In this document: positions 1-64,000 of the stretch, in pieces | How positions within the stretch are numbered: the first letter of the stretch is position 1 | Layout of the letters: each line of letters begins with the position of its first letter | Origin: Naegleria gruberi | Lineage: Eukaryota | Reading direction: 5' to 3' (one strand) | Assembly: GCA_000004985.1 (NCBI GenBank) | Contig: GG738881.1 | Length of the DNA: 64,000 bases | Translations under genes and position numbers: made by a program | Notes under the pieces: generated by a model | What the model was told of the DNA's origin: nothing | Database searches by the model: none | The model's input: the letters and a program-made list of their open reading frames with translations, nothing else

Positions 1-811
1 CAATTAGACAATTTAGCAACAAAATTAGCTGGTTTCACTTCACACTTGTATCTTTCAGCATAGTAAGGATAATCCTTTTCAGTGACAACTCCTCCTGCCT
101 TCATCAAGTATTGATAGGCCGACCATTGCAATCCTCCATTACATCCATCATCACATGATTGTTGATTTTCAAAAGTTACACAATTATTATCACAATCGAC
201 AAGTTGTTGCTCTGAGAAGGAAACGAGTTGCTTGTGTTTAATGGCATAGGAACCTTCAATGGATCCAATGGCAGAAAATGCCCAACAAGATCCGCATTGA
301 CCTTGGTCTTTGACACCAGTGATAGCTCCATGATTTCTCCAATCATAATGCTGTAAATTTCAAAATTTCAATTCATTACAAAACAATTTCACATTTTACA
401 AAAATTGTAAACTTTTCAACTTACATCAGGAGCAGGTTTGGCATAACTATTAGACACCATCTTATTAGAATCCATTCTCATCATCTTTTGAATCTCCTTT
501 GGTGTCTTCTTTTCCATCAAATAAAACTTTCTAAACTCGTCACTTGTCAAATCAGAAAACTTTGTAATGCCATAATTATTATTTCCTTCTCTGATATTCA
601 TTCTACGACTAGTTTCGATATTTTCTCTAAAAACCTTCAAACGATATTCATATTCTTCTGGTCCTTTGTAAAATCTTTGGAATTTACGAGTAAAATCAAG
701 GAAATGATCTCTGACAGCTGTTTCAGAAAGTGGTTGATAGGTTTCTTGATCAAAAGCAAGAATACCACATGCTAAAATCACGAGGAATGTCAAGGTGTAA
801 AGTAATTTCAT
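1..811 (-). CDS. cathepsin L-like papain-family (C1) cysteine protease, partial (3' end lies beyond window start)
   Basis: Exon 1 (~425..811, ATG at 811) encodes a signal peptide plus an I29-type propeptide (…YGITKFSDLTSDEF…). An intron of ~351..424 runs from a GTAAGT donor to a CAG acceptor. Exon 2 (1..~350) translates to HYDWRNHGAITGVKDQGQCGSCWAFS…, the canonical papain active-site Cys region. Confidence 0.85.
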
Positions 812-1291
812 TTTTTTTGTGATGTTTATTGGAAATTTGACTTTTGATTGATGAGAATTTGTGCGAAATGGTTTTCAAATTGGTGAACTGGAAGATAACA
901 AATATGTGCATTTTGTAATCTCACTACAATTTTCTTTTTGAAATTTGTATTTTTTTCAAAATACTTGAAGAGTTTCGAATAAAAAATTAGATTTCAATAT
1001 GAAATGTATGAAGAATCCTTTGAACAACTTTAGAATAGGCAAAATTCAATATTGTAATCAATTTATCTGAACTTTTAAGCCAACGAACTATTGCCCTCAT
1101 TTGGCGTTTTACGACTGTCAATTATCAAAGCGAGTTTGACAGCAAATTTCCTTAAAAAAAATACCGTTTCTGTGTGGCTGTGCTGTGTTCTTGCAAGACA
1201 AACAATTCCACCGTTAATTTCATCACAAAGTTCATCATCATTCGAAAAATTAAAAATTAATTATTGGAAAGATTTCGAATAACAATAAGAA

Positions 1292-3086
1292 ATGCTAAAC
1301 GACGAACATTCGACAGTTTCTACGCCCAGAGGAAGTTCATCCAAACAATCATCTTCCGATAGAATAGAAACTCTCTTATCCGAATACAAGTTTCGTATAG
1401 AAGCAATATTCGATTATTCTCCAGCAAGAGATACCTTTCGTAAATATTTAAAGAAAGTTTGTTTAAACGAAGAACCTTTCATGTTCTACGAAATGGTCGA
1501 AAACTATCAAAAAACAAGATTAGACAAGAATCGTTTAGAATTGGCAGCTGACATTATCAATCAATTTATTGTTGTCAACTCAAAACATGAATTAAACATG
1601 TCAATGGCTATCAGAAATGAAATTCTAAAACAACATGCTCAAATCTTGGAAAAGAATCAAAACCTGCCAAATTTGGAATTATTGACATGTCCTTCAGATT
1701 TATTTGCCAATGCTCAAGATGTAATTTTTACAGAATTGAAACAAGATAATTTTCCAAGATTTGTCAGATCGAAAGAATTTAAAAAATTTATCATGAAGGA
1801 ATTTAAAAAGAATGAAACAATTTTTGAAATGTTGGGAGATAAGAAAGATGATGATGGTGAGTTGAGTTTTTTTTGTAAATTTGGAAAATTAATAATGGAA
1901 AATATGTTTTGGAATAATGGAAATAATTGGAAAATTGGAAAATTGAAATTATTGTAAAATTTATTGTAAATTTTTTTGTAAAATTTGACAGTAGTGTCAA
2001 TTGATCCACATTCAATGTATTTGAAAGAACATAATGAAACAACTGCTGATTGTCCACTCATTGATACCACTTCATTCTATGTAACTCCAAAAGATTATGA
2101 ATTGGTGAAGGAAATTATTTCAACTCTTTCAGATCCAATGAAATGGAATGTCGTGAGTGAGAAATCAGGTTCCAAAACACTCGTCTCTACTAAGGCATTC
2201 TATTTCAATGAGAAGGAAGGTGCCTATCCACTAACATGCAGTACGGGAATGTACACTGGACAACATAAGCAATTTTTCCACGTCATTTTCTCACCTGCTT
2301 TTGAAAAGAACATGAAAAGAATATTTAAAACGAGATTTCAATTGGAACATTTGAAAATTGATGCTAGTAAGGGAATTGAATTTCCAAATACTGTATTTTG
2401 GGGAGAATTGAATGTAAGTTGAATTTGTTTCAAGAAAATTAACTCAATTTATTATTCGTATTTAAATATTACAAATCTATTACAATGGAAATAATGGCAA
2501 TCGCATGATTCGATAGGCACCAATTATAATGAAGAAGAGAGAGCTCGTAGTGGCCAGAACCATTATTCCAGATCAATACGATCCAGAAACTGGTCAATTC
2601 AACCGATATGTCATGCTTCAAAAGCCAACCAATCATCCAGAATGTCCAAAAAAGGATTCAACCATTCGATGCTCGCTCTACACTGCAATCATTGCTGAAA
2701 AGAAAACAGCAGACACGATGAGATATTACATTTTTGACACAGTTGACTTTAAGGGAAGTGTTCCCAAGTTTGTGATTAATAAGGCAAGCAAATTATTTGC
2801 TGCTGGAATTAACAAAATGTTGAGGAGTATGATTAAGCATAAAATAGACGAAACTCAATTACTTTCGTGTAATGGAACTTTGGAAATTATGAAAGAACAT
2901 GAAAATTATTTGAGGGAGAAATTAACAAAGGAAATGGAACATAATCAAGCAGATTCGAATGAGGAACCTAAAGGTGAATTATCGACTTCTTCATTGAAAC
3001 AGTCAGTGGAAGATTCGTCCACTCATGAAAGTCAAATTCCACCAAACGAAGAATCCAACATTCCAGAAAACAATTTTGAACAATAA
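1292..3086 (+). CDS. RGS-domain protein with C-terminal START/Bet v1-like lipid-binding domain (3 exons)
   Basis: Exons lie at ~1292..1856, ~1992..2413 and ~2517..3086, with GTGAGT and GTAAGT donors and CAG/TAG acceptors; phases are consistent. The RGS signature reads IEAIFDYSPARDTFRKYLKK…EEPFMFYEMVENYQK. The C-terminal part (…DTVDFKGSVPKFVINKASK…) resembles a START lipid-transfer fold. Confidence 0.6.
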
Positions 3087-3326
3087 TAATCTATCCAATT
3101 TTTAATTAACTTTTTACAAATTTCTTAAGAAGATTAGTCTGTTAAATATTAATAAGCATGATAACCAATAGCAACCATAATTCCAGAAGAAAACAAAAAC
3201 AGCAATTCCAAGGAATCTTCGTTTGTACTTGAAATATTGTTTAAATTTGTCAACTCTTGTGTCAAACTTCTCGAAAAAAAAGTACCAACACTGCCAAACA
3301 CAGAATTCTTAATTAAAACAACTTTT

Positions 3327-4541
3327 TTATTTGAAATTAAGTGGAATTTCACAGAGAGAACCATCAGAATATCCAACAATCAATAAAGGAATCGTACACT
3401 TGTTGAAATCAGATTCGAATTTCATACAAGAAACACCTTTCTCATCACCCATTGGAAGAAATGCAACTATTCTACCACTTTCATAATCAGTTACACGAAC
3501 TAAACCTTTAGAACAAGCCGACACAATCCATGGCTTTCTAAATTGGGAAGGAACGAATTCCATAGACGAAACTGAACCAGGATGCATGAAACCAAATTCA
3601 TTATCCGACAGAATTTCCCTCACCTCATCATCCATTTCTTCTTCATCATCCATTTCAGACATGGACATCTCAACCAATGGAACGCTTTTCAATACGACAA
3701 CGGAAGAATTAGACGAAATGGCACAAGTTTGAGAGCTACCGTAAAGCCACTTGATGATTGATGGTTTCTTTGGTAGAGACAATGGAACTATTTGCTGAGA
3801 TTCAGTATTCAGGATGATTGCCATGGATTCTAGCATACCACAAATGCAATATTTTCCATCTTCACTAAAGCTGGACATTTGGAAACTTCCTTTTATGGAA
3901 ATGTTTAGTTTGGCATAGAGGGAAGAGTCTGTGAGTAGGATGTTTCCATAGGAAGAGATGGCTAATGAGTTGGTTTTTTGATTGTAGGCCAGACAAGAGA
4001 CAGTTGACTTGAAAGTATTGTTTGTTCTCTTGAGGATTAGTTTGTTTTCTTTTGAGATGGAGAAAGTATGAACTTGATTGGAAGAAGCAACTGCAAGTTT
4101 CTTACTAGTTTGCATCCAGACCATTGATTCAATCCATTGACCACCATCGATTTCGTGCTGATCCAATTTAATCAATTCTAGGGATTGGAAAGTTTCGTCT
4201 CCCTTCTTCTGAACTTTCCACAATGAAAGAGAACCATCTTGACTCGCACAAATCACAAAGTTTCTCTCATTCTCCAACTCAACTATCAACATGCTTAATA
4301 ATCCATCTTGATGAGCATTGATTTCTCTGTGCAGAACTTTCCTATTGGTTGAATTGACCAAGACAACCTCACCATTAGCAAGTCCCAATACCAAAATTGA
4401 ATCTTGACCATGGACACATGTGTTTGGCAACCATTCCATGCATGTAATGTACTCACTCATTGGTGTGTCCAATTGCCAGGATGGCTGCAATTGTGGAAGT
4501 TTGGATTTGGCGCTCTTTTTTGCCTTCTGTGATGGTATCAT
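3327..4541 (-). CDS. WD40 / beta-propeller repeat protein (function unknown)
   Basis: A 404-aa ORF with repeated WD-like blades (…ASQDGSLSLWKV…, …GYSDGSLCEI…) and an acidic insert (EMDDEEEMDDE). Confidence 0.5.
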   Translation of the reverse strand: MIPSQKAKKSAKSKLPQLQPSWQLDTPMSEYITCMEWLPNTCVHGQDSILVLGLANGEVVLVNSTNRKVLHREINAHQDGLLSMLIVELENERNFVICASQDGSLSLWKVQKKGDETFQSLELIKLDQHEIDGGQWIESMVWMQTSKKLAVASSNQVHTFSISKENKLILKRTNNTFKSTVSCLAYNQKTNSLAISSYGNILLTDSSLYAKLNISIKGSFQMSSFSEDGKYCICGMLESMAIILNTESQQIVPLSLPKKPSIIKWLYGSSQTCAISSNSSVVVLKSVPLVEMSMSEMDDEEEMDDEVREILSDNEFGFMHPGSVSSMEFVPSQFRKPWIVSACSKGLVRVTDYESGRIVAFLPMGDEKGVSCMKFESDFNKCTIPLLIVGYSDGSLCEIPLNFK

Positions 4542-4868
4542 GACGAAAAACTAAAGTAACCGACAAATTACAAGCTAAATTGCTCAGAAAATAAAAATCT
4601 GTGAAAAAGTATGGAGAGGAATTTGACGTATTTTTTCACCAATTATTCGCCAATTCTGGTGGAGCGGTTGTGGAGGTAAAAAATTTTGCGTCATTTGTGT
4701 AAATTACAATGGCAAATGATGCAGGTTAAAGGTGAGTACATGAGGAGTCCATGATTTGTTGAAGGTGTAGTGTGGGAAATATTTAAAAACAAAAATTGGA
4801 ATATTACTGAGTCACTCAAGAACAAATAGAAAAAGAATAAGACACATTTTTCACACTAGTAAATTCAG

Positions 4869-5973
4869 ATGAAGAAGGTTCCAGTTTCAGTCATTACAGG
4901 TTTCTTAGGAAGTGGAAAGACTACTTTGATTAACTACATTCTCACTCAACCTCATGGATACAAGATTGCCATCATTGAGAATGAATTTGGGGAAGTTGGA
5001 ATTGATGACGCATTGGTTGTTCAAGCCAATGAAGAAATATTCGAAATGAATAATGGATGTATTTGTTGTACTGTTCGTGGTGATTTGATTGTAGGTTTTG
5101 CACACCTTTTTTCTCAATTTTTAATATTTCCAAATTTGTAACATTTAAACTGTGCATAATTATCAGAGAATTTTGGGAAGATTAGCAAAGAGAAAGGATA
5201 AATTCGATTACATTCTCGTTGAGACATCAGGTATGGCTGACCCAGCTCCTGTCGCTCAAACATTCTTTGTTGATGATGACATTTCTGAACAATATTATTT
5301 AGATGGAATCATTACCATAGTGGATGCCAAACATATTTTACAACATTTATTAGAAGAAAGGCCAAAAGATGAAGAAAATGAAAGTGTTGAACAAATTGCC
5401 TTTGCTGATCGAATCATTTTAAACAAGATTGACTTGTTGAAACAAGACGAAAGTTCAGTATCTTTAGAAGAGGTCAAGAAACACATTCAATCAGTCAACA
5501 AATTTGCTCCAATCATTGAAACCAATCATTCCATCATTCCAGATCTTTCCTCTCTCCTCAACATTCGTTCATTCGATGTACAAAAGATTTTACAAATGGA
5601 TCCAGACTTCCTCAAAGATATGGAACATACTCATGATACTTCTGTTGGTTCTGTAGCCATTGTCGAGAAGGGAATGATCAACCAACAATTATTCTCAAGA
5701 TGGTTAAGAGGATTATTGAGTGAAAAGGGTGCAGACATTTACAGATCTAAGGGAATTGTAAAATCTCAAGAGTTGGCTGATGAAGATTCTCAAATTACAA
5801 ATTCAAATGAAGAATTTGTTATGGTTTTCCAAGGAGTTCACATGATGATGGATATGAAAGTGATGCCAGTTGCCAAATCTAAAGTTGGCAATGTCAACAA
5901 GTTAGTTTTTATTGGAAAGAATTTGAATAGACAAGAATTGGAACAAGGTTTCAGAAATTGTTTACAAGAATAA
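4869..5973 (+). CDS. COBW-domain (CobW/CBWD/ZNG1-like) P-loop GTPase, 2 exons
   Basis: Exon 1 (4869..5090) carries the GFLGSGKTTL P-loop and the GCICCTVRGDLI metal-binding Cys motif. The intron is ~5091..5166 (GTAGGT…CAG). Exon 2 (5167..5973) carries the conserved ETSGMADPAPV segment and a C-terminal COBW domain. Confidence 0.85.
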
Positions 5974-5999
5974 ATTACACTACTTTTCCACTAATGAAT

Positions 6000-6743
6000 T
6001 TAATCCAACATCCTTCTCACTCCATTTCTATTCGTTGGAGAATAAGTTGCTGCAATTCTCTCAACTAGCTTCAAAACCTCAGTTGGACTTGCCTTCTCTG
6101 AAATTCCCAATTCTGAACGATCTCTCAGGACACATCCATTCTTTTGGATGCAGAGTCCAATTCCTACTTGAATGGTGGCAGCTGGTGCATTGGATCCCCA
6201 ACAAACATCCACCAAGTTACAACCATAATAATAGAAACGTTGGTCACAAGAAGAGAAAACTTGACCTTGGTGTGGAAAGTTGGACATGCAATCAAGGACA
6301 CAAGCTACACATTTTTGTGATTGAATTCCTTTGAATGGAACACGATCTCCAACTTGTTTGTTGAGTGGTCCAGTAATTTTGTAGTAATCTGGATTGGCAT
6401 CGACATTTGACTTGGCAGTTGTTGAGATGGCATTGTAGACAAGTAGAGTATCACCTGTAACTTCGTTTTCCTTTGGAGTCATTAACATGAGTGTAGTGGC
6501 TCCTCCTTTCTTCTTTCCATTATTCGAAAGTAGAGTATTACTCTTCAATGTTAAATGAACATGTTCTTCATTAGATGCATAGGAAAGAACAACCCCTCCA
6601 CGTCCACGATTAGCAGTGCTGTAACCTGGATTTTCAGGTCCTCTACATTGACTGGCAGTTGACTCAACATGTGCTGTCAAGAAATATACAGACAACAGCA
6701 TGATACAGATGGACACCACCATCCCAACACTATGTTTTAACAT
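6000..6743 (-). CDS. secreted cysteine-rich hypothetical protein
   Basis: A 247-aa ORF with an N-terminal hydrophobic signal peptide and about 12 Cys in the mature region. I could not assign a family. Confidence 0.45.
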   Translation of the reverse strand: MLKHSVGMVVSICIMLLSVYFLTAHVESTASQCRGPENPGYSTANRGRGGVVLSYASNEEHVHLTLKSNTLLSNNGKKKGGATTLMLMTPKENEVTGDTLLVYNAISTTAKSNVDANPDYYKITGPLNKQVGDRVPFKGIQSQKCVACVLDCMSNFPHQGQVFSSCDQRFYYYGCNLVDVCWGSNAPAATIQVGIGLCIQKNGCVLRDRSELGISEKASPTEVLKLVERIAATYSPTNRNGVRRMLD

Positions 6744-6955
6744 TTTTTCAAGTATGATGGTTACAGTGGTTGTTAATACCGAACTGTCGCTTAGTGACCT
6801 GATGATTATGCGGATAATGTTTTTTGTGCGAAATTATGGATGTTTGATTACAAATTGAAATAAATAGTTCTTTAAATGCAATTTCCGTATTTATTGCATT
6901 ATTTGTAATCATTTTTCACAATCAATATATTTTACAATAATTCCACTTCATTTGT

Positions 6956-8713
6956 TCATGGAGTTCCTTGATTATTGTACAATTGTTCCAAATCCTTTTC
7001 ACAATAATTAGAACAGTAATCGTAGAGTACTTTGGCCAACAAATTGCTATCCTTGTCTGGAGCTTTGAATCCATTTTGTTTGTACTCCTTGATTGAATTC
7101 AAGAGTCCACTATGAGTGGTTTGACTGAGTTTTTTCAGAGCAGATGAAGTGCTTGTGAGAATATTCTTGTTGAGCATTGCTCCAATGTTGAAAGAACGAG
7201 TTTGGACATAACGAACTCTATTCTTATCCTGTAATAATTAAGATAATAATTAAATATTAAATAAACATGATAAATAAACAGTTATTCAAATAATACTTAC
7301 AACCATTTTGTAAATGCGTGATGAAACGAGTGCACTCTTGGCACTATTCTTTTCAAAATCACTAGATTTGATGAGGAATGAATTTTCCACCATCTTTTCT
7401 CCAATAAATTCACTCTTGCTTGAAATGACAAGGCCAATTGTTCTGGAATCAAATTTGGAGTTCAATAAAACAGCGCCATACTTGCCAGTGGATGAGCTCT
7501 TATTGATCGGTATGTACTTGAGGTATTCAACTTTTGGCAGAAGGGTGTCAAAGTGATATTCTGAATAGGTTGCCTTGACAACATCATCCATGGAGGCGTT
7601 AACATAACCAATGGTCTTGTTATTAATCAAAGCAAGGTTTTCCTTTGAGAAATCTTCATTGGATGACAATTGAATAATACTTGGCATGTCAGTAAATGTG
7701 ACATTCCAATGGGTACTATGTTCCAAACACATCCATCTTGTAAATCTCCAATCATTTTCAATCACTGTTCCTGTATTCAAATCTTGACTACCAAACTTGT
7801 ACTCTTTTGCCTTCTCGTGAACTTCTTTCTTTTTCTTGTAAATTTCCAAAACATATTTTGGAAGAGTTTGATTACTAATGCTTGAATTTAACCATTTTTG
7901 AACAATCTTCTTTTTCTTTTGTTCAAAAAGTGAGAACCAATCGCTCAATTCCAATAGGAACATATCACAAATGATTTGAATCTCATCCAAGACACCCACT
8001 GTTTTAGTATCACCTGGTTCACGTCTGAGAACTTGTTCTACCTGATTATTACAAAATTCCATTTGTGAATGTAAGAATTCTCTCAAAGATTCATGTCTAA
8101 ACTCACGATAACTCAAATTCTTTGGAATGTTTTTCAAATAGAATAGAGTTTGATCTGGTGTTTCGCTTTTTTGCTTTTCAACTTCAAGAATATCAAATGC
8201 CATTCTATTTTGTAATATTTGTTGACAGAACTTGTCCAATCTCAATTGAACATCGAACAAGTTTTTAAAAATCTTGTTTGTGTAAACTTTCTCAGTAACT
8301 GGGTCAAGGAAATATTCAAGAAAGAGAAACTTGATTTCGAATTCGTTAGCCAAACTAAATCTTCTTTCTACAAATTCAAGAAAGTGATTTCGTAATTCGA
8401 ATACACTTTGTACTTCCAAATCTTCACCCGAAAGATTTTCCTCTGATGAATTTGTTGAAGTAGTTTCGTTTATCATAATGGAACCAAAACTTGTTGGTGA
8501 CGTTGGAAAGTTTGCCGAATCTCCACTGCTAGTTGATAATGTCTGACTATTCGACATTGATAATAATCCAGGTGAAGAAAGTGATGAACTAGACGAAACA
8601 GCAGGTAATTGCTTGGAAGATGGGACAAAGAAAGGATGAAGCAGAATGGTCACTGGCAATCTGACAGATGCAGCAGCTGACTTGTCATTTGATGAGCTCG
8701 ATGTGGTACTCAT
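6956..8713 (-). CDS. hypothetical protein, 2 exons
   Basis: Exon 1 (7301..8713) ends …RIYKMV at a GTAAGT donor. The intron is ~7229..7300 with a CAG acceptor. Exon 2 (6956..7228) reads DKNRVRYVQ… to a stop. There is Ser-rich low complexity at the N-terminus. Confidence 0.5.
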
Positions 8714-9486
8714 GGTATTCGTTAGGTTGTTTTTTTTCTATTCGAAAAGCAAGCAATTCTTGATAAAACCAACTTTCATGGCCCAACAAATCTTCTCATA
8801 GCCTTCTAAATTAGGTGTACTCTAACTATATGGAAATACCATGAATTTTGAAGGAATAATTTCATCAGTCGTGCTTGCCGAGCATGGCAAATAAAAGAGA
8901 AGAGTTGGTCATGTACTCGTGAAGGATTGGTCTAAAATTGCATCATCATCATGATGAATTATTTTTGTATTTAAATGTTTTAATATATTCGTGATGATGA
9001 GAAAAAGGTTTGTTTGGTTTAGGCTCGGTATTTGAATAATCAAACGTTGTTTGAATACTTATAATTTCGGAAGGGATAATTAAGAATTTTGTATTATGTT
9101 GCAAGTTTGAATTGTTGAGCAGCCATCATAGTTTCCAGTTGAATTGGTTTTGTTTATTTTCTTTGTGTTTAGTAAGGCTTGGAATTGAGCGCCAAAAGAT
9201 ATCGTAAATTTTGAAAACAATAAAAAAATAAAAAGACTGTAGATCCATGCCGTGATTTATTCAATAAATAATTAATATTTTAGTTCAATATAATGGTATA
9301 TAAGGAAACGCCATGGTTATTATCAAAAGGAGATGATGTTTTAGATGCTCGAAGAGGTAAACTTCCCGGATGAGCAACAAATGTTCAAAAAGTCAAGCTA
9401 CTTGTGTCAAATTGTTCTTCAGGTCATCAAATTTAGTTCAACCCTTGTTGATTGACAAAACAGTGAAAAAAATCAAAACTATTGGA

Positions 9487-9993
9487 ATGTGGAAGGGTTC
9501 TTTGTTGAATTGCACAAGACTTTTGTTTGTTGCATTGTTGATTCTTGTAGCATTATTAATCTCACCAACAAGGACACTCACTATTAGGACTGTAAATAAT
9601 TTAAATAATAATGATGGATTGAGCAAACACTCAATAGACAAAGACAACAACAATCAAGTGGGAATTGACCTAGTGTCGAATAGAGGGACACTACATCAAC
9701 GAATGGCATTGGAATCACCCAACCCCGTGAATGCTAGTACTAGTAGTAACAACACACTCTATGCCTCCAATAGTATGGAAAGGGCAACATCAACAACTCA
9801 ATCAGCAGGTGCTTTGGCAGCTCTAATAGTGGCTACAACTGTAATGATTGGTCTCACTCTTGTGATCATTATTTTCATTGCAATTTTTATGATTTATGCT
9901 AGAAGAAAGGAAGTTCTGAATAGGAAGGCTTCATTACACAATGATATTGTGAATACTAACAAAGTTGTTATTGAAATTAGTCAAGGTTTATAA
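9487..9993 (+). CDS. small single-pass membrane protein with Ser/Thr/Asn-rich ectodomain
   Basis: The ORF-track frame is 9370..9993, with a likely ATG at 9487 (MWKGSLLNCTRLLFVALLILVALL as a signal peptide). A C-terminal TM helix (ALAALIVATTVMIGLTLVIIIFIAIFMIY) is followed by a short basic tail. Confidence 0.4.
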   Translation: MWKGSLLNCTRLLFVALLILVALLISPTRTLTIRTVNNLNNNDGLSKHSIDKDNNNQVGIDLVSNRGTLHQRMALESPNPVNASTSSNNTLYASNSMERATSTTQSAGALAALIVATTVMIGLTLVIIIFIAIFMIYARRKEVLNRKASLHNDIVNTNKVVIEISQGL

Positions 9994-10460
9994 TGATTTG
10001 AATAAACCTTGTGTCTGCATTGATTTATTCTCTTCTCCTGTAGGTGCTAGGTGAACTGAAGAACTTCTAAAGTGAGCTCAACATTTCAGAAAATTCTGAA
10101 ACAATTTCCTCATATAGCATCACCTTCCAATGATATCCATTTTCGACATTTTAGAATTTGAAAACAATAATCAACATGAAATTCCAGAACTCATGAAGTG
10201 ATTGTTTTATGAGAATTGAGTTACTTGGTTCCTTGCCTTATTTATTGCAGAGTTCATAGGTCGAGTTATCATACTTTTCTTGTGTTTGCTTTCATTGCAA
10301 ATTCGAAGTTATCGTAGTAAATGACGTGGATTTTTCCGTTCAATATTGAGGATACTTCCAATACACCAACTCCTCTAGATTTTTCACACAACGTTTTAAA
10401 ATTGGAGTTTGTTAATAACTGTTCCATTTGTGTTAAATTGTTAAATTCCATTACAAAAAA

Positions 10461-12140
10461 ATGATTCAACATCTCGATCAAGACTTGTTCAGTTATTTGG
10501 TTTCCTTTCTTCCGAGAAGTGATCGTGCCATTCTGGTGGAGAATTTAAAACACCTGAATCGATACTTTTTCAAATTATTCGATCCATCTTCATCAAACAA
10601 GAACTCTGAATTAAATTCTTCAACTGTTTTGAGAGAAGAAGAATTTGATGATTGTTTGCATTCGGAGAGTTTGATGAAAATATTTGATAATTTGTACATT
10701 CCAACAATTCATGTGAAAGCGAATGTTGTTCAAGGTGGAGGAGAGTTAATGGAGGAAATGATTGGGATTTTGAAAAGATCGGAAGGAGTGGAATGTTTAT
10801 TAGGCTCCGATAAGGAATTTCTTGTGGAATTGGAATTTCCTGATGAGAAGATGATGCATGGGAATGGAAGATATTCAAATATTTGGGAATTATTGGAAAG
10901 ATCATGTAAATATTGGGTTGATGCAAGAGTTTCCTTGATTAAATTATTTACAGAGTGGAAATATTCGAAAAAGAGTTTAAATTCAGAAACTCTGAGCGAA
11001 TATTCGAATAGAAATGGTTTGATATTGAATGTTTGTCGATTAGTGAACAAGTTTCGAATTCATTTAATACTGGATAATGATACATATTCTAACCATGATA
11101 TATGGAAATATTCAGAAACGGTCGGCTTTCAAAAAGGATATTTTCGCGTTTCAGATAACTCAATTCCAGATATGGCCATCTCAATTCTTGCAAACATGAT
11201 GAGCCAGTTAATTTTACCCAAGATGGACACTTTTTGTAACTTGCCACTCGAGGGATTATATTCTGAAATGGAAATGAAATATATTCGAGCTACCATGAGA
11301 CTCAATCAATGGAATTTGCTCTACAAATTTCTAAATATTCAGCAGAATATCATTTGTAGACATATGAGCAAGGTGTTCCACTCAAACAGCTTGACCATTG
11401 TCAAACAAACTACTAAGAGTGAATTGTATCATAAGAATGCTGAGGATATCATTTATATTTTCTCACTCATTCCAATGGATTTATTGCAAACTGTTCATAG
11501 AATTCGACTCGTCAAGATCTTTCTAGAAAATTTCTACTCGAGTGAGTTGAATATTTCAGATGAATATAGAGAAAAGTACATTCAGAAATTCCCTGATGAT
11601 GCCATGCATTCAAATGGTATTCATATATTCGATTCCAGTTCATCCTCTCCACTAGTTTCCAATCAGAAAATTCAATTCACATTCGAAACTGTTCAATTCT
11701 TTAAAAAGTGTTTTGCTACCATTCGACAAAATTGTTTCTACATGCCCAAATATCCAAGCCTCTCCCTAAAAGCAATTTGTCACGAAATTAGTGATGATTT
11801 AATTTACACTGAAGATACCACAATTGGAAAAATTGACAGAATTTGTGTGGAAAATTGTATTAGAGGAGTGACAGCTCCAATATTCTTCATTCCATGTGTT
11901 ACTTATTGGAGTATGGTAGGATTGACTTGTTCATGTATTAATCCCTATCTCTATAAGGATGGAAAGAGTACAATCATGTCATGTTTGGATTATGACATTT
12001 TTAATTATGTATTTTGGTCAACTGGTTGTTACCCTTATTCAATCTGTACTTGTTGTCTTCCTTTGGAATATGCAGAAGTGGAACAGAGAAGAATTGACGA
12101 TAACAAGTTCAGACATCATACTACTTGCAATATTTTGTAA
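10461..12140 (+). CDS. hypothetical protein with N-terminal F-box-like motif and C-terminal Cys-rich region
   Basis: A 559-aa ORF. The N-terminus (DLFSYLVSFLPRSDRAILVENLKHL) resembles an F-box. The C-terminus has clustered Cys (CVENCIRG…CSCINPYLY…CTCCLP). Confidence 0.45.
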   Translation: MIQHLDQDLFSYLVSFLPRSDRAILVENLKHLNRYFFKLFDPSSSNKNSELNSSTVLREEEFDDCLHSESLMKIFDNLYIPTIHVKANVVQGGGELMEEMIGILKRSEGVECLLGSDKEFLVELEFPDEKMMHGNGRYSNIWELLERSCKYWVDARVSLIKLFTEWKYSKKSLNSETLSEYSNRNGLILNVCRLVNKFRIHLILDNDTYSNHDIWKYSETVGFQKGYFRVSDNSIPDMAISILANMMSQLILPKMDTFCNLPLEGLYSEMEMKYIRATMRLNQWNLLYKFLNIQQNIICRHMSKVFHSNSLTIVKQTTKSELYHKNAEDIIYIFSLIPMDLLQTVHRIRLVKIFLENFYSSELNISDEYREKYIQKFPDDAMHSNGIHIFDSSSSSPLVSNQKIQFTFETVQFFKKCFATIRQNCFYMPKYPSLSLKAICHEISDDLIYTEDTTIGKIDRICVENCIRGVTAPIFFIPCVTYWSMVGLTCSCINPYLYKDGKSTIMSCLDYDIFNYVFWSTGCYPYSICTCCLPLEYAEVEQRRIDDNKFRHHTTCNIL

Positions 12141-12196
12141 ACTCTTTACTCCTTATTAAATGAAGGGTTGTAAAAACTCTTTACTGGAATGGAGAA

Positions 12197-13741
12197 TTAC
12201 AGCTCATCAAGCAATTCAGCAAGTTTCTCCTTTGCAGCTTCATTTCCTTGAGCAGCCGACTTTTCAAACCACCAAATTGCCAATCCATCTGAAACTGCAT
12301 TCGAATCTTCCTTTGCAAAACCATAATAATAGAGACATCCCAAGTAGTACTGCGCATCAGAATTACCCTGACGTGCAGATTTCTCCAGCCATTCCTTTGC
12401 CTTATCATAATCTTGCTCTACACCCATTCCATTCAGATATAAACCTCCAAGATTCTTCTGACCTAGTGCATGACCTTGGTTGGCCGATTTTTCAAATAAT
12501 TCCCTTGCCTTCTTGTGGTTAATCTCACCGGCTAATCCATTGCTGTAGATACATCCGAGATCGTTGAGTGCATCTGGATTATTGGAGGCCTTTTCAAACC
12601 ATGATTTTGCCGTTAGAATATCAGATTTTACTCCCTTACCAGTTTGGTATAAACATCCGAGTTGATATTGAGCTATGGAGTTTCCCTGATTGGCAGATTG
12701 TTCTAGCCAATGAATGGCACGAGAAATTCTATTCGATTTGATATTTTTCAATCCCATTTGTAATTGATAGGTTTCGTCTTGTTCACACAAATTTCTAAAC
12801 TTGGATCGTGACAATTGATCCCAAAATTTCTGATCCATTTTCAATATTGAATGATGATCGTTGGAACTTTCCTTAAATCTATCTACTCGCACACTATCCA
12901 GAAACCAGTCAATTTCAGCATCCATGCCAATCACATCAAATTCATGAGCTTGTTTGACATTTGGCAAGTTCTTTAACACTTCTTGCAATTCAACAATCTT
13001 TTCAGTTACTATTTTCAAGCTCTGTACTGGCTCCTCTTCTTTCAACCAATCATTCCATTCTCTTTTTACACGTTTAAGCTTGGTCAATTCTGTCAACTTT
13101 TGCTCAGAATAAATATTTACAGATTTCTTCATTTCCAATTTACAATTTTCCAACTTTTTAAACATTTCATCAAATAACATGTCAATTCTCGATTCTATCA
13201 ATGGAACTTTCTGTCTGACAAGTTCACATGCTTGGTCAATTGATTCATCCTGACATTGATACTCATTCTCAACACGATTCATGAAATTTTGCCAATATTC
13301 AGTCCAATCCCTTGTTAAATTCATACTCTTTTCCATTTCTTCTCTATTTACATTATTGGAATTACTCAAACTTTCATTCAAACTAAAAATCTGAAACCAG
13401 CTCGAAGTTGAAGAATTTTTATTGGAAGAAACAGCAGAACCCTTCGAGCTAAGCAAACTCTTTGAACTATTTGTGGGCGAAACACTAGGAGGACGTCTAC
13501 CATTCGGTATTCCATTTGGTTGGGCCGGTAGAGGACATGTCGATGTTGAAATTTCATTACTAAGGCATTCATGATCAAGATGGCCTGGAGAGGCAGCTGA
13601 TGAATTCTTCCCCGAGGAGGAGGAGGATGAAGATGTTGTTGTCTTTATCAATGATGAATCGACAATCATTAAGGAAGAAGACAAGTGCTCCACAATCGAT
13701 TGTATCAACATTTTCTTTGATGATTTGCATAACTCACACAA
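12197..13741 (-). CDS. Sel1-like repeat (SLR) protein with N-terminal coiled-coil region
   Basis: The C-terminal half has about 5 tandem Sel1 repeats (…AQYQLGCLYQTGKGVKSD…, …LGGLYLNGMGVEQDYDKAKEWLEKSA…, …AQYYLGCLYYYGFAKEDS…). Confidence 0.75.
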   Translation of the reverse strand: MCELCKSSKKMLIQSIVEHLSSSLMIVDSSLIKTTTSSSSSSSGKNSSAASPGHLDHECLSNEISTSTCPLPAQPNGIPNGRRPPSVSPTNSSKSLLSSKGSAVSSNKNSSTSSWFQIFSLNESLSNSNNVNREEMEKSMNLTRDWTEYWQNFMNRVENEYQCQDESIDQACELVRQKVPLIESRIDMLFDEMFKKLENCKLEMKKSVNIYSEQKLTELTKLKRVKREWNDWLKEEEPVQSLKIVTEKIVELQEVLKNLPNVKQAHEFDVIGMDAEIDWFLDSVRVDRFKESSNDHHSILKMDQKFWDQLSRSKFRNLCEQDETYQLQMGLKNIKSNRISRAIHWLEQSANQGNSIAQYQLGCLYQTGKGVKSDILTAKSWFEKASNNPDALNDLGCIYSNGLAGEINHKKARELFEKSANQGHALGQKNLGGLYLNGMGVEQDYDKAKEWLEKSARQGNSDAQYYLGCLYYYGFAKEDSNAVSDGLAIWWFEKSAAQGNEAAKEKLAELLDEL

Positions 13742-14287
13742 TGAGAGTGTGAGCTTTTAACATCAACACTACAAACCCCCTCAGTTTGCACTCCTCGCTC
13801 ACAACAAACACAACAAACAATGAAGGAGGATAATGATCAGGGCGGGCACTTGTGTTAATAAGGACAAAAAAGGAACAGTTAAACGCTTAATGCATAAGCA
13901 AGGAAGAGTCGATATTCTTATCTTCCTGAATGGCTGTAAATGGGTTCCAAAAGTGGGCATGCTCATTGGAGTTTTAATACAATGGCAGTTATCCTGTAAA
14001 GTGTGGAAAATTTAAGGCAATGTTACACTAGAGCTGTGGTGTGTGTTGTATTGTATTGTGTGCACGTACTGTTATATTGAGAGAAATGGAGGTGAGCTCT
14101 TCATGATTGTTGTCAAAACAGAAAGGAATCCATTCATAGGTTGATACAATTCCTTCATATACAGTTGAGCCATTCTTTATTTCCTCATTTTGAAACGGCT
14201 GTAGAATTAAGGAGCAATAAGGATAACAAGGTGGAATATTCCTTAATCTTGATTAGTGTTGTGGAGAAACAGTAAATTGAGCATTTT

Positions 14288-15363
14288 TTACAAAATCAAG
14301 AAATTTATGAAAATTACAAAAATTATTGAGAAAGAATTCAATAATTGAATCTGCCAAGATGAAATTTGACTCACTGATCCACTACTCAATATCTTGTTCG
14401 TAATTAGTGATGAAAATGGTGTAATATCTCCATAAACTTTCAGATAACACGATGAGCATAATTTCAGAGCTTTCAACTCTTTCATTCTGGAATAAATTGC
14501 ATTCGAATTGTAGAGAAAGGTGTGGCTTGTTTGGTTGAGGATGGATTGCCAGCCACTTTCGAATGATGGGTAAGAAATGATGGTGGCCTTTTTCAGATTG
14601 GATTTGGCCCAAGTTTCGTATGTGGATTTGGTCACGACCGAAACTATGACTCCATTCTTGTCCATTTCCTTTTCGTTTGCAATGGAAATTGTGGAATTAT
14701 CCTTTTCTGATCGAATAAATCCAGCTCCACTGGCAGCATATGGACCTATCTCAGTTTGAATAGTTTATAATAGTAAAAAAACTTTCGAATACATTAAAAT
14801 GACTTACAGAGTAAGGTAACTTGAGTTTTTCTGTCTTCTGCCCAATTGACTGCTGCAATTGCAACATCACAAACTCCAGAATTTACTGCTTCTTTCATGA
14901 CTTCGAATACTCCATTCGAAACATCGAGTGGAATCATTGTTCCATTCAATTCAGAATGTGTGGAAGGATATTGATTTCGAATAGTTTGAATCAATAATCT
15001 GGCTGCCATATTATTAAAAACCATTCGAGTTGTATCGGCCGATTTTTCATAACATAAATTCAAGTTTAGTTTAGTATAGTTGAAAGTGGCTGGAAATTCC
15101 AAACCACTTCTACACGAATCGTCTCCTGGAAACATGAAACCAACTTCTGTCATGTATTGCATCCATTCCTTACTGTGGACGTATCTATTTCATTCGAATG
15201 TGTATGTTTTTATTAGAAAGTTTGGAATAATTGAAGGATCTTACCTTTGGGTAGCTATGGAAATGACATCCACAAAATTTTGAGAAACATAAACTTGACC
15301 ATAACTATTCGAAATGGTAAACATCACGATGATGAATGCTGCGCAGAGAATTAATTTCAGCAT
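14288..15363 (-). CDS. secreted bacterial-type solute-binding protein family 3 (PBPb) domain protein, 3 exons
   Basis: Exon 1 (~15245..15363) is a signal peptide (MLKLILCAAFIIVMF…). Exon 2 (~14808..15184) and exon 3 (14288..~14745) encode a type-2 periplasmic-binding fold (…GVCDVAIAAVNWAEDRKTQVTLL|CPYAASGAGFIRSEK…KSTYETWAKSNL…). Introns are ~60 nt with GTAAGA/GTAAGT donors. The hydrophobic C-terminal tail is a possible GPI signal. Confidence 0.65.
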
Positions 15364-15779
15364 TGTTCGAAACTTTTTTTTAAATTATGAAAAACCTAAT
15401 GCTTACTGGTTCGAAATTGACAGTTTTAATGTCATTTGCATGTGAGAGATTGAAATGTTGAAAGATGCAGTCCAATACAGATGCGCCATTTTCAATGCTC
15501 CTTTGATTTGGTAATCGCAATTATCATGATTAGTAATGAAATGAATTGATTGATAGAAATGGATGCTTTAACATTAGAGAGATAGTACATATTCTTACGA
15601 GATTGTAAATTGTTCATACCGTAAATAATTTCAAAATTGTCTCTTGTCAATGGATGATTTGGAATATTAACAGAGAGATTGTAAATTCTGACGCAATTGT
15701 AAATTGTTTATCTGTAAATAATTTCAATCTAAAATGGATATTATTGAAATATTACAGCTATCTTGTTAAATACTTTTTA

Positions 15780-16038
15780 TAAATCAATAAATTAATTTTA
15801 TTAAAGATTAATATTAAATCATATAGCAGATTGTATATCAGAATGGCGTTCTTTTGGTTACTCCAAGTTTAGAACAGTACTCGTCACGTCACAATCAATG
15901 AAATAATATAATCCTTAATGGTTCGTTAAGTTTAACGACCACACGATGAAACAATTTTTGAAAACTATCATTCCACTATAATAGTTCTTAATTACAATTT
16001 GGAATAATAGTAAATTGTTTCAATAATTCGTGTGGTCC
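15780..16038 (-). promoter_or_regulatory. 3'UTR of selenoprotein TrxR, expected to carry a SECIS element (exact structure not resolved by hand)
   Basis: A SECIS must sit downstream of the UGA-Gly-UAA terminus. AUGA cores occur ~68 nt and ~217 nt after the stop on the minus strand. A perfect 9-10 bp inverted repeat (plus 15946..15954 GACCACACG and 16029..16038 CGTGTGGTCC) brackets the first AUGA. Confidence 0.4.
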
Positions 16039-17760
<1,722 letters not shown>

Positions 17761-18701
17761 TTAATTAATTGATGAAGGAAATAATACGAGAAGAGAGAAA
17801 TGCTATAAATCGAAGAAGAATGCGGAAGGAAAATTTGTTGTTGGGGAGAAATGGTTATTAGGCCTACTTGAAAGCAATGTTGAGAAATTCAATTAATTGT
17901 TATTATGTGCGATTATCATGTTAGCTTAACTTCAGCTAAATTCAAAATTGAATTAATTGAAGCCTTCACCAAATAATTAAAATTAAATAGGTTCCTAATT
18001 CTCTTCATGTTATCTAATCATCATGGAGAGAAGAAGTAAAGAACAAAATCTGGTCCAGTACTATTCAGAAATTGATAACGAAGTTTGTAATACATATTGC
18101 GATTAATTAGGTGTACAAAGGTAAATAGTCATCATTGTTGAGAGTTGATTTTCCATTGAATCCTCCTCTAAAAAATTACTGTCATAAAATCGAACAAATA
18201 TTGGTTTGTATTATTTATTAGTTATTTTAATAATATGAATGCAACCAGTAAAGAATAATTATCATAGTTATTAAGAATTACTGGGAAAGAGTAAATCAGA
18301 GGAGCGTATTCGTTATCAAATCCCAATGATTAAGATCATCAACTGATGGAATTGCTACACACTTCTAATTCCTTTTCCAGCAACAGAGCGCCAATAACAT
18401 TCCCTAACGCAGTATCAATCAAGGGATAATAGTAGGAGGTGTTTCATTGATCAACCAATGTACATTGCCGCCAACCTTATTACAATGAAAAATCAGGTGG
18501 TGGGTTCAACTGGCCCTTAAGAAAAAGGTCATCACCTCTATTCCTTCTCTCTCTCCAACAGTAATGAATATTGTAAAAATCCGAGGATTTTAATAGGTCG
18601 AACACTATTTTGCGTGAACTTTTGTTGAGGGCAAGCCTTAAAATCAGCTGCGCCTTACAAGTCATTGAATACAACAACAAAAAAAAACACACAAAACAAA
18701 A

Positions 18702-18937
18702 ATGGGTCTCCTCGAAGATAGCACTCCAAGATGTGAAGGTATGGGATTGATTGTCCTCATCCTCAATATCCTTTTCCCAGGTTTGGTACCATCATTGCTG
18801 CTTTCCTCACTTCTGAAAAGGAAAAGATGACTTCTACTTTGATTGTCGGTATCCTCCAATTCATCTTGGCTTCCTTGTTGATTGGTTGGTTGTGGGCCAT
18901 CTGGTGGGGTTTCAAGATTATGCAAGCTTCTGCTTAA
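18702..18937 (+). CDS. small hydrophobic proteolipid (Pmp3/Rci2-like?), reading frame broken once as assembled
   Basis: An ATG at 18702 gives MGLLEDSTPRCEGMGLIVLILNILFP…. After a one-nt slip at a T4/C3 homopolymer (~18771..18780), the other frame continues …RFGTIIAAFLTSEKEK…LIVGILQFILASLLIGWLWAIWWGFKIMQASA* with the stop at 18935..18937. No intron solution restores the frame. Confidence 0.3.
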
Positions 18938-19300
18938 ATTTCAAGAAAATAATTTTCACATGAAAATAAAAATTGCTTAATAGCAAATGATTGAAACTTC
19001 TTGTATTCTGGTGTTTGGAAAGTTCAAGATGTCTTGAGTATGTGCAAGATCAATCCGAATAAAAGTTCAATTCATCGAACCAAGCAAGAATGATGCTATC
19101 ACCACATAACAAATATTGAATAAATAAACAGTGGTTACACAGGATGGTCTCTATGATCTTTGAAATGAAGAAATTGAACAATAGGAAGCTTGTTATGCTT
19201 CTCTAATAGATTGATAAAACTCTGTATTTTTATTCATAGAATTCTCCCACTGATGATTCCTCAATCAATTAAACCATTAAATTTATATAAATTAATAAAT

Positions 19301-20869
19301 TTATTGTTTAAGTTTCTTGGATGGTTGTGTGGATGGCTCGTCAACTTGTTCAATTTTACGACTCTTCTTTTCAGAACTTGAACTTGTTGTAACAATGTTA
19401 ATATCAACCCAAGCATCAAGTGAAGGATGAAGAACTCCACCAGAAAAGTGAGCACAAACTGTATTCAAATTAGAGTCGGAAGTGAAATAAATAAAAGTGT
19501 GCAATTCACCACATGCTGCATTAATCTTAAACTTGCTAGATTTCAAGTGCAAGTCAACGTAGTGTCTTTCAATTTTAGAGAAGGTTGACACTGATGGTTC
19601 AGCAAGTGGTGATTCTCTCATTTCATCCAAATAATAACCAAGTTGATTACAAATATTCGATCCAGTAACATAGACATGATTAATTGAAGATTGATCCTTT
19701 TCCAATGATGTGGTTGTACAAACAGTGTGATATCCACCAACACTGATATCAGAGAATGTTTTGGCAATATCTTCTGGGAGAGGTACATCATTCAAATTGG
19801 TACCATCAAGTCTATCTCTTTGTGAGGAAATCTTTTGTCCAAGTTGACCTTCCAAATATCTACCAAATCCAGCAAGACTAATCTCTTGTTCATTCTTACG
19901 GAAGAGGAAGAAGGCATGTTCACTTCCAGAAATAATTCTAGATACAGGTAATGTTGTCTTGACCAATGTTGGAGTAAAGACAGGTTCAACAAACAATTTG
20001 CTTTGTCCACAGAAATATACTTGACCATCATTTCTCAAAAACAATGACCATGCATTACCAGCTTGAACTTGAACTGTTTTGGAATCAATATCTTTACATT
20101 TCAAAAGAGAGAATTGTGGAACAATATCTTCATCTAGTAATTCTGAATTGGCATTATCACTTGGATCAAATCCTAATTTACCATTATCTGGTGAACCTGT
20201 AATATAAACTCTGTTATCATTGGTCAACATGAGAGTGTGATTAGTACCACAAGCAACTTGTAAAATACTTGTACTGGTTGGTTTGAGTTTTGACATGTCT
20301 ACAAGTTGTGGAGGATTTACAATTTTAGGTAATCCAGCAGAATCACTCAATGAACATTGACCAAAGGTATTATTTCCTGATGCATACATAACAAGTGGCC
20401 TTCTGCCAATGAAAAGATTGTAGAAATATCCACAACTCACATCAACAATATCTTCCTCAAGTAAATCACATAAAGTTGGTGTTTTTACATATTTTCTTGA
20501 TTTATAATCATCATCAACCATTGAATTTTTAAAAGAGACTGGTAAATTTTGTAAATCGTTCATACCACAACAATAAACTTTGTGAGAATCAGTGATAAAA
20601 AATGTTCTATTTGTTCCGCAAATAACCTTAACAATAGTTTGCTTGTTGAACACTTTTGTTGTATTCAATATGTGTACTTTACATTTTTCTTGTTCTTCCC
20701 TTGTCCAATACGAGTTGTGATCATGTTGAAGTAATTGACTTCCGGCTACCATATTTTGTGAAGGATGCATTGCAGAGAGAATAATATTTCTCCTCTCATA
20801 ATTTGTCGATGTTTGAACACCTAATTGATGATGACTATTATCACCAAAACACAAGATACGAAGACTCAT
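19301..20869 (-). CDS. RCC1 (regulator of chromosome condensation)-repeat protein
   Basis: A 522-aa ORF with repeated RCC1 blades (CFGDNSHHQLG, CGTNRTFFITD, SGNNTFGQCSL, ACGTNHTLMLT, AGNAWSLFL, …). Confidence 0.75.
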   Translation of the reverse strand: MSLRILCFGDNSHHQLGVQTSTNYERRNIILSAMHPSQNMVAGSQLLQHDHNSYWTREEQEKCKVHILNTTKVFNKQTIVKVICGTNRTFFITDSHKVYCCGMNDLQNLPVSFKNSMVDDDYKSRKYVKTPTLCDLLEEDIVDVSCGYFYNLFIGRRPLVMYASGNNTFGQCSLSDSAGLPKIVNPPQLVDMSKLKPTSTSILQVACGTNHTLMLTNDNRVYITGSPDNGKLGFDPSDNANSELLDEDIVPQFSLLKCKDIDSKTVQVQAGNAWSLFLRNDGQVYFCGQSKLFVEPVFTPTLVKTTLPVSRIISGSEHAFFLFRKNEQEISLAGFGRYLEGQLGQKISSQRDRLDGTNLNDVPLPEDIAKTFSDISVGGYHTVCTTTSLEKDQSSINHVYVTGSNICNQLGYYLDEMRESPLAEPSVSTFSKIERHYVDLHLKSSKFKINAACGELHTFIYFTSDSNLNTVCAHFSGGVLHPSLDAWVDINIVTTSSSSEKKSRKIEQVDEPSTQPSKKLKQ

Positions 20870-21065
20870 TTTTTTTATTATTATTTTTAATTAATATTAT
20901 TTGATGTTAACAGCAGTGTGGGTGATGGAATCTTAAAATTACGAAATTTATTGGAAGTTTTTTTTGATCAAAGAAGAAACACCTTTTTGATATGTCCATC
21001 TATTAAAGCAAATTTTATGATTGTTTGTGAGTAGAGAGAGAAAAGTGAGAGATTTACAAAATTGT

Positions 21066-22169
21066 TTATTTCTTTGGTTTAACTTGAGGTTCTTCACACA
21101 CATGAATGTAAATATAAGTATGCTTATTGTAATGTTCGTGACCCTTACTCCAATCGTAACCAACAGCATAGGCAAATAAGGAACCATCTCCATTGAAACC
21201 TGTTGAAAGCAGTGTCAAGTCGGCACCCAATTTTTTGAATTGGTGTAATCTTTGTTTTGAGGTGTGATCCCAAAAGTGGAAAGTACCATCAGCACCAGCA
21301 GTAGAAAATGATCCAAAACTTGGATGGAATGAGAGAGCATTGACTGCATATACATTGGCAGTATTTGGGCCATCTCTGTGACACTTGAAAGCAAAATTCT
21401 TCCTTGTAGTTGTTTCTTGGAAATAATTGATACCGACACGTCCTTCAATAGATCCAATTGCAAATCCTGACATGTCAGGGAAACAAGCAACACATCTGGT
21501 TTGTTCTCTGAGTGGTGATGGGTACTTTTTAAATGGTTCTTGTGGTTTTCTGACATCATAAATGTAAACTTCCTTATTAGCCAAAGCTACTACAGCCATA
21601 TTTCCTGCCACAGATACGTCATAAATCTTATCAGCTTGTGGTAGAGACATTACGGCTTGTCCATTATTATTTCTAATATCCCAGTATTTAATTGATTTAT
21701 CCCAACTTCCTGTCATTACTATAGTTTGCATTCCTTCCACTCCATCTAATGATTTAATTATTTTAATAGGTTGATCGTGTTGTCCAAAAGTTACATCCGC
21801 TTGTTGTCCTAATTGTTGATATTTAGCCTTGTTATCACAACCTGCAGAGAATATTTTACCATCCCTAGACATACAACAACAGAGAGCAGGAGCTTCATGT
21901 TTATATCTTGCCTTAGCTGATGCCATAACTTGTACCTTTCCCATATTTTGTGCTGCTTGAATTTCCCAGGCTGTGACTGATCCATCCCAAGAACTAGCAA
22001 CAATAAAATTCTGAGTAGGACACCATGAAATCATGGAAACTGTATCAGAAGGAAGATCAGGTAAACAATAACTTCCATTCGGATTAACATCTCCCATTTG
22101 TGGATTTCCTTGCATTTGTCCCATTTGAAACCCTGTAGAAGGTTGTCCCATACTTGGTTGTCCCCACAT
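21066..22169 (-). CDS. rae1: mRNA export factor Rae1/Gle2 (WD40)
   Basis: Strong similarity to Rae1 across the protein (…SWCPTQNFIVASSWDGSVTAWE…, …FKCHRDGPNTANVYAVNALSFHPSFGSFSTAGADGTFHFWD…, …YAVGYDWSKGHEHYN…). The N-terminus is Gln/Met/Gly-rich low complexity. Confidence 0.85.
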   Translation of the reverse strand: MWGQPSMGQPSTGFQMGQMQGNPQMGDVNPNGSYCLPDLPSDTVSMISWCPTQNFIVASSWDGSVTAWEIQAAQNMGKVQVMASAKARYKHEAPALCCCMSRDGKIFSAGCDNKAKYQQLGQQADVTFGQHDQPIKIIKSLDGVEGMQTIVMTGSWDKSIKYWDIRNNNGQAVMSLPQADKIYDVSVAGNMAVVALANKEVYIYDVRKPQEPFKKYPSPLREQTRCVACFPDMSGFAIGSIEGRVGINYFQETTTRKNFAFKCHRDGPNTANVYAVNALSFHPSFGSFSTAGADGTFHFWDHTSKQRLHQFKKLGADLTLLSTGFNGDGSLFAYAVGYDWSKGHEHYNKHTYIYIHVCEEPQVKPKK

Positions 22170-22576
22170 TTTCCTCTATTATTATTATTATTTATATAGT
22201 ATATATTAATTAGTATTAGTTTGATGATGAAATTCTCTCCAACAAGCTGTCGTGTGTTATTTCCAAAATTTCAAAATGAATGGAAAAATGTGTGATGAGA
22301 ATTTTTTTTGATGAATAATTTTTCTTGTGTTCTTCATCTGCATTTCAGCGTTATATTTTTAATAGAACAAAGAGAGAATTCTCTGTGAAGGAATTGAAAA
22401 GCTGTTTGTTTGTTTTAAAGGAATTCCATTGTATATATTGATCAAGATTTTACCTTCTCACTGTTCCGATATTTTCCTGTTCATGATATTAATCAATTTA
22501 CTTGGCAATCATCATCATCATGAAATAACAAATATTTAATTTATTAGATGATAAAGATCACACAATTAAAAGAAAA

Positions 22577-23116
22577 ATGAGCAAATCATCAAAGGCTATT
22601 GATTTTCCAACTTTTTATAATCTTCCACCATTCTATTCACTGCAGCCAGTGTTAGAAACGAGAGAAAAACAAAGTAAATTGTGGAGTGAAGTAATTTTGA
22701 AATATTGCGAGCATGAAAGGAAATTTGTAATTGTTATTGCTGAGGAAGAAGGAAAATTATTTTCCAATTCTACAATTAATAGAAAATTAAATAGAGAGGC
22801 TATTTATTACTTTTTGGATGATCTTGTTGCGAAGGAGAGAGGTGAATGGTTGGATAAAAAGTCCAAGGAATCAATATATATTTATTGGAAAACACCAATG
22901 GAATGGGCTGATAAGATTCAGAAATGGGTTGATGATTCGGGAGTTTCAAATACTGTTTGTACATTCTTTGAATTGTTGGAGGGAGAAACTGGAGAAGGAA
23001 CTGAATTTCATGGAATGAATAAGGACATTTTCAAGAAGGCACTTAAACTGCTAGAGAAGAGAGGAAAAGCCGAAATGTTCCAATCTGGTGACAATGAAGG
23101 TGTAAAATTCTTGTAA
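22577..23116 (+). CDS. vps25: ESCRT-II subunit Vps25 (EAP20)
   Basis: A 179-aa ORF, colinear with Vps25 (FPTFYNLPPFYSLQPVLETREKQSKLW…, …EWLDKKSKESIYIYWKTPMEWADKIQKWV…, …EGTEFHGMNKDIF…KAEMF…GVKFL). Confidence 0.9.
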   Translation: MSKSSKAIDFPTFYNLPPFYSLQPVLETREKQSKLWSEVILKYCEHERKFVIVIAEEEGKLFSNSTINRKLNREAIYYFLDDLVAKERGEWLDKKSKESIYIYWKTPMEWADKIQKWVDDSGVSNTVCTFFELLEGETGEGTEFHGMNKDIFKKALKLLEKRGKAEMFQSGDNEGVKFL

Positions 23117-23388
23117 TTTATTTTGTAAATATTTCAATACAATTATTTATTATAATTATTCATTAATATTTAATTAAATATTAATTTAAAAAACACTTCC
23201 TATATAAAAATAATAATAATGGAATAATTCAAATATATGATTTATCTAGACTTAAGATCTTTTTATTTAAAGAAATTGTGTGTGAACAAGCAACATTGAA
23301 ATGAACTGAAACATTTCCATCTCCGTACAGTACTCACAACATCCCACCATATCCACAACTGTTTTCCCATCACAAAAAAAAAGACAAT

Positions 23389-24160
23389 ATGCAGAGAAGA
23401 GGATGTTATCATCATAACCTCTTCATGGTTGGATTATTTGTCGTCACCATAATGATGGCAACACACATGTTGGTGGTGGATAATTTGGGAGGAAACTGTT
23501 ACCAAAACAATGGATTCAGCTGAGGATTATTTTGGAATGTTGTATCCAAAGGATGGTTCAACAGTTTTCAATGGATTGTTTAGTCATGGAGCTACTGCCA
23601 CGGATTTGATCTTTTCTCAATTCTTTGCTGGGGATGAATTCACAAAAACACGTTTTCACACACAATGTAGAAGTGTCAAATATTCAAGTCAGACCTGAAT
23701 TTCAACAAAATATCGACATTTTACCTAATGAAATGGACGAATCATTGTATAGATTAGTAATTGATTTATTTGGTGATTCAATTGCTACTAAAATCAAATA
23801 TGGAGGTGTTGTAGATATGACAGTTTCAGTTCGTTCATGTGAACTAAACTTTTTGAGTTTATTAATGACGCTAAGTATTAGTAGAAATTCTGATGGAAGT
23901 TTCTTTTATGAGTTTAATATACAAATGTGTGAAATCAAGGTCAATATTCCAACTGATCTCCAGATGCATCTTTGGCTCAGTACTATCCTAGGGTGTTTGT
24001 GAAATCTAAAACTGTTTCGAATAAGTGTGAGAGTAAGCTGGCTGGTACTGGTTATTTAACAACAATTGGAGATTTGATTGTTTGTTCTGGTTGTCAACCA
24101 TCTATTTCAGCAAACTTTAAGGAAGTTTCTTGTGAATGTCTTATGCTCAATAAATTGTAA
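23389..24160 (+). pseudogene. secreted-protein gene whose coding frame changes ≥3 times (pseudogene or indel errors)
   Basis: A signal-peptide ORF starting at 23389 is followed by three overlapping ORFs (23510..23698, 23625..24002, 23972..24160) that read as one protein if single-nucleotide shifts are allowed. The overlaps are too short to hold introns. Confidence 0.3.
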
Positions 24161-24267
24161 TTATATTTATTGACCCACGTTTAGTTTTCCGTATAGTTCA
24201 ATTATTGTAATCAAATGTCAAGGTTAAAGAACATCATAATCAAAAATAATAAAAACTATTTAAAAAA

Positions 24268-24615
24268 ATGAAACAATTCATCATTACACTTTGTCTCTGT
24301 CTCTTGTGTTCCCTCTTGATTATTGGCATGTCAACTGCCCAACAAAATGATGACAGGTCCGAGTATTCTCGTCCAATTCGTCAAGTAAGAAGAATTAGAA
24401 GAGAAAAACTCATCAATCAAGTTGAAACTTTATTGAAGGAATTAAAGAAACTTCACTTGGAAGAAGAACTCGCAGATTCAATGAATTTACCAAATGCTGA
24501 ATGTCTTCGTTGTTTGATGAAGAAGAATGATGATTTGAAGGACTCTGTTAAAAGTAGTGTTGGATTTGTTGGTGGTTCAATGAGATGTTTGGAAGTTTGT
24601 ACTGCTGCTAATTAA
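24268..24615 (+). CDS. small secreted hypothetical protein
   Basis: A 115-aa ORF with signal peptide MKQFIITLCLCLLCSLLIIGMSTA, a charged helical middle and C-terminal Cys residues. Confidence 0.4.
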   Translation: MKQFIITLCLCLLCSLLIIGMSTAQQNDDRSEYSRPIRQVRRIRREKLINQVETLLKELKKLHLEEELADSMNLPNAECLRCLMKKNDDLKDSVKSSVGFVGGSMRCLEVCTAAN

Positions 24616-24638
24616 AAACTTGATATTTCTGTGATTTT

Positions 24639-24646
24639 AAAAAGGT
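24639..24646 (-). terminator. Pol III oligo-T terminator after tRNA-Cys
   Basis: Minus strand reads ACCTTTTTAAAA immediately after the discriminator. Confidence 0.5.
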
Positions 24647-24735
24647 AGGGTGGTACGTGGATCGAACACGTGACCATCGGATATCTGCTGCAAATTACAT
24701 TGCAATCCGGTGCTCTACCGCTGAGCTAACCACCC
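24647..24735 (-). tRNA. tRNA-Cys (GCA) with 17-nt intron
   Basis: Minus strand reads GGGTGGTTAGCTCAGCGGTAGAGCACCGGATTGCAA[TGTAATTTGCAGCAGAT]ATCCGATGGTCACGTGTTCGATCCACGTACCACCCT. It has a 7-bp acceptor stem, a T-loop TTCGATC, anticodon loop TTGCAAA with a canonical 37/38 intron that pairs with the anticodon, and the Cys-typical U73 discriminator. A T5 run follows at plus 24639..24643. Confidence 0.7.
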
Positions 24736-24876
24736 CTTCGATCATTACTTTTAAATATTCATTTCTATAGGAACAATATCCTTAATCAACTTTTGTTTAT
24801 AATTGTAATATTTTATTTAATTGAATAGTTTAGTTAGAAACAATTTAATATGTGAGATTTTCAAGTAGTGGTGTTG

Positions 24877-27800
24877 TTACTTATCCCAATAAATTACTTC
24901 GCCTCCCTTACTGCCAGTCACAACACTTTCTCCATCATCACTCACTCCAATAGTTGTCATTGGACTTGCATGTGCAGTTAGAGAAGAGGCAAGAGATCCA
25001 TCAGCCACATTCCACTTGTACAATTTACCATCCTCTCCACCAGATAATAATTCAAAACCATCTGTGCTTAAACATCTCCAAGCTTGATTAACACTCGAGT
25101 GATTAAATTGGGCAATTTCAGATCCAGAAATGTCAAATAATTTGATGGAACCATCCTTTGAACATGAAATAAACCTTTGACTGTCTTCACCACAGAAACA
25201 CAAATCTGAAACAACATCACTGTGGGCACTGAATTCTGCAACGGCCTTCTTTTGTCTAACATCTATTACAATAATGACACCATCTTCACTTCCAGAAACA
25301 ATCATATTACCAGAAGTATCAATATTCAAGCTGTGAACAGGAGAATCATGTTCTTGGAAAGTTGCCAGGGGCGTCGTTGAGACAGAATCTGATGAACATT
25401 TCCAAACTTTCACTGTTGAATCCCAAGAGCTAGATATCAAACTATCTCCACTAATGCAAATCTTTGAAACAGCATCCTCGTGACCTTCCAAAATATCCAA
25501 AACCTTTCCATACTCAACAGAGTAGACATAAACTCTATTATCCCATGAACCAGCAATGAGAACCTTTTGTTCTGAATTTGGATCTTCAATCACAGCACAC
25601 GATGAGAGTGCCATATCACCCATATCTGCTATTCTTCTCAATTGGCGTTTCGATTCAATAGAATAAACCTTGCATGTACTGTCATCACTACTGGTATAAA
25701 TTCTTGACTTGTCCTTGCTTATTATTGCAGAAGTAATACGATCTCTATGCAAGTCAACTTTAAATGAAATGTCATCAGAAGTTGAGTATTTTGGCATGAA
25801 TTCACTAACTTGACTCATACTCTTTTGCTTTCTGAGTTTGGATCTCTTTTTTCTTGTTCTTGGACTGTTATCACCAAGACTATCTAACGAGATGGAAGAT
25901 GAGAGTGATTCATCTTCATTATTTGAGAAACTCTCTTCAGAAATCTTACTCAGCATAAAACTACTTGGTCTATTCAAATCTGTCTTTAACATGTCACTAA
26001 TATCAAAGTCATCATCTTTTGGAGTAATGATAGGGGAAAATGGTGAAGAAACACTTCTAACCACTGGAGATGATGATTTAGAACTAGTGTTACTAAAACT
26101 TTCCATTAAGAGTGAGGAAGAATAGCTTCTTGCTGGAGATTTTGGAACTACCTCCTTGGTAGCTGAAATAATATCCAAAGGAATGACATCTGAGGAGGTC
26201 ACCGAGAATTTAGTAATGTTAGAAAGATTGGTTCCAGTTTTTCTTTGTGGATGTGGATGATTGAAAACTTGTCTTGGAGTTTGACCAAACTCTCTGATTT
26301 GAATTTCAATACCTCTTCTTTGGACAGGATCTCGAATCTTTTCAATATCAATAGCACCTTCATAGGTCAAATAGTAGAAGAGATTGTCAGCTTTAACTGC
26401 CTCTTCACCAATTTGTTTGTATCCAAATATTAAATCAATCCAATGATGGAGATTCTGAGAGACATGGTCACTCTCGAGAGCTAGTCTGCATTTGTAAACA
26501 AATTCCTGTTCATCCTTTGCCCATGGTGGTAAGATAACATTATTCACACGTTGACCATTATTTCTCACACCCAAATCAAGATTTAAGGAATTGATCAAGA
26601 AACTACCTGTTGATTGATAAAATTCTGGAATGAGTTCTTTCAAATCGGCAGTGTTAGAAAGAACAGAATTATAAGTGCTTTGAATGGAGAAGAACTCTCT
26701 ATCAGGAGCATCAAATCTACCATTTTGTAATTTGAGCATGTACTCTGGAGCTTGTCTGAGAAGGAAATACAAGACATAACCTGGTGTCGAGTAGTGAGTA
26801 CCATATAAGAATTTTGGATCTGGCATGTCGTAGTATCTTTGTTTGAATCCTTCTAGTCTGTTTGGATTGAGTGCACCTATTGGCTTTCTCAAATCTCTGA
26901 AAGTATTAGGATTATTCAAATCGAGAGTCTTACTCGTGTAATCAGCAATTACCCAAGGGAAAACTGGATACTGAGTCAAATCATTGAATGATCTATCTGC
27001 AATAAAGTTCAAATAGAGCAAATAATCAAAATTGCTGATTAATCCACTTTGCCATTTGAGGGTCATATTCCCTTGATCATTTAGAGAAATGTTAGAAATG
27101 ATTGGTTGTTTTAGAATAATGTTATAAATATTGTCTCTCTCTGTTTGATTCTTGACTGCTAAAAAGATACTCTTATTGTTTTGCATAAAAACTTCAATAC
27201 CAATATGACGAAGGTTGTGTCTTCTTCTCACAATTCTGTTAATATCCCTCAAATTATACTTTTTAACAGGTTTTGTACTAATATTGTTGAAAGGTTGAAA
27301 GTAAATCCTCTCATTAGTCAATAGAATGCATCCATGTGTATCGACGAGTGGTGTCACTTTGGTACCATGAGTTTCATACAGAGTCTGTTCTCTGAAATCC
27401 TCAAGCCAAGTCACATCAAATGAAAATCCTTTAGCAATTTGATCCTCATAGATTTGATTAATTTGTTCCACTGATGGAAGTCCAGAATTACTTTGGAATA
27501 ATTGATAGATTGGGGTAACTTTTTCAACAAATTGTTGTGCAGTTAAGAATGTTAATCCAATAACAACTGTTTCAGTTTGCTATTATTATAATAATTTTAA
27601 ATTTTCCAATAAAGTTTCATGATCAGTAGTACCACCATCATCAACATCATCAAATTGAATCAATTAACAATCAATAAAGCAAGTAAAGGAATTGAAAATT
27701 TGTCCATTACCAACTGTAAATAATTCCCGAAATTATTCTTCTTCTTACCTTTTTAAATATGAATGGATGGTCCTTGTTTCCTTTTCTAATTTCTACAAAT

Positions 27801-28199
27801 TCTGAACAATTGAAACAGAATAGATTTTCATCGGCAAACGAGGCAAAATAGGGATGATTCATTGATGTGGCTTTAAACTTTTTAAATCCTCCTTCAATTT
27901 TATCAAAACAGTGTCTTGTGATTGAAAATCTGGTATCATCCGGTACAAATACTAGTGATTGTGAGCAAAAGTGAAGTCTTCCTTTGTATTTCTCTCTGAT
28001 TTTCCAATATTTCCAATCATCATCAAAATTAATATTTAAATATTAATATATATTAATTTTCATTCAAATATAAATTATAAACACAAATAGTTATAAATCA
28101 TGAAAATCACCATCAAAAAACACACCTTCCACTTGCTCCAAAGTAATACGTACAAGAAAAGTCTTGGAAATAAATTTCATCCTCCTTCAACAAGAGCAT
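24877..28199 (-). CDS. FAN/NSMAF-like protein: N-terminal GRAM/PH-like domain, BEACH domain, C-terminal WD40 repeats (≥3 exons)
   Basis: The ATG is at ~28199 (MLLLKEDEIYFQDFSCT). A PH-like exon (…RLHFCSQSLVFVPDDTRFSI…) ends at a GTAAGA donor ~27747. The main 864-aa exon (24877..27471) carries a BEACH domain (…DLTQYPVFPWVIADYTSKTLDLNNPNTFRDLRKPIGALNPNRLE…YGTHYSTPGYVLYFLLRQAPEYMLKLQNGRFD…) followed by WD40 repeats. The gene is colinear with human FAN. Confidence 0.85.
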
Positions 28200-28574
28200 G
28201 TTGAATCTCTTATTCTTCCTCTTCCGGAGCATCTTCAAAATCTTGTTGCAATTTCTCTAATAAACAAACACTCTCTATAGAGGATCCTCAATAATAATTT
28301 TAATAATAAACAGAAGTAGAATCAACGTCCTCCTCGGCAGAAAATTGTTTTTTTTAATGATGAAAATTTAGAAATCACGATGATGAGCAAGTCCCAGCAC
28401 AGATAAGAAAATTAATCGAGTAAAAAACTAGTTTTCAGTAACTTAGGATAGGATTATTTGGAACGTAATACAAGTTGATTTTATTGCAACGTATTTCATC
28501 ATGAATTTCAAATTTTAAAATTCAAGTTGAAAAGTTTGCAGAGATGGACAACATGTTAGTAATTTTGAAATGTT

Positions 28575-30413
28575 TCAAAACGTACCATCTTGACAGGATT
28601 GGTTGCTCCAACATTGTATATCAATAAATGTTGATTGAGTCATTTTACGTATGAATTCAACTCCTTCACCAGAAATACTATTTTCATAAATAGAAAGTCT
28701 GGTCAATTGGTTCATTTTACTGATTGCCTTGAATCCTTCATCACTAATATTATTATCGCAAACATCTAGATGGGTCAATTGTTTCAGTTCACTTATTGAC
28801 ATAGCTCCATCATTACCTAAATTATTTCCTTTAATCACAAGTTCAGTTAAATTTTTCAAGTCTGAAAGGTGTTTAGCTCCTTCACTACTAATAGAATTAT
28901 GGGAAATATCTAGAATAGTCAGTTTTTTCAGTTCACTTATATGCATAGCTCCATCATTACCTAAATTATTTCCTGTAATCACAAGTTTAGTTAAATTTTT
29001 CAAGTCAGTAAGGTAATTTGCTCCTTCACTGCTAATAGAATTATCGGAAATAGAAAGCTCCTTCAATTGTTTCAATTCACTAATGTATTTAGCTCCTTCA
29101 TCACTAATACGATTATAGGGGATATTGAGACAGGTCAATTGATTCAATTGACTGATGTATTTCACACCTACACCTCTCATTTCACTGTAAGGAAAATTAA
29201 GAATTGTTAAATTTTTCAATTCGCTAATGTATTCAAGTCCTTCACCATCAAAATGACTTTCAAGAATAGAAAGTTCTGTCAATTGTTTCAATTTACAAAT
29301 GTGAAAAACTCCTTTCTTATTAATATTGTTTACAGAAATGTCAAGTTTGGTTAATTGTGTCATTTCGCTTATATACTCAGCTCCTTGTTCACAAACGTAA
29401 TTCTCAGAAACAAGTAGAGTAGTTAATTTTTTCATATTTCTAATATATTTAGCACCTTCTTCACGAACATAGTTTTTAGTAACATCAAGATATGTTAATT
29501 GTTTCAATTCACTGATATATCTAGCTTGTTCAGATCTAATACCACTTTCAGAGATATAAAGACTTGTCAATTGGTTCAATTTGCTAATATATTTAGCTCC
29601 CTCAATACTAATTTCATTTTCACTAATGTGAAGAACTATCAATTTTTTCAATTGACTTATTGATTGAAGTACTTTATCGTCAATACTACATGTATTAATA
29701 TTAAGGCATGTCAACTGCTCAAATTTACCAATATATTGAGCTCCTCCACTACCTATCTTAATACGAGAAATATCAAGATTTGTTAAATGTTCCAATCCAC
29801 TCAAATATATTATTCCTGCATCACCAATACTATCATTGCAGGCAATTTCAAGACTTGTTAATTGTTTCAATTGACTGATATATTTAGCGCCTACATTGTC
29901 AATATAATTAGCAGAAATATTAAGCTTTGTTAATTTGTTAAATGATTCACTGATAATTTTAACTCCTTCGGAACCAATATAATTACCAGAAATGTAAAGA
30001 CTTGTTAATTGTTTCAATTCAGCCATGCTTTCAACATGTTCATCATCAATATCCATTCCTTGAATTTCAAGACTAGTCAATTGTTTCAATTGACCAATAT
30101 ATGTAACTGATTCGGAATCAATTTTAACTCCAACAACGTAAGGAATACAAAGATTAGTTACTGATTTCATCAATATTAATTTTTTGTAAATATTTGATAG
30201 TACTTTAATCTCAAGATTTGCAATATTTTGTAAAAATTGACCATTTACATCATTGGAATGACATTTAACAGTCATATTATGACATGTTGATAGAATGACA
30301 TTGTACCATTGTTTAGAAACTAATGCACAATTCATGACAAGAAATTTAAAATCGTCACCATAGAACGATAAAATTTCATAAATAACATCATCTTGAAAAA
30401 CTTCTCTTTCCAT
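28575..30413 (-). CDS. F-box / leucine-rich-repeat (RNI-type LRR) protein
   Basis: The N-terminus has an F-box-like motif (DDVIYEILSFYGDD…WYNVI). It is followed by ≥20 LRRs of the ~24-aa form L..LT.L.IS.N.I..EGAKYISELKQ. The 3' part contains a ~130-bp near-identical tandem DNA duplication. Confidence 0.7.
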   Translation of the reverse strand: MEREVFQDDVIYEILSFYGDDFKFLVMNCALVSKQWYNVILSTCHNMTVKCHSNDVNGQFLQNIANLEIKVLSNIYKKLILMKSVTNLCIPYVVGVKIDSESVTYIGQLKQLTSLEIQGMDIDDEHVESMAELKQLTSLYISGNYIGSEGVKIISESFNKLTKLNISANYIDNVGAKYISQLKQLTSLEIACNDSIGDAGIIYLSGLEHLTNLDISRIKIGSGGAQYIGKFEQLTCLNINTCSIDDKVLQSISQLKKLIVLHISENEISIEGAKYISKLNQLTSLYISESGIRSEQARYISELKQLTYLDVTKNYVREEGAKYIRNMKKLTTLLVSENYVCEQGAEYISEMTQLTKLDISVNNINKKGVFHICKLKQLTELSILESHFDGEGLEYISELKNLTILNFPYSEMRGVGVKYISQLNQLTCLNIPYNRISDEGAKYISELKQLKELSISDNSISSEGANYLTDLKNLTKLVITGNNLGNDGAMHISELKKLTILDISHNSISSEGAKHLSDLKNLTELVIKGNNLGNDGAMSISELKQLTHLDVCDNNISDEGFKAISKMNQLTRLSIYENSISGEGVEFIRKMTQSTFIDIQCWSNQSCQDGTF

Positions 30414-30597
30414 TTTTTTTGGTAAATCATAATTTATTCAATTTTTTGGTCAACCAAACATTTTACATCATGCTGATTCTAGGAATGATTTCACATCACT
30501 TGTTTGGAATTTAATTCATGTTGGTACATCATCAGAACAACCTGAACTAGCTTTGATGTTATTTAACATCATAGCTCAACGAAAGGGTAACTGATGA

Positions 30598-33468
30598 TTA
30601 TTGTCTTGTTTTGAAAGAATTGAAAAGTGAGAATACAACATCCAAGAGTGAGTTAACTATTTCCTTAAATTCAGGTCTACTCTTGAAATTGTATTCAACA
30701 CATTTACTTCCTAATGTGTGGATAAGCTTGGCTTGCTCTTCTGTAAGACATGGATAATGCTTACATAATTCTTCAACAGAAACGAAATTGATTTTGAGCA
30801 GCTGAGTATTGCTATCTTTTGTACGCACAATGCTTTGATTGGTCAAAAGCATATTCAGTGTAACTCCAAAACTGAAAGCATCCACTTTTGTGTTACCTAT
30901 TTCCGCACCTGTTACCATTTCAGCAATCTCTGGAGGCTTCCATAACTGGGTCATCATATTAATCAATTATCAACTTACCATATAGCCCGCAGTACCATAG
31001 ATTGAAGTTAGTGTTGTCAAATATTTTGCTGACTCCTTTGCTACGCTAAAATCTGTTAGTTTTACATCATTCACATATTCAATTCCATTAATAGTAATTG
31101 TTGAATAGAGAATATTGGAAGGTTTTAAATCGTGATGATAGATTTTTTCACTATGCAAAAATTCAAGTGTTTGAGCAATTTTCAAAGCAATGAACATAAT
31201 TTGAAATATTTGTCCATAACCTTGTCCTCCAAAATCATTAAAAGAATTTGTTTCATCTTTAAAACTTTTCATCAGTTCCAAAAATAATTGTACATTATTA
31301 TCATTTTCTTCATAATGAATTAACTTGACAATTCCTGGATGTTTGCTAACTTTTCTAATAATGTTTAGTTCTTCCAAATTATTTTCACATTTTATCGTTT
31401 TTCGTGCTACTGGAATATTATTCAATAATACTTTAACCACAATACCACATGCACCCTTTCCTAATTCTGTCATGCCACTTAGATCTATAATAGGATTTTG
31501 TAAAGTACAAGAAGTGATGGTATCAATGAATTTCTCAACATTATTAAGTGCAATAATCTTAGAAATGTTGTGTTAAAATTGAAAGGCATATCCTGAATAG
31601 AGGAAATATTAAGGAATGTGCTGAGTTGGGTTTTGTCGTTTGGATTCAAAAATTTGCTTAAAATTGACTTTTCTATTCCTACCACTCCTAATCGTTGTGC
31701 TGTTTTCAATACTGGAATGATTAAGTGTGTTGGAAGAGTGACATTAATTCTGTAGCAATATTTCACAATATATATCATTTCTTTTGGATAATTATCATCT
31801 GAAGATATCAAATTAAAATTAGTCATAGATGAATTTAGAATAGTTTTGTGACACTTTACAATCTCTCCATCAATTGTTAATACTAAATCGTGGTATAATT
31901 TAGTTTTGTACAAGTTTTGGAGAGTTTCTAACAAATCATTTCGATGAAAAATGTTCAACAGAGGTTCAACTGAATTCATATTAACGTTGATCTTTGGATA
32001 GGATCTTCGTTTAACCAGAGTTTTAAAATATGGAATAGCTCTATCATTATTCTCAAAGTATTGATCATATTCAGGTGTATTAGAATAAAATGCAACAAAA
32101 TCCAAACAGTATTCTTTGATTTGATTCAAATAGGAATTATTGTTATCAGAATCTCTATTCTGATAATTAGTAATTGTGTAGACAATATTTAACACACTTT
32201 TCATATCGATCATGGAAATAATTGATTCCAATAACTCATTTTGAAATTTAGACATTTCATTTGATACTTTATCCAATATAAATAATACAAATAACTTTTG
32301 TTTGATAGTTGTAAATGTGATTTCTGGATTGTAAATTAATTTATCTATCAGTAATTGTAATATTTCAGATTCACTATTGTTAAGTGATCGAATAAACTCC
32401 TCATTTAGCAATACATTTTCCAAGAATTTAGGTGCAATAATATTAATGATATCTTTAAAAACAATAATGTGACTATTTGGTAATTTGTCATATTCATATT
32501 TCTTGAAATGAATTATTTGTAAAATTTGTTCTGGTAAGATCAAGTCTTTGTCAACGATAATATTAGGTTGGCATAACAATAATTTAGCAATTTCAAAATG
32601 TTGTTTCTCTACAGTGATTCTTAATGGATTCTAATGGCATTAATTGACTAACTTATAGATATACCTACATCCTTATATTTTTAGAATCAATGATATTATT
32701 GACACTTACTTTCTAATATATTATTAAAAACAATATTTTAAACTAAAACTTACTTGCTAATATACTTTCAATATTAATATTCATATTCAATACTTACTTT
32801 CTAATTTGTTTTTAGAATTAGACGAAGCTATTACTTACATACTGATATTGTTAAATTTAATAAAATAATCATTACTTACAAGCTAAAAACAATTAATATT
32901 AAACTAATTTAATACTTACTTCCTAATAAACTTCAGACTACCAAAAATATTAATGTAATACATACGTACTAATTGTGTTAGCACAATTAAACATTTACTT
33001 ACAACCTATTTAAATTAATAATTGTATAATGATTGAATACGTACATACTATGTATTCAATAGTAAAAACACGATTGATTCGACACTTACTTTCTAGAAAA
33101 TTGTTAATATGCAAATAAATATATAATACTTGCTTCCTTATAATTTACTAGTAAATAATAGAATTGTAATTAATACTCACAGACTTAATTATTTAAATAA
33201 TTATTTAAATAATAATTTAAATACTTACTCCTAAATTGACATCAACATTCGGGACAGTCAACAATAATTTAACGATTTCCAAATGTCCCCTCTCGCAAGC
33301 TACATACAACAAGGTTTTTCCCAACGAAAATACCTTAAATTGGTAAGAATTGAAATAAAAATCATTAATGATCGGAGCCAAATCAAACTTTAACAATTCA
33401 GCAACATTTCCATCCTCCACCACTTGTAAAATTTTGTGTTTGTCAACAACTTCCACACCTCTTCTCAT
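30598..33468 (-). CDS. ankyrin-repeat – BTB/POZ – Ser/Thr-type protein kinase multidomain gene (frame break between BTB and kinase parts)
   Basis: Exon 1 (33229..33468) has ankyrin repeats (…LLYVACERGHLEIVKLLLTVPNVDVNLG). A ~598-nt repeat-filled intron (32631..33228) follows. Exon 2 (31485..32630) starts in an ankyrin repeat (NPLRITVEKQHFEIAKLLL…) and continues into a BTB-like domain (…LYHDLVLTIDGEIVKCHKTILNSSM…). The kinase ORF (30598..31473, with a small GTAAGT intron ~30924..30959) abuts in another frame: GKGACGIVVKV…VARK…HHDLKPSNIL…DFSVA…GTAGYM|LWKPPE. The 12-nt gap between the ORFs implies one gene with an indel or a non-canonical junction. Confidence 0.55.
32631..33228 (-). repeat. tandem array of 13 degenerate ~40-50-nt mini-intron-like units, each YAG + 3 nt + GTRAGT, filling one intron
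   Basis: On the plus strand the core ACTTAC(TTT)CTAAT recurs with ACTTAC at ~32704, 32748, 32792, 32833, 32874, 32914, 32964, 32997, 33039, 33084, 33128, 33175 and 33223. On the minus strand each copy reads ATTAG-AAA-GTAAGT or a close variant. The last copy is the real donor of the ankyrin exon, and the array ends at the acceptor CCATTAG|AAT of exon 2. Confidence 0.8.
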
Positions 33469-33871
33469 TTTTTTCTAGAACGTGATTGGATGAAACTCAT
33501 TAATTGTAAGTTGACACGATAGTTAACGTGTTTCATCAGGAGTATTTCCATTAATTGATATTTTGCATTTCATAGAGTGTAAATGGATGATGTGAATTAT
33601 CATTCTCCGAAATATTTTCTTGAATTGTCACTTGTCCAAAATTTACAAAATATTATATTTTAGCAAACAATTGTATGCACCGACAATTATTTCCAAAACA
33701 AATCCTTGCAAGTTGTTTGGAATATCTTCCTCATTCAATGCAACTCCGTCATCAATATCCAATAGTACCTTTCGAATTTGTTCTTTGGACCATAAACATG
33801 CGCATGTTAAGGCAGCAAAGGCTCTTATTGTTCTTTTGTATTTATTTTTACAATGAAATATCTGCAACAAG

Positions 33872-33880
33872 AAAAAAAGT
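33872..33880 (-). terminator. Pol III oligo-T terminator after tRNA-Met
   Basis: Minus strand reads ACTTTTTTT, from the plus-strand A7 run at 33872..33878. Confidence 0.6.
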
Positions 33881-33953
33881 TGGGGTCAGTGAGGATCGAA
33901 CTCACGACCTTAGGATTATGAGACCTACGCGCTACCGACTGCGCCATGACCCC
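33881..33953 (-). tRNA. tRNA-Met (CAT), elongator type
   Basis: Minus strand reads GGGGTCATGGCGCAGTCGGTAGCGCGTAGGTCTCATAATCCTAAGGTCGTGAGTTCGATCCTCACTGACCCCA. The anticodon loop is CTCATAA and pairing is G1-C72, not the initiator A1:U72. It closely matches eukaryotic elongator tRNA-Met. A T7 terminator lies directly downstream. Confidence 0.85.
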
Positions 33954-34298
33954 TACACAGTAATAATAAGAAATTACAAGTCCTTGATGAATAGGTTTCC
34001 TAAAGTGAAAGCGTAGGTTATTGAATAATTTTATGATTCTAAATTCCTCTGGATCAAAGATTGTAATGAGAAGTGGATGGAAAGGAATTTATCTCTTGCT
34101 GTGGTTAAGGAAACCCGCTCAAAACGACCATTCTCTCCGTGCATGTGTATGGCCATTTTTCTGAAATAACAAAATTAAATACTTAATCGAAATGAAATTC
34201 ATATGTTTTTAAGGATTTACATGTAGGAAATGAAATCCTTACAATGCATATGATTTTTTACACTGATAAATGCAATAATACTGTTGGTCAATTGATAG

Positions 34299-34619
34299 TT
34301 GATAAGGAAGTTTGCGTCGCGGACTTGGGAAGCCAAATTATTACATCCGCACGAAAGTGTTCAAAAACCAATAAAAAGCTTGTTGACCTTATTGGATGAG
34401 ATGGTTGCTGAGGAAAACAAAGTGGCTGCACGATTTACCATGACTGGCACACATGACGGTGTGTTTATGGGAATTCCAGCAAGTGGAAAGAATATTTGTG
34501 TGAAAGCCTCAAATTTTTACACGTTTAAGGATGGTCAGATTGTTGAAGAGTATGGCCAACCTGATTTATTGTCGTTGTTGCAACAAATTGGTGCCATCCC
34601 ACCAGCCAAATTGATTTAG
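34299..34619 (+). pseudogene. bacterial-type SnoaL-like polyketide/ester cyclase, N-terminally truncated ORF (possible HGT remnant)
   Basis: The ORF reads …LLDEMVAEENKVAARFTMTGTHDGVFMGIPASGKNICVKASNFYTFKDGQIVEEYGQPDLLSLLQQIGAIPPA and matches the C-terminal ~85 aa of ester cyclases. A TAG lies immediately upstream in frame and no upstream exon is evident. Codons are GC-richer than neighbouring genes (gcg tcg cgg, ccg cac, ggc aca cat gac ggt gtg). Confidence 0.5.
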
Positions 34620-35529
34620 AATGGCTCTTGTAACTAGTGATAATCTACAACCTGTATAAATAGTGGAAAATTCTCGACTTTCAAATGGGTTGAAGAAACG
34701 AACCAGCTCTACCACAAGCTTGTTTGCATAAAATATTTGAATAGAAAGGTGAGAAACCTCAAATGTGGCATTTGTTTTCTCTCAACTAGTGGAATTGTTG
34801 AAATGTCACTTATCTAAATAAAACTTGAAAAAAATTATCGACCTACTTTTTGACATGCCACTTTGCAACAATTACAAGTCATTTATTTCGGCGTTTGGCT
34901 CGGAAAATCAATTATTTTAATAATTAAAAACATGTGAATTTTTATAAAATTGAAACCTTGCTGAACCAAACACTGAAATAAGTGAGTAAATCATCACGTC
35001 CTATTTTGAATTATTTTTACTATTAAATATTTATTTTATAAAATCCCGAATTAAATCTTTCATCGAATGATTTTTCATACAATCCATCAATGGGTGTTTT
35101 ACTGCCTAATTTCAAAATATCACAATGTGAATACTTATACTTTTTGAATAAATAATTTTTTTATTAGGTCACCCATGTGACAATTTTACTTCGGCAAAAA
35201 TAATATTCTAAAAGATTCGGTGTAAAAATACATGTTCAAGCCAAATTTAATGTTTAAAAATAAAAAAGCAAAAAGAGAAAAAATTAACAAGATTTTTCTC
35301 CCTCTCAGAGGCTTTTTATAAAACTCGCATACAACAACACAAAAACAACAAGAAGAATATATAATATTATATTCAACCAACACACTTACACTTTGAACAA
35401 ATATTTGAGAGTGTTTGTTACGTACCCACAACAATAATAACAGCAAAAATAGTCTAGTGGTAATAGCTAAGAATTTAAACCGTTAGAAAACACAATTGTA
35501 TCATATACTCTGCAAAGAAGGACAACAAA

Positions 35530-36296
35530 ATGGATACCACTTGTTATCAGGTAAGGAATTATAATAGATAGATAGGAGACGAAGAGGATTGGATGATTGG
35601 AAATTTATTTTGGTTTTCTTCGTATTATGCAATTTGATGATGAAATAATAATAATTAATTTAATATGATGATAATTAACAAAACAAAAAACAATATTGAA
35701 AAACAATTTAAAAAAACAATAACATGGCAACTATGATCAGGAAGCACAAATTGCCAAGTCATTCATCTCAAACATTTACGATAGTTGGAAAGAAGGAAAA
35801 AAGGATGAATTACAACAATACTATAATGAAAACTCCAAGTTAAGCTGGAATGGACTGATATATAAAGGCATTGATATCATGAAGCTTTTCATGAACATCT
35901 ATCAAAGATTTACTATTACCTCGATAGATTGTCAACCAATTGGTATGTGGTTATAGAGAAATACTCATCAACTGACTCAACAATTAAGACAAGGAACATT
36001 TACTGATCAACGTGACTGGAATTGTAATTTATGATGGAGATAACAAGACAGCTAAGCTATATTCACATCAGATAGTTCTAGAAAGCAAGAATACGAATGG
36101 AACAATAGGAGTTTGTGTAGTTTTAGAAAACTTTAGATGGCTTGCTCCATGCAGTGTGAGAGCAGAACAAGAAATGGCTGACAAACCACAAAAACAACAT
36201 ACACCTAGGAGACAAAATACACCACAAAGAGGAGGTTTCCAAAAAAAGAACTTTTACACTCCTGGAAGAAATCCAAAGTTTCAAAATCAAGAATAA
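35530..36296 (+). CDS. NTF2-domain protein with basic Arg/Gln-rich C-terminal tail (3 exons; +1 frame break in exon 2 as assembled)
   Basis: Exon 1 (35530..35550) encodes MDTTCYQ and ends at a GTAAGG donor. Exon 2 (~35740..35942) encodes EAQIAKSFISNIYDSW…LSWNGLIYKGIDIM then, after an extra G at ~35880/35881, KLFMNIYQRFTITSIDCQPI. Exon 3 (~35989..36296) encodes …HLLINVTGIVIYDGDNKTAKLYSHQIVLES…FRW… and the tail. The protein is colinear with NTF2. Confidence 0.6.
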
Positions 36297-36468
36297 CATG
36301 TAAAAAATATAAACTAGAGAGCTAATTTATTTATTTAAATTGGAAACAAAGTATTTTATTTGTCTTGACTGAATTGAGAAAAATGTTTTATTTAGATAGA
36401 TTATTACCTGTGTGTCTTTACTGCATTTGCATTGAGAAAAAATTCTAATATTTGTTTATGAAGATTAA

Positions 36469-38085
36469 TTACAAAATAAATTGATTCTGGTTCACAGAGA
36501 GAATCATCAATACTCCATCTCCTTGATCTGAAGCTTGTTGTTGAGATTTTGCAATATTAATTTCACTGTGATAATAATCATCTAGAAATGTAGTTGCTTT
36601 GAATCCAAACTTGGTGTAGAGTCTCTGAGCTGGTAAATTGAAAGAGGAAACATGTAATTGAATCCACAAACACTTCTTCCAATATTGAACAAATCCGCTT
36701 TGCATAGTTGGATAGTTATTCCAATATTTACATTCCTCTTCCTCAGTGTCAGCTATTTGGTCAACATTGACAATAACATGTTCATTAGAATTTAAAGATG
36801 AAACATAGTATGTTGTTTCAGAGGTATCTAAATTGCAGGCATTCGTCGTTGGTGTGATTGAATATTGAGAGCTTTGTACTTCATCATTCATTGATCTCCA
36901 CATCCAAGAATAGGTCAGAACATGTTGAATGGTAAATCTTAACAATTCCTGCCCAATTCCATTCTTTCTCAAATCTGGATGAACTGCAAATGAGGTAATT
37001 TCACATCGTTGCTTCTCCTTATTAATATTATAGGTAATGTAACCTGCAACAATGAGAGATCCAAAAATGTTGGTGTTATTCCTAGTACAAGCAACCCAGG
37101 TGAAATTATCAACTGGTTTTTCATGATTATTACATAGAGATTGTTTAAATGCCTGATAGAGATACTTCTTATCTAGTGGTTTTGAAAAGCAAGAGCATTC
37201 AATATCGTACAATGCCTCAAATGTTTGATCTGAGAATGGATAAATGAGAATATCTGCTGTCTTTTCTGTTGGACGAATATCAATCGAGTTGGAAGGAGAA
37301 TTATTTACATGATTTACATCCAATTGATTGGTTTGATCTGGTAAAATATCATTAAAATTGTCAACATAGATACTTTCAGCAATTCTTCTTGGTCTTTTCA
37401 TAATTGGAAGAGCTGATTGTAAGAATACATGATCAGACGGATGTGAAAATGATGAATTATTCGTAGTACTGGAATCAGTTCCACTCGTTACAGACATTGT
37501 ACTGACATTTAGCATCGATCCAGTTGTCTTTCTAATATGATTCTTCATACAAGTTGAGCACAAATCGAAATCTCTACAATTCAAACAGTGAAATCTCGTT
37601 CCATGAATGCTACACTCACATCCATCACAAGTAACACCCTTGTGAACTATCTTCCCCTGAACTATCTGAACTTGTTCCAAATTAAATGAATCAATTGGTT
37701 TGGTAAATAATTCATAATCTTTACAGTATTGATCAGCAACAAGCACTCCATTCTTTGATATTTTCTTATCCAATAATCCAATTCTTTCCAAAAGCGGATA
37801 TTTAAATTTTCTATTCAATACCAAAGCAAAACAATGTCCCTTTTTCTGATGATGTTTACCTTGTTCCTTTTTACAATTTAAACAGAGAGTATAGGCTGTT
37901 TGTTGAGAGGAAAGCGAACAATTTAAACAAATGGACATGATTTGATTTTCATTGATTTTTGATTTACAATTTTGACATGTACATTGATCGCTCCGATGAT
38001 GAATATCATTATTGAGAGGATGACCGGTCGAGGAAGAAAAAATGTGATTTCGAGAAGTAGCAGCAGGTTGGCGCAAATTGTTCAT
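36469..38085 (-). CDS. ZZ-type zinc-finger + GNAT N-acetyltransferase domain protein
   Basis: The ZZ finger reads VTCDGCECSIHGTRFHCLNCRDFDLCSTC, with N-terminal Cys clusters. The C-terminal GNAT fold reads …IVAGYITYNI…EITSFAVHPDLRKNGIGQELLRF…AQRLYTKFGFK. Confidence 0.65.
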   Translation of the reverse strand: MNNLRQPAATSRNHIFSSSTGHPLNNDIHHRSDQCTCQNCKSKINENQIMSICLNCSLSSQQTAYTLCLNCKKEQGKHHQKKGHCFALVLNRKFKYPLLERIGLLDKKISKNGVLVADQYCKDYELFTKPIDSFNLEQVQIVQGKIVHKGVTCDGCECSIHGTRFHCLNCRDFDLCSTCMKNHIRKTTGSMLNVSTMSVTSGTDSSTTNNSSFSHPSDHVFLQSALPIMKRPRRIAESIYVDNFNDILPDQTNQLDVNHVNNSPSNSIDIRPTEKTADILIYPFSDQTFEALYDIECSCFSKPLDKKYLYQAFKQSLCNNHEKPVDNFTWVACTRNNTNIFGSLIVAGYITYNINKEKQRCEITSFAVHPDLRKNGIGQELLRFTIQHVLTYSWMWRSMNDEVQSSQYSITPTTNACNLDTSETTYYVSSLNSNEHVIVNVDQIADTEEEECKYWNNYPTMQSGFVQYWKKCLWIQLHVSSFNLPAQRLYTKFGFKATTFLDDYYHSEINIAKSQQQASDQGDGVLMILSVNQNQFIL

Positions 38086-38150
38086 TTTTTTCTTTGGTTG
38101 TTTACAATCTCTTCTATTTTTGAATCAGAGTTCATGTAAAATCATAAGAG

Positions 38151-38157
38151 GACAAAA
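38151..38157 (-). terminator. Pol III oligo-T terminator after tRNA-Ser
   Basis: Minus strand reads TTTTGTC directly after the discriminator. Confidence 0.5.
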
Positions 38158-38238
38158 CGTTGAGGATGGGATTCGAACCCACGCGGATTACTCCACCAAC
38201 TTAGCAGGCTGGCGCCTTAACCACTCGGCCACCTCAAC
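38158..38238 (-). tRNA. tRNA-Ser (GCT), class II with long variable arm
   Basis: Minus strand reads GTTGAGGTGGCCGAGTGGTTAAGGCGCCAGCCTGCTAAGTTGGTGGAGTAATCCGCGTGGGTTCGAATCCCATCCTCAACG. The D-arm is identical to animal tRNA-Ser, the anticodon loop is CTGCTAA, and the discriminator is G73. A TTTTGTC terminator follows. Confidence 0.9.
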
Positions 38239-38377
38239 TTACGATTTAATCTTTAAAATGGCAAACAGAACTGTAACACTTACAACCTTAGTAATCTCTG
38301 GAAATTCTATGCTTCAGAGGATAAAGATAGCAATTATTATGCAATATTATCCTCCAGAACTGGTAGACAGTTTATTC

Positions 38378-41300
38378 TTAAATATCTTCTCCTGCTGGAC
38401 TAATCATTATGGAAATCTTATCCAAATCATTGCCAATAGATATGGAAGACCTATTTGGACGCATCACAATTGGATTCACATGATGTTTCTCCTTTACAAG
38501 ATATGTTTTACATTCACCTTTTCCTTTTACCGAAACTTTTCTTTCTTCAAATTCGAATAAATCGTATGTTCTTTCGTAGGTACTTCGAGAAAGTTGGATT
38601 CGTCCTGGTACCCCAGTAGATTCCATTCTTGAGGAAGTATTGATGGTATCTCCCCATAAGTCTGTTTTTAATTATAAATATTCAATATTTTTGTAACAAA
38701 TTGTAATGCATAGTTAAAATATCGAAAAACATACCATAGGCAAATTTCTTTCTTCCAATCACACCAGCAATAACTCCTCCAGTATTCAATCCAATTCTAA
38801 CATTCAATTGTGAATCTAAATTTTCAGAATTATATGAACGGATTACTGACAAGGTGTCAATTGCAAATCTCAAAGTTCTTTCTGGATGATCGGATTGAGC
38901 ATTCACACCATGCAATCCTCCAACACAAAAATACGAATCCCCAATTGTTTTTATCTTTTCCAAATTGTATTTATCTGTCAAATCATCAAATCCGTTTACA
39001 ATTCTATTAAGCATTAGAACTAGCTCAGAAGGATTCATGTTAGAACTCAAATTTGTAAATCCAACCCTAAATAGATTATTTTCTAATAAATTCAAGGAAC
39101 TTACATATCACTGAAATAACAAGTAATGTCAGAAAATCTTTCGGCAATGAAAGTTTCTCCATTTTTAAGTTTCGTCGCAACTTCTTCTGGAAGAATGTTC
39201 CTTAATAAATTTTCAGAATTTTTCTTCTCCTCCGCAAGTAAACTATTCTGTTTCTTTTCCATTGTAATGTCCTTAATAAATAGAGAAACAAATGAGCTAT
39301 TGTTAATTTCAGTTCCAAAAATGCTCACTTTGGCGGGAAATTTACTCGAATTCTTTCGAATACAATCAATTTCCAATACTTCTCCCAATTCATTTTCTTC
39401 CCCTTTCGTATGGTATTTGAATTCGCCAGTTGCTTTCTTCATCAATTCGTGAAAAGACGGATCAAAGAGTGTTGTGAAGGATAAACCCAAAACGTCAACT
39501 GCTGATTTTCCAAACATTTTCTGAGCTGCAATATTGATAAATGTCACTTCTCCTCTTTCATTACATGTGACAGCTCCTTCTACCATTGAATTGAGAAGAT
39601 TCTTAATGGCATCGTCATATTCAGTCTTTCGTTTCACATGTGAACTATTAGAAAGTGTATTATTCACAATGAAATTCTTCAAAATATCATTCGAATCTAA
39701 ATAATCTATTGGAATGTAATTCAAAAACGTTCTCAATGTGGTAATATCATAATCAGTTGTGTGAAAGCTCATATAAATGTAATAATTAAAAGCAATCAAG
39801 AAGAAAAATCCAAACACAAAGAATACAATACTAATCACTTTCGATGATGAAGTAGAAGAAAGTGTTGTCAACAATTCCAATAATCTCTCAATCATTTCAT
39901 CTGTCATGTTAAATATACTGAGATAGTACAAAAAAGTGTCAGGTGCCTTTGCATAGAATGGATTCAAAATATCTTCATTGAATTTTGAACACAAATGAAG
40001 AACAGTTGCAACTAATTCTTGTAAATCATAACACGTTCCATTTAGACATGTAAGTGGAGCAGTAATTACCTCGTCAACTCCTGGATATTTGTTGAATATT
40101 GAGCTTGTCAAATTTCCACCGAATAAAAGTTCTGCAAATTGAGATTGTGCTTCAGAAATGTAGATGCGATTATCAGAGTGGTATGTATCTAGATTGGATT
40201 GATTGGCTAATGCAGGATCGTTAACAGAATGCCCTGACTTGATACCATAAAAGGCAAACAATTCACCCAATCGGACATTTAATCTTGTGCAAGCTCTTAT
40301 CACTGATGTGGCTGTGTCCACATTGACCATGGCCTGAGATGACATGGCCACATTCAGATTATTTTCCACATACATAAATGAAATACAAAGTGAAAATACT
40401 ATTAAGGAAAGAAAACCAATACTAAGGGACATGAATTTTGGACTAACTACCCTTCTCAAATGTTTCACTTCCTGAGTGGACCGTTTTTGAAGATCATGAT
40501 AGACGGATCCGACGAATTCTTTGGGAATCTTACTGAATAGGTTGATTATTCGAGAAGATTTAGACATTCCAATTCTGGAAATTATTAAAAATGTTCCATA
40601 AATGATAATTAATACAAATGTGGAAGTAAATAAGTAAATTCTCAAAATTCTATCAAGTAGCAAATTCTGAGCCCTCTTTCTAATCTGAAATTTTGAACAA
40701 AAAAGACCATTCGCCTCACTTGCAGCTCTTCTATTAAGGTAAGTATACATAAATTCATAAGATTTGATCGTTTCATTGTAATTCTTCCAATTGTAAATAA
40801 TTTTCGTGTTGGATATGAATTCTCTCGTCAACTCACTCATGGAAATGTTCTTCTTGTAGCTCGTCGTGTAAACTCTATCACTGGTGCTTACACTTGCTGT
40901 AGGAACAACAATCGGATTAATCACAGCTTTGTAATCTTCAACCATTTGTGTTGTAAACTGTGGTGATATTGAATTAGCAGCTAGATTTTGTAAATATTGC
41001 AAAATCCTTTTCAATCTACGTTGGTGATTATTCAGAAAATATTGAATAGTTTCATATTCAGAGGAATTCACAGCTGGTTGACTAATATTTAGATTATTGT
41101 AAAGCTCATTGTAAATTTGTCCCATTCTCACTTCACGCATCAAACTTGAAGGACTCGTTCCAGGTAAGCAAGAATCCAAAGATAATGGAATTTCCGTAAC
41201 TAAACTTCCCAAAACAATGCAAAGAATGAATGCAATTAAAAGTAAAACTATCTGAAACAAGGCTAAACCAATTAATGTGTAATTTCGTACTTTGGATTGA

Positions 41301-42970
41301 TAGGGAGTGTTAAGAGCGTTTCTAATAAAGAGATGTTTCTTTTCTGTGGATCCAGCCACTTCAATTCCTTCAAATTTTTCCTCCTCCAACTCAATCATGG
41401 TATTTCGTCTATTTTCTAATAAAGTATTTGGAGGTGTAATCATACTATTGGCAATACTAAAATGCTTTTCAGTTTTTGGTTTCGTCTTTTTCTCAAACTT
41501 TTTAACAATTGGCTGAGCTTTCGACTCTTCCTCTTCCAACTGAAAAGCTTGTTCGAATAAATCAGCAGCTGTTTCCTTGTCAAACTTGAAATTCTCTAAA
41601 TAACTTGCATAAAACCTCAACACTGTCTTATCGTGTTTAAAATTTGTCATTAAATGTTTAAATCTCTCATCACAATACAAGGTCAATGCAGTTGTACGAG
41701 AGATTAGTTGATTGATCTTAATTTCATTAGGTAGGTCAGAAATTATTTCCTTCCAAAACATGCGATGGATTGACCACAACTCATCCTGTTGTTTTTCCAG
41801 ATCGTGGAGCATGGTTTTGATTTCTACTTGATTAATTCCGTGAGTTTTAGTTGAGCTGTAAACTTCAATTTCTTTCATTCTTTCCATAATTAGAATTCTT
41901 GTCCAGCCATTGTTACAGAAGCGTTTTGCCTTTTTTAGAATGTAGGTAGCATAGGAAGAACTGTTTTCATCGTTCCAATANNNNNNNNNNNNNNNNNNNN
42001 NNNNNNNNNNNNNNNNNNNNNNNNNNNNNNNNNNNNNNNNNNNNNNNNNNNNNNNNNNNNNNNNNNNNNNNNNNNNNNNNNNNNNNNNNNNNNNNCCAAT
42101 TCGTTGTCTCCACACTCGTATCCTACTATGGACCTTTCCTTTCAAAGTTCTAAACTCGGTCACAAGTATGGCCATGAAGATAAAGTACATGGCCATGAGA
42201 ACACTAGTAATGGCAATTTTCGCCGTATATCCAATTGCATCCAATGAAAGTGTGATAGGATAATTGAGTACACGGAACACCCAACTAGCATACTGTCCAT
42301 ACGGATTTTCCTTAATATAATTGGTATTCGAAAGTGGATAATTACTTCTCTCTGAAGAAAGTGTTGGAAATATCAAATTAACCCAATACATGTACATGTA
42401 GAAACCAAAAATCAACACCCTCTCAAACATTCGAATCTCAGTTTCACTCGTTTTCACAGTCAAGTAAAAGTTTGCCAATTTTTCATTGAATAATTGAAAG
42501 ACTGAAGTTGGTGCACCACTCGAAGTTGTTAAAACATTATTGAAAGAGGACATGTTATCGGATGCTGTTGCTGGATTATTTCCTCCTCCAACTCCTGCTA
42601 TGGATAAATCGTACTGTGTATTTGTTGCTTGTGTTGGGCTGACAATTTGAATATTAGTTGAATTGTTATTGCTAATAGGAGTGGTTATTATGGTTGTGGT
42701 TGTGGAGTTTTTGTTGTTGTTGTTGTTATTCAGCTGATAAATTCCGCTACCACTCGAGGAATTAAGGAAATTAATATTGTTATTGTGATTAACATTGTTA
42801 TTGTTGTCGTTTGGTAATGTTGGAGAGGAAGTTAATGTAATTAGTGGAATGCTCATATCATCGCTTGCTTGTTGTTGAAGCATCGTCGTTGCTAAAGTAG
42901 AGACTTGTGGTGAAGATGAAGATGAAGAAGTGTTATCAACAATATTGCTCATCATCCTATGTTTTTTCAC
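38378..42970 (-). CDS. polytopic membrane class III nucleotidyl (adenylyl/guanylyl) cyclase with PAS domain; contains the assembly gap
   Basis: The long 5' exon (39105..42970) has an Asn/Ser-rich N-terminus, ≥8 predicted TM helices separated by two large loops, a PAS-like domain (…VTCNERGEVTFINIAAQKMFGKSAVDVLGLSF…) and the cyclase lead-in LLRNILPEEVATKLKNGETFIAERFSDITCYFSD. A 38-nt intron (~39067..39104, GTAAGT…TTTAG) follows. The middle exon (38735..39066) reads …VGFTNLSS…KIKTIGDSYFCVGGL…RIGLNTGGVIAGVIGRKKFAY. After an intron at ~38662..38734, the last exon (38378..38661) reads DLWGDTINTSSRMESTGVPGRIQLS…VKGKGECKTYLV. Confidence 0.8.
41980..42095. other. assembly gap (116 N)
   Basis: A run of n characters, giving about 39 X residues in the cyclase ORF. 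Confidence 1.
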
Positions 42971-43665
42971 TTGTCCTTACTTTGAAAATAGAAACCAATA
43001 GAGTTTTCGTACTGAAAAGGAAATACGGAGCAACACAAATCAGTCCCTTAATAATTTACAGAGTCATCATCACATCATCATTGTGCGAGTGTTGTTGGAG
43101 AGCTTGTATTGTTACATAGTGTTGGGTATACATCATTTCAAAGTAGTTCGTTTTTGTGCACTCAAATGGAGTCCAAATTTGGATAGCTTAATTTTTTAAA
43201 AAGTAAATTACATTCTGCTTATTGAGATGGTGTTGCAAGACCAATAATGTCAGGAATTTGAATAATATTGTTTGGTCAACTGTCCAAAAAATCAAATTTT
43301 CAATAGATCTAAGTATCTAAAGCCTTGAGGAGTAATGTAATTATTCAATATGGACAATGTTTTCAATTGTGTCATGGTGCTAATTAACATCCAGAACTTT
43401 GCTCCTTCATATTCAAGCTCATTTTCTCCAATGCAGAGTGTTTCAATACAGCAATTATCTGTAACACGGTTAGACTCAATTTGCTGGGGAATATTGCAGA
43501 AAGTTTAGTCAATCGATCCAGTTGACTAATTGGTCTAATTCCATCTTGTCTAAACTCGGCCCAAGACAAAGAAATACTTCATCTTTAATACGGGAACAAA
43601 TAATATTGTTTGGACACTTATTGGTATTAGTAGTTGATCAGTAATTACATGAATAAACAATTGGT

Positions 43666-46483
43666 TTATTCATCATCTTGATAGATTTTTTCCAAACCGA
43701 GTATGGTATTCTTTTCAACTTGAACTGTGAGATTGTGTTCTTTGAGTAAACCGTTTGAGCAAAAGATTCTTCTCACCGATTGCAAGACACGTTGATGATC
43801 TACTTGGTCATTATTGGCGACACGAACCTTAATGGTAGCAATTAATTCTTGCTTTCTCTTGTCAGCATCAATTTCAATGTCCTCCTCATCAGCTTCATCG
43901 AGTGAGGAACAATTGAGAGCCCAAAAATGTTCACTATGACATTCCAATACTCCTTCAACCATGGATGAAACTTCCTTTACACACGAGTTCAAATGATTAG
44001 ATAAATTTTCAGGAGTTGTCTGCAATAGAATTTTTCCATTGGCCTTCAACACAGGAAGAGAGAAGAATACGCATGTCATTGTACTCATACAACATAGAAC
44101 AAAATCAAATCCAATACCAGCACTTGAATAGTAAACAGCTTTCAAATAAATAAAGAGAGCAACGTGAATGTGAGCCTCTCTCATAATGATATAGATCCAA
44201 AACTTGGCAGATGGAATCTTTTCTCTGATATAATTGTGAATAGTATTGTAGTATCTTCCAATAGTTGTTGTTTGGGAGGTGTTAAAAACCGAGTTGAAGG
44301 AGGAAAATTGTTGGTACCACATTGGTGAGCTATTCATTCTATTCAAAGGAACACTTCCTCGAGAGGAATTAGAAGATGGATTCTTTCGCTTCTCGGCAGA
44401 AGAGAGCAATAAAAAGTCTTCTTCATTCTTCTTTGCCTGATAGGAGGAACTTCCTGAATAATTTCCAAACAAGTAAATTGATAATCCATTAATAAATAAT
44501 CCAAATAATACGAGAAGATATGTGAAAATACCAACTCTGTACTGATCCAATAGTGTGTCAATAGTTGTTGAATGATCATTAGAAGCCCTAGCTGATGAAG
44601 GAATGTGCAAACCAACGCCATTCTCTTCCTCATGAGCTTGGGAAGAGAATTTAGAGGTGAGTACATATTGAATCATTTCAGAAAAGATACTCAATGAGAG
44701 GAAGGAAGAAAATACAGCATTGGCAAAACGTAACAATACTCTCAAACGTTTCCACAAAGAATAAGTATAGGGTTGGAAGAGTAATCTCTTGATTGAACCC
44801 TCCTCTTCCAGTGTGGAATTATCCCCAAATGACGATGTATTATTTAGTGATGATGTTGTTGATCCGAGAGGAGAGTCAAAGGTGTTGCTATTATTATTAT
44901 TATTGGGAACAGAGTTTGTCTTGAATTGGCTCGACTTGTTAATGACACTACTGCTCGACCCCTGTAATGTATTCTCTTCGTGTGTAGTCTTGATGTAAAT
45001 TACAATTAAATCGATCAAAAACATAAATCCTCTGTGGAGGAGATAAAATCCAGAAAATAATATTAACAAGCTGACCATGAATCCGTGATTTCTAAAGCTT
45101 TGTACAATATTCTCTTGTTCTTCATTGTTAGATTTGGCAGATTCGTGATTATGTGTACTGCCATACTGAATCATACCAATGAAAATTTCCAAAATTGAAA
45201 ATGTTAAAATGATAATGCAAAATAGGAAATGTGTCTTCAATTGTTGATGTTGTTGGAAGGAGAGGGAGTAATTTCTTGATGAACTCAAGGAGAGGGGAGA
45301 AATGAAAAACGAAACAAATTGTTGAATATTTCCCAGCAACCAATGTGCTTCAGGATTAGTATTCTGTAAGGATTGAATCCAATTGGACAAACTGGTCAAA
45401 TTGTCGGAAATATTCTTCTTTGTAAATAATTGTTTGTATCCACCAGTGGTAATTAAATGTTTCAAATTCAAGATAAAACCAATCACAAACACAATCAATG
45501 TCTTGAACCAATTTAAAAACATGGTTGAAAATAAATGTATTCTGACAGACATATCTTGAGCAATAACAAGAATAGGCATGTCACCTTCATCTATTTCTTG
45601 TCCAGAACAGAAAATTCTTTTAAACGATCTAATTCCTCTCTGTAATCTTCTCCAAACATTGTTACCCAATTGCATACTTTTTGCTTTTCTTTGGTCATTT
45701 GGAATATGATTACATTGTTCATTACATTGATTGTTGTTGTTGTTGCTGGAATTGTTTTTGTCGTCTATTACTGGTACTGCTGCTACTACCAATTAATTGT
45801 GGAGAGAAGGAGAAGGAATCCCGTGATGAATCAGTCAATTGTTGTTGTTGATTGTTATTATGAGAAGGAGAGGAGGGAATAAAGAAACTAATAGCCAAAT
45901 CAGAGTTGCTATTAATTCCACTGTTTAAAGATGGTGATGATGAGGTTGCTATAACAACATTTGCTGATGTTTGTGTGGAATTGAAAAGATCATAGGGATT
46001 TGGTACACGGGCACTTGTTGTTGTAATATTCAAGTGAGAAGTGGCAGTACTACCCGAGGATGATGCAGAAGGTGAAGCAATCCTCGCACTACCTGCCAAT
46101 GACAGTGGTGGTACGGTTATCAATGAAGCACCACCTTGTTCTGGTGATTTTACTCCAAATCCACCAGTAGCAATAATGGTATCATTTGGTATTGTTGTAG
46201 TTATTGTTGGCGAAGAAGAAGAATTGGTATCAACAGCAGCAGCAACTACACTCACTATAGATCCTCCATCATCTTCATTGTTGTTATTATTTGTTGTACT
46301 TCTACCACCATCAACAATTACATCAGACACCTTCGGATGGATTATTGTTACTGTTGTTACTAACATCCACTTGCTGTGATGGAAGCGCGGAGGTGTTTTC
46401 CATTTTTTTCTCGGATGATGACGATATTTATTGTGATGATGATAATATGACATCACCAACATTGATATTCTTATTGGTGGCAA
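43666..46483 (-). CDS. cation diffusion facilitator (ZnT/SLC30-like) metal transporter with His-rich N-terminus; frame break near 45722..45792
   Basis: The upstream ORF (45722..46483) has a His-rich N-terminus (SYYHHHNKYRHHPRKK) and Ser/Thr/Asn low complexity. The downstream 708-aa ORF has multiple TM segments and a CDF C-terminal domain (…LLQTTPENLSNHLNSCVKEVSSMVEGVLECHSEHFWAL…ELIATIKVRV…). The two ORFs overlap by ~70 nt around an A5 run. Confidence 0.6.
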
Positions 46484-46762
46484 CAGAGGGATTATTGTTA
46501 CTTATTGGATAATATTAAGATGAAATGGTGTTGTGAAGAATGAATAAAATTTGAATAAAAAATTGTTGGTTGCATTGTTTTAATAATTAAATGGTTGTGT
46601 AAAAAGTTTTGATAATAAATAAGGTTTTCAGTGCGCCTTTTACTAAATAATTTAAATTTAAATAGTCCAACTTATATTAATATCTAATAAGTATTTAAAT
46701 AAATTTTAAAATAAAAAATAAATTTCCTTACCAGATTGAAATCCAAAATTAGAACAAAAAAA

Positions 46763-48593
46763 ATGTTGTTCAAACAATCAGAAGGCACTTCCAACTCTTT
46801 TTCTTCGTCGGAAGAGGCCTCTTCTTCCTCATCCATGAGTGATGATCAAAATACTAATAACAATAATAATACAAATCAGAATAATAGTGATCACGAAGAT
46901 CAACATGAGGATGATGAAGGAATTAATAGGAGAAAATCATCAACTAGTTTTAGAAAATTAGTGGAAAAGAGAAAGTATGGAGTGATGGTAAGTCTTTCAT
47001 TGAATGAGTTTAAATTAATGAATTAATAATATTAAGAATGGATCGGAATTTTCTGATCAAGTCTATTCTTCATCCTCTATCATTCAATCATTGAGTGCTA
47101 GTGGTAAATTAATTGGCCACAAGGTAAGCTTACTTTTAATCATTAATTGATCAAATATATTGAATCATTCAATATAATAGGGTTGTGTCAATTCTATCAA
47201 TTTTAATGTGTCTGGTGATTTGATTGTAACTGGAAGGTAAGTTTTGATTAACACATTCATATATGAAAATCAATATAGTGACGATACAACTGTAAAGGTG
47301 TGGGATACTTGGACTGGAAAGTGTTTGAAAACATTTGGTGGACATGTTTCGAATGTTTTTGCAGTTTCATTCCTTAATGGAAATGATAATATGGTGATTA
47401 GCGGAGGAAATGATTCAGATATTCGTCTATATGATGTGGAAAGGGGATCATGTACTGTTTTTCAACATCATAGAAAGAAGGTACTAAAAATTGCATGTCA
47501 CTCTGCACTTCCAAGTTGTTTTATGAGTTGTTCTGCTGATGGAACCATTCGTTTGTTTGACACACGTTGTAAATATGAAAATTGTAAAATAGAGCAGGAT
47601 TTAAGGTTAAACCCCAATATAATAGATGCCTACGATCATGATATGAATGTTGCTCCTCAATACAGTGGTGGAGGTAGAAAGAATACAGTCATTTCAAGAG
47701 AAGTTACTGAACCTTCATTGATTGTTGATTTTGAAGGTGAAACCTTGTACAGTGTAGATATTAATCCATCTTGTTCGAATGAGTTTATTGTCTCATCAGA
47801 ACTTTCAGATACTCGTTTATTTGATATGAGAAAAGTTGGTAATCATTCATACCAATCCTACTTGAATATTTTCAGAAATTTGGAAGTGGAGTCGGCTCCA
47901 GTTTCTGGTAGTAGTTTTTCAACGAATGGACGCCAAATTGTACATACTCATTTAGGAGAAAAGATTTATACCTTTGATACGTATCATAATTTTGAGAAGG
48001 ATGAAGGTCTTAATTATTCAGATCAAGAAAAAGCAGAATCAGATGTAAAATCATACCAGAGAAGATATCGGTAAGTTTACTAATTTATAATATTAATTTT
48101 TAATTATTTCATCTTAATTTGTAGTGGTCACGTATCTGAGGATACAATTAAGGGAGTTAGCTTTTTCGGTAGAAATTCTGAATATGTCATGTCAGGTTCT
48201 GACAATAATGATATTGTCATTTGGGATAATCAAACAGGAGAACTTGTGAGAATTTTGGAGGGTCATGGTGAAACAGTCAACACTGTTGTTGGCCATCCAA
48301 AATATCCAATCATTTGTTCTGGAGGTATTGAGGACTTTGTGTATATTTGGAAACCATCTGCAGATAAAATGACTTTATCTGAGGAGGAAGTAAAAAAAAG
48401 AAAGCTGGACATTGAAAGAGCTCTTTCCAATGAATCAACTGGAGAATATTCATCAAATGCATTCGAGTTCATGATGGCCTTTCATGAACTCTTAAATTCT
48501 GGAAATCCTAATTGGCAACGAATATTATTAAGACATATTGCCATGACAGAAGAGGATGATTCTGAAGAAGAGGAAGAGGATGATGAAAATTAA
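46763..48593 (+). CDS. DCAF8/WDR42-like WD40 protein (5 exons)
   Basis: Exons lie at ~46763..46987, ~47037..47123, ~47181..47236, ~47279..48070 and ~48125..48593, all with GTAAGT/GTAAGC donors and phases consistent. They encode …GKLIGHK|GCVNSINFNVSGDLIVTG|SDDTTVKVWD… and the C-terminal …SGSDNNDIVIWDNQTGELVRILEGH… plus an acidic tail. This is colinear with DCAF8. Confidence 0.8.
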
Positions 48594-48616
48594 ATGTTTT
48601 TTATCAATATAATAGA

Positions 48617-51419
48617 CTACTTTTCTGTAGCAATATATACACCATTCCAAGAATCTGGAGGTGGTTCAAGCAAATAAGCTCTGCATCTCTCTGCCATTTC
48701 AAGAGCTGCTGAATCTTGATTATACTTGTCAGCATACTCTCTGAATGCCTTCTCTGCAACACCAAACTTTTTCTTCAGGTACAAGTCTTCCAGAATGTTA
48801 TTGTACAATCTGCAATAATCAACCTTATCTTGTGGAATCATAACCGAATCTCCTTGGAATGGTGACCATTTTCTAGCAACAATTTCATAAACTCTAACAC
48901 CAGTTACTTTACCCTTGACAGCGACCACATCTAACATTCTGAAAAGGAACAAGTCTTTGACAATTTCATAACAAAACTCTGACACCATAATGTTAGTTCC
49001 ATACACCTTATTCAAACCTTCCAATCTAGAAGCAAGATTTACAGAGTCTCCCAAACAAGTATAAGATAAACGATATGTTGAACCAATATTACCGACAAGG
49101 ACATCACCACAACTAACACCCACTCTAGTGTAGAGACCTGGCTTGCCTTCCTTTTCTAATTGTCTATTATAAGGCTGGAGGGATTTTTGCATTTCGAATG
49201 CAGCATTGCAACCGAAAAAGACATAAAAATCAAATGTATCTGGAGCACCAAACAAGGCCATCTAATATTATTTCATTGAAAATGGTTAAGCATTGCACAA
49301 GTTATTAAAACCTACCAAAGAGTCGCCAATATACTTATCCAAAACACCTCTATTTCTATATACAACTTCAGAGGTAACTTCAAAGTATTTACCCAAGATG
49401 GCAATCAATGTGTTGGGCTCTGTTGCTTCACAAATAGTCGTAAAACTCTTAATATCTGAAAATAGAATGGCAATATGTTTGGAATCAACACCCAAATCAA
49501 ACGATGCTGAATCACTGCCAATAAATTTGGAGACAATTTCTTTTGGTACGTATTTCATGAAACCATCGACAGCCAAAGACATTTTAGTAAAGTGGTTTCT
49601 CAATTTCTTAACTTCGTGGAAGAGAATTAGACGCTTCTTCTTTGCTTGAACTTGACCTTTACCAAGAGCGTCCATATCATTTCCGAGCGAAACAAGAGGG
49701 GCTGTAATTAACATACTCACAACGACAGCAATAACTAAGGAAACAAACAAAATGATACAGTCAGCAATCAAGACGATATTTCTAAACCAAATAACAGAAC
49801 CCATAAAATCGTCGACTGACATGATTGTTAAGACCTTCCAATTAAGGTCATGTTCATCGTCTACGGATTCCATATTCAACAAGTAACTGTTACCATTCAC
49901 TGTGTATTGATTGTCATGGCCTGTGAAATCTTGCAGATTACCCCCATACTTGGTCATAAGTAATTTACCAATTTCCTGCACATCCGGCAGTGAGCTTTCA
50001 TGAAGTTTCTTTCGCACCAGTTTATGAGGAACAATTTGATCATAAACATATAAAATTTCTTCGTTTGGTTTGGAGCAAGCAATCATTTCACTGGTTAGAG
50101 AAGAAACCACATACACCATTGAGTTGGGACTCATTTTGACACTTGCCAAATAGGCATTAATATCTTTGACAAGCAGATCTGTCGTTACCACATATTGAAC
50201 ATCTCCTGTAGCATTCAGAATTGGATGGTATGCTGTAATCCAAACACTTTCTACATTACTTGTTGCATACAAACTTGTCCATCCTTTCTTTTTTCTTTCT
50301 AAGGGGAAAGTCCACCATTCGAAACCGTACACAATTTCAGCATCCAATGATTGAGGTTCTTTTCTGCTCAAATTATACCTAAAATCACTAAAAATTGGTT
50401 CTTCAGCATAAAGAACACCATTCTGATAGTACTCTATTGTACATGCTGTCGTATTACTCAATATACCAAAATAGTAGTCATCTTTGTGAGTGAATGAGGC
50501 ATAACGAAGTCCAAAACCCATGACCATAGAGTAGAGAACTTGAATTCTTAGATTCCAATCAACCATTTTGGGGCTCAACTTGTCAAGTGCAGTAAAACTG
50601 TTCGTTACACTATCAGTAATTTGGAACGGTAGTTGAATAAAGTTATTCACGAATTCAACTGTTCTCAGCTTTGTTTGTGATCCCAGATTGGTAGTGAATT
50701 CATTAATAGATGCACCTATAGTTTTCAATTCATTATAAGAATCAGAAATTTAAGAAATTGATTGACTAAAAAGACATACCTTGTAAAACAATAGTAGCAA
50801 CGAATATGGAAATAGTCGAAATAAGGATCAATAGAATGATAATCACAGAAAGACAAAACTTAATGGAGAATATTCTAGATACCAGAGAATTCAAATAATT
50901 TTTCTCCTTCTCCACTTTTTTCCCCTTCTCCAGTGTGAGATCTTCATCTTCGGCTAGTACTTCTTTAAGCTTTTTCTCATCTTCTGCACTTGCAACGGGC
51001 ACTATCAATTTACTATTGCTTGCCTTTCTTGTGGCATTGCTCTTTTGCTTTTTAACTTCCTTCTTATTTGTTGTCTTTGTATTCTTTCTAAGTGATTCCT
51101 TGGTCGTTAAGGACTTTTTCATAGGTGATGATGGTGTGTTCGTCGACACAACAGCAGCCTTTGATAAATTATTGCTGCTACTACCGTTGGTACCAGTAAT
51201 ATTATTACTACTACTATTATTATTATATGCAACAACATTATTATTTGATAAATCAGTGATGGGTGTGAGTGTTGTTATTGGGGTTACGGGCGATGTGGTC
51301 GATTCATCATTATTATAATCATTAAGGATTTGTAATTCCGAACTGGTTGATGTTACCAGAGCTGCTGCTGAGGAGGAATTATTGGTTGATTTATTCTTTT
51401 GGGCTACTCGTGTGACCAT
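48617..51419 (-). CDS. receptor-type class III adenylyl cyclase with extracellular sensor domain between two TM helices (ACG-like), 3 exons
   Basis: Exon 1 (~50780..51419) is an Asn/Ser-rich cytoplasmic N-terminus ending in TM1. After an intron at ~50716..50779 (GTATGT…TATAG), exon 2 (~49315..50715) carries the ~330-aa extracellular domain, TM2 (IVLIADCIILFVSLVIAVVVSML) and the start of the cyclase (…HIAILFSDIKSFTTICEATEP…VLDKYIGDSL). After an intron at ~49262..49314, exon 3 (48617..49261) reads MALFGAP…RVGVSCGDVLVGNIGS…LGDSVNLASRLEG…. Confidence 0.8.
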
Positions 51420-51845
51420 ATTGATGATAAGGCATTTATTTTTTCTACTGCTGTTTTTATTGTTGTTGGTTTTAAGGTTCGTTAAGGTTCGGTTTTGAGT
51501 TGTTTTTTTATTGTGGAATATTAAAAAATTACAGTAATTTCCATTTTGAAACCTGTTACTAACTTTTTTGGATACACCATAGTGTATATATATTGGATTA
51601 AGGCACTTTCAGTCCATTAATTTTCAACGGCTTGTTTTTACAACCGTCCCTCAGTGCCAATATATTAAGCACTTTAGAATCAATTCCTATAAGGAAGATA
51701 CTCCTTCCAGCCATTTCGAATTTTATTGAGAGTGAACATTTTTCTATCTCCAGATAATTATATAGAAATAAGAGTACAGTTAAACAACATTGTAATCAGC
51801 TTGTCATGTTGCTGGAAAAATAATGATTTTCTAACTTTAAAAAAA

Positions 51846-53166
51846 ATGTCATTACTTGATCTTCCCCTCGAAGTTGTTATTGATTTTGTATTTCCCTTCC
51901 TGACGGATGGAGAGTTGATTCGGAGAACAAATTTTACAATCAAAAATTCGTGTGCTTTTTTTGAATAATCGCTTGCTCCCTATTAGATGGATGGAAGGGA
52001 ATTATAGAGATTCACTCTTTAATGATCGTGGAGCATTGTTTAGATTGTTGGATAAATTGAAAAATGTTGAGTATTTGAAAGGAATTTCAAAGACTGGAAT
52101 CCACAAATACTGTCAAATATTCAGTCAGGATTCTGAATTTCTCTATGAAATTATTTCACATTTACCAAAATTAAGAAAGATTTTTGATAAAACTTATAGC
52201 ATGGATTTGATGAAAATTGTGACAATTTGTCCAATATTTGAACATGTGCATTATAGCCAAATGACAGACGAAGAAATCAAAGAATTGAACCCAAAAAGAT
52301 GCAAGATTGCAGATGTTTTCGATAATATCAATTCATGGGAAGAAATCAATCTTGTTTTTCATTATTTAGAGGAGATTAATTGGTATCCCAGAGAAATTAA
52401 TTGGAAACTATTACAGAAAGAAATTACATTTAGAATTGAGCATAATCGAAAAGTTTTGAAGGAAAAACAAAATGCTGATCTCTATCCTGAAACCCTTCGA
52501 ATTAACTTTCATGATTGGAGTGAAATTATAACATGCCCTCTTTCCACAAACATTCTTCTTTGCATTGAAACTGAACACGTCAAAGTAATTCAGCCATTAG
52601 CTCCATTTTGTGAAAGTATTAAATATTCTGGAAGCATTAGAGACCTTATCAAGTTACCAGAATATGATTGTCAAGCCAAAGAACTAGATTTATCAGGAAA
52701 GCGTTTGAGATTTGACTGGGTGGTGCCTAAAAACTCTACCTTGACAGCTGTTGTAAGAACTGACCAAAATTTTAAAGACCTTGAAATGGATCTATACAGA
52801 AAAGTAATCATTCAAATACTCCACCGAGTGAAATCTTTACAAGTGGTCAAATTATCCCTTCCATTCAATATTCTTGTCTTATTTGGCAATGACTTGAAAC
52901 CAAACCTATCTCATTACAATTTGGAAAAGCATGTTCAATTAGATTGGATTCCACTCAATTTTTATGCATCTGTGAGCACTTTTGAAAGTGTTCCTCTATT
53001 GATTCTAAAGAAGAGATTGAGTTGCCCATTATATAAGGAGCCGGAGCATTATGAATCGATTGACTTTTCTGCTTTGGATTCATTTTATTCAACTCAAACA
53101 ATGACAGTATTAGGAACAACAAGCAATACTCAATCAAGTGGAGGTTTTGGATTATTTGACTTTTAG
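51846..53166 (+). CDS. F-box protein (reading frame interrupted at a T7 run, 51956..51962)
   Basis: An ATG at 51846 gives MSLLDLPLEVVIDFVFPFLTDGELIRR, an F-box. After the 7-T run the 404-aa ORF (51952..53166) continues in the +1 frame. Removing one T gives a continuous …NSCAFLNNRLLPIRW… protein. Confidence 0.55.
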
Positions 53167-53320
53167 ATCAACTCAACATCCATCTCTTAATTCTTCAGAA
53201 GCTTACTACTTCCATCTAAATGTGACGCCTTCTCAATTCATTGAGAGCGTACAGTATGGTTTATTCGGCTTTATATCCATTATGAATGATAGTCTGAATA
53301 ATTATCAAAGCTGCTTAGTT

Positions 53321-54475
53321 TTAAATAGTTTCGAAATCCACTGTTTCAATTCTTGTTAATTTGTAAGCTTTTGATTCATTAATCTTTACAATGACAGTAC
53401 CATTAATATCCAATTTTTCAAATTCCTCTCGTAACTTATCAAGTGTCTCCTTATCCATGTTTGTATCTTTAGCATGTTGTTCCAATTCTTCAACAGAAAG
53501 AGCAACCAGTGGAAATATTGTGTATCTGGTTTCTAGAATGCTTTTGTAATGATCAACTGCTGAATCTATCAGTAAACTCATCAAGAACTTGGGAGCACAC
53601 TTGGCTTCTATTTTTCTTGCTTCGATCAGTGTTTGAAAATAGGCATCTCTATTCTTAAACATTGGAAATGGAAATGGACAACACCAGTCCAATATTCTCT
53701 TTGAAATTAATCTACACAGTCTTCCATTACCATCTGGGAAAGGATGAATGTCGACAAAATGGAATTGTGCAAAGGCAGCTAATGCAAATACATATAAAAG
53801 CTGTTTTTCACAGTTTTCAGGATAGCATTTGGTAATTGCTTGACTGAGTGAGTAAACATCATTGCACAATAGTCTTGTGGTTGATTTTACAATAGTGTGT
53901 TTAGGATAAGTATGAGTAATTCCATTATATGAAGAAGCTTCGCTACCATGATCTCTATACTCCATTTTGGCATTTGGTATGACAATGCCAAACCATTTCT
54001 TCAAGGATGATTCATCAAAAATTACAGAGGATATCATCTTGTTTTTGTAATTTTCCTTTCTGAAAGTTTCGTTTAATAATGACAATGTGATCATAACAGC
54101 CTCGATCTCTTGTTCGTTACTGGAATCCAATTGATTGTTCAGAATCTTTTCCGTGTCTTCAAGTGAGCTTGGTCCAACATTTTCAATCATATTAGTATAA
54201 TATATCCATTCACAAACCGAGTGAGGAATTGAGGACGAAATGAGGTTTTCATTACCTTCAACCTCTTCTAACAGGCGACAAAACTCTCCAATTTTATTCT
54301 CTTCAAACTCATCAGCAAATCCAAGCAATTCCTCTAAATAAAATCTTGCTTTTTCTTCAATATCTGCAGGTGGTGTGCCGAGCTTTTCGTGCACCTCCAT
54401 CAAACAACAACTTTGAGGACCATTATCAAGGCACGATAAATATTCAGTGGTGTGCATTTTTTTTGAGGTGTACAT
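53321..54475 (-). CDS. Fic/Fido-domain protein
   Basis: A 384-aa ORF with the core Fic motif FHFVDIHPFPDGNGRLCRL, which matches HPFx[D/E]GNGR. Confidence 0.8.
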   Translation of the reverse strand: MYTSKKMHTTEYLSCLDNGPQSCCLMEVHEKLGTPPADIEEKARFYLEELLGFADEFEENKIGEFCRLLEEVEGNENLISSSIPHSVCEWIYYTNMIENVGPSSLEDTEKILNNQLDSSNEQEIEAVMITLSLLNETFRKENYKNKMISSVIFDESSLKKWFGIVIPNAKMEYRDHGSEASSYNGITHTYPKHTIVKSTTRLLCNDVYSLSQAITKCYPENCEKQLLYVFALAAFAQFHFVDIHPFPDGNGRLCRLISKRILDWCCPFPFPMFKNRDAYFQTLIEARKIEAKCAPKFLMSLLIDSAVDHYKSILETRYTIFPLVALSVEELEQHAKDTNMDKETLDKLREEFEKLDINGTVIVKINESKAYKLTRIETVDFETI

Positions 54476-54585
54476 TTTGATAAGGAGAAAATAAGTAAAA
54501 GTTTGTTGCCTTAGTTGCGTGGATCTATTGTTGAATAAACAACTAAATATTATTGGAATATTTTTAATTGTAAAAACGAAACAAA

Positions 54586-56514
54586 ATGAAACAATTGAAT
54601 GCTAGAGGATTATTTGAAAATTCTAAAGTGTCGGAAAGTAATCATCAGTGTGTTTTAGATTTATCCCTCTCTTCAAAATTACTTTCCACTAAAATTCAAG
54701 ACATTCCACAGAAAGATAAATATGAAATAATTATAAAACCACTATTCGAATATTGTTTCGGAACGAGTGATGATTCTGTTTGGGAGAAACTAAATGATGA
54801 TGAAGAGGAATACGAAAGTGATGATAATGACCACGATGAAGAGGAAGATGAAAGAATTGATGAAAATAATGACCAAAATGACACTAGTCAAATAATATAT
54901 TTAAAGATTGATTGGAACAGAGATCGAACTTTTATTCATGGGCAAATATTCAATTTGGTTGTTGGTAAATTTCTCATTTTGGCCAATAAGCTTGGATTGT
55001 GGAAGAATAGATCATTTGTTTTGACTACGACCGAATATAGAGATATTAAAACACTCAAGTATGTGGACGATAATTTCAGGAATGATAGGGAAATTGTAAT
55101 GGCAGCTGTCAACGAAAATGGACGTACCCTTAAATATGCATCGAGTGAATTGAGAAATGATTTTGAAATTGTAAAAACAGCCGCTCGGAATAATCGTCGA
55201 GCACTGTGGTATGCATCGAAACAATTGAGTAGTAATAAGGAAATTGTAATGACAGCTGTTAAAAGTAATGGACTATCTCTTGAATATATGCCTACACAAA
55301 TTAGAAATGACAGAAAAATTGTTAAAATTGCTATACAAGAGAATGGTAATGCACTTGGATATGCTTCAAAAGAATTGAAGAGTGATAAGGAAATTGCCCT
55401 ACTTGCTATAGAATCAAGCCCAAAAGCATATGAATGTGCATCTAATCAATTGACGAATGACCAAGATCTAATTCTTAAAGTGTTGTCCAAATCGTGCGAC
55501 TATATTTTCGGTATTGACCAATCAATTAAGCTATTTAAAAACGATAGAAAATTTATACTTGCTATTGCAAAGTTGGATGGCCTTAAAGCCCTTCGTAATG
55601 CTTCACTGGAATTGAGAGATAATAGAGAGATAGTAATTGAAGCAGTTCAACAAAATCCAAATGCTTTGGTCTATGCATCTAGTGAATTGAGGAATGACAA
55701 GGAGATTGTGAAAATGGCAGTAATGGAAAATGGAAGCTGTTTGACTTTTGCATCAAATGAATTGAAAGATGATAAGGAAATTGCGGAATTGGCATTCAAA
55801 TCTTCTGAAATTGCTGTTCGATATTTTTCTGAAAGATTGAGAAATGATATTGAATTCCTGAGCGGATTTGGAAAGAGAGGTTATTTATTAAAGATTTTAC
55901 CAGATCATTTCATGAATGACAGAGAAATAGTATTGGAAGCAATCAAACTGGACCCACAAATTATTTTGACTCTTCCCAATGAATTGAAAAGAGACAGAGA
56001 ATTTATATTGCAAGCTGTAACAAGATGTGGTATGGCACTTCGTGGAGTGAGTTCAGAATTTCAAAAAGATAGAGAATTAGTTTTGGCTGCAGTAACACAA
56101 AATGGAAATTCAATCAATTTTGCCTCACAAGAAGTTTGGAATGATAAGGAAATTGTTCTGAAAGCTGCCGAAACATGCAATCAAGAACTATTACTTAAAT
56201 TACCAAGTTTCGACAAACAAATTTACCTGCAACTCATCAAAAAACGTGGAGGTGAATGCCTGAAATATTTTCCAAGAAAATTTCAAATAGATAGAGAAAT
56301 TCTAATGGAAGCCTTAAAAACCCATCCTAAAACTGCATTCCTCAATGCTTCTGGCACGTTAAAGGTAATGGATCGAGTATTTGCTATGCGAGTTGTGAAA
56401 AGAGATGGCATGCTTTTAGGTGAAATGTGTTCAAAACACAAAAGTGATAGAGAAATAATTTCCTGTGCAGTCAAACAAAATATCAAAGCACTGAAATATG
56501 CATCCATTGATTGA
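54586..56514 (+). CDS. DUF4116-repeat protein
   Basis: An acidic N-terminus is followed by ≥12 tandem ~36-aa repeats of the form …NDREIVMAAVNENGRTLKYASSELRNDFEIVKTAARNN…. Confidence 0.65.
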   Translation: MKQLNARGLFENSKVSESNHQCVLDLSLSSKLLSTKIQDIPQKDKYEIIIKPLFEYCFGTSDDSVWEKLNDDEEEYESDDNDHDEEEDERIDENNDQNDTSQIIYLKIDWNRDRTFIHGQIFNLVVGKFLILANKLGLWKNRSFVLTTTEYRDIKTLKYVDDNFRNDREIVMAAVNENGRTLKYASSELRNDFEIVKTAARNNRRALWYASKQLSSNKEIVMTAVKSNGLSLEYMPTQIRNDRKIVKIAIQENGNALGYASKELKSDKEIALLAIESSPKAYECASNQLTNDQDLILKVLSKSCDYIFGIDQSIKLFKNDRKFILAIAKLDGLKALRNASLELRDNREIVIEAVQQNPNALVYASSELRNDKEIVKMAVMENGSCLTFASNELKDDKEIAELAFKSSEIAVRYFSERLRNDIEFLSGFGKRGYLLKILPDHFMNDREIVLEAIKLDPQIILTLPNELKRDREFILQAVTRCGMALRGVSSEFQKDRELVLAAVTQNGNSINFASQEVWNDKEIVLKAAETCNQELLLKLPSFDKQIYLQLIKKRGGECLKYFPRKFQIDREILMEALKTHPKTAFLNASGTLKVMDRVFAMRVVKRDGMLLGEMCSKHKSDREIISCAVKQNIKALKYASID

Positions 56515-56847
56515 ATTTGAATTGAGGAACTATAAGAAACTATTCAAATTTTCAAAAAGCCACAAACATTTTTGTGGGTTATTAATAAAATTAAATTGAA
56601 AAAATAAAAATACAATTTTGCAACAGCTCGGAATTCGGAAGCACTTTAAAAAAAACACACAACACGTTTTGGTGGCTTGTTTGAGAGAGTTTCTTTTTTT
56701 CATCATCATCATCCACTCACGGAAAAGATATCACTGAGATTTCTCAACACACACAAATTTTATAGTAGTATTTATTAGTATTAATAATATTGTTATTATT
56801 ATTGCGAGAATATATCATCATACAACAAAATCAACAAACACAAAAAG

Positions 56848-58737
56848 ATGGTCAGAGAATTAAAATCCGATGCTGAATTTAATACCGAGTTAGTCAAGGC
56901 AGGTGGTAAACTTGTTGTTGTAGACTTTTTTGCTACATGGTGTGGTCCATGTAAAAAGATTGCACCATATTTTGAACAATTAGAAACACAATATAAGGAT
57001 GTTCTCTTTTTAAAGGTTGATGTGGATATTTGCCAGCAAACAGCTGCCAAGTGCAATATTTCAGCCATGCCAACATTCCAATTATTCAAGAATAGATCCA
57101 AAGTTGAAGAAGTTGTCGGAGGAGATGTTCAAAAACTTGTCCAATTAATTAATCAACACAAGGGTGTTTCATCCTCTTCATCTTCGTCATCATCATCACA
57201 AGTTGAAGATAATGAACCAATACCAAGTCATCTTTCCACTGCGGAACAATTCAAAGAGGAAGGAAACAATAGATACAAGAAGGGATCATACAAAAAAGCT
57301 GTGGAATGTTATACAAGAGCTATTGAATTGGATCCAAGCCAAGCACCAATTTATACTAACAGAGCTGCTTGCAACTTACAATTACTCAAGTATAAGAAGG
57401 TTGTTGAAGATGGTTTAAAGGCTGCTCAATTGGATCCAAAATTCTCAAAGGCGTATCTTCGCGCTGGTCAAGGTTATTTACAAATGGGTAAAACTAGAGA
57501 AGCTAGGGAACAATTCGATTTGGCTCTTAAATTGGAACCAAATAGTGACTTGTATAAGAGAGAAAGAGAAAATTCTCTCAAAATTGAAAAGTACTTGTCG
57601 AATGGTAAGAGCTTTTTAGAACAATCTCTCTATAAGGAAGCTAGTAATGAAATGGATTTGGCATTCCAAATTGCTCCTCACTCAGTGCCATTGAAACTTT
57701 GTAAAATTGAAGCATTGATTGGATTGAAGGAACTTGATACTGCTGCCAAGGAAGCTAGCGTTATTCTTCGTGATATTGACAATAACAATTCCGAAGCTCT
57801 CTTCTTGAGAGGTCAAGCATTGTACTATGCTGGTAGTACCGAAAGTGGATTGAGTCATGTCACTCAAGCTTTAATGATTGATCCAGACAATCAAAAATGT
57901 TTACAATTCAGAAAGCAAATCAAGAAGATTGAACAATTGAAAGAGGAAGGCAACAAACTTTTGCGAGCTGGTAAATTCCAAGAATCCTATGATGAATATT
58001 CTAAAGCCATTGAAATTGATCCAAAGAATGCCAATTTGAATGCAGTTCTTTATTGCAATAGAGCTGCTGCTGCCACTAAACTCGGAAAACATCAAGTAGC
58101 CATCAAGGATGCTACCAAAGCCATTGAATTGAATGAAAATTATACAAAGGCATACATTAGAAGAGGTTCCAGCTATGTTGAACTTGAACAATACGAAGAT
58201 GCCATGCGTGACTATAGTAAGGCCCATGAATTGGACAAGGACGATGAACAAGTTGCACAAAAATTGAAGGAAGTCAGAAAGCTCTACAAGCAAAGCAAGA
58301 AGAAGGACTTTTACAAGATTCTTGGTGTGGAAAGAAATGCCTCTACTGATGAAATCAAAAAGGCCTACAAGAAGTTAGCCATGCAATGGCACCCTGACAG
58401 ATATATGGACGAAGAGGAAAAGAAGAATGCTGAAAATAAGTTTAAGGACATTACAGAGGCATACAGTATTCTCTCTGATCCACAAAAGAGACAACAATTC
58501 GATTCTGGCGCAATGGATGCTGATTTTGATGGTTTTGGTGGAATGGGAGGAGGAATGGGTGGTATTGACCCTAATGACATCTTTAGAATGTTCTTTGGTG
58601 GAGGTGGTATGGGTGGAGGAATGGGAGGTGGATTTGGTGGTATGGGAGGTGGAATGGGAGGAATGGGAGGAATGGGAGGAGGAGGAAGAAGAGGAGGCCG
58701 AGGTGGAATGGGTGGCCAACAATCATTCTTCTTTTAA
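56848..58737 (+). CDS. thioredoxin-domain + TPR repeats + DnaJ J-domain protein (DNAJC7-like), Gly/Met-rich C-terminus
   Basis: The N-terminal thioredoxin fold has [10 protein letters not shown]. There are ~9 TPR motifs. The J domain ([32 protein letters not shown]) is followed by a (GGMGG)n tail. Confidence 0.85.
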
Positions 58738-58806
58738 ACTTTCAAAACTTTCTACCCCAATATAACTCCTCTAATTTATTCTTTTATTCTTTTTAAATTT
58801 ATTAAA

Positions 58807-60672
58807 TCACTTAAATTTATTCTTTTCAACGAAAAATTGTGGCATTAGTTCAATAGTGGCAAGACACTGATTGTAAAGATAGGCCATTTTTTCCTCTCCG
58901 AAAAAAGAATGAAAGTTTGTTTCTTCGGTGGAATATTTGTGACGAATGGTTTGGCAATATTGAGCGAATGGCATTCCATTGTATTGAATATGTTCAAGAG
59001 CATACTTGAAACCATCTAGCATGTGTGGATTCGTTAGGCCTGCATATCCAAGAGATCCAGTGGTATAGGGGTTGAAGAAATCTGCAATTTTTTCAATACA
59101 TTCCACACCTATGGATGGACTAAAGTTGTCAATCATGAGTTTAAATGATTCCCTAACATCATCAAAACCATAATAATCCACAAAGCAAGTAAGCATTTTG
59201 GAATTGATTTCTGATAAAAACTCCAAAGTTATTCCCTTGTAATTATTAAATAGAATATTCAAATCATACTTTGCAGGGTACATCTCAAAGAATGGTTTGA
59301 AAAATTGATTAGGTGAGCTTTTGCAATAGTTTCTAAAGTATGATAAAATAAAGTTAGTATTTCCCGTTTCTGGACTTATTTCATAAGGGTCAAAATTTTC
59401 AATTTTTGATAACAAGTGTGAAATCTTTGAACGGTAGTTGAATCTGTGAAAGATAATCTTTAAATCGATTGGAGTAATCATTCCACGCTCACTTAATAAA
59501 TCAATAATTTCTCTTTCATAACCATATAAAAAGAGACTATGTGATTTGACTCTGGAATAATCAATAGATTTTTCCTCAAAAACTTCCAAAAACTGACAAA
59601 GACTGTTGACAACTTCTTCTGGCGTTTCACATGAGTCAGGACTGAAGAATTCCATAAAATATTTGTCTTTTTGATATCTGAAATGCCACTCAAAACATGT
59701 TTGAAAGTTATCAAGCCATTGATTAGGATAAATAGCATTGAACATCTTTTTTAAATATCTCAATCTCACCATTCTTTTGGTACGTGTCAGCTGCATGAAA
59801 TCAATATATGGATCTTCACTTTTTTCATAATTTCCCTCCACAGAAATATAGTTCAGTAAAAAATCCAAAAAGCTTTCATTTCCATTTTCATCTTCATTCA
59901 CATTCCAATAGGAAATTAAAATCTTTTCCAAAATCTTGTCATTTAGAATTGGTTTGAAATTTTGAACAAAGCAAATTACTTGAGGAGAACAATCATCGTC
60001 TGTTTTCCCAATCTCACCACTCATCACATCAGCAATTGAAAAAGTAAATCGTTTCCAATACTCTTGAGCATAAAGAGAATTATTCACTCGTCCATTCAAT
60101 GTGAACTTTTTAGCTTGGTTAAGGAAATACTGAGCCATATATCCAGAATGTTCATAATTGACCACTCCCTTCGTGAAATCGTGACGAATCTCATCCACTC
60201 CCTTTGCCATCTTCATATTATAGTGCATAATCATGGCAGAGGAGGCCAACTTTTTAAATCTCATCCCAAATACTGTCGATTTCTCTCCCTTCTCTCCATA
60301 CCTATCTTCATCCATATACTTTTCAAAACTTGCCCTACTCACCGATTTTTCCTTCACAATCTGCGATTCATAAAACTTGTTCAATTGACTAATTATTGAC
60401 TTGTACAAATTCCCGCCTTTTTTTTTTCTTTCATGACCCATCACCATCATCAAATCATTTTCATCACCATCATCGGAATGATTTAATTTTCCATAATAAT
60501 CAATCTTTGTTTGTATAAAATTGGACAGCAGTGTTTTCCACACAATTTCAAACCGATCCAATTCGTACCAATTTTTGCAGGTGCAGAGGAGTGAGAGACC
60601 ATCTGCAATGGAGAGAAATTCGAGGATGGCAAAGAGTGTGTCAATGTGAATCTCTGTATTGTTGCTGGACAT
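58807..60672 (-). CDS. hypothetical protein with N-terminal F-box-like motif
   Basis: A 621-aa ORF. The N-terminus (IDTLFAILEFLSIADGLSLLCTCKNWYEL) resembles an F-box. The remainder is unassigned. Confidence 0.4.
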   Translation of the reverse strand: MSSNNTEIHIDTLFAILEFLSIADGLSLLCTCKNWYELDRFEIVWKTLLSNFIQTKIDYYGKLNHSDDGDENDLMMVMGHERKKKGGNLYKSIISQLNKFYESQIVKEKSVSRASFEKYMDEDRYGEKGEKSTVFGMRFKKLASSAMIMHYNMKMAKGVDEIRHDFTKGVVNYEHSGYMAQYFLNQAKKFTLNGRVNNSLYAQEYWKRFTFSIADVMSGEIGKTDDDCSPQVICFVQNFKPILNDKILEKILISYWNVNEDENGNESFLDFLLNYISVEGNYEKSEDPYIDFMQLTRTKRMVRLRYLKKMFNAIYPNQWLDNFQTCFEWHFRYQKDKYFMEFFSPDSCETPEEVVNSLCQFLEVFEEKSIDYSRVKSHSLFLYGYEREIIDLLSERGMITPIDLKIIFHRFNYRSKISHLLSKIENFDPYEISPETGNTNFILSYFRNYCKSSPNQFFKPFFEMYPAKYDLNILFNNYKGITLEFLSEINSKMLTCFVDYYGFDDVRESFKLMIDNFSPSIGVECIEKIADFFNPYTTGSLGYAGLTNPHMLDGFKYALEHIQYNGMPFAQYCQTIRHKYSTEETNFHSFFGEEKMAYLYNQCLATIELMPQFFVEKNKFK

Positions 60673-60792
60673 TTTTTTTTTTAATTGTTTTTTAAACTTT
60701 GAAAACTATTTGTAAATAAATTTATGAATTTTACAAAATAATTTCACATAAAAATTACATCAATAATGGGTACACAGATCCTTTTACAGTTC

Positions 60793-61130
60793 TGATTTTA
60801 ATCAAGTAGATATTCGTGAGGGTATCAATACTGGAGCTGCAATTGCTGGAGTGATTGGGTAAAAAACAATTAAAAAAAAAATGTCCAGCAACAATGCAGA
60901 GAAGTTGTTTCTAGAAATTTAAACATTAACAAATAATAGCACCAAGAAATTTGCATATGATTTGTGGGGTGTAAGTATTTCAATACTGTATTGTTGATAT
61001 GTAAACATGCAAGGAATTGTAAGCTCTCAACTATGTTGTATAAATATTCCTCGGTCTGTTGAGATTTCGTTTCAAATTCAAATGTCATCAACTTTACACA
61101 ACAACTTTTCAATCAGTTTCTTCTTCACTG
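60793..61130 (+). pseudogene. degenerate fragment of a class III cyclase catalytic domain (pseudo-exons)
   Basis: Plus-strand translation gives …VDIREGINTGAAIAGVIG|gtaaaa…aatag|TKKFAYDLWG|gtaagt…. This is the conserved RIGxNTGxVVAGVIG and KFxYDLWG motif pair with intron-like spacers. The downstream continuation (DFVSNSN…) is degenerate, and no upstream N-terminal or TM exons exist. Confidence 0.5.
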
Positions 61131-61233
61131 ATGAAAAATTTGGACCACTGGAAAGATTTTTTACTGACACCATGATCAAAAAAATGTCGTGAAGCGAACC
61201 GAATTCGACAGATTTCTAATAATGGTAAAGTAA

Positions 61234-63414
61234 CTATTTCCAATTGCTGGAACTGGTGAGTCTGGAGAGAGTGGAGAAGGTGGACCTGTTGTCAATGCTC
61301 AAATTTATTCTCCATACTCTCTTGATGTTAACTCTAAAGGTGAACTAATCTTTATCGATGAAAATTACAAAGTTAAAAAGATTTTCAAGAAAGGTACATT
61401 ACCGTATCGAATTCGTTAAATGGCAAATCGATTTCAAATAAATCTACTTATTTTTTATTGAATTTAGCATACATCTCTTGTAGTTTAGTTTTGGCAAGTT
61501 CCTTTTCTTTTTCGATTTCTTCTTTCATTTCTTGTTGAACACCTGCAATAATGGTATCATACATATCAATATTCTTGTTCATTAATTTCAAATCTTCGTT
61601 TTCTTCTGCTGCTGATTTGTCGGAAACTATCTTGTTGTATCTTTCTTGCCAATCTTTTAAGAACTGTTCTTTCTCTTCCAATAATTTGCGTTCAGCATCT
61701 AAAAACTTGAAATACTTGCTTTGAATCGCTTTCATTTGAACAACAACTTTGTGTGACTTTTCTAATTTCAAGTTGGATTCGAATTTGTCAAGTTCAATTG
61801 CTTTAAAGAATTGAATTTCCAAAGTACCAAATTTCTTCATATCCTTTTCATTGATATTTTTCAATTTGGTTGCAAAAATAGGCGAAACAGCTTCTGTTTT
61901 TCTTTTTTTGTAAGCTTGACTGATTTCTGCTTTGTTCTTCTCATACTCCTTTAAAAGGTTATCAACAAATTCATCTTCATCATCACTTGAACAATAATCA
62001 TCTTTAAAAGAAGCCTTCATAGTAGTATCCAACACTTTCTGTGCATTATCTTTTGTTTCTTTAGCACCATTTAATTCCTTTTCAATGTCGTCAATTATAC
62101 TCTGAAGGTTCTTTTTTACAAAACCATCGAATAGCTTATTGATATAGGAGTGATTTGGATAGCTTTTCGAAGATTTAGGAATGAAACCTTGTTTTCTAAG
62201 CTTACCACCAGTAGATGGAAACATAAATTGATCATTTTTGGATTCTTTTACCATTTTTTCATACCATAACTTTGACACCAAAACAATTTCCGAATCTTCG
62301 AGCATACTTTCTCCATAGGGCTTATGGCTGAGATTTGCGAGTAAGACTTCAACAAATCTATCAAATGTGTCAAAGTTGGCAGAGAGTTTGGTTGGAATTT
62401 TGAGTGATTTTTTTTGTGGAAATTCCAAAATAAAGAAAGGTGATGTTCTTTTTGTAAAATCACCCAAAAACATTGGCACAACGAAAATACAATTTGATTT
62501 TTATTTTAAATCGAAATTAGATATCGAATGTGAGGTGAATCCATTTACATTATTGGTGATGGACCTGCACTTGCTGTTACTTTGAATAATCCATTTCAGA
62601 TGGTTTTCAATTCAGATGGTGATTTATACTTTTCAGAAGAATTGAATAGAATTAAAAAGCTCAGTAATGGACAAGTAACAACTTTGGTTGGAAATGAAGC
62701 CAATGGTTATTCTGGAGATGGTACTTTAGCACAAAATGCACAGGTTAATTTACCATCTGGTTTAGCTATCAAACCAGGAACTAATTTCGAATGGAACTAT
62801 TATAACAATTACACTGTTGGGGTTGATATGGGAAGCTTTGATGGAGATTTGGCCATAAATGCAGGACTGAACTTTCCATTTGGATTAATTGTCACTCCCG
62901 CAGATGAAATTGTTTTTGTTGATGTAGTCAATCATAGAATTTGTATTGTTTTCTCAAATGGAACTATCAATACTATTGCAGGTAATGGGAAGAGTGGATT
63001 TAGTGCAGATGGTCAATTGGCAACTCTTCGTTGGATTTGAGAGGAGGAATTGCAATGAATTCACTTGGTGAAATAGTTTTCTCTGACAGTAATAGAATTC
63101 GTAAATGGGTAACGAATGGAACACTGACAACAATTGCTGGTAGGCAAAGCTCTGGATATAGTGGTGATGGTCAGTTGGCCCTTAATGCCCTTCTCAAAGC
63201 TCCACTATTATAAGTTGATTCGAGTGATAATATTTACATTACTGATACAGAAATTCGACAGATTTCAATGATTTGTTCATCTCCATATGTAATGAGAGGA
63301 AATGAATGCATTCCAACTTGTTTTGGTTTCAATTCAAGTAGTTTACATGTTTGTTCTGGACGTGGACAATGCAACGAAACAGATACATACACCTTATTAT
63401 GGAAGCAATTGTGA
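61234..63414 (+). pseudogene. NHL-repeat / EGF-like protein gene, disrupted (frame breaks and an in-frame TAA), with ~1.1-kb intron hosting an antisense gene
   Basis: The exon at ~61234..61393 reads IAGTGESGESGEGGPVVNAQIYSPYSLDVNSKGELIFID…. After a GTACAT donor, it resumes at ~62535 (ESIYIIGDGPALAVTLNNPFQMVFNSDGDLYF…, 62582..63040). It then switches frame near 63015..63030 (…GQLAT/LSLDLRGGIAMNSLGEIVFSD…) and hits TAA at 63211..63213 inside an NHL motif (…APLL*VDSSDNIYITD…). After that it encodes EGF-like Cys patterns with further frame changes to ~63500. Confidence 0.45.
61448..62479 (-). CDS. coiled-coil hypothetical protein, located inside the NHL-gene intron on the opposite strand
   Basis: An intact 343-aa ORF rich in Lys/Glu heptad-like sequence (…KLEKSHKVVVQMKAIQSKYFKFLDAERKLLEEKEQFLKDWQERYNKIV…). 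Confidence 0.5.
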   Translation of the reverse strand: MPMFLGDFTKRTSPFFILEFPQKKSLKIPTKLSANFDTFDRFVEVLLANLSHKPYGESMLEDSEIVLVSKLWYEKMVKESKNDQFMFPSTGGKLRKQGFIPKSSKSYPNHSYINKLFDGFVKKNLQSIIDDIEKELNGAKETKDNAQKVLDTTMKASFKDDYCSSDDEDEFVDNLLKEYEKNKAEISQAYKKRKTEAVSPIFATKLKNINEKDMKKFGTLEIQFFKAIELDKFESNLKLEKSHKVVVQMKAIQSKYFKFLDAERKLLEEKEQFLKDWQERYNKIVSDKSAAEENEDLKLMNKNIDMYDTIIAGVQQEMKEEIEKEKELAKTKLQEMYAKFNKK

Positions 63415-63614
63415 ATTGGTTGTTTGTAATGAAATTGCCAAGAATTCATCTCTTGTTTGTTCTTGAAGTGGAATTTGTCAATCTCATGTAAACCTGGATA
63501 TTATGGAACCGTACAAAAAAAATGAATTAACAAGGAAACACTTTATTTCACAAGATATTAAATATTAATAACACTAATATTATGATTGGATATGTGAGAT
63601 CTTTTTGAGTTTTC

Positions 63615-64000
63615 TTAACACCATCTAACACCTCCAACACAACCATATCCACCATAACCACCATAACCACCATATCCACCATAGAATGGAACACCATATC
63701 CACCATAACCACCATAGAATGGCATTGAATAAGCACTTCCATAATTGTTTCCATAACTAGTTGGTCCAGTATAATAAGATCCATAACTTGAATATGGATT
63801 TGAGTTGACTGCATTCACTTGATTCCAATAGGATTGAGTATTTTGTCCATATTGATTGTAATTTCCTCCAGTGACTCCATAGTTAGAACCAGAACCTCCT
63901 GATGTACCATAATTAGTACCATAATTGTTGCTATATTGGCAGTTGACCAAGCAAGAAGCGATGAGTACAGTGGCTACAAGAGCAATGATTAGTTTGTTCA
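63615..64000 (-). CDS. secreted Gly/Tyr/Asn-rich low-complexity protein (5' end beyond window)
   Basis: The minus strand at the window edge encodes …NKLIIALVATVLIASCLVNCQ (a signal peptide), then YSNNYGTNYGTSGGSGSNYG…GGYGGYGGYGCVGG. The start codon lies past position 64000. Confidence 0.5.
   Translation of the reverse strand, partial: NKLIIALVATVLIASCLVNCQYSNNYGTNYGTSGGSGSNYGVTGGNYNQYGQNTQSYWNQVNAVNSNPYSSYGSYYTGPTSYGNNYGSAYSMPFYGGYGGYGVPFYGGYGGYGGYGGYGCVGGVRWC

What the first reader, a model, noticed from the sequence alone, without database searches (positions are those of the whole stretch)
14288..15363. Stand-alone secreted bacterial-type solute-binding (PBPb/SBP_bac_3) protein with host-like introns
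The three-exon gene encodes a signal peptide, a full type-2 periplasmic-binding fold and a hydrophobic C-terminal tail (possibly a GPI signal). In eukaryotes this fold normally occurs only inside ionotropic glutamate receptors, not as a free secreted protein. Unlike the ester-cyclase fragment it has typical short GTAAGT introns and AT-rich codons, so it is an integrated, likely functional gene. It might be an extracellular amino-acid or ligand sensor.
Basis: partly seen in the sequence, partly recalled or inferred. Interest (0 to 1): 0.5.

Follow-up and report, generated by a model that had tools for sequence, protein, structure and literature searches.

The report
Naegleria surface solute-binding protein gene
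This is a real, intact three-exon gene of the amoeba Naegleria gruberi for a secreted, probably lipid-anchored protein with the two-lobed fold of bacterial amino-acid-binding proteins; it is one divergent member of a sizeable, undescribed gene family of these amoebae, so it is moderately interesting but not unprecedented.

Summary
On the minus strand, three exons (15363-15245, 15184-14808, 14745-14288) encode a 317-aa protein with a signal peptide, a bilobed type-II periplasmic-binding (SBP_bac_3) fold and a C-terminal GPI-type signal. The window is Naegleria gruberi and the gene is NAEGRDRAFT_69863, annotated only as "predicted protein". Alone, the protein scores below Pfam's cut-off. A profile of its relatives matches bacterial polar-amino-acid binding proteins (E=1.8e-21) far better than glutamate-receptor ligand-binding domains (about 5e-4). 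An alignment-based AlphaFold model (pLDDT 91.7) gives the same fold.

It is not a lone transfer. It belongs to a family of about 69 clusters (50% identity level) with the same architecture, found in Naegleria, Willaertia, Heterolobosea sp. BB2 and Mastigella. Codon usage matches the neighbours, one intron position is shared with two paralogues, and a second allele gives pN/pS 0.16, so the gene is old, resident and under constraint.

The most likely role is a cell-surface binder or sensor of a small carboxylate. This paralogue keeps the carboxylate-binding Arg158 but has Asn245 in place of the family's amino-group-binding Asp. Stand-alone eukaryotic precedents exist (PfVFT1, EhVFT). No ligand, anchor or expression data were available.

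The parts
15245..15363 (-). Exon 1 (codons 1-39 plus 2 nt): start codon, signal peptide, first helix of the N-terminal extension
   Evidence: ATG 15363 is the first start after an in-frame stop. Family members all have an N-terminal hydrophobic segment.
15298..15363 (-). Signal peptide, residues 1-22 (MLKLILCAAFIIVMFTISNSYG|Q)
   Evidence: 15-residue hydropathy 2.79; small residues at -3 (Ser) and -1 (Gly). Rule-based only; no dedicated predictor was available.
15185..15244 (-). Intron 1, 60 nt, GTAAGA...AATAG
   Evidence: The junction is confirmed by ungapped alignment to relatives. This intron is absent in paralogue L006.
14808..15184 (-). Exon 2: rest of the N-terminal extension and lobe 1 of the binding fold
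15067..15297 (-). Family-specific N-terminal extension, residues 23-79 (two helices and a loop with conserved Cys64); the span includes intron 1
   Evidence: AlphaFold helices 28-42 and 45-54. This part is not covered by the matches to bacterial proteins. Cys64 is present in 29/32 members.
14830..14832 (-). Codon AGA for Arg158, equivalent to the ligand alpha-carboxylate-binding Arg75 of E. coli GlnBP and Arg85 of AncCDT-1
   Evidence: hhalign and HMM alignments. Arg in 31/32 family members.
14746..14807 (-). Intron 2, 62 nt, GTAAGT...GATAG, phase 1 inside the Cys166 codon (T|GT)
   Evidence: The same position and phase occur in two paralogues at about 30-35% identity, L006 and L007.
14288..14745 (-). 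Exon 3: hinge, lobe 2, return to lobe 1, GPI-type signal, TAA stop (14288-14290)
14393..15066 (-). Type-II periplasmic-binding (SBP_bac_3) fold, residues 80-283; the span includes intron 2
14507..14509 (-). Codon AAT for Asn245, at the position of the alpha-amino-binding Asp (GlnBP Asp157, AncCDT-1 Asp170)
   Evidence: The family has Asp in 25/32 members, and this protein is the only one with Asn. The codon is unchanged in the second allele.
14291..14389 (-). C-terminal GPI-type signal, residues 285-317: small-residue stretch S286-S287-G288-S289 (candidate omega site), about 10 polar spacer residues, then an 18-residue hydrophobic end L300-L317 with no cytoplasmic tail
   Evidence: The same layout occurs in nearly all full-length family members and is absent from the bacterial hits.

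Best explanation
This is a functional nuclear gene of Naegleria gruberi (NAEGRDRAFT_69863).

Its product enters the secretory pathway through a cleaved signal peptide. It folds into a two-lobed 'Venus-flytrap' domain of the bacterial polar-amino-acid-binding type (SBP_bac_3), stabilised by up to three disulfides from six family-conserved cysteines. It is most likely transferred to a GPI anchor at about Ser286/Ser287, so that it sits on the outer face of the amoeba's plasma membrane.

There the cleft between the lobes would close on a small carboxylate-bearing molecule held by Arg158. The ligand is an amino acid or a close derivative for most of the family. For this paralogue it is perhaps a ligand without a free alpha-amino group, because Asp245 is replaced by Asn. 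The protein has no transmembrane or cytoplasmic part, so the bound state must either be read by an unknown membrane partner (sensing) or serve to capture the ligand for uptake.

The gene belongs to an old, rapidly diversifying family of Heterolobosea (also found in one archamoeba). The family descends from a single ancestor whose nearest sequence relatives are bacterial ABC-transporter binding proteins.

Shown here: gene structure, fold, family, selective constraint, and the conserved residues. Inferred: GPI anchoring, disulfides, ligand class, and the sensing or capture role.
For: - Gene model and identity with the NCBI model.
- Organism and family membership.
- Binding residues: Arg158 aligns with GlnBP Arg75 and AncCDT-1 Arg85 (31/32 in the family). 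Phe133 aligns with the ligand-stacking Trp60 of AncCDT-1. The family Asp at position 245 aligns with GlnBP Asp157 and AncCDT-1 Asp170 (25/32).
- SBP_bac_3 proteins of known structure bind mainly amino acids (PMC10443332), and AncCDT-1 binds Arg/Lys/His/Orn (bioRxiv 10.1101/157495).
- The secretory and GPI-type features are family-wide and absent from the bacterial hits.
- Six conserved Cys and four N-glycosylation sequons fit an extracellular eukaryotic protein.
- Resident, constrained gene: GC and codon usage lie within the range of 18 neighbouring ORFs. The phase-1 intron in the Cys166 codon is shared with two paralogues. A second allele differs at 7 synonymous and 4 conservative non-synonymous sites, pN/pS 0.16, binomial P=0.004.
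- The neighbours are ordinary eukaryotic genes.
- A functional analogue exists: the GPI-anchored stand-alone flytrap protein EhVFT of Entamoeba affects motility and phagocytosis (PMC12965686).
Against: - There is no expression, localisation or ligand data for this gene or any family member.
- This paralogue departs from the family consensus at several pocket positions: Asn245 for Asp, Thr92-Arg93 for Pro-Trp, Lys205-Ser206 for Gly-Thr. It may therefore bind something else or nothing.
- The GPI anchor is inferred from simple rules. A C-terminal membrane helix, or release as a soluble protein, is not excluded.
- The protein alone does not reach Pfam's curated threshold.
- The allele comparison rests on only 11 coding differences.
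- No signalling partner is known.
Confidence: 0.6

Rival explanations
1. The flytrap fold is retained only as a scaffold. The family is a variable surface coat, adhesion or protective glycoprotein family, and this paralogue no longer binds a small ligand.
For: Family members are only 20-35% identical to each other and many clusters exist, as in surface-protein families. This paralogue has lost the conserved Asp245, Pro-Trp92/93 and Gly-Thr205/206. PfVFT1, a stand-alone flytrap protein of Plasmodium, is a surface-associated antigen of unknown function (PMC13199436).
Against: Arg158 is kept in 31/32 members and Asp245 in 25/32, which is hard to explain without ligand binding. The aromatic lid Phe133 and Glu86 are kept in this protein. 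The gene is under purifying selection.
Confidence: 0.2
2. The C-terminal hydrophobic stretch is not a GPI signal. The protein is then either a tail-anchored-like single-pass membrane protein or is simply secreted as a soluble binding protein.
For: No dedicated GPI predictor could be run. AlphaFold models residues 290-316 as one helix. The Mastigella relative ends without a hydrophobic tail.
Against: The layout is the textbook GPI signal (established knowledge): small residues SSGS, a spacer of about 10 polar residues, and an 18-residue hydrophobic end at the very C-terminus with no charged residues after it. It recurs in nearly all full-length members despite low sequence identity.
Confidence: 0.15
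3. It is an enzyme of the cyclohexadienyl (prephenate/arogenate) dehydratase type, a group that evolved from this same binding-protein family.
For: Cyclohexadienyl dehydratases and their reconstructed ancestors are among the best PDB matches.
Against: The top match, AncCDT-1, is a non-catalytic cationic-amino-acid binder. The catalytic general acid Glu173 aligns with Ala248 in this protein. An extracellular GPI-anchored location makes little sense for phenylalanine biosynthesis.
Confidence: 0.03
4. It is a fragment or pseudogene of an ionotropic glutamate receptor, or bacterial contamination or a very recent transfer.
Against: No receptor-like protein is among the 75 hits, and no Lig_chan domain occurs in 32 members. 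The two lobes are encoded contiguously with no pore segment. Profile E-values are 1e-21 to 1e-8 for bacterial binders against about 5e-4 for NMDA-receptor domains. The gene has spliceosomal introns, host codon usage and eukaryotic neighbours on a 380-kb scaffold. It has an intact ORF in a second allele, and one intron is shared with paralogues.
Confidence: 0.02

Closest known systems
Bacterial polar-amino-acid ABC-transporter binding proteins (Pfam SBP_bac_3 / SMART PBPb; e.g. E. coli GlnBP, LAO/HisJ, ArtJ, and the reconstructed AncCDT-1)
   Same: Same two-lobed type-II fold over the full length of the bacterial proteins. These are the best sequence relatives outside the family. The carboxylate-binding Arg and the aromatic lid residue are conserved, and in most family members the amino-binding Asp as well.
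   Different: The protein has a eukaryotic signal peptide, introns, a roughly 57-residue N-terminal helical extension, six conserved cysteines, N-glycosylation sequons and a GPI-type C-terminus. No ABC permease or ATPase gene lies nearby. This paralogue has Asn instead of the Asp. It scores below Pfam's curated cut-off.
Ligand-binding domain (S1S2) of ionotropic glutamate receptors, including bacterial GluR0
   Different: The domain is not interrupted by channel segments, and there is no Lig_chan or amino-terminal domain. Sequence similarity is much weaker than to bacterial binders (E about 5e-4 for GluN1 and 1e-6 to 1e-5 for GluR0, against 1e-21).
PfVFT1 (PF3D7_0606800) of Plasmodium falciparum, PDB 5jkq
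   Different: Only 11% identity in the structural alignment. It is reported to have no recognisable membrane anchor and is probably not GPI-anchored. Homology at sequence level was not tested here.
EhVFT of Entamoeba histolytica (CL6EHI_096680)
   Same: An amoebal, stand-alone, GPI-anchored flytrap protein lacking any transmembrane domain. Knock-down reduces motility and phagocytosis (PMC12965686). It is the best functional analogy for how a protein like this could work.
   Different: It belongs to the other structural class (type I, ANF-receptor / class C GPCR-like), so the resemblance is by analogy and not close homology.
Cyclohexadienyl dehydratase (PheC/PaCDT)
   Same: Same fold and high-ranking PDB matches.
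   Different: The general acid Glu173 aligns with Ala248 here. The context is extracellular and eukaryotic.

Membership tests
SBP_bac_3 / PBPb (type-II periplasmic binding fold, polar amino-acid binders) | Two alpha/beta lobes joined by a two-strand hinge, matching solved members over their full length | tested here: met
   [not shown]
SBP_bac_3 / PBPb | Score above Pfam PF00497 gathering threshold | tested here: not met
   This protein scores 21.4 bits against a cut-off of 26.4, E=2.2e-4, covering residues 130-227 only. 17 of 32 relatives match at E<0.01, the best at 9.8e-8.
SBP_bac_3 / PBPb | Significant profile-level sequence homology to solved members | tested here: met
   The family profile matches PDB sequences at 1.8e-21 (AncCDT-1), 1.2e-14 (AncQR) and 6e-14 (Glu-binding 5eyf), with 70 hits at E<0.01. 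hhalign to GlnBP gives probability 95%.
SBP_bac_3 amino-acid binders | Arg that binds the ligand alpha-carboxylate (GlnBP Arg75, AncCDT-1 Arg85) | tested here: met
   Arg158 aligns with this residue; 31/32 in the family.
SBP_bac_3 amino-acid binders | Asp that binds the ligand alpha-amino group (GlnBP Asp157, AncCDT-1 Asp170) | tested here: not met
   Asn245 is in this protein and in its second allele. The family has Asp in 25/32 members.
ABC-importer binding proteins | Genetic or functional association with an ABC permease and ATPase | tested here: not met
   The neighbours within about 8 kb include Sel1-repeat, thioredoxin-reductase-like, RCC1 and WD40 genes plus two ORFs without a Pfam match. 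No transporter gene is among them. The rest of the genome could not be searched.
Ionotropic glutamate receptor | Ligand-binding lobes split by pore-forming membrane segments (Lig_chan), usually with an amino-terminal domain | tested here: not met
   The domain is continuous, and hydropathy in the middle of the protein peaks at 1.45. No Lig_chan hit occurs in any of 32 members. No receptor-length eukaryotic hit was found.
GPI-anchored proteins | N-terminal signal peptide, plus a C-terminal signal of small omega-site residues, a polar spacer and a terminal hydrophobic stretch | tested here: met
   The test was rule-based only: SP hydropathy 2.79; SSGS at 286-289; spacer 290-299; hydrophobic 300-317 at the very end. 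NetGPI and SignalP were not available.
GPI-anchored proteins | Actual lipid anchor on the mature protein | not testable with these tools
   This needs PI-PLC release, detergent partitioning or mass spectrometry.
Cyclohexadienyl dehydratase | General acid Glu173 in the cleft (E173Q abolishes activity; bioRxiv 10.1101/157495) | tested here: not met
   Position 173 of AncCDT-1 aligns with Ala248 of this protein.
Heterolobosean SP + SBP + GPI-tail family (undescribed) | Shared architecture, N-terminal AIDAA-type helix, six conserved Cys, and a single clade relative to bacterial proteins | tested here: met
   45 hits at E<1e-10, supported by the alignment and column counts. A neighbour-joining tree puts all eukaryotic members in one clade in 94/100 bootstraps against 7 bacterial sequences (a rough method with a small outgroup).

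The most novel reading that the evidence does not exclude
The family is a chemosensory repertoire of amoeboflagellates: dozens of GPI-anchored, fast-diverging flytrap receptors, each tuned to a different amino acid or bacterial metabolite. They would signal through an unknown membrane partner to steer chemotaxis and phagocytosis, including in the brain-eating Naegleria fowleri. This would be a third, independent eukaryotic domestication of a bacterial transporter binding protein for sensing, alongside glutamate receptors and class C GPCRs.
Probability: 0.2. Interest if true: 0.65.

Novelty: new variant of a known kind. Interest (0 to 1): 0.4.

Why it matters
Free-living and pathogenic Naegleria find and eat bacteria (and, for N. 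fowleri, host cells), but their surface receptors are almost unknown. A family of exposed, ligand-binding flytrap proteins would be a concrete set of candidate nutrient or prey sensors and surface antigens. It is present in N. fowleri (FDP41_012477, FDP41_000021) and absent from animals.

In evolutionary terms, it shows a bacterial transporter component turned into a lipid-anchored eukaryotic surface protein without being fused to a channel or GPCR. This is the route EhVFT took from the other fold class, which bears on how glutamate-receptor-type sensing modules can arise.

The practical gain for this window is smaller. The gene model's start codon in GenBank should move 13 codons upstream, and the "predicted protein" can be named.

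Tried and rejected
- Word-indexed homology search with the protein, with the family alignment and with the Mastigella relative gave nothing or almost nothing. Only the exhaustive HMMER search found the family.
- Single-sequence AlphaFold was useless (pLDDT 35.5).
- The afdb50 fold library was unavailable, so structural relatives in other eukaryotes could not be surveyed.
- Two metagenome pattern scans for the CDV...R...HFQC|GTARG intron signature found nothing. The first had wrong spacing. The intron question was settled instead by fetching two paralogue contigs.
- The spliced protein could not be looked up by exact sequence.
- A search for a SECIS element downstream of the neighbouring selenoprotein-type reductase found nothing.
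- The bacterial promoter/terminator scan is at chance level and irrelevant for a eukaryote.
- Literature searches by gene and protein identifiers, and for Naegleria plus solute-binding protein, found no study of this gene or family.
- The PfVFT1 structure paper (PMC5563136) is not held.
- Considered and rejected: glutamate-receptor fragment, contamination or recent transfer, and dehydratase enzyme (see rivals).

Full report
**What is in the sequence.**
The feature lies on the minus strand. Reading the reverse complement of 14200-15450 and joining 15363-15245, 15184-14808 and 14745-14288 gives a 954-nt open frame of 317 codons ending in TAA. The introns are 60 nt (GTAAGA...AATAG) and 62 nt (GTAAGT...GATAG). 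ATG 15363 is the first start after an in-frame stop seven codons upstream. A tblastn of the protein against the window finds only this locus.

**Organism and database status.**
An exhaustive HMMER search of 1.84 billion representative proteins found 75 hits, 45 of them at E<1e-10. Exact-sequence look-ups show that the window is Naegleria gruberi. The gene is NAEGRDRAFT_69863 (XP_002674923.1, UniProt D2VLQ5), annotated as "predicted protein" on a 380-kb scaffold. The deposited 304-aa model has the same exons but starts at Met14, which removes most of the signal peptide. All full-length relatives carry an N-terminal hydrophobic segment, so the upstream ATG is the better start. A neighbouring reductase ORF ending in Gly-Cys-TGA-Gly-TAA, spliceosomal introns and an intron-containing tRNA fit a eukaryotic nuclear locus. 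The flanking genes are Sel1-repeat, pyridine-nucleotide-disulphide reductase, RCC1 and WD40 proteins.

**Fold.**
- On its own, the protein matches only Pfam SBP_bac_3. It does so below the curated cut-off (21.4 against 26.4 bits, E=2.2e-4, residues 130-227). It matches PDB sequences weakly (E about 3e-3).
- A single-sequence AlphaFold model was uninformative (pLDDT 35.5).
- With 31 relatives aligned (A1) the picture is clear. The profile matches the reconstructed amino-acid binder AncCDT-1 at 1.8e-21. It matches a long list of bacterial Gln/Glu/Arg/Cys binding proteins at 1e-14 to 1e-7. Bacterial GluR0 scores 1e-6 to 1e-5, and NMDA-receptor GluN1 domains score only about 5e-4.
- 17 of 32 members hit SBP_bac_3, and none hits a glutamate-receptor channel family.
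- AlphaFold2 with the alignment gives pLDDT 91.7 and pTM 0.82.
- The model places a family-specific two-helix extension (residues 23-79) in front of a complete two-lobed domain (about 80-283). A C-terminal helix follows, which is the hydrophobic tail.

**The family.**
The relatives are about 300-aa proteins with the same plan: a signal peptide, an "AIDAA"-type N-terminal helix, the binding fold, a Ser/Gly/Ala/Asn-rich stretch, and a hydrophobic stretch that ends the protein.

Named members come from these species:
- N. gruberi (NAEGRDRAFT_68554, _76161, _54397)
- N. lovaniensis
- N. fowleri (FDP41_012477, FDP41_000021)
- Willaertia magna
- Heterolobosea sp. BB2
- the archamoeba Mastigella eilhardi (one GC-rich transcript family)

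UniProt already labels some N. lovaniensis and N. fowleri members [quoted passage not shown]. The weakest hits (E 1e-6 to 1e-3) are bacterial binding proteins, and these lack the C-terminal tail. No hit is a glutamate receptor.

Six cysteines are conserved: positions 64, 84, 145, 166, 262 and 265, in 26-32 of 32 sequences. The query has four N-glycosylation sequons. A rough neighbour-joining tree puts all eukaryotic members in one clade in 94 of 100 bootstraps against seven bacterial sequences. The BB2 and Mastigella proteins branch at the base, and the query sits on a long branch inside the Naegleria/Willaertia group. The nearest relative of the query is only 34-35% identical, so this is a fast-diverging, lineage-expanded family.

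**Is the gene resident and in use?**
- The coding sequence has GC 36.3% and GC3 34.9%. Eighteen long ORFs in the window average 35.1±2.5% and 29.5±4.6%. Its codon-frequency correlation with them (0.87) lies within their own range of 0.72-0.89.
- A metagenome assembly (ENA ERZ929261) carries N. gruberi-like contigs. One encodes a protein identical to the RCC1 gene of this window. Another is a 98.4%-identical allele of this gene, covering 15048-14287 without gaps.
- That allele has 12 differences. One lies in intron 2, seven are synonymous, and four are conservative replacements (T91S, S114T, T160S, S305L). This gives pN/pS = 0.16 and a binomial P of 0.004 against equal rates per site. The numbers are small, but the direction is clear: purifying selection.
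- Eight gene-caller fragments in the hit list break off right after the conserved "FQC" with Lys or Arg, the signature of reading into a GTAAG/GTAGG intron. Fetching two of them confirmed a phase-1 intron inside the same Cys codon: CAA T|GTAGG...CACAG|GT GCT TAT GGA in L006, and CAA T|GTAAG...TTAAG|GT CCA TAT GGA in L007. This matches the window's CTC T|GTAAGT...GATAG|GT CCA TAT. The intron therefore predates the divergence of paralogues that are now about 30-35% identical.
- Intron 1 is not shared with L006.

These points rule out contamination, recent transfer and a dead gene.

**Binding site.**
Profile alignments to AncCDT-1 use chain numbering that matches the published residue numbers (Trp60, Arg85, Gln100, Asp170, Val173). 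Together with the alignment to E. coli GlnBP, they map the pocket as follows:
- Arg158 corresponds to the alpha-carboxylate-binding Arg (GlnBP Arg75, AncCDT-1 Arg85). It is present in 31/32 family members.
- Phe133 corresponds to the ligand-stacking aromatic (Trp60).
- The family's Asp at column 245 corresponds to the alpha-amino-binding Asp (GlnBP Asp157, AncCDT-1 Asp170). It is present in 25/32 members.

The family as a whole therefore keeps the Arg/Asp pair that recognises the amino-acid backbone in bacterial binders and in glutamate receptors (established knowledge). Solved SBP_bac_3 proteins bind mainly amino acids, especially cationic ones (PMC10443332).

The window's paralogue is atypical. 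It alone has Asn at 245. It also has Thr-Arg for the consensus Pro-Trp at 92/93, and Lys-Ser for Gly-Thr at 205/206. I infer that it still binds a carboxylate through Arg158. It probably does not bind a standard free alpha-amino acid in the canonical way. This inference is untested.

**Anchoring.**
The N-terminus has a short charged start, a 14-residue hydrophobic core and Ser-x-Gly before Gln23. The C-terminus has Ser286-Ser287-Gly288-Ser289, then ten mostly polar residues, then eighteen hydrophobic residues that end the protein. This is the textbook GPI-attachment signal (established knowledge). It recurs across the family despite low sequence identity, and the bacterial homologues lack it. 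No dedicated predictor was available, so this remains a rule-based call.

**How it most likely works.**
The protein is made in the ER, disulfide-bonded and glycosylated, transferred to a GPI anchor, and displayed on the amoeba surface. There the flytrap closes on a small carboxylate ligand. With no membrane-spanning or cytoplasmic part, it must either hand the signal to a partner protein or concentrate the ligand for uptake.

The closest functional precedent is EhVFT of Entamoeba histolytica. EhVFT is a GPI-anchored stand-alone flytrap protein of the other (type I) fold class, and its knock-down lowers motility and phagocytosis (PMC12965686).

**Rivals.**
- A ligand-free surface-coat role is possible, especially for this degenerate paralogue. 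The near-invariance of Arg158 argues against it.
- A non-GPI membrane or soluble fate cannot be excluded.
- A cyclohexadienyl-dehydratase-type enzyme is unlikely. The general acid Glu173 (bioRxiv 10.1101/157495) aligns with Ala248, and the top match, AncCDT-1, is itself a non-catalytic binder.
- Glutamate-receptor fragment, contamination and recent transfer are refuted by the evidence above.

**Origin.**
The nearest sequences outside the family are bacterial transporter binding proteins, and they are much closer than eukaryotic receptor domains. The family has a narrow distribution (Heterolobosea plus one archamoeba). An ancient bacterial origin is therefore plausible. No donor lineage was identified, however, and the tree used only a few outgroups. 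Vertical descent with loss, or eukaryote-to-eukaryote transfer to or from Mastigella, is not excluded.

**Verdict.**
1. The gene is one member of a sizeable undescribed family, not a lone acquisition.
2. Stand-alone eukaryotic proteins of this fold are not unprecedented.
3. This paralogue lacks the amino-binding Asp.
4. The GPI anchor is inferred.

I found no paper on this gene or family in the held library. I rate it a new variant of a known kind, with interest 0.4.

Noticed in passing
window 16039-17322 (-): The ORF for a pyridine-nucleotide-disulphide (thioredoxin/glutathione-reductase-type) enzyme ends ...GGT TGC TGA GGA TAA. This is the Gly-Cys-Sec-Gly C-terminus of selenocysteine-containing thioredoxin reductases. 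Rfam found no SECIS element in 15300-16100 at E<=1. Its 3' UTR must share the 680-bp spacer with the promoter of the solute-binding gene.
   Followed up: partly
window 15324-15363 (-): The GenBank/RefSeq model XP_002674923.1 (304 aa) starts at Met14 and so lacks 13 residues of the signal peptide. The first in-frame ATG after a stop is at 15363, and all full-length relatives have a complete signal peptide.
   Followed up: yes
alignment A1, column of query residue 248 (window 14498-14500): 20 of 32 family members have Asp at the position that is the catalytic general acid Glu173 in cyclohexadienyl dehydratase (Val173 in the non-catalytic ancestor AncCDT-1). The window's protein has Ala. It is unknown whether this acidic residue binds a cationic side chain or has another role.
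   Followed up: partly
proteins P0002 (NAEGRDRAFT_68554) and P0037 (Willaertia magna KAL9652493.1): P0002 (462 aa) contains about one and a half copies of the domain, nearly identical to each other. This is either a tandem duplicate or a merged gene model. P0037 (557 aa) has a fragment of an ABC-transporter-like protein fused in front of a complete signal-peptide-plus-domain unit, which is probably two genes merged by the annotator.
   Followed up: no
loci L001, L002, L006, L007 (ENA ERZ929261 / PRJEB11402): One public metagenome assembly contains contigs of an N. gruberi-like strain. They comprise a protein identical to the window's RCC1 gene, a 98.4%-identical allele of the gene studied, and two paralogues. 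Prokaryotic gene callers split the intron-containing genes into fragments, and these then sit in protein databases as separate 'proteins'.
   Followed up: partly
loci L003-L005 (JGI 3300057222, 3300057245; Logan SRR29605744): A distant, intron-less family member (P0078, 318 aa) recurs on at least 24 metagenome contigs next to a Band_7 gene. JGI names it 'ABC-type amino acid transport substrate-binding protein'. The organism is unknown.
   Followed up: no
window 24644-24736 (-), 33881-33953 (-), 38158-38238 (-): Three tRNA genes: Ile(AAU), which at 93 nt probably contains an intron, Met(CAU), and Ser(GCU). The Ser gene lies inside a mechanical 160-aa ORF on the other strand (38078-38560), which is therefore probably not a gene.
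   Followed up: no
[not shown]
   Followed up: partly

What the first reader, a model, noticed from the sequence alone, without database searches (positions are those of the whole stretch)
15780..16047. Selenocysteine thioredoxin reductase ending Gly-Cys-UGA-Gly-UAA; the required SECIS is not yet located
The minus-strand ORF ends …ACT GGT TGC TGA GGA TAA at 16039..16047. This is the canonical GCUG redox tail of animal-type TrxR. A single extra Gly codon between an in-frame TGA and the real stop cannot be chance, so the organism must have full Sec machinery. A SECIS therefore has to sit in the 3'UTR (plus 15780..16038 region). AUGA cores occur 68 nt and 217 nt after the stop, but in this AT-rich UTR I cannot fold a convincing helix II by hand. 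Finding the SECIS type and the Sec-tRNA and SelB/SPS2 genes would define the selenoproteome of this lineage.
Basis: partly seen in the sequence, partly recalled or inferred. Interest (0 to 1): 0.6.

Follow-up and report, generated by a model that had tools for sequence, protein, structure and literature searches.

The report
Naegleria selenoprotein thioredoxin reductase, SECIS located
This is the Naegleria gruberi gene for an animal-type thioredoxin reductase whose second-to-last codon (UGA) encodes selenocysteine; the missing SECIS signal is 152 nt after the stop codon with a GUGA rather than AUGA core, and the gene was already reported as a selenoprotein in 2013.

Summary
The minus-strand gene (exons 17757..17556 and 17345..16039) ends Cys-UGA-Gly-UAA at 16050..16039. 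It is a full-length high-Mr thioredoxin reductase of Naegleria gruberi. Twenty-four orthologues from several eukaryotic supergroups keep the same UGA-GGN-UAA tail.

The support is as follows:
- It is one of two conservation islands in the Naegleria 3'UTR.
- It shows 4 compensatory pairs among three Naegleria species.
- A covariance model built only from non-heterolobosean TrxR SECIS elements ranks it first in the 675-nt stop-to-next-gene interval (14.6 bits, E 0.01).

Rfam's SECIS models miss it, and the SECIS pattern alone is common in this AT-rich DNA.

A second element is a very stable stem-loop that starts 1 nt after the UAA (16037..15937, -46 kcal/mol, z -9.4). I found an equivalent in 23 of 24 Sec-TrxR 3'UTRs. 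It corresponds to the proximal stem-loop described for mammalian TR1, whose function is unknown.

The selenoprotein itself is already published (da Silva et al. 2013), so overall interest is low.

The parts
17556..17757 (-). TrxR coding exon 1 (ATG at 17757..17755; FAD-binding GGGSGG; first half of the CVNVGC redox centre)
   Evidence: ORF and sequence; assembled CDS of 1509 nt; Pfam Pyr_redox_2
17346..17555 (-). Intron, 210 nt, GT...AG
   Evidence: GUAUGU donor and UCUAG acceptor. Splicing restores GGTCVN|VGCIPKK, and the spliced protein is 100% identical to the N. gruberi protein P0001
16039..17345 (-). TrxR coding exon 2, running through Cys-Sec(UGA)-Gly-UAA
   Evidence: Pfam Pyr_redox_2, Pyr_redox and Pyr_redox_dim. 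E 3e-168 to rat TrxR1 1h6v, aligned through the last residue
16045..16047 (-). In-frame UGA, the selenocysteine codon (penultimate codon)
   Evidence: Conserved in all 24 homologues examined
16039..16044 (-). Gly codon GGA and the true stop UAA
15937..16037 (-). Proximal stem-loop (PSL): a 101-nt hairpin starting 1 nt after the UAA (7 nt after the UGA). Base stem GACCACACGA/UCGUGUGGUC. The UAA itself can pair with UUA at 15935..15933
   Evidence: MFE -45.9 kcal/mol, z -9.35, 0 of 200 shuffles as stable. The base arms are conservation islands. It is the strongest post-stop hairpin among 38 long ORFs in the window and has no other copy there. Equivalents are present in 23 of 24 Sec-TrxR 3'UTRs
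15827..15900 (-). SECIS element, form 2. Helix I 15896..15891 with 15834..15829 (plus 15900..15899 with 15828..15827); core GUGA 15887..15884 then C 15883; helix II 15882..15871 with 15852..15841; unpaired AAA 15870..15868; mini-stem 15867..15863 with 15857..15853; loop AGUAA; 3' core UGAU 15840..15837
   Evidence: Conservation island. 97% of cells paired versus 44-49% in slid controls, with 4 compensatory pairs. The same structure comes from RNAalifold. Independent model R3 ranks it first in the stop-to-next-gene interval, 14.6 bits, E 0.01. Coordinates verified
15797..15802 (-). AAUAAA, the probable polyadenylation signal about 25 nt after the SECIS
   Evidence: Sequence. AAUAAA is at the equivalent position just after the SECIS in N. 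lovaniensis and N. fowleri. Function inferred, not shown
15968..15971 (-).
   Evidence: Base-paired inside the PSL (ACUAUUAU/AUGAUAGU). Not conserved in other Naegleria. Only a poor scanner candidate
15819..15822 (-).
   Evidence: Lies 3' of SECIS helix I, where conservation has fallen to background. No scanner or model hit

Best explanation
The locus is the Naegleria gruberi gene for a high-Mr (animal-type) thioredoxin reductase with a C-terminal Gly-Cys-Sec-Gly redox centre. The UGA at 16047..16045 is read as selenocysteine. The signal is a form-2 SECIS in the 3'UTR at 15900..15827, whose core starts 152 nt after the UAA. By analogy with other eukaryotes, its kink-turn (GUGA.../...UGAU) is bound by SBP2, which recruits EFSec with Sec-tRNA(Sec) to the ribosome when it meets the UGA. 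Between the stop codon and the SECIS lies a very stable proximal stem-loop (16037..15937) whose base sits 7 nt after the UGA. When the UGA is in the A site, this hairpin is at about the mRNA entry channel. I infer that it influences the choice between Sec insertion and termination, by slowing the ribosome or by pulling the SECIS to within about 50 nt of the UGA. Shown here: the gene structure, the family assignment, the conserved UGA-Gly-stop tail, and the existence, conservation and covariation of both RNA structures. Inferred: actual Sec insertion, SBP2/EFSec involvement, and any function of the proximal stem-loop.
For: Gene and family:
- 100% identity to N. gruberi TrxR.
- Pfam Pyr_redox_2, Pyr_redox and Pyr_redox_dim.
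- E 3e-168 to rat TrxR1, aligned to the final GCxG.
- CVNVGC restored by splicing.

Tail: UGA-GGN-UAA in N. lovaniensis, N. fowleri, Willaertia, Acrasis, Acanthamoeba, Balamuthia, Guillardia, two metatranscriptome mRNAs and 14 metagenome contigs.

SECIS:
- Conservation is 0.65-0.90 across 15894..15835, against about 0.2 in the surrounding UTR.
- 97% of cells are paired versus 44-49% when the partners are slid, with 4 compensatory and 4 wobble-compatible changes.
- RNAalifold gives the same helices unprompted.
- The core fits UGAN/KGAW (PMC3753652).
- A GUGA_AA core is a documented natural variant, including in a sponge TR gene (PMC3473315), and it also occurs in 4 metagenomic TrxR SECIS candidates.
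- Model R2, which contains no Naegleria sequence, puts its two best hits in 170 kb exactly on the N. fowleri and N. lovaniensis orthologues.
- Model R3 (six non-heterolobosean elements) scores the N. gruberi element 14.6 bits, first in the 675-nt candidate interval at E 0.01, with the runner-up at 7.2 bits.
- My scanner recovers the published Acanthamoeba SECIS as a positive control (PMC8038987).

PSL:
- z -9.35.
- Present 0-4 nt after the UAA in 23 of 24 Sec-TrxR 3'UTRs, with unrelated sequences.
- Absent from a Cys-type insect TrxR.
- Median -25.9 kcal/mol versus -3.9 in motif-matched non-TrxR controls, p = 0.004.
- Strongest of 38 post-stop regions in the window.
Against: - Rfam's curated SECIS models give no hit, even on a 96-nt slice. 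They also miss the AUGA-core N. fowleri element.
- The element's own folding energy is unremarkable (z -1.2).
- My SECIS pattern matches about 0.76 times per kb in this AT-rich window, and the N. gruberi element ranks only 14th of 71 (strict filter) or about 19th of 97 (relaxed filter) by energy.
- Model R2, trained only on AUGA cores, gives the N. gruberi element just 5.3 bits.
- R3's E-value over the whole search space is 1.4. E-values from these quickly calibrated models are rough.
- No tRNA-Sec or Sec-machinery gene is in the window. The rest of the genome could not be searched and the key paper (da Silva 2013) is not held.
- There are no expression, 3'-end or proteomic data.
- For the PSL: in mammals, deleting the TR1 structure did not alter Sec insertion behaviour (PMC3737529), and the SelS PSL gave opposite effects in two studies (PMC3628699, PMC6844570). 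Only one Cys-type control was examined.
Confidence: 0.85

Rival explanations
1. The UGA is simply the stop codon, as in the public annotation (500-aa protein ending ...TGC). The downstream GGA-UAA is then fortuitous and the enzyme works without selenocysteine.
For: GenBank/RefSeq annotate the protein as ending at the UGA. No Sec machinery is visible in the window. Rfam finds no SECIS.
Against: UGA-GGN-UAA is conserved in all 24 homologues, across lineages where the neighbouring 3'UTR sequence is otherwise unalignable. A conserved, covarying SECIS-shaped element lies downstream. Truncated annotation at a Sec-UGA is the usual pipeline artefact, as described for Acanthamoeba in PMC8038987. According to the literature quoted in PMC3628699, truncated mammalian TrxR1 is inactive.
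Confidence: 0.03
2. The functional SECIS is built on one of the AUGA motifs the first reader flagged (15971..15968 or 15822..15819), or lies elsewhere downstream, and 15900..15827 is not the SECIS.
For: These sites have the canonical AUGA, whereas the proposed core has GUGA. The relaxed scanner lists the 15971 site as a second, weak candidate. SECIS-like patterns are frequent in this DNA.
Against: The 15971 AUGA is fully Watson-Crick paired inside a -46 kcal/mol hairpin and is not conserved in N. lovaniensis or N. fowleri. The 15822 AUGA lies in unconserved sequence and has no helix II. Independent model R3 gives nothing above 7.2 bits anywhere else between the stop and the next gene. The orthologous position in N. 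fowleri and N. lovaniensis carries an AUGA-core SECIS that aligns base for base with the GUGA element.
Confidence: 0.03
3. The N. gruberi SECIS is a weakened copy. The A-to-G change in the core and a C.A mismatch in the mini-stem reduce recoding, so this strain makes mostly truncated or Cys-substituted enzyme.
For: N. gruberi is the only one of five heteroloboseans with G at this position. A model trained on AUGA cores drops from 18-19 bits for the orthologues to 5.3 bits. Mini-stem pair 37-51 is broken only in N. gruberi.
Against: GUGA_AA cores are the majority form in several algae and a sponge (PMC3473315). They also appear in four independent metagenomic TrxR SECIS candidates. The N. gruberi lineage carries four compensatory double substitutions that preserve helices I and II, which indicates continued selection on the structure. 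The coding sequence and the UGA-Gly-UAA tail are intact.
Confidence: 0.08
4. The post-stop hairpin has no role in UGA recoding. It is kept for another reason, such as mRNA stability or localisation, enforcing termination at the UAA, protection from decay, or a protein-binding site.
For: Deleting the equivalent structure in mammalian TR1 did not change Sec insertion behaviour (PMC3737529). SelK PSL deletion had no effect, and SelS PSL deletion increased rather than decreased read-out (PMC6844570). The authors state that the function of the TR1 PSL is unknown.
Against: Its position is fixed relative to the stop codon (0-4 nt) in 23 of 24 Sec-TrxR mRNAs, although sequence and length vary freely. 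It is absent from the one Cys-type TrxR examined. The 7-nt spacing from the UGA matches that of known recoding stimulators, such as SelS SL1 at 9 nt (PMC3628699) and the SELENON SRE (PMC8704476).
Confidence: 0.4

Closest known systems
Mammalian thioredoxin reductase 1 (TXNRD1; structures 1h6v, 2zz0, 3ean)
   Same: Same domain order, CVNVGC N-terminal redox centre, HPxxAE motif and C-terminal Gly-Cys-Sec-Gly. About 55% identity over the full length, E 3e-168. Sec is encoded by a penultimate UGA followed by Gly and UAA. A stable RNA structure lies immediately downstream of the UGA (PMC3737529, PMC6844570).
   Different: The N. gruberi protein has a short N-terminus and no Grx domain. The gene has a single intron. 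The SECIS core is GUGA rather than AUGA. The 3'UTR is short (about 250 nt to the AAUAAA).
Acanthamoeba castellanii TrxR-L (Leitsch et al. 2021, PMC8038987; PMC11459619)
   Same: A free-living amoeba with a large Sec-type TrxR annotated as truncated at the UGA, followed by Gly-UAA and a 3'UTR SECIS. I also find a post-stop hairpin there (-70.9 kcal/mol).
   Different: The SECIS there was predicted as type 1, lies further away (282-355 nt after the UAA), and has an AUGA...UGAC core. It belongs to an unrelated supergroup. The sequence after the stop is GCUGCUG... rather than GGACCACACG....
Naegleria TrxR selenoprotein and Sec machinery reported by da Silva et al. 2013 (Mol Biochem Parasitol 188:87; PMID 23603359)
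   Same: Same organism. [quoted passage not shown] PMC4561486 confirms an SPS2 fusion in N. gruberi.
   Different: I could not read the paper. I therefore cannot say whether it gives the SECIS coordinates, notes the GUGA core, or mentions the post-stop hairpin.
Proximal stem-loops of C-terminal-Sec selenoprotein mRNAs (SelS SL1/PSL, SelK, SelO, TR1) and the SELENON SRE
   Same: A stable stem-loop a few nucleotides downstream of the Sec-UGA: SelS SL1 is 9 nt after the UGA and this one is 7 nt. It lies at the very start of the 3'UTR when Sec is penultimate (PMC3628699, PMC6844570, PMC8704476).
   Different: These elements are described only in vertebrates. The SRE lies in coding sequence and has conserved loop and spacer sequence. 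No SPUR-like sequence motif was looked for here. No functional data exist for any protist.
GUGA_AA-type SECIS elements of Chlamydomonas, Ostreococcus and Amphimedon (PMC3473315)
   Same: G instead of A immediately 5' of the UGA of the kink-turn, with the usual AA motif. One example is a sponge TR gene.
   Different: In those organisms GUGA is the predominant, genome-wide form. In Naegleria the two sister species use AUGA at the orthologous site, so here it looks like a lineage-specific substitution. Other N. gruberi SECIS elements could not be examined.

Membership tests
High-Mr (animal-type) selenoprotein thioredoxin reductase | Pyridine nucleotide-disulphide oxidoreductase fold with FAD, NADPH and dimerisation domains | tested here: met
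   Pfam PF07992 (1.7e-40), PF00070 and PF02852 (4.1e-29); GGGSGG motif in exon 1
High-Mr (animal-type) selenoprotein thioredoxin reductase | N-terminal redox-active CVNVGC disulphide | tested here: met
   GGTCVNVGCIPKK, formed across the exon junction
High-Mr (animal-type) selenoprotein thioredoxin reductase | C-terminal Gly-Cys-Sec-Gly encoded by GGN-UGC-UGA-GGN-stop | tested here: met
   GGU UGC UGA GGA UAA at 16053..16039. It aligns with the GCxG terminus of rat and human TrxR1
High-Mr (animal-type) selenoprotein thioredoxin reductase | Selenocysteine is actually incorporated and the enzyme reduces thioredoxin | not testable with these tools
   Needs 75Se labelling, mass spectrometry or an enzyme assay
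Eukaryotic SECIS element (form 2) | Located in the 3'UTR, at least about 50-110 nt downstream of the UGA | tested here: met
   The core is 160 nt from the UGA, upstream of AAUAAA (15802..15797) and of the next gene, which starts at about 15363. The minimum-spacing rule is from my own knowledge (Martin et al. 1996)
Eukaryotic SECIS element (form 2) | Kink-turn core with tandem sheared G.A pairs, consensus UGAN / KGAW | tested here: met
   UGAC (15886..15883) facing UGAU (15840..15837); consensus from PMC3753652
Eukaryotic SECIS element (form 2) | Conserved A immediately 5' of the UGA (AUGA) | tested here: not met
   G at 15887. The orthologues in N. lovaniensis and N. fowleri have A. GUGA is a documented functional-class variant (PMC3473315), so this does not exclude membership
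Eukaryotic SECIS element (form 2) | Helix II of fixed length separating the core from an unpaired AA(R) motif | tested here: met
   12 positions, 10 of them paired with a 2x2 internal loop, then AAA; 13 nt from UGA to AA. All helix II pairs are kept across three species, with 2 compensatory and 3 wobble changes
Eukaryotic SECIS element (form 2) | AAR in a bulge followed by an extra apical mini-helix (form 2), plus helix I below the internal loop | tested here: met
   Mini-stem CUUGG/CCAAA with loop AGUAA. Helix I GAUUGU/ACAAUC plus 2 more pairs, with 2 compensatory changes
Eukaryotic SECIS element (form 2) | Recognised by curated SECIS covariance models (Rfam) | tested here: not met
   No SECIS family hit at E<=10 on 1.1 kb or on a 96-nt slice. 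The AUGA-core N. fowleri orthologue also gives no hit, so the models as run here lack sensitivity for this clade
Eukaryotic SECIS element (form 2) | Recognised by a model built from independent TrxR SECIS elements | tested here: met
   R3 (six non-heterolobosean elements): 14.6 bits, rank 1, E 0.01 in the 675-nt candidate interval. E is 1.4 over 185 kb. R2 (AUGA-only training set): 5.3 bits
Eukaryotic SECIS element (form 2) | Called by SECISearch3/Seblastian; binds SBP2; supports UGA recoding | not testable with these tools
   The programs are not available here, and binding and recoding need experiments
Proximal stem-loop (PSL) of C-terminal-Sec selenoprotein mRNAs / SRE-like element | Stable stem-loop beginning immediately after the stop codon of a gene whose Sec is at the C-terminus | tested here: met
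   Starts 1 nt after the UAA; -45.9 kcal/mol, z -9.35; strongest of 38 post-stop regions in the window
Proximal stem-loop (PSL) of C-terminal-Sec selenoprotein mRNAs / SRE-like element | Conserved as a structure among orthologues | tested here: met
   Present in 23 of 24 Sec-TrxR 3'UTRs with lineage-specific sequences. Differs from motif-matched controls at p = 0.004
Proximal stem-loop (PSL) of C-terminal-Sec selenoprotein mRNAs / SRE-like element | Modulates UGA recoding | not testable with these tools
   Mammalian data are mixed (PMC3628699, PMC6844570, PMC3737529). No protist data exist
Organism with a complete eukaryotic Sec pathway | tRNA-Sec, EFSec, SBP2, PSTK, SepSecS and SPS2 genes present | not testable with these tools
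The literature reports them (da Silva 2013, cited in PMC8038987; SPS2 fusions in N. gruberi in PMC4561486)

The most novel reading that the evidence does not exclude
The stem-loop that starts right after the stop codon is not a mammalian curiosity. It is an ancient, near-universal cis-element of selenocysteine-type thioredoxin reductase mRNAs, found in Heterolobosea, Amoebozoa, a cryptophyte and many uncultured eukaryotes, always 0-4 nt after the UAA, and absent from a Cys-type homologue. It would be maintained because it helps decode a UGA that sits only two codons before the true stop. In the literature I could search it is mentioned only for mammals, with function unknown.
Probability: 0.4. 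Interest if true: 0.5.

Novelty: already known. Interest (0 to 1): 0.25.

Why it matters
For the finding as given, the value is mainly corrective. The public protein models for this gene and for its orthologues in N. fowleri, N. lovaniensis, Willaertia, Acrasis, Acanthamoeba, Balamuthia and Guillardia stop at the UGA, so they lack the catalytic Sec-Gly. The SECIS is now located to the base, with a GUGA core that AUGA-based or Rfam-based searches miss.

TrxR is a proposed auranofin target in pathogenic amoebae, so correct C-termini matter for recombinant expression and inhibitor work.

The wider point is that the post-stop stem-loop is conserved across eukaryotic supergroups. If it is functional, that makes an open question testable in simple systems: how a UGA two codons before the real stop is efficiently recoded.

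Tried and rejected
1. Rfam cmscan in E-value mode on 15000..16100, on the 96-nt candidate, and on the N. fowleri orthologue gave no SECIS family hit, only chance-level matches to unrelated families. In gathering mode the whole window gave only three tRNAs.
2. ARAGORN found no tRNA-Sec in the window.
3. Model R1, built from Naegleria only, was too sequence-specific (effective N 1.3). It found no other element in the window and did not reach Willaertia or Acrasis.
4. My first SECIS scanner required a KGAW 3' core and failed the Acanthamoeba positive control. After relaxing to KGAN it recovered the published element. It still missed L011 (CGAA core) and Guillardia. Its background of 0.55-0.76 hits per kb means a pattern match alone is not evidence.
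5. MAFFT alignments A2, A3, A5 and A6 put the SECIS cores or helix II out of register and were discarded.
6. Model R2 (AUGA-only training set) supported the N. fowleri and N. lovaniensis elements but gave the N. gruberi element only 5.3 bits.
7. A possible second selenoprotein (plus-strand ORF ending in TGA at 63040, with a SECIS-like hit at 63055 and the second strongest post-stop hairpin) was rejected. It is an NHL-repeat-type gene whose coding sequence continues in another frame.
8. The idea that the PSL is a repeat or MITE was rejected, because it has no other copy in the window.
9. The da Silva 2013 paper is not in the library.
10. Weak plus-strand Rfam matches over the PSL (SmY and U8, E 2-9) were dismissed as chance.
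Full report
OBSERVATION. On the minus strand the sequence reads ...GAC ACU GGU UGC UGA GGA UAA. The 425-codon ORF that ends there is the second exon of a two-exon gene. Exon 1 is 17757..17556, and a 210-nt GT...AG intron spans 17555..17346. Splicing joins ...GGTCVN to VGCIPKK..., restoring the CVNVGC redox centre.

WHAT THE GENE IS. The spliced protein is 100% identical to 'thioredoxin reductase [Naegleria gruberi]' (XP_002674924.1), so the window comes from N. gruberi. That public model is 500 aa, meaning it stops at the UGA. Pfam finds the three domains of a pyridine nucleotide-disulphide oxidoreductase. The best solved relatives are rat and human TrxR1, at E about 3e-168, with the alignment running to the C-terminal GCxG. 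Nearly all of the 120 best database relatives are annotated as ending in ...GC, the signature of Sec-type TrxRs cut off at the UGA.

THE TAIL IS CONSERVED. I fetched the orthologous loci of N. lovaniensis, N. fowleri, Willaertia magna and Acrasis kona. I also fetched homologues from Acanthamoeba, Balamuthia and Guillardia, and two metatranscriptome or short-read contigs. All read GC-UGA-GG(A/U)-UAA. A metagenome scan for ACN-GGA-UGC-UGA-GGN-UAA returned 14 more contigs with a real TrxR C-terminus upstream. An insect homologue ending ...SCCS-UAG served as a Cys-type comparison.

LOCATING THE SECIS. Rfam's SECIS models found nothing, even on a 96-nt slice, and they also missed the N. fowleri orthologue. 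The comparative evidence is what locates the element.

An alignment of the three Naegleria 3'UTRs shows two islands of conservation in otherwise unalignable sequence. One of them, 15894..15835, has 0.65-0.90 three-way identity, higher than the adjacent coding sequence. Beyond about 15815 identity falls to about 0.2.

This island folds as a form-2 SECIS:
- helix I: GAUUGU/ACAAUC, plus two more pairs
- internal loop
- 5' core: GUGA-C (15887..15883)
- helix II: 12 positions with a 2x2 internal loop
- unpaired AAA (15870..15868)
- mini-stem: CUUGG/CCAAA with loop AGUAA
- 3' core: UGAU (15840..15837)

The core fits the UGAN/KGAW consensus (PMC3753652). Across the three species 97% of cells pair, against 44-49% when the partners are slid. 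Four pairs show compensatory double changes and four show wobble-compatible single changes. RNAalifold returns the same helices without being given the structure.

N. lovaniensis and N. fowleri have AUGA where N. gruberi has GUGA, which is why a search for AUGA failed. GUGA_AA cores are a documented natural variant. They are the majority form in Chlamydomonas, Ostreococcus and Amphimedon, including a sponge TR gene (PMC3473315). I also found them in four metagenomic TrxR SECIS candidates.

HOW STRONG IS THE SECIS CALL? The pattern alone is weak. My own scanner finds 0.55-0.76 matches per kb in this AT-rich window, and the N. gruberi element is only mid-ranked by energy. Its first version also failed the positive control, until I allowed a 3' core of UGAC as in the published Acanthamoeba element (PMC8038987).

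I therefore built covariance models that contain no Naegleria sequence.
- R2 was built from Acrasis, Acanthamoeba, Balamuthia and one mRNA, all with AUGA cores. Its two best hits in 170 kb fall exactly on the N. fowleri and N. lovaniensis elements (19.2 and 17.8 bits). It gave the N. gruberi element only 5.3 bits.
- R3 was built from six non-heterolobosean TrxR elements, two of them with GUGA cores. Its structure was fixed without reference to Naegleria. It scores the three Naegleria elements 14.5-16.4 bits in the same register, all within the top six hits of 185 kb.
- Within the only place a SECIS for this gene can be, the 675 nt between the UAA and the next gene, R3 ranks 15893..15831 first at E 0.01. 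The runner-up scores 7.2 bits.

These E-values are rough and the training sets are small. Combined with orthology and covariation, I put the location at about 0.85.

The first is paired inside the hairpin described next and is not conserved. The second lies in unconserved sequence just beyond helix I. An AAUAAA at 15802..15797, also present just after the SECIS in the sister species, suggests a 3'UTR of about 250 nt.

A SECOND ELEMENT: THE POST-STOP HAIRPIN. The other conservation island is the stop region plus GACCACACGA (16037..16028) together with its complement UCGUGUGGUC (15946..15937). These close a 101-nt hairpin that starts 1 nt after the UAA, at -45.9 kcal/mol and z -9.35. It is the strongest post-stop hairpin among 38 long ORFs in the window (median -0.5 kcal/mol), and it is not a repeat.

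Every heterolobosean orthologue has one at the same position with a different sequence, and so do Acanthamoeba, Balamuthia, Guillardia and the mRNA L011. The spacer is 0-1 nt, ΔG runs from -21 to -71 kcal/mol, and z from about -4 to -11 depending on the exact boundaries.

L011 is a polyadenylated transcript that shows the full layout in 175 nt: UAA, hairpin, SECIS, poly(A).

In the metagenome set 13 of 14 TrxR tails have such a hairpin within 0-4 nt of the UAA. Contigs carrying the same 18-nt motif by chance are much weaker: median -3.9 versus -25.9 kcal/mol, p = 0.004. The Cys-type insect gene has none.

This element is not new in kind. Cockman et al. 2019 report predicted proximal stem-loops right after the stop codon in 6 of the 8 human selenoproteins with a C-terminal Sec, including TR1, and say the function of the TR1 one is unknown (PMC6844570). 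Turanov et al. [quoted passage not shown] The SelS stem-loop, 9 nt after the UGA, promoted Sec insertion in one study and inhibited it in another (PMC3628699, PMC6844570). I did not find its conservation across eukaryotic supergroups described in the searchable literature.

MECHANISM. Shown here: the gene, its family, the conserved UGA-Gly-UAA, and two conserved RNA structures in the order PSL then SECIS. Inferred from established knowledge of eukaryotic Sec decoding: SBP2 binds the kink-turn and recruits EFSec with Sec-tRNA(Sec), which outcompetes release factor at the UGA. Also inferred, with lower confidence: the hairpin base lies 7 nt after the UGA, so it reaches the mRNA entry channel when the UGA is in the A site, as with known recoding stimulators. 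Once folded, it also shortens the UGA-to-SECIS path from 160 nt to about 50 nt.

WHAT COULD NOT BE DONE. The window contains no tRNA-Sec or machinery genes. The existence of the pathway in N. gruberi therefore rests on citations of that paper (PMC8038987) and on the SPS2 fusions described for N. gruberi (PMC4561486).

NOVELTY AND VERDICT. However, a Sec-type TrxR with a SECIS in Naegleria, together with the Sec machinery of N. gruberi, was published in 2013, so the finding is already known.

Noticed in passing
window 16039..17757 (-); loci L001-L004, L007-L009: The public protein models for this TrxR and for its orthologues or homologues in N. lovaniensis, N. fowleri, Willaertia, Acrasis, Acanthamoeba, Balamuthia and Guillardia all stop at the UGA, so they lack the catalytic Sec-Gly. 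Almost all of the 120 best database relatives end in ...GC.
   Followed up: yes
L007 3899..3920, L008 3944..3965, L009 3374..3395: Acanthamoeba, Balamuthia (both Amoebozoa) and Guillardia (a cryptophyte) share the identical string UGA-GGU-UAA-GCUGCUG, which forms the 5' arm of their post-stop hairpins. Several metagenomic TrxR tails begin similarly (GCCUGCUGCUG, GCCCUGCUGCUG). This could be deep conservation, convergence or gene transfer.
   Followed up: partly
window 62582..63213 (+): An NHL-repeat-like gene changes reading frame at about 63031..63040, probably because of a small intron. Its apparent TGA stop, a strong downstream fold and a SECIS-like pattern at 63055 briefly resembled a second selenoprotein gene, but they lie in coding sequence.
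   Followed up: yes
window 24644..24736, 33881..33953, 38158..38238 (all -): Three tRNA genes: Ile(AAU) with an intron of about 19 nt, Met(CAU) and Ser(GCU). None is tRNA-Sec.
   Followed up: no
window about 28700..30100: A blastn run with the AT-rich hairpin sequence gave a ladder of short matches at 28786, 29076, 29292, 29508, 29871, 30018 and 30090. This suggests a tandem or dispersed repeat array in the lowest-GC part of the window (27-30% GC between 28 and 34 kb).
   Followed up: no
window 15241..15363 and 14794..15162 (-): The next gene downstream on the same strand appears to start at about 15363 with a signal-peptide-like exon (MLKLILCAAFIIVMFTISNSYG...). This bounds the TrxR 3' region to 675 nt. 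The downstream neighbour differs in N. lovaniensis (an FHA-domain gene) and N. fowleri, so synteny is not conserved.
   Followed up: partly
window 19301..20869 (-) and 63615..63950 (-): There is a 522-aa ORF with RCC1-repeat-like sequence, and a Gly/Tyr/Asn-rich low-complexity ORF at the window's end. Neither was examined.
   Followed up: no
L010 1629..2005: In one TrxR contig (Logan SRR3436857, tail GVTEDTGC as in Naegleria) the sequence right after the UAA (CGCGGUCGC) pairs not locally but with GCGAUCGC about 240 nt downstream, closing a large domain. No SECIS was recognised in the 374 nt available.
   Followed up: no

What the first reader, a model, noticed from the sequence alone, without database searches (positions are those of the whole stretch)
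32631..33228. An intron composed of 13 tandem mini-intron-like units (YAG + 3 nt + GTAAGT), possibly 12 serial 3-nt microexons
Between the first ankyrin exon (donor GGA|GTAAGT at ~33228) and the next exon (acceptor CCATTAG|AAT at ~32631) the DNA is a 40-50-nt periodic array. On the minus strand its conserved core reads ATTAG-AAA-GTAAGT, with variants CAA, TAT, CTT, GAA, TAC, GTT, TCT between the AG and the GT. Each unit thus looks like a minimal intron (in the size range of this genome's real 38-76-nt introns) followed by a 3-nt spacer. None of the 12 spacers is a stop codon, which is not statistically decisive. The array is either a tandem amplification of a whole short intron plus flanking codon, or a chain of 3-nt microexons that would add ~12 residues (S-E-K-Y-V-Y-E-L-Y-K-Q-K) between two ankyrin repeats. 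I do not know of a described case of a tandemly amplified functional-looking intron unit like this.
Basis: seen in the sequence. Interest (0 to 1): 0.75.

Follow-up and report, generated by a model that had tools for sequence, protein, structure and literature searches.

The report
Chain of one-codon exons in Naegleria
Between two ankyrin-repeat exons of a Naegleria gruberi gene lie 14 back-to-back miniature introns separated by 13 exons of exactly one codon each; the sequence pattern says these splice sites have been kept by selection, an arrangement I could not find described anywhere, but no RNA data could be reached to prove it.

Summary
Window 32631-33228 (minus strand) tiles exactly into 14 intron-like units of 34-45 nt (G[T/C]RNGT...[Y/A]AG), separated 13 times by exactly 3 nt: SEKYVYELYKQKD, with no stop codon.

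It is not a satellite. TRF finds no period and unit interiors are near saturation. Splice positions match the consensus in 89/91 cells, against 51% in the spacers and 64% in the flanks. That signature points to purifying selection on 28 splice sites and on the 3-nt spacing.

The gene is N. gruberi NAEGRDRAFT_69871 (ankyrin-BTB-kinase). Its GenBank model already chains 8 of the 13 codons as exons, by prediction only.

A metagenome scan returned mostly satellites plus one independent analogue, L002. There, four one-codon exons (K, W, N, S) sit at the same ankyrin loop, complete a 33-residue repeat and match residues in homologues.

Best reading (about 0.6): a chain of paralogous mini-introns removed one after another, adding up to 13 loop residues; any exon skipping stays in frame.

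Caveats: there is no transcript evidence, units 1-3 are weak, and an apparent frameshift downstream may mean the gene is dying.

Decisive test: public RNA-seq (PRJEB23822) or RT-PCR across 32600-33260.

The parts
33229..33468 (-). Exon 1 of NAEGRDRAFT_69871: ATG to ...LLLTVPNVDVNLG (first ankyrin repeat), ending at a codon boundary (GGA|GTAAGT).
   Evidence: Pfam Ank residues 50-80; identical to P0001
32631..33228 (-). The whole array: 14 mini-intron units plus 13 one-codon spacers, 598 nt, about 20% GC.
33184..33228 (-). Unit 1, 45 nt, GTAAGT...TTAAG. AAG acceptor, no YTRAY motif; weak.
33181..33183 (-). Spacer 1, TCT (S). Used as an exon in the GenBank model.
33137..33180 (-). Unit 2, 44 nt, GTGAGT...ATAAG. 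AAG acceptor, competing TAG 11 nt upstream; weak.
33134..33136 (-). Spacer 2, GAA (E).
33093..33133 (-). Unit 3, 41 nt, GCAAGT...TCTAG. GC donor; TTAAC 11 nt from the 3' end.
33090..33092 (-). Spacer 3, AAA (K). Exon in the GenBank model.
33048..33089 (-). Unit 4, 42 nt, GTAAGT...CATAG.
33045..33047 (-). Spacer 4, TAT (Y).
33006..33044 (-). Unit 5, 39 nt, GTACGT...AATAG.
33003..33005 (-). Spacer 5, GTT (V). Exon in the GenBank model.
32969..33002 (-). Unit 6, 34 nt (the shortest), GTAAGT...CTAAC...ATTAG.
32966..32968 (-). Spacer 6, TAC (Y).
32923..32965 (-). Unit 7, 43 nt, GTATGT...ATTAG, with internal AGs at positions 28 and 35.
32920..32922 (-). Spacer 7, GAA (E).
32883..32919 (-). Unit 8, 37 nt, GTAAGT...TTTAG.
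32880..32882 (-). Spacer 8, CTT (L). Exon in the GenBank model.
32842..32879 (-). Unit 9, 38 nt, GTAAGT...ATCAG.
32839..32841 (-). Spacer 9, TAT (Y). Exon in the GenBank model.
32801..32838 (-). Unit 10, 38 nt, GTAAGT...ATTAG.
32798..32800 (-). Spacer 10, AAA (K). Exon in the GenBank model.
32757..32797 (-). Unit 11, 41 nt, GTAAGT...ATTAG, with an internal AAAG 8 nt upstream of the end.
32754..32756 (-). Spacer 11, CAA (Q). Exon in the GenBank model.
32713..32753 (-). Unit 12, 41 nt, GTAAGT...ATTAG.
32710..32712 (-). Spacer 12, AAA (K). Exon in the GenBank model.
32672..32709 (-). Unit 13, 38 nt, GTAAGT...ATAAG (AAG acceptor).
32669..32671 (-). Spacer 13, GAT (D).
32631..32668 (-). Unit 14, 38 nt, GTAGGT...CCATTAG, ending immediately before the N-P-L of the second ankyrin repeat.
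31485..32630 (-). Next exon: NPLRITVEKQHFEIAKLLL... (ankyrin repeat 2), a linker and a BTB domain. The frame is open down to the TAG at 31487-31485.
31478..31576 (-). Zone where the reading frame must change between the BTB part and the kinase part. The only canonical-dinucleotide rescue that keeps the kinase G-loop is a weak 62-nt GTTGAG...TAAG intron at 31539-31478. Possibly a frameshift, i.e. a pseudogene.
30598..31477 (-). Protein kinase domain of the same gene. It contains a bona fide short intron at 30978-30937 (42 nt, GTAAGT...GGAAG), whose removal gives GTAGYM|PPE.

Best explanation
The 598 nt between the two ankyrin exons of N. gruberi NAEGRDRAFT_69871 is a chain of 14 related minimal spliceosomal introns, each with its own donor and acceptor. 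They are separated by 13 exons of one codon.

Inferred mechanism: introns in this genome are short and are probably recognised across the intron. A 3-nt exon is too short for the upstream acceptor and the next donor to be bound at the same time, so the units must be removed one after another, most simply 5' to 3' as they are transcribed. Each step adds one codon to the growing exon and places the next donor directly behind it. This is a ratchet like recursive splicing, except that every step leaves a codon.

Full use of the chain inserts S-E-K-Y-V-Y-E-L-Y-K-Q-K-D into the loop between ankyrin repeats 1 and 2. All units are phase 0 and all exons are 3 nt, so pairing a donor with a later acceptor stays in frame and only shortens the loop by 1 to 13 residues. 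That makes the arrangement tolerant of splicing errors.

The array arose by local copying of one short intron. Whether the copies took a flanking codon with them or were inserted between pre-existing codons is unresolved.

Shown: the anatomy, frame compatibility, the conservation signature, and an independent analogue. Inferred: actual splicing, its order, and inclusion of the codons.
For: (1) Exact tiling into 14 units and 13 three-nt spacers.

(2) Conservation is confined to splice positions. AG is 13/13, G+1 13/13, T+2 12/13 (the exception is a GC donor with an otherwise perfect GCAAGT), A+3 12/13, G+5 13/13 and T+6 13/13, i.e. 89/91 consensus matches. The three spacer positions match in 20/39 and the 15 flanking positions in 125/195, and composition alone gives 50% (Fisher 3e-10 and 1.5e-11).

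(3) Interiors are nearly saturated (z=3.4 vs shuffles, no neighbour effect, TRF silent). Their lengths vary from 34 to 45 nt, yet all 13 spacers are exactly 3 nt.

(4) The donor variants in the array (GTAAGT x9, GTGAGT, GTACGT, GTATGT, GTAGGT, GCAAGT) are largely the spectrum seen in 11 other likely introns of the window (GTAAGT, GTAGGT, GTATGT, GTACGT); GTGAGT and GCAAGT occur only in the array. AAG acceptors occur in both sets.

(5) YTRAY lies 5-30 nt from the 3' end in 11/14 units vs 6.9 +/- 1.9 in shuffles (P=0.027).

(6) Unit sizes of 34-45 nt overlap the short end of real introns here (42-103 nt). The same gene has a 42-nt intron whose removal gives the kinase motif GTAGYM|PPE.

(7) The GenBank/JGI model XP_002674929.1 is reproduced exactly by exon 1 plus 8 of the spacers.

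(8) Independent analogue L002 (metagenome contig, 17% GC)...DVNAKN|K|W|N|S|TPLH... with five introns of 35-44 nt. The four codons fill columns occupied in homologues (DKWKE-TPLH, DKWGQ-TPL) and raise Pfam Ank_5 from 75.6 to 94.6 bits.

(9) This loop varies from 0 to about 16 residues in homologues and paralogues, so a 13-residue insert is tolerated.

(10) No Rfam family matches the array.
Against: No transcript, EST or lariat evidence could be reached. No RNA-derived protein for this gene exists in the searched protein collection: P0001's cluster has a single member.

Without the insert the junction reads DVNLG-NPL, which is the commonest short-loop form in homologues, so the one-big-intron product is also a good protein.

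Units 1-3 are weak (two AAG acceptors, a GC donor, two without YTRAY). Units 2, 7 and 11 carry competing AGs that would break the frame if used.

Most units are shorter than any other intron seen in the window.

The gene shows an apparent frameshift between the BTB and kinase parts, with only a weak intron rescue, so it may no longer be functional.

The GenBank model is an ab initio path with implausible jumps and is not evidence of expression.

The absence of stops in 13 spacers is not significant.
Confidence: 0.6

Rival explanations
1. One ordinary 598-nt intron is spliced from the outer donor (33228) to the outer acceptor (32631). The internal splice-like sites are relics of an old tandem amplification of the original short intron and are not used, or are used only as decoys.
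For: The no-insert junction DVNLG|NPL matches the commonest repeat form in homologues such as P0002 and P0003. Pfam scores with and without the insert are nearly the same for the Naegleria protein. Some units have weak signals or competing AGs. No transcript evidence is available.
Against: Unused sites should decay like the spacers and interiors next to them. Instead 89/91 splice cells are intact against 51-64% elsewhere, and all 13 spacers keep 3 nt although unit lengths vary by 11 nt. Nine perfect GTAAGT donors, each followed at about 40 nt by an AG, would be hard for a short-intron spliceosome to ignore (inference). The other introns in the window are 42-103 nt, so 598 nt would be an outlier.
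Confidence: 0.15
2. The array was once a working chain of mini-introns, but the gene is now a pseudogene (frameshift between BTB and kinase). The array is a not-yet-decayed fossil with no present function.
For: The frame changes between about 31576 and 31488, and only a weak GTTGAG...AAG 62-nt intron could rescue it. The GenBank model has to skip the BTB domain and the kinase N-lobe to stay open. No RNA-derived protein for this gene was found. The 5' units look eroded.
Against: All 14 donors and 14 acceptors and all the long exons' reading frames are otherwise intact, so any inactivation is recent. The frameshift could be an assembly error or could be bridged by the weak intron. This rival concerns present function, not what the array is.
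Confidence: 0.2
3. A generic satellite or minisatellite that merely happens to contain splice-like words, like most of the metagenomic hits to the same pattern.
For: More than 120 metagenome contigs match GTAAGT..TAGNNNGTAAGT..TAGNNNGTAAGT, and nearly all are satellites or (GTAA)n-like repeats.
Against: Those satellites have units over 90% identical or are low-complexity, with identical spacers. Here TRF finds nothing, interiors are near-random and the spacers differ. The motif is absent from the other 63 kb of the window, apart from one chance site next to a tRNA. The array sits exactly between two in-frame exons.
Confidence: 0.03

Closest known systems
Isolated 3-nt microexons in animals (e.g. 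RPS24; the Drosophila homothorax micro-Ex8) (PMC11162997, PMC7392893, PMC8042270)
   Same: Exons of exactly 3 nt that add one residue in frame and are bounded by canonical splice sites. Strong flanking sites are needed.
   Different: Those are single exons, or two or three, embedded in long introns and often regulated by enhancers. Here 13 one-codon exons follow one another at about 41-nt intervals, between minimal introns that are related to each other.
Schistosoma micro-exon genes (MEGs) (bioRxiv 10.1101/2023.06.21.545858; PMC4350168)
   Same: Runs of symmetric microexons whose lengths are multiples of 3, so that any combination stays in frame. This has been proposed as a source of protein variation.
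   Different: MEG exons are 3-81 bp, separated by long introns (up to 5 kb), and make up most of small secreted proteins. Here all exons are 3 nt, the introns are 34-45 nt and paralogous, and the array fills one loop of an intracellular ankyrin-BTB-kinase protein.
Recursive splicing at ratchet points (Drosophila Ubx and others) (PMC5126111; bioRxiv 10.1101/006163)
   Same: Stepwise 5'-to-3' removal of an intervening region, with an AG followed closely by a consensus GTAAGT that serves as the next donor.
   Different: Ratchet points juxtapose AG|GT (a zero-length exon) and leave nothing behind; they subdivide very long introns. Here 3 nt lie between AG and GT, so each step would leave a codon, and the whole region is only 598 nt.
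Intron gain by tandem genomic duplication (PMC3265369, PMC4974935, PMC2891723)
   Same: Local duplication creates additional functional introns in one step, and the neighbouring introns are paralogous.
   Different: In that model an exonic segment containing AGGT is duplicated, the new intron is made of former exon sequence, and the mRNA is unchanged. Here the copied unit is an AT-rich intron, it has been copied about 13 times, and a codon lies between copies.
Human alternatively spliced introns derived from tandem arrays (Zhuo et al., PNAS 2007; recalled from memory, not retrieved here)
   Same: Tandem repeats in which each unit carries splice signals, giving multiple alternative intron boundaries.
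   Different: Those are young, highly similar repeats that produce alternative 5'/3' site choice within one intron. They are not diverged units with conserved signals and fixed one-codon spacers.

Membership tests
U2-type GT-AG spliceosomal intron (each of the 14 units) | 5' splice site matching the genome's consensus (GTRNGT) | tested here: met
   13/14 units are GT and 1 is GCAAGT. +5 G and +6 T are present in 14/14. The variant spectrum largely matches 11 other introns of the window; GTGAGT and GCAAGT occur only in the array.
U2-type GT-AG spliceosomal intron (each of the 14 units) | 3' AG preceded by a non-G base | tested here: met
   TAG x10, CAG x1, AAG x3, no GAG. AAG is also used by other introns here.
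U2-type GT-AG spliceosomal intron (each of the 14 units) | Branch-point motif at a suitable distance from the 3' end | tested here: inconclusive
   YTRAY lies 5-30 nt upstream of the 3' end in 11/14 units vs 6.9 +/- 1.9 in shuffles (P=0.027). However, only 6 of the 11 reference introns show it, so the motif is poorly defined in this genome.
U2-type GT-AG spliceosomal intron (each of the 14 units) | Length within the range the organism splices | tested here: inconclusive
   Units are 34-45 nt and other introns in the window are 42-103 nt. Only 4 units reach 42 nt or more, and the genome-wide minimum is unknown.
U2-type GT-AG spliceosomal intron (each of the 14 units) | Absent from the mature transcript | not testable with these tools
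   No N. gruberi RNA data could be reached. RNA-seq exists as PRJEB23822.
Coding microexon | Very short exon flanked by splice sites that preserves the reading frame | tested here: met
   There are 13 spacers of 3 nt, all phase 0 and none a stop codon. Exon 1 and exon 2 are in frame with any subset of them.
Coding microexon | Encoded residues correspond to residues in homologues | tested here: inconclusive
   In Naegleria the loop length varies from 0 to 16 residues in homologues and there is no clear sequence match. In the analogue L002 the feature is met: K-W-N-S fill occupied columns and Ank_5 rises by 19 bits.
Minisatellite / tandem repeat | Head-to-tail copies with detectable overall similarity | tested here: not met
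   TRF reports no 37-48-nt period at minimum score 30. Interior similarity is barely above shuffles (z=3.4). The repeat finder gives 60-75% identity over stretches dominated by the junction motif.
Recursive-splicing ratchet point | Acceptor AG immediately followed by a donor GT (zero-length exon) | tested here: not met
   Exactly 3 nt separate AG and GT at all 13 junctions.
Schistosoma-type micro-exon gene | Most of the coding region is built from symmetric microexons separated by long introns | tested here: not met
   The microexons are symmetric, but the introns are 34-45 nt and the array contributes 13 of more than 700 residues of an ANK-BTB-kinase protein.
Introner / introner-like element | Many near-identical intron copies dispersed over unrelated genes | not testable with these tools
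   Only this 64-kb window of the genome was available. No other intron in it resembles the units beyond the splice consensus.
Intron created by tandem duplication of an AGGT-containing exon segment | The intron body is a copy of adjacent exon sequence | tested here: not met
   Unit interiors are 20% GC, closed in all frames, and unlike the flanking exons.

The most novel reading that the evidence does not exclude
Serial one-codon exons are a real, recurrent gene architecture. A minimal intron can copy itself locally to successive codon boundaries, a distinct mode of intron gain. This yields chains of 3-nt exons that the spliceosome resolves sequentially. In ankyrin-repeat proteins of at least two unrelated AT-rich protists, such a chain sits in the inter-repeat loop, where in-frame skipping could give loop-length isoforms from a single gene (up to 2^13 combinations in the Naegleria gene).
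Probability: 0.3. Interest if true: 0.85.

Novelty: new variant of a known kind. Interest (0 to 1): 0.7.

Why it matters
If the chain is spliced as read, it would be the densest known packing of introns: one per codon for 13 codons.

It would also be a natural test of how small an exon can be, and of how adjacent splice sites that cannot be occupied together are resolved. That makes ordered, co-transcriptional splicing directly testable in a simple organism.

It would be a clear example of introns multiplying locally, which is relevant to the long-running question of how new introns arise. The two examples give opposite hints (codon copied with the intron, or intron inserted between old codons), and more genomes could settle this.

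Practically, it shows that gene predictors and read mappers that forbid tiny exons will mis-annotate such loci.

Tried and rejected
(1) The ninth AG-NNN-GTAAGT site, at 38288(-), is intergenic and lies next to tRNA-Ser. I read it as chance.

(2) The metagenome scan for three chained junctions returned over 120 contigs. All but L002 are satellites with units over 90% identical (L088, L012, L080, L115, L108) or (GTAA)n/(GTAG)n-like low complexity (L006, L046, L079, L027, L103). They are not analogues.

(4) The L002 protein search gave only generic ankyrin hits, so its organism is still unknown. A check of its genetic code used the wrong frame and was dropped.

(5) Literature searches for Naegleria microexons, tandem introns, 3-nt exons in series, or intron gain with microexons found no description of such an array.

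(6) Rfam finds nothing in the array and only three tRNAs in the window, so hosting of snoRNAs or other known RNAs is rejected.

(7) The bacterial promoter/terminator scan is irrelevant to this eukaryote.

(9) Canonical intron rescue of the BTB-to-kinase frame change produced only weak candidates.

(10) I tried to decide between 'intron plus codon duplicated' and 'intron inserted between codons' from spacer similarity and neighbour similarity. The array is too saturated for either test to work.
Full report
WHAT IS THERE. On the minus strand the window carries a gene whose first exon (ATG at 33468, ending ...LLLTVPNVDVNLG at 33229) and next exon (from 32630: NPLRITVEKQHFEIAKLLL...) encode successive ankyrin repeats. 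A BTB domain and a protein kinase domain follow. The 598 nt between the two exons tile without remainder into 14 units of 45, 44, 41, 42, 39, 34, 43, 37, 38, 38, 41, 41, 38 and 38 nt. Each unit begins G[T/C]RNGT and ends [Y/A]AG. The pattern is far beyond chance. AG-NNN-GTAAGT occurs 9 times in 128 kb of both strands, 8 of them here. AGNNNGTRNGT occurs 19 times against 6.6 +/- 2.4 in shuffles, 12 of them here. The single outside GTAAGT hit, at 38288, is intergenic beside a tRNA-Ser.

WHOSE GENE. The exons are identical to Naegleria gruberi XP_002674929.1 / EFC42185.1, locus NAEGRDRAFT_69871, and the window's 33% GC fits that genome. The deposited protein reads ...VDVNLG-SKVLYKQK-KYEYDK.... I rebuilt its first 88 residues exactly from exon 1 plus eight of the 3-nt spacers. 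So the public annotation already contains a partial chain of one-codon exons. It is an ab initio path, however. It then jumps 129 nt (43 codons) into exon 2, and later skips the BTB domain and the kinase N-lobe through a GTTGAA 'donor', evidently to avoid a frame change. It is not evidence of expression.

NOT A SATELLITE: THE CONSERVATION PATTERN. Tandem Repeats Finder reports no 37-48-nt period. Unit interiors are barely more alike than shuffled sequence (z=3.4), with no neighbour effect. Across the 13 internal junctions, information is confined to AG(-2,-1), G+1, T+2, A+3, G+5 and T+6, where 89 of 91 cells match the consensus. The two exceptions are a GC donor in an otherwise perfect GCAAGT, and a +3 G. 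The three spacer positions lying between those motifs match their modal base in only 20/39 cells, and 15 flanking positions match in 125/195. Composition alone gives about 50% (Fisher 3e-10 and 1.5e-11). Unit lengths range over 11 nt (SD 3.0), so indels were frequent, yet none of the 13 spacers departs from 3 nt. The donor variants in the array are largely those seen in 11 other ORF-bridging introns of the window (GTAAGT, GTAGGT, GTATGT, GTACGT); GTGAGT and the GC donor occur only in the array. AAG acceptors occur in both sets. A YTRAY motif lies 5-30 nt from the 3' end in 11/14 units, against 6.9 +/- 1.9 in shuffles (P=0.027). The array matches no Rfam family. The simplest reading is purifying selection on 28 splice sites and on the reading frame. 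In other words, each unit is, or until recently was, spliced on its own.

ARE THE UNITS RELATED? Positions outside the general consensus are array-specific. +7 is A in 11/14 units against 1/11 other introns (p=0.001), and -5 A and -4 T are also enriched (p about 0.016). This fits common ancestry. It could equally reflect selection for extended pairing with the 5' end of U1 snRNA (GUAAGUAU against AUACUUAC). That is an inference from the general conservation of U1; I did not test it in Naegleria. Such pairing would compensate for the unconstrained exon side of a one-codon exon.

CAN SUCH SHORT UNITS BE INTRONS HERE? Likely real introns in the window are 42-103 nt long. The shortest lies in the same gene: removing 30978-30937 (42 nt, GTAAGT...GGAAG) gives GTAGYM|PPE, the expected kinase motif, and is also the choice in the deposited model. 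Ten of the 14 units are shorter than that, so their spliceability is plausible but unproven.

AN INDEPENDENT ANALOGUE. Nearly all are ordinary satellites with units over 90% identical, or (GTAA)n-like repeats. That is a useful negative control, showing what a splice-like satellite looks like. One contig is different. L002 (Ga0207864_1037532, 1425 nt, 17% GC) encodes ...[29 protein letters not shown] | K | W | N | S | [29 protein letters not shown] |.... Five introns of 35-44 nt (GTAAGTATA...TTTTGTAG) separate four exons of 3 nt each: AAA, TGG, AAT, AGT. The 29-residue exon plus these four residues gives the canonical 33-residue ankyrin repeat. In an alignment with homologues the four residues fill occupied columns and resemble them (P0035 ARDKWKE-TPLHFAS; P0036 YKDKWGQ-TPL), and leaving them out opens a 4-residue gap. 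Pfam Ank_5, the model that spans the inter-repeat loop, scores 94.6 bits with them and 75.6 without, and three other ankyrin models gain about 2 bits. So in a second, compositionally very different organism, serial one-codon exons sit at the same place in an ankyrin repeat (after DVNxx, ending immediately before xPL), and there they look like genuine coding sequence.

DOES THE NAEGLERIA PROTEIN NEED THE INSERT? This cannot be decided. Without it the junction reads DVNLG-NPL, the commonest short-loop form in homologues (P0002, P0003: DVNKG-KPL and similar). With it the loop is 13 residues longer. Such lengths also occur at this spot: P0003 DVNMG-SEVFGSMERDRFH-TPL, P0002 DVNKE-CKDWYISEDDRSS-TPL, the N. 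gruberi paralogue P0014 DVNKG-FTYHFISIKLGQEEME-SPLH, and P0008 and P0015. Pfam scores barely differ between the two forms. Both products are therefore acceptable proteins. That is what one expects if partial or complete skipping is harmless, and it may explain how such an array could grow.

MECHANISM PROPOSED. Shown: the anatomy, the frame, the selection signature and the analogue. Inferred: a 3-nt exon cannot hold the factors that recognise the upstream acceptor and the downstream donor at the same time, so the units must be removed sequentially, most simply 5' to 3' as they are transcribed. Each ligation adds one codon and brings the next GTAAGT directly behind the growing exon. This resembles recursive splicing (PMC5126111; bioRxiv 10.1101/006163), except that AG and GT are 3 nt apart, so a codon remains at each step. 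Any donor paired with a later acceptor stays in frame. On origin: the units were copied locally from one short intron. That both known cases lie in an insertion-tolerant loop favours duplication of 'intron plus codon', which lengthens the protein. The match of L002's K-W to homologues favours insertion of intron copies between pre-existing codons. The Naegleria array is too saturated to decide.

CAVEATS. (i) There is no RNA evidence. N. gruberi loci and transcripts could not be retrieved, and the protein collection holds no RNA-derived version of this gene. Public RNA-seq does exist (PRJEB23822; PMC6142364). (ii) Units 1-3 are weak (AAG, AAG, GC donor; two lack YTRAY). Units 2, 7 and 11 carry competing AGs which, if used, would shift the frame. 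The true chain may be shorter than 13. (iii) The reading frame changes between the BTB and kinase parts (about 31576-31488), and only a weak 62-nt GTTGAG...AAG intron would bridge it. The gene may be a recent pseudogene, or the assembly may carry an error. (iv) The evidence consists of one locus plus one metagenomic analogue.

COMPARISON WITH WHAT IS KNOWN. Single 3-nt microexons are documented in animals (PMC7392893, PMC11162997, PMC8042270). Runs of symmetric microexons characterise the schistosome MEGs, but with long introns and in small secreted proteins (bioRxiv 10.1101/2023.06.21.545858). Intron birth by tandem duplication is established, but there the intron is former exon sequence and the mRNA is unchanged (PMC3265369, PMC4974935, PMC2891723). 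Six literature searches found no description of a chain of one-codon exons between paralogous minimal introns, in Naegleria or elsewhere. I therefore class it as a new variant of known kinds (spliceosomal introns, microexons, local intron duplication), not as a new category.

VERDICT. The best explanation, held at about 0.6, is a chain of individually spliced mini-introns that leaves up to 13 extra loop residues. Interest is 0.7: the arrangement is striking and cheaply testable with existing RNA-seq, but it is unproven at the RNA level and sits in a gene that may be decaying.

Noticed in passing
L002 (metagenome contig Ga0207864_1037532), 1025-1403, + strand: A second case of serial one-codon exons. 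An ankyrin exon is followed by AAA, TGG, AAT and AGT, each between introns of 35-44 nt, and then by a 94%-identical ankyrin exon followed by an intron that starts like the first one. The whole exon-plus-array block therefore seems to have been duplicated. The organism is unknown (17% GC).
   Followed up: partly
window 31478-31576 (-): The reading frame changes between the BTB part and the kinase part of NAEGRDRAFT_69871. There is no convincing intron, only a weak GTTGAG...AAG candidate of 62 nt. The GenBank model avoids the problem by skipping the BTB domain and the kinase N-lobe. This is a possible pseudogene or an assembly error.
   Followed up: partly
window 33881-33953 (-), 38158-38238 (-), 24644-24736 (-): Three tRNA genes (Met-CAT, Ser-GCT, Ile-AAT). 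tRNA-Met lies 413 nt upstream of the ATG of the ankyrin gene, on the same strand. The 93-nt tRNA-Ile is long enough to contain an intron.
   Followed up: no
P0014 (N. gruberi paralogue), loop DVNKG-FTYHFISIKLGQEEME-SPLH: The paralogue's predicted protein has a 16-residue, oddly composed loop at the same ankyrin position. It could be a read-through short in-frame intron or another microexon chain. Its DNA could not be retrieved.
   Followed up: no
P0002 and P0003 (ENA metagenome ankyrin proteins): Most repeats in these proteins have the short loop DVNxG-xPL, but one repeat in each has exactly 13 extra residues at that spot, the same number as the Naegleria spacers. The P0003 insert also starts with S-E. 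This may be coincidence.
   Followed up: no
window 28575-30413 (-), TRF rows 28734-29101 and 29350-30010: The neighbouring gene is an F-box-like / leucine-rich-repeat ORF of 612 aa with 72- and 144-nt tandem periodicity (24-residue LRRs, some copies 83-86% identical), pointing to recent internal repeat duplication.
   Followed up: no
window 58600-58712 and 63616-63722: Short-period coding-like repeats: a GGA/ATG-rich one with periods of 9-21 nt, and ACCATAACC with a 9-nt period. They probably encode Gly-rich or Gly/Tyr-rich low-complexity protein segments.
   Followed up: no
Loci L001-L120 (many Ga0209628/Ga0209629/Ga0123354/Ga0131853 contigs): Many metagenome contigs carry (GTAA)n/(GTAG)n-like microsatellites or 40-55-nt satellites that contain perfect TAG-NNN-GTAAGT words. 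Motif searches for recursive-splice-like or microexon-like sites will hit these unless unit identity is checked.
   Followed up: yes

What the first reader, a model, noticed from the sequence alone, without database searches (positions are those of the whole stretch)
34020..34619. Truncated bacterial-type SnoaL/ester-cyclase ORF with GC-richer codons, a possible horizontal-transfer remnant
ORF 34299..34619 aligns well with the C-terminal two-thirds of bacterial ester cyclases (…IEDMVAEGDKVAARFTMTGTHDGVFMGIPASGK…DGQIVEEY…LLSLLQQIGAIPP). An in-frame TAG lies directly upstream and no N-terminal helix 1-2 region is found in any frame. Its codons (gcg, tcg, cgg, ccg, ggc, gtg) contrast with the A/T-ending codons of every neighbouring gene. 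A GC-richer island extends upstream to ~34060. The fragment sits between a tRNA-Met gene and a long gene-poor spacer.
Basis: partly seen in the sequence, partly recalled or inferred. Interest (0 to 1): 0.55.

Follow-up and report, generated by a model that had tools for sequence, protein, structure and literature searches.

The report
Decayed bacterial-derived gene in Naegleria
This is the dead back half of a small bacterial-type enzyme gene in the amoeba Naegleria gruberi, whose front half was lost in a 223-base deletion while a very close relative still carries the whole gene; it is an ordinary example of gene gain from bacteria followed by decay.

Summary
The window is Naegleria gruberi NEG-M nuclear DNA, shown by exact protein matches.

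- **What the ORF is.** Only residues 32-106 of ORF 34299..34619 are SnoaL-like. They match Pfam PF07366 at E=1e-20, covering profile positions 60-126 of 126.
- **Intact copy elsewhere.** A metagenome contig (L001) comes from a Naegleria about 1-3% diverged from NEG-M. It has the same locus with the same tRNA-Met neighbour, and carries an intact, intronless 140-aa gene (P0001).
- **The lesion.** The window lacks 223 bp of L001: 27 bp of leader, the ATG, 65 codons and the first base of codon 66. The junction lies at 34392|34393.
- **Origin.** All other relatives are bacterial, at 58-68% identity. No hit named as eukaryotic appears, and none in viral contigs.
- **Composition.** The signal is real but modest: remnant GC is 41.7%, GC3 0.39 against 0.29 for neighbours.
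There is no GC island upstream. The 'gene-poor spacer' holds an NTF2-domain gene.

Verdict: a 5'-truncated pseudogene of a gene acquired from bacteria.

The parts
34393..34619 (+). Coding remnant of the SnoaL-like gene: the last two bases of codon 66, codons 67-140 and the TAG stop. In frame, 34392-34616 reads LDEMVAEENKV...AIPPAKLI.
   Evidence: 100% amino-acid identity to residues 66-140 of P0001. There are 2 synonymous differences in 227 nt against L001. Pfam SnoaL profile positions 60-126 of 126.
34392..34393 (+). Deletion junction (CCTTAT|TGGATGAG). 223 bp present in L001 (positions 1232-1454) are missing here: 27 bp of leader, the ATG, codons 2-65 and the first base of codon 66. There is 1 bp of microhomology (T).
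   Evidence: Pairwise alignment and exact flank mapping. The nearest run of N in the assembly is at 41981-42095.
34299..34391 (+). Spurious 5' extension of the ORF (31 codons, from TTG). It is the former non-coding 5' leader or promoter region read in frame by accident, and it contains the 'gcg tcg cgg' codons.
   Evidence: Aligns to L001 about 1105-1231, upstream of the ATG at L001 1259, with a 32-bp indel. No similarity to any SnoaL protein.
34620..34764 (+). 3' flank shared with the intact locus, probably the 3' UTR. Homology to L001 ends at 34764.
   Evidence: 141/145 identical to L001 1682-1826. The L001 tail has no match in the window.
33954..34298 (.). Indel-rich intergenic region between tRNA-Met and the former gene. 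It includes about 82 bp (within 34067-34170) that are absent from L001.
   Evidence: Alignment A1 shows 47-, 35- and 32-bp indels and 3-6.5% substitutions. GC is 31.5%.
33881..33953 (-). tRNA-Met (CAT), divergently oriented neighbour. It serves as the synteny anchor shared with L001.
   Evidence: ARAGORN. Rfam RF00005 at 70.1 bits. 73/73 identical to L001 781-853.

Best explanation
The feature is a unitary pseudogene in the nuclear genome of Naegleria gruberi NEG-M.

**Origin.** An ancestor of the N. gruberi lineage acquired a small (140-aa), intronless bacterial gene for a SnoaL-like / NTF2-fold 'ester cyclase' family protein. It came to lie about 400 bp from a tRNA-Met gene.

**State in a relative.** The gene is still intact in a very close relative sampled in a metagenome.

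**The lesion in NEG-M.** A single 223-bp deletion with 1-bp microhomology, consistent with end-joining or slippage, removed the proximal leader, the start codon and residues 1-65.

**Consequence.** In the structure model, residues 1-65 are helices a1-a3, strand b1 and the start of b2, which form one wall of the a+b barrel pocket. What is left (b2-b5 and a short C-terminal helix) has no start codon in its native context and cannot form the barrel. The 106-codon ORF arises only because the former leader happens to be open in frame.

**What is shown and what is inferred.**
- Shown: organism identity, homology, the deletion and its exact junction, synteny in two assemblies, bacterial-only relatives among named hits, and absence of the fragment from the protein collection.
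- Inferred: the direction and timing of transfer, that the deletion is biological rather than an assembly error, that the remnant is inactive and not expressed, and the biochemical role of the intact protein. That role is probably a small-molecule transformation linked to carbonyl or redox metabolism, judged from the bacterial gene neighbourhoods.
For: **Organism.** Six ORFs of the window are exact matches to N. gruberi proteins (EFC42100, 42104, 42181, 42182, 42186, 42192) on one 379,849-bp scaffold.

**Homology.**
- The remnant matches Pfam SnoaL at E=9.6e-21, but only profile positions 60-126 of 126.
- The intact P0001 covers positions 2-126 at 109.7 bits.
- P0001 keeps all 42 columns that are invariant in 26 family members.

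**Deletion.**
- L001 aligns to the window on both sides of the gene, including an identical tRNA-Met.
- Exactly 223 bp are missing at 34392|34393.

**Same organism group as L001.**
- Contigs L159 and L160 come from the same sample (ERZ929261).
- They are colinear with window 55815-61395 and 9256-13566.
- Coding divergence is 0.3-2.7% and intergenic divergence is 1.8-3.6%.

**Structure.**
- The AF2 model of P0001 has pLDDT 91.6, with H3-17, H20-26, E27-33 and H44-58 inside the deleted part.
- The fold matches SnoaL-family structures: TM 0.84 to 5x7l and 0.81 to 1sjw.

**Bacterial origin.**
- The next-best hit after P0001 itself drops from 307 to 199 bits (66-68% identity).
- Every hit that carries an organism name is bacterial.
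- 80 bacterial genome loci were kept (of 227 confirmed) across Acidobacteriota, Bacteroidota, Proteobacteria, Myxococcota, Firmicutes, Actinobacteria and Verrucomicrobia, at 56-67% identity.
- 74 metagenome loci reach at most 68% over comparable lengths.
- The hits whose context was examined sit in contigs with typical bacterial gene arrangements.

**Composition.** The remnant is the GC-richest coding stretch of the window, at 41.7%.

**Not annotated.** No protein containing the fragment other than P0001 is in the collection.

**Background.** Bacterial gene transfer into N. gruberi is reported as frequent (PMC4053784).
Against: - No reads were available, so a collapsed or mis-assembled 223 bp in the NEG-M draft cannot be excluded.
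- For the same reason, a second intact haplotype in NEG-M cannot be excluded.
- The phylogeny is only an unbootstrapped neighbour-joining tree, in which the Naegleria sequence sits on a long branch. The donor is therefore unresolved, and 'nested within bacteria' is not statistically demonstrated.
- Absence from other eukaryotes rests on protein-database listings (top 120 hits, with names for only about a quarter), not on genome scans.
- The remnant is nearly identical to the intact copy (2 synonymous changes in 227 nt). This matches the genome-wide 1-3% divergence and says nothing about selection either way.
- Expression was not tested.
Confidence: 0.85

Rival explanations
1. Assembly artefact or heterozygosity: the NEG-M genome really carries the intact gene on all or some haplotypes. 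On this view the 223-bp gap in the window comes from a draft mis-assembly, or from the assembler choosing a deleted haplotype.
For: The scaffold is a draft with at least one N gap (41981-42095). The intact allele exists in an organism only about 1-3% diverged. No reads could be examined.
Against: The junction is clean and has no N or low-complexity sequence. The same intergenic region carries three other indels (47, 35 and 32 bp) between the two strains, so real indel variation is common here. No N. gruberi protein that includes the N-terminal half is in the protein collection.
Confidence: 0.08
2. Vertical inheritance: the SnoaL-like gene is an old eukaryotic or heterolobosean gene that merely resembles bacterial ones and is being lost in NEG-M.
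For: Codon usage of the gene is close to the host's (codon-adaptation index 0.62-0.67 against 0.71). Its GC content could equally be native. Genome scans of other Heterolobosea were not possible.
Against: The gene has no introns. It is 64-68% identical to proteins from many bacterial phyla. No hit named as eukaryotic appears among the best 120 hits of two searches of a 5.8-billion-protein collection that holds sequences from NCBI nr, UniRef and EukProt. The score gap from self to the next hit is filled only by bacterial or metagenomic sequences.
Confidence: 0.04
3. The remnant is still functional, either as a short protein starting at the in-frame ATG 34401 (72 aa) or as an exon captured by another transcript.
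For: An in-frame ATG exists at 34401. The remnant has no nonsynonymous change relative to the intact copy. The 3' flank is well conserved at 97%.
Against: Identity at this level is the genome-wide baseline between the two strains, so it is not a sign of constraint. The fragment lacks all three helices and b1 of a single-domain barrel. No such protein is in the collection. The native promoter-proximal leader was removed together with the start codon.
Confidence: 0.03

Closest known systems
Bacterial 'ester cyclase' / SnoaL-like domain proteins (Pfam PF07366), about 138-140 aa, for example from Paraflavisolibacter caeni, Sorangium sp. So ce1128 and Serratia plymuthica
   Same: The length is the same and the alignment runs end to end without internal gaps. 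Identity is 57-68%, and all 42 family-invariant columns are kept in the intact Naegleria copy P0001. The window remnant is identical to P0001 over residues 66-140.
   Different: The gene is encoded in a eukaryotic nuclear genome beside a eukaryotic tRNA gene, in AT-rich DNA. The window copy lacks residues 1-65 and a start codon.
SnoaL / AknH / DnrD anthracycline methyl-ester cyclases (PDB 1sjw, 2f98; NCBIfam NF033407)
   Same: The fold is the same NTF2-like a+b barrel: Foldseek TM 0.81-0.83, probability 1.00.
   Different: Identity is only about 19-21%. P0001 scores 38 bits against the NF033407 cut-off of 200. The bacterial homologues sit next to short-chain dehydrogenases, aldo/keto reductases, zinc alcohol dehydrogenases and LysR/PadR regulators, not polyketide synthase clusters. 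A polyketide-cyclase function should therefore not be assumed.
TsrD of Streptomyces laurentii (PDB 5x7l), the closest solved structure
   Same: It is the best match by both sequence and fold: phmmer E=1.9e-13, Foldseek TM 0.84, rmsd 1.9 A, 30% identity.
   Different: At 30% identity only, the substrate cannot be transferred from TsrD.
Bacterium-to-Naegleria lateral gene transfers reported from phylogenomic screens (Clarke et al. 2013, PMC4053784)
   Same: It is the same kind of event: a single bacterial metabolic gene embedded among host genes.
   Different: This copy is decayed and has no matching entry in the protein collection, so a protein-based screen would probably not find it. An intact allele is known only from a metagenome contig.

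Membership tests
SnoaL-like domain (Pfam PF07366) | Profile match above Pfam's gathering score | tested here: met
   Window ORF scores 74.4 bits against 28.4. Intact P0001 scores 109.7 bits.
SnoaL-like domain (Pfam PF07366) | Complete domain forming the NTF2-like a+b barrel (three helices plus a curved sheet) | tested here: not met
   The window copy covers only profile positions 60-126 of 126, and no N-terminal part is found in any frame. The intact relative P0001 does meet this feature: pLDDT 91.6, TM 0.84 to 5x7l.
SnoaL/DnrD polyketide methyl-ester cyclase subfamily (NCBIfam NF033407) | Score above the curated cut-off | tested here: not met
   P0001 scores 38.1 bits against 200. The window ORF scores 21.5 bits.
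SnoaL/DnrD polyketide methyl-ester cyclase subfamily (NCBIfam NF033407) | Location in an aromatic polyketide biosynthesis cluster (checked in the bacterial homologues) | tested here: not met
   The recurrent neighbours in the 80 bacterial genome loci examined are short-chain dehydrogenase (11 loci), aldo/keto reductase (10), zinc alcohol dehydrogenase (5), molybdopterin oxidoreductase (5), LysR and PadR.
SnoaL/DnrD polyketide methyl-ester cyclase subfamily (NCBIfam NF033407) | SnoaL catalytic residues (Asp121 and the Gln/His set, recalled from the literature) | not tested
   No residue-level alignment to 1sjw was produced.
Gene horizontally acquired by a eukaryote from bacteria | Physically linked to genuine host genes, not a contaminant contig | tested here: met
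   The window is a single N. gruberi scaffold with exact host proteins on both sides. A eukaryotic tRNA-Met lies 345 bp from the ORF start.
Gene horizontally acquired by a eukaryote from bacteria | Same junctions seen in an independent assembly | tested here: met
   L001, a metagenome assembly, has the same tRNA-Met, leader and 3' flank.
Gene horizontally acquired by a eukaryote from bacteria | Closest homologues are bacterial and the gene is absent from related eukaryotes | tested here: inconclusive
   All hits that carry an organism name are bacterial, and none is eukaryotic, in the top 120 of two searches.
Gene horizontally acquired by a eukaryote from bacteria | Supported phylogenetic nesting inside a bacterial clade | tested here: inconclusive
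   The neighbour-joining tree places P0001 on a long branch beside P0002 and Bacteroidota sequences. No bootstrap was run and only 140 columns were available.
Unitary pseudogene | A disabling lesion relative to a known intact orthologue | tested here: met
   The 223-bp deletion removes the ATG and codons 1-65.
Unitary pseudogene | Not expressed as a functional product | not testable with these tools
   No transcript or proteome data were available. The fragment is absent from the protein collection.

The most novel reading that the evidence does not exclude
The locus may capture turnover of a bacterial gene acquired within the Naegleria gruberi species complex. On this reading the gene is specific to that lineage and was inserted beside a tRNA gene. 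It is now polymorphic between strains only about 1-3% apart, intact in one and knocked out by a 223-bp deletion in the reference strain. That would make it a natural system for measuring how fast transferred genes are gained, kept or discarded in a free-living amoeboflagellate. It would also give a functional gene (P0001) that is missing from the reference proteome.
Probability: 0.45. Interest if true: 0.35.

Novelty: new member of a known kind. Interest (0 to 1): 0.27.

Why it matters
Gene transfer from bacteria into free-living amoebae is well documented, but it is catalogued almost entirely from annotated, intact proteins. Decayed acquisitions are invisible to such screens, so loss rates are poorly known.

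Here the exact inactivating lesion can be read, because an intact allele survives in a near-identical strain. This gives a dated example (within about 1-3% sequence divergence) of loss of an acquired gene. It also adds an unannotated pseudogene to the N. gruberi reference, and shows that the species complex has a SnoaL-like enzyme absent from the reference proteome. Beyond that it is a routine case and has no mechanistic novelty.

Tried and rejected
- **N-terminal half elsewhere in the window.** I searched for it in any frame or as an upstream exon (tblastn, word size 2, E up to 100). Nothing was found, so an intron or split-gene model is rejected.
- **Selection on the remnant.** At first the remnant's 0.9% divergence, against 3-6.5% in the upstream intergenic region, looked like evidence of purifying selection or gene conversion. 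I rejected this after two other contigs from the same metagenome gave a genome-wide baseline of 0.3-2.7% in coding sequence.
- **More Naegleria alleles.** A scan of JGI metagenome contigs returned no Naegleria-like locus, with nothing above 68% identity over more than 100 residues.
- **Viral route.** There are no relatives in IMG/VR by protein pattern or by exact DNA.
- **A larger transferred fragment.** tblastn of 117 neighbour proteins of the bacterial homologues, plus the neighbours on L002, against 33400-36600 gave only chance-level hits (best E=0.022).
- **Repeat or mobile-element origin.** The extra 34060-34170 segment and the spacer have no other copies in the window.
- **Donor identification.** The neighbour-joining tree hints at Bacteroidota. 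The closest relative over the C-terminal part, P0002, lies on a 36%-GC bacterial contig with only a weak RteC match (20 bits, below the cut-off). This is too weak to claim a donor.
- **Literature.** Nothing was found on this gene, and accession PRJEB11402 was not found in any paper.
- **Rfam.** The only matches in the window are the three tRNAs.

Full report
**What is in the sequence**

ORF 34299..34619 (+) is 106 codons long, starts at TTG, and is preceded by in-frame TGA and TAG codons. Only its last 75 residues resemble anything. Pfam SnoaL (PF07366) matches residues 31-97 at 74.4 bits, E=9.6e-21, but covers only profile positions 60-126 of 126.

A tRNA-Met (CAT) lies at 33881-33953 on the minus strand.

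**Organism**

Six long ORFs of the window are exact matches to Naegleria gruberi proteins, all on one 379,849-bp scaffold. They are EFC42100, 42104, 42181, 42182, 42186 and 42192. The window is therefore nuclear DNA of N. gruberi NEG-M, with 33.4% GC.

**The key comparison**

The best database hit, P0001, is a 140-aa protein that is 100% identical to the last 75 residues of the ORF and carries a full N-terminal half. It is encoded without introns on a 1,887-bp metagenome contig, L001 (sample ERZ929261).

L001 is the same locus as the window:
- It has an identical tRNA-Met (73/73 bases).
- It shares the sequence on both sides of that tRNA.
- It shares the leader upstream of the gene.
- It shares the coding remnant and 145 bp of 3' flank.

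Two further contigs from the same sample, L159 and L160, are colinear with window 55815-61395 and 9256-13566. Their substitution divergence from the window is 0.3-2.7% in coding sequence and 1.8-3.6% in intergenic sequence. The metagenome organism is thus a strain or sibling species very close to NEG-M.

**The lesion**

Relative to L001 the window lacks exactly 223 bp, L001 positions 1232-1454. This is 27 bp of leader, the ATG at 1259, codons 2-65 and the first base of codon 66. The junction is CCTTAT|TGGATGAG at 34392|34393, with 1 bp of microhomology.

The first 31 codons of the ORF align to L001's non-coding leader. They are open in frame only by accident.

tblastn with P0001 finds no trace of residues 1-65 anywhere in the 64 kb. 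An upstream exon is therefore excluded.

**Consequence for the protein**

An AlphaFold2 model of P0001 has pLDDT 91.6 and pTM 0.83. Its elements are H3-17, H20-26, E27-33, H44-58, E63-72, E75-85, E99-111, E114-122 and H124-130. It matches SnoaL-family structures: TM 0.84 to TsrD (5x7l), 0.81 to SnoaL (1sjw) and 0.83 to AknH (2f98) (by sequence).

The deletion removes all three helices, b1 and the start of b2, which together form half of a single-domain barrel. The remnant cannot fold as such and has lost its start codon. None of the three candidate products tested is in the protein collection: the 106-aa ORF, the 72-aa form starting at ATG 34401, and a 59-aa form starting at the next in-frame ATG. 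P0001's cluster has a single member, from a metagenome. The fragment therefore appears to be unannotated.

**Origin**

After P0001 itself (307 bits) the next hits score no more than 199 bits, at 62-68% identity. Every hit that carries an organism name is bacterial.

A scan of GTDB species genomes confirmed 227 loci and kept the best 80, at 56-67% identity. They span Acidobacteriota, Bacteroidota, Alpha-, Beta- and Gammaproteobacteria, Myxococcota, Firmicutes, Actinobacteria and Verrucomicrobia. The JGI metagenome scan gave 74 loci, and none covering more than 100 residues exceeds 68% identity.

Two hits whose contigs were examined show typical bacterial arrangements:
- P0002 overlaps an alpha/beta-hydrolase gene by one base.
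- P0006 lies beside a hybrid two-component regulator.

No hit named as eukaryotic appeared, and IMG/VR holds no relative. An unbootstrapped neighbour-joining tree puts the Naegleria sequence on a long branch near P0002 and Bacteroidota sequences. This is suggestive but not conclusive about the donor.

Contamination and chimeric assembly are excluded by the host flanks in two independent assemblies. Bacterial transfers into N. gruberi are already reported as numerous (PMC4053784).

**Composition**

The remnant has 41.7% GC, in the top 1.7% of 228-bp windows. Its GC3 is 0.39, against 0.29 +/- 0.05 for 30 neighbouring ORFs, whose maximum is 0.37. Against 75-codon windows from those ORFs it is only in the top 8%. 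A codon-adaptation index built from the neighbours does not separate it: 0.67 against 0.71 +/- 0.06.

The signal is real but mild. Because low-GC bacterial homologues exist (L002, 36% GC), composition cannot date the transfer. The claimed GC-richer island from 34060 to 34300 does not exist, since that stretch has 31.5% GC.

**Timing of the deletion**

The remnant differs from L001 at 2 of 227 sites, both synonymous. I first read this as a sign of constraint. The genome-wide baseline between the two strains is the same, about 1% in coding sequence. It therefore shows only that the deletion arose within the short time separating the two strains, and gives no information on selection.

The tRNA-to-gene intergenic region is unusually variable. 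It has 3-6.5% substitutions and indels of 47, 35 and 32 bp.

**Likely function of the intact gene (inference)**

P0001 falls far below the NCBIfam cut-off for true SnoaL/DnrD methyl-ester cyclases, at 38 bits against 200. In bacteria the homologues recur next to short-chain dehydrogenases (11 loci), aldo/keto reductases (10), zinc alcohol dehydrogenases (5), molybdopterin oxidoreductases (5) and LysR/PadR regulators. They are not found in polyketide clusters.

A role in transforming some small carbonyl or ester compound is the best guess. The substrate is unknown.

**Surroundings**

The 'long gene-poor spacer' is only partly empty. A plus-strand NTF2-domain gene with two GT..AG introns occupies about 35530-36296 (Pfam NTF2 at 30.6 bits against a cut-off of 21). 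No remnants of typical bacterial neighbour genes are present around the fragment.

**Verdict**

This is a 5'-truncated unitary pseudogene of a bacterial-derived SnoaL-like gene in N. gruberi NEG-M. An intact allele survives in a near-identical environmental strain.

It is a new member of a known kind. Its interest is low to moderate, mainly as a clean, dated example of loss of an acquired gene.

Noticed in passing
window 35530-36296 (+): The supposed gene-poor spacer holds a three-exon NTF2-domain gene. My model has exons 35530-35550, 35741-35942 and 35989-36296, with GT..AG introns of 190 and 46 nt. Pfam NTF2 scores 30.6 bits against a cut-off of 21. Exon 1 is a guess, and the exact model is not in the protein collection.
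   Followed up: partly
L001 1-672 versus window 30470-33788: To the left of the tRNA-Met region, homology between the metagenome strain and NEG-M stops at window 33789. Only a 41-bp match to 30470-30509 is found. The window carries about 3.3 kb here, with protein-kinase ORFs and an ankyrin-repeat ORF at 33217-33468, which the other strain replaces with about 520 bp of unrelated sequence. This is a structural variant between the strains.
   Followed up: partly
window 33954-34392: The tRNA-Met-to-gene intergenic region is a hotspot of indels between the two strains (47, 35, 32 and 223 bp). Its substitution divergence (3-6.5%) is higher than that of four other intergenic regions (1.8-3.6%).
   Followed up: partly
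window 34765 onward versus L001 1827-1887: Homology to L001 also ends abruptly 145 bp after the stop codon. The last 61 bp of L001 have no match in the window, which points to another indel or rearrangement downstream.
   Followed up: partly
window 41981-42095: A run of 115 N (an assembly gap) lies inside the 1,289-codon ORF 39101-42970 on the minus strand.
   Followed up: no
window 24644-24736 (-) and 38158-38238 (-): There are two more tRNA genes. The tRNA-Ile (AAT) is 93 nt long, so it probably contains an intron. The other is tRNA-Ser (GCT). That makes three tRNA genes within 14 kb, all on the minus strand.
   Followed up: no
window 30598-32579 (-): Three adjacent same-strand ORFs (30598-30966, 30970-31473, 31485-32579) look like pieces of one gene interrupted by short introns or stops. 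The middle one is a protein-kinase domain (Pfam Pkinase E=1.4e-25).
   Followed up: no
L002 (JGI 3300013869, 1,780 bp): P0002 is the closest non-Naegleria relative over the C-terminal part, at 76% identity. It lies on a 36%-GC bacterial contig, overlaps an alpha/beta-hydrolase gene by one base, and is followed by an ORF with a weak RteC match (20 bits, below the cut-off). This hints at a low-GC Bacteroidota source.
   Followed up: partly
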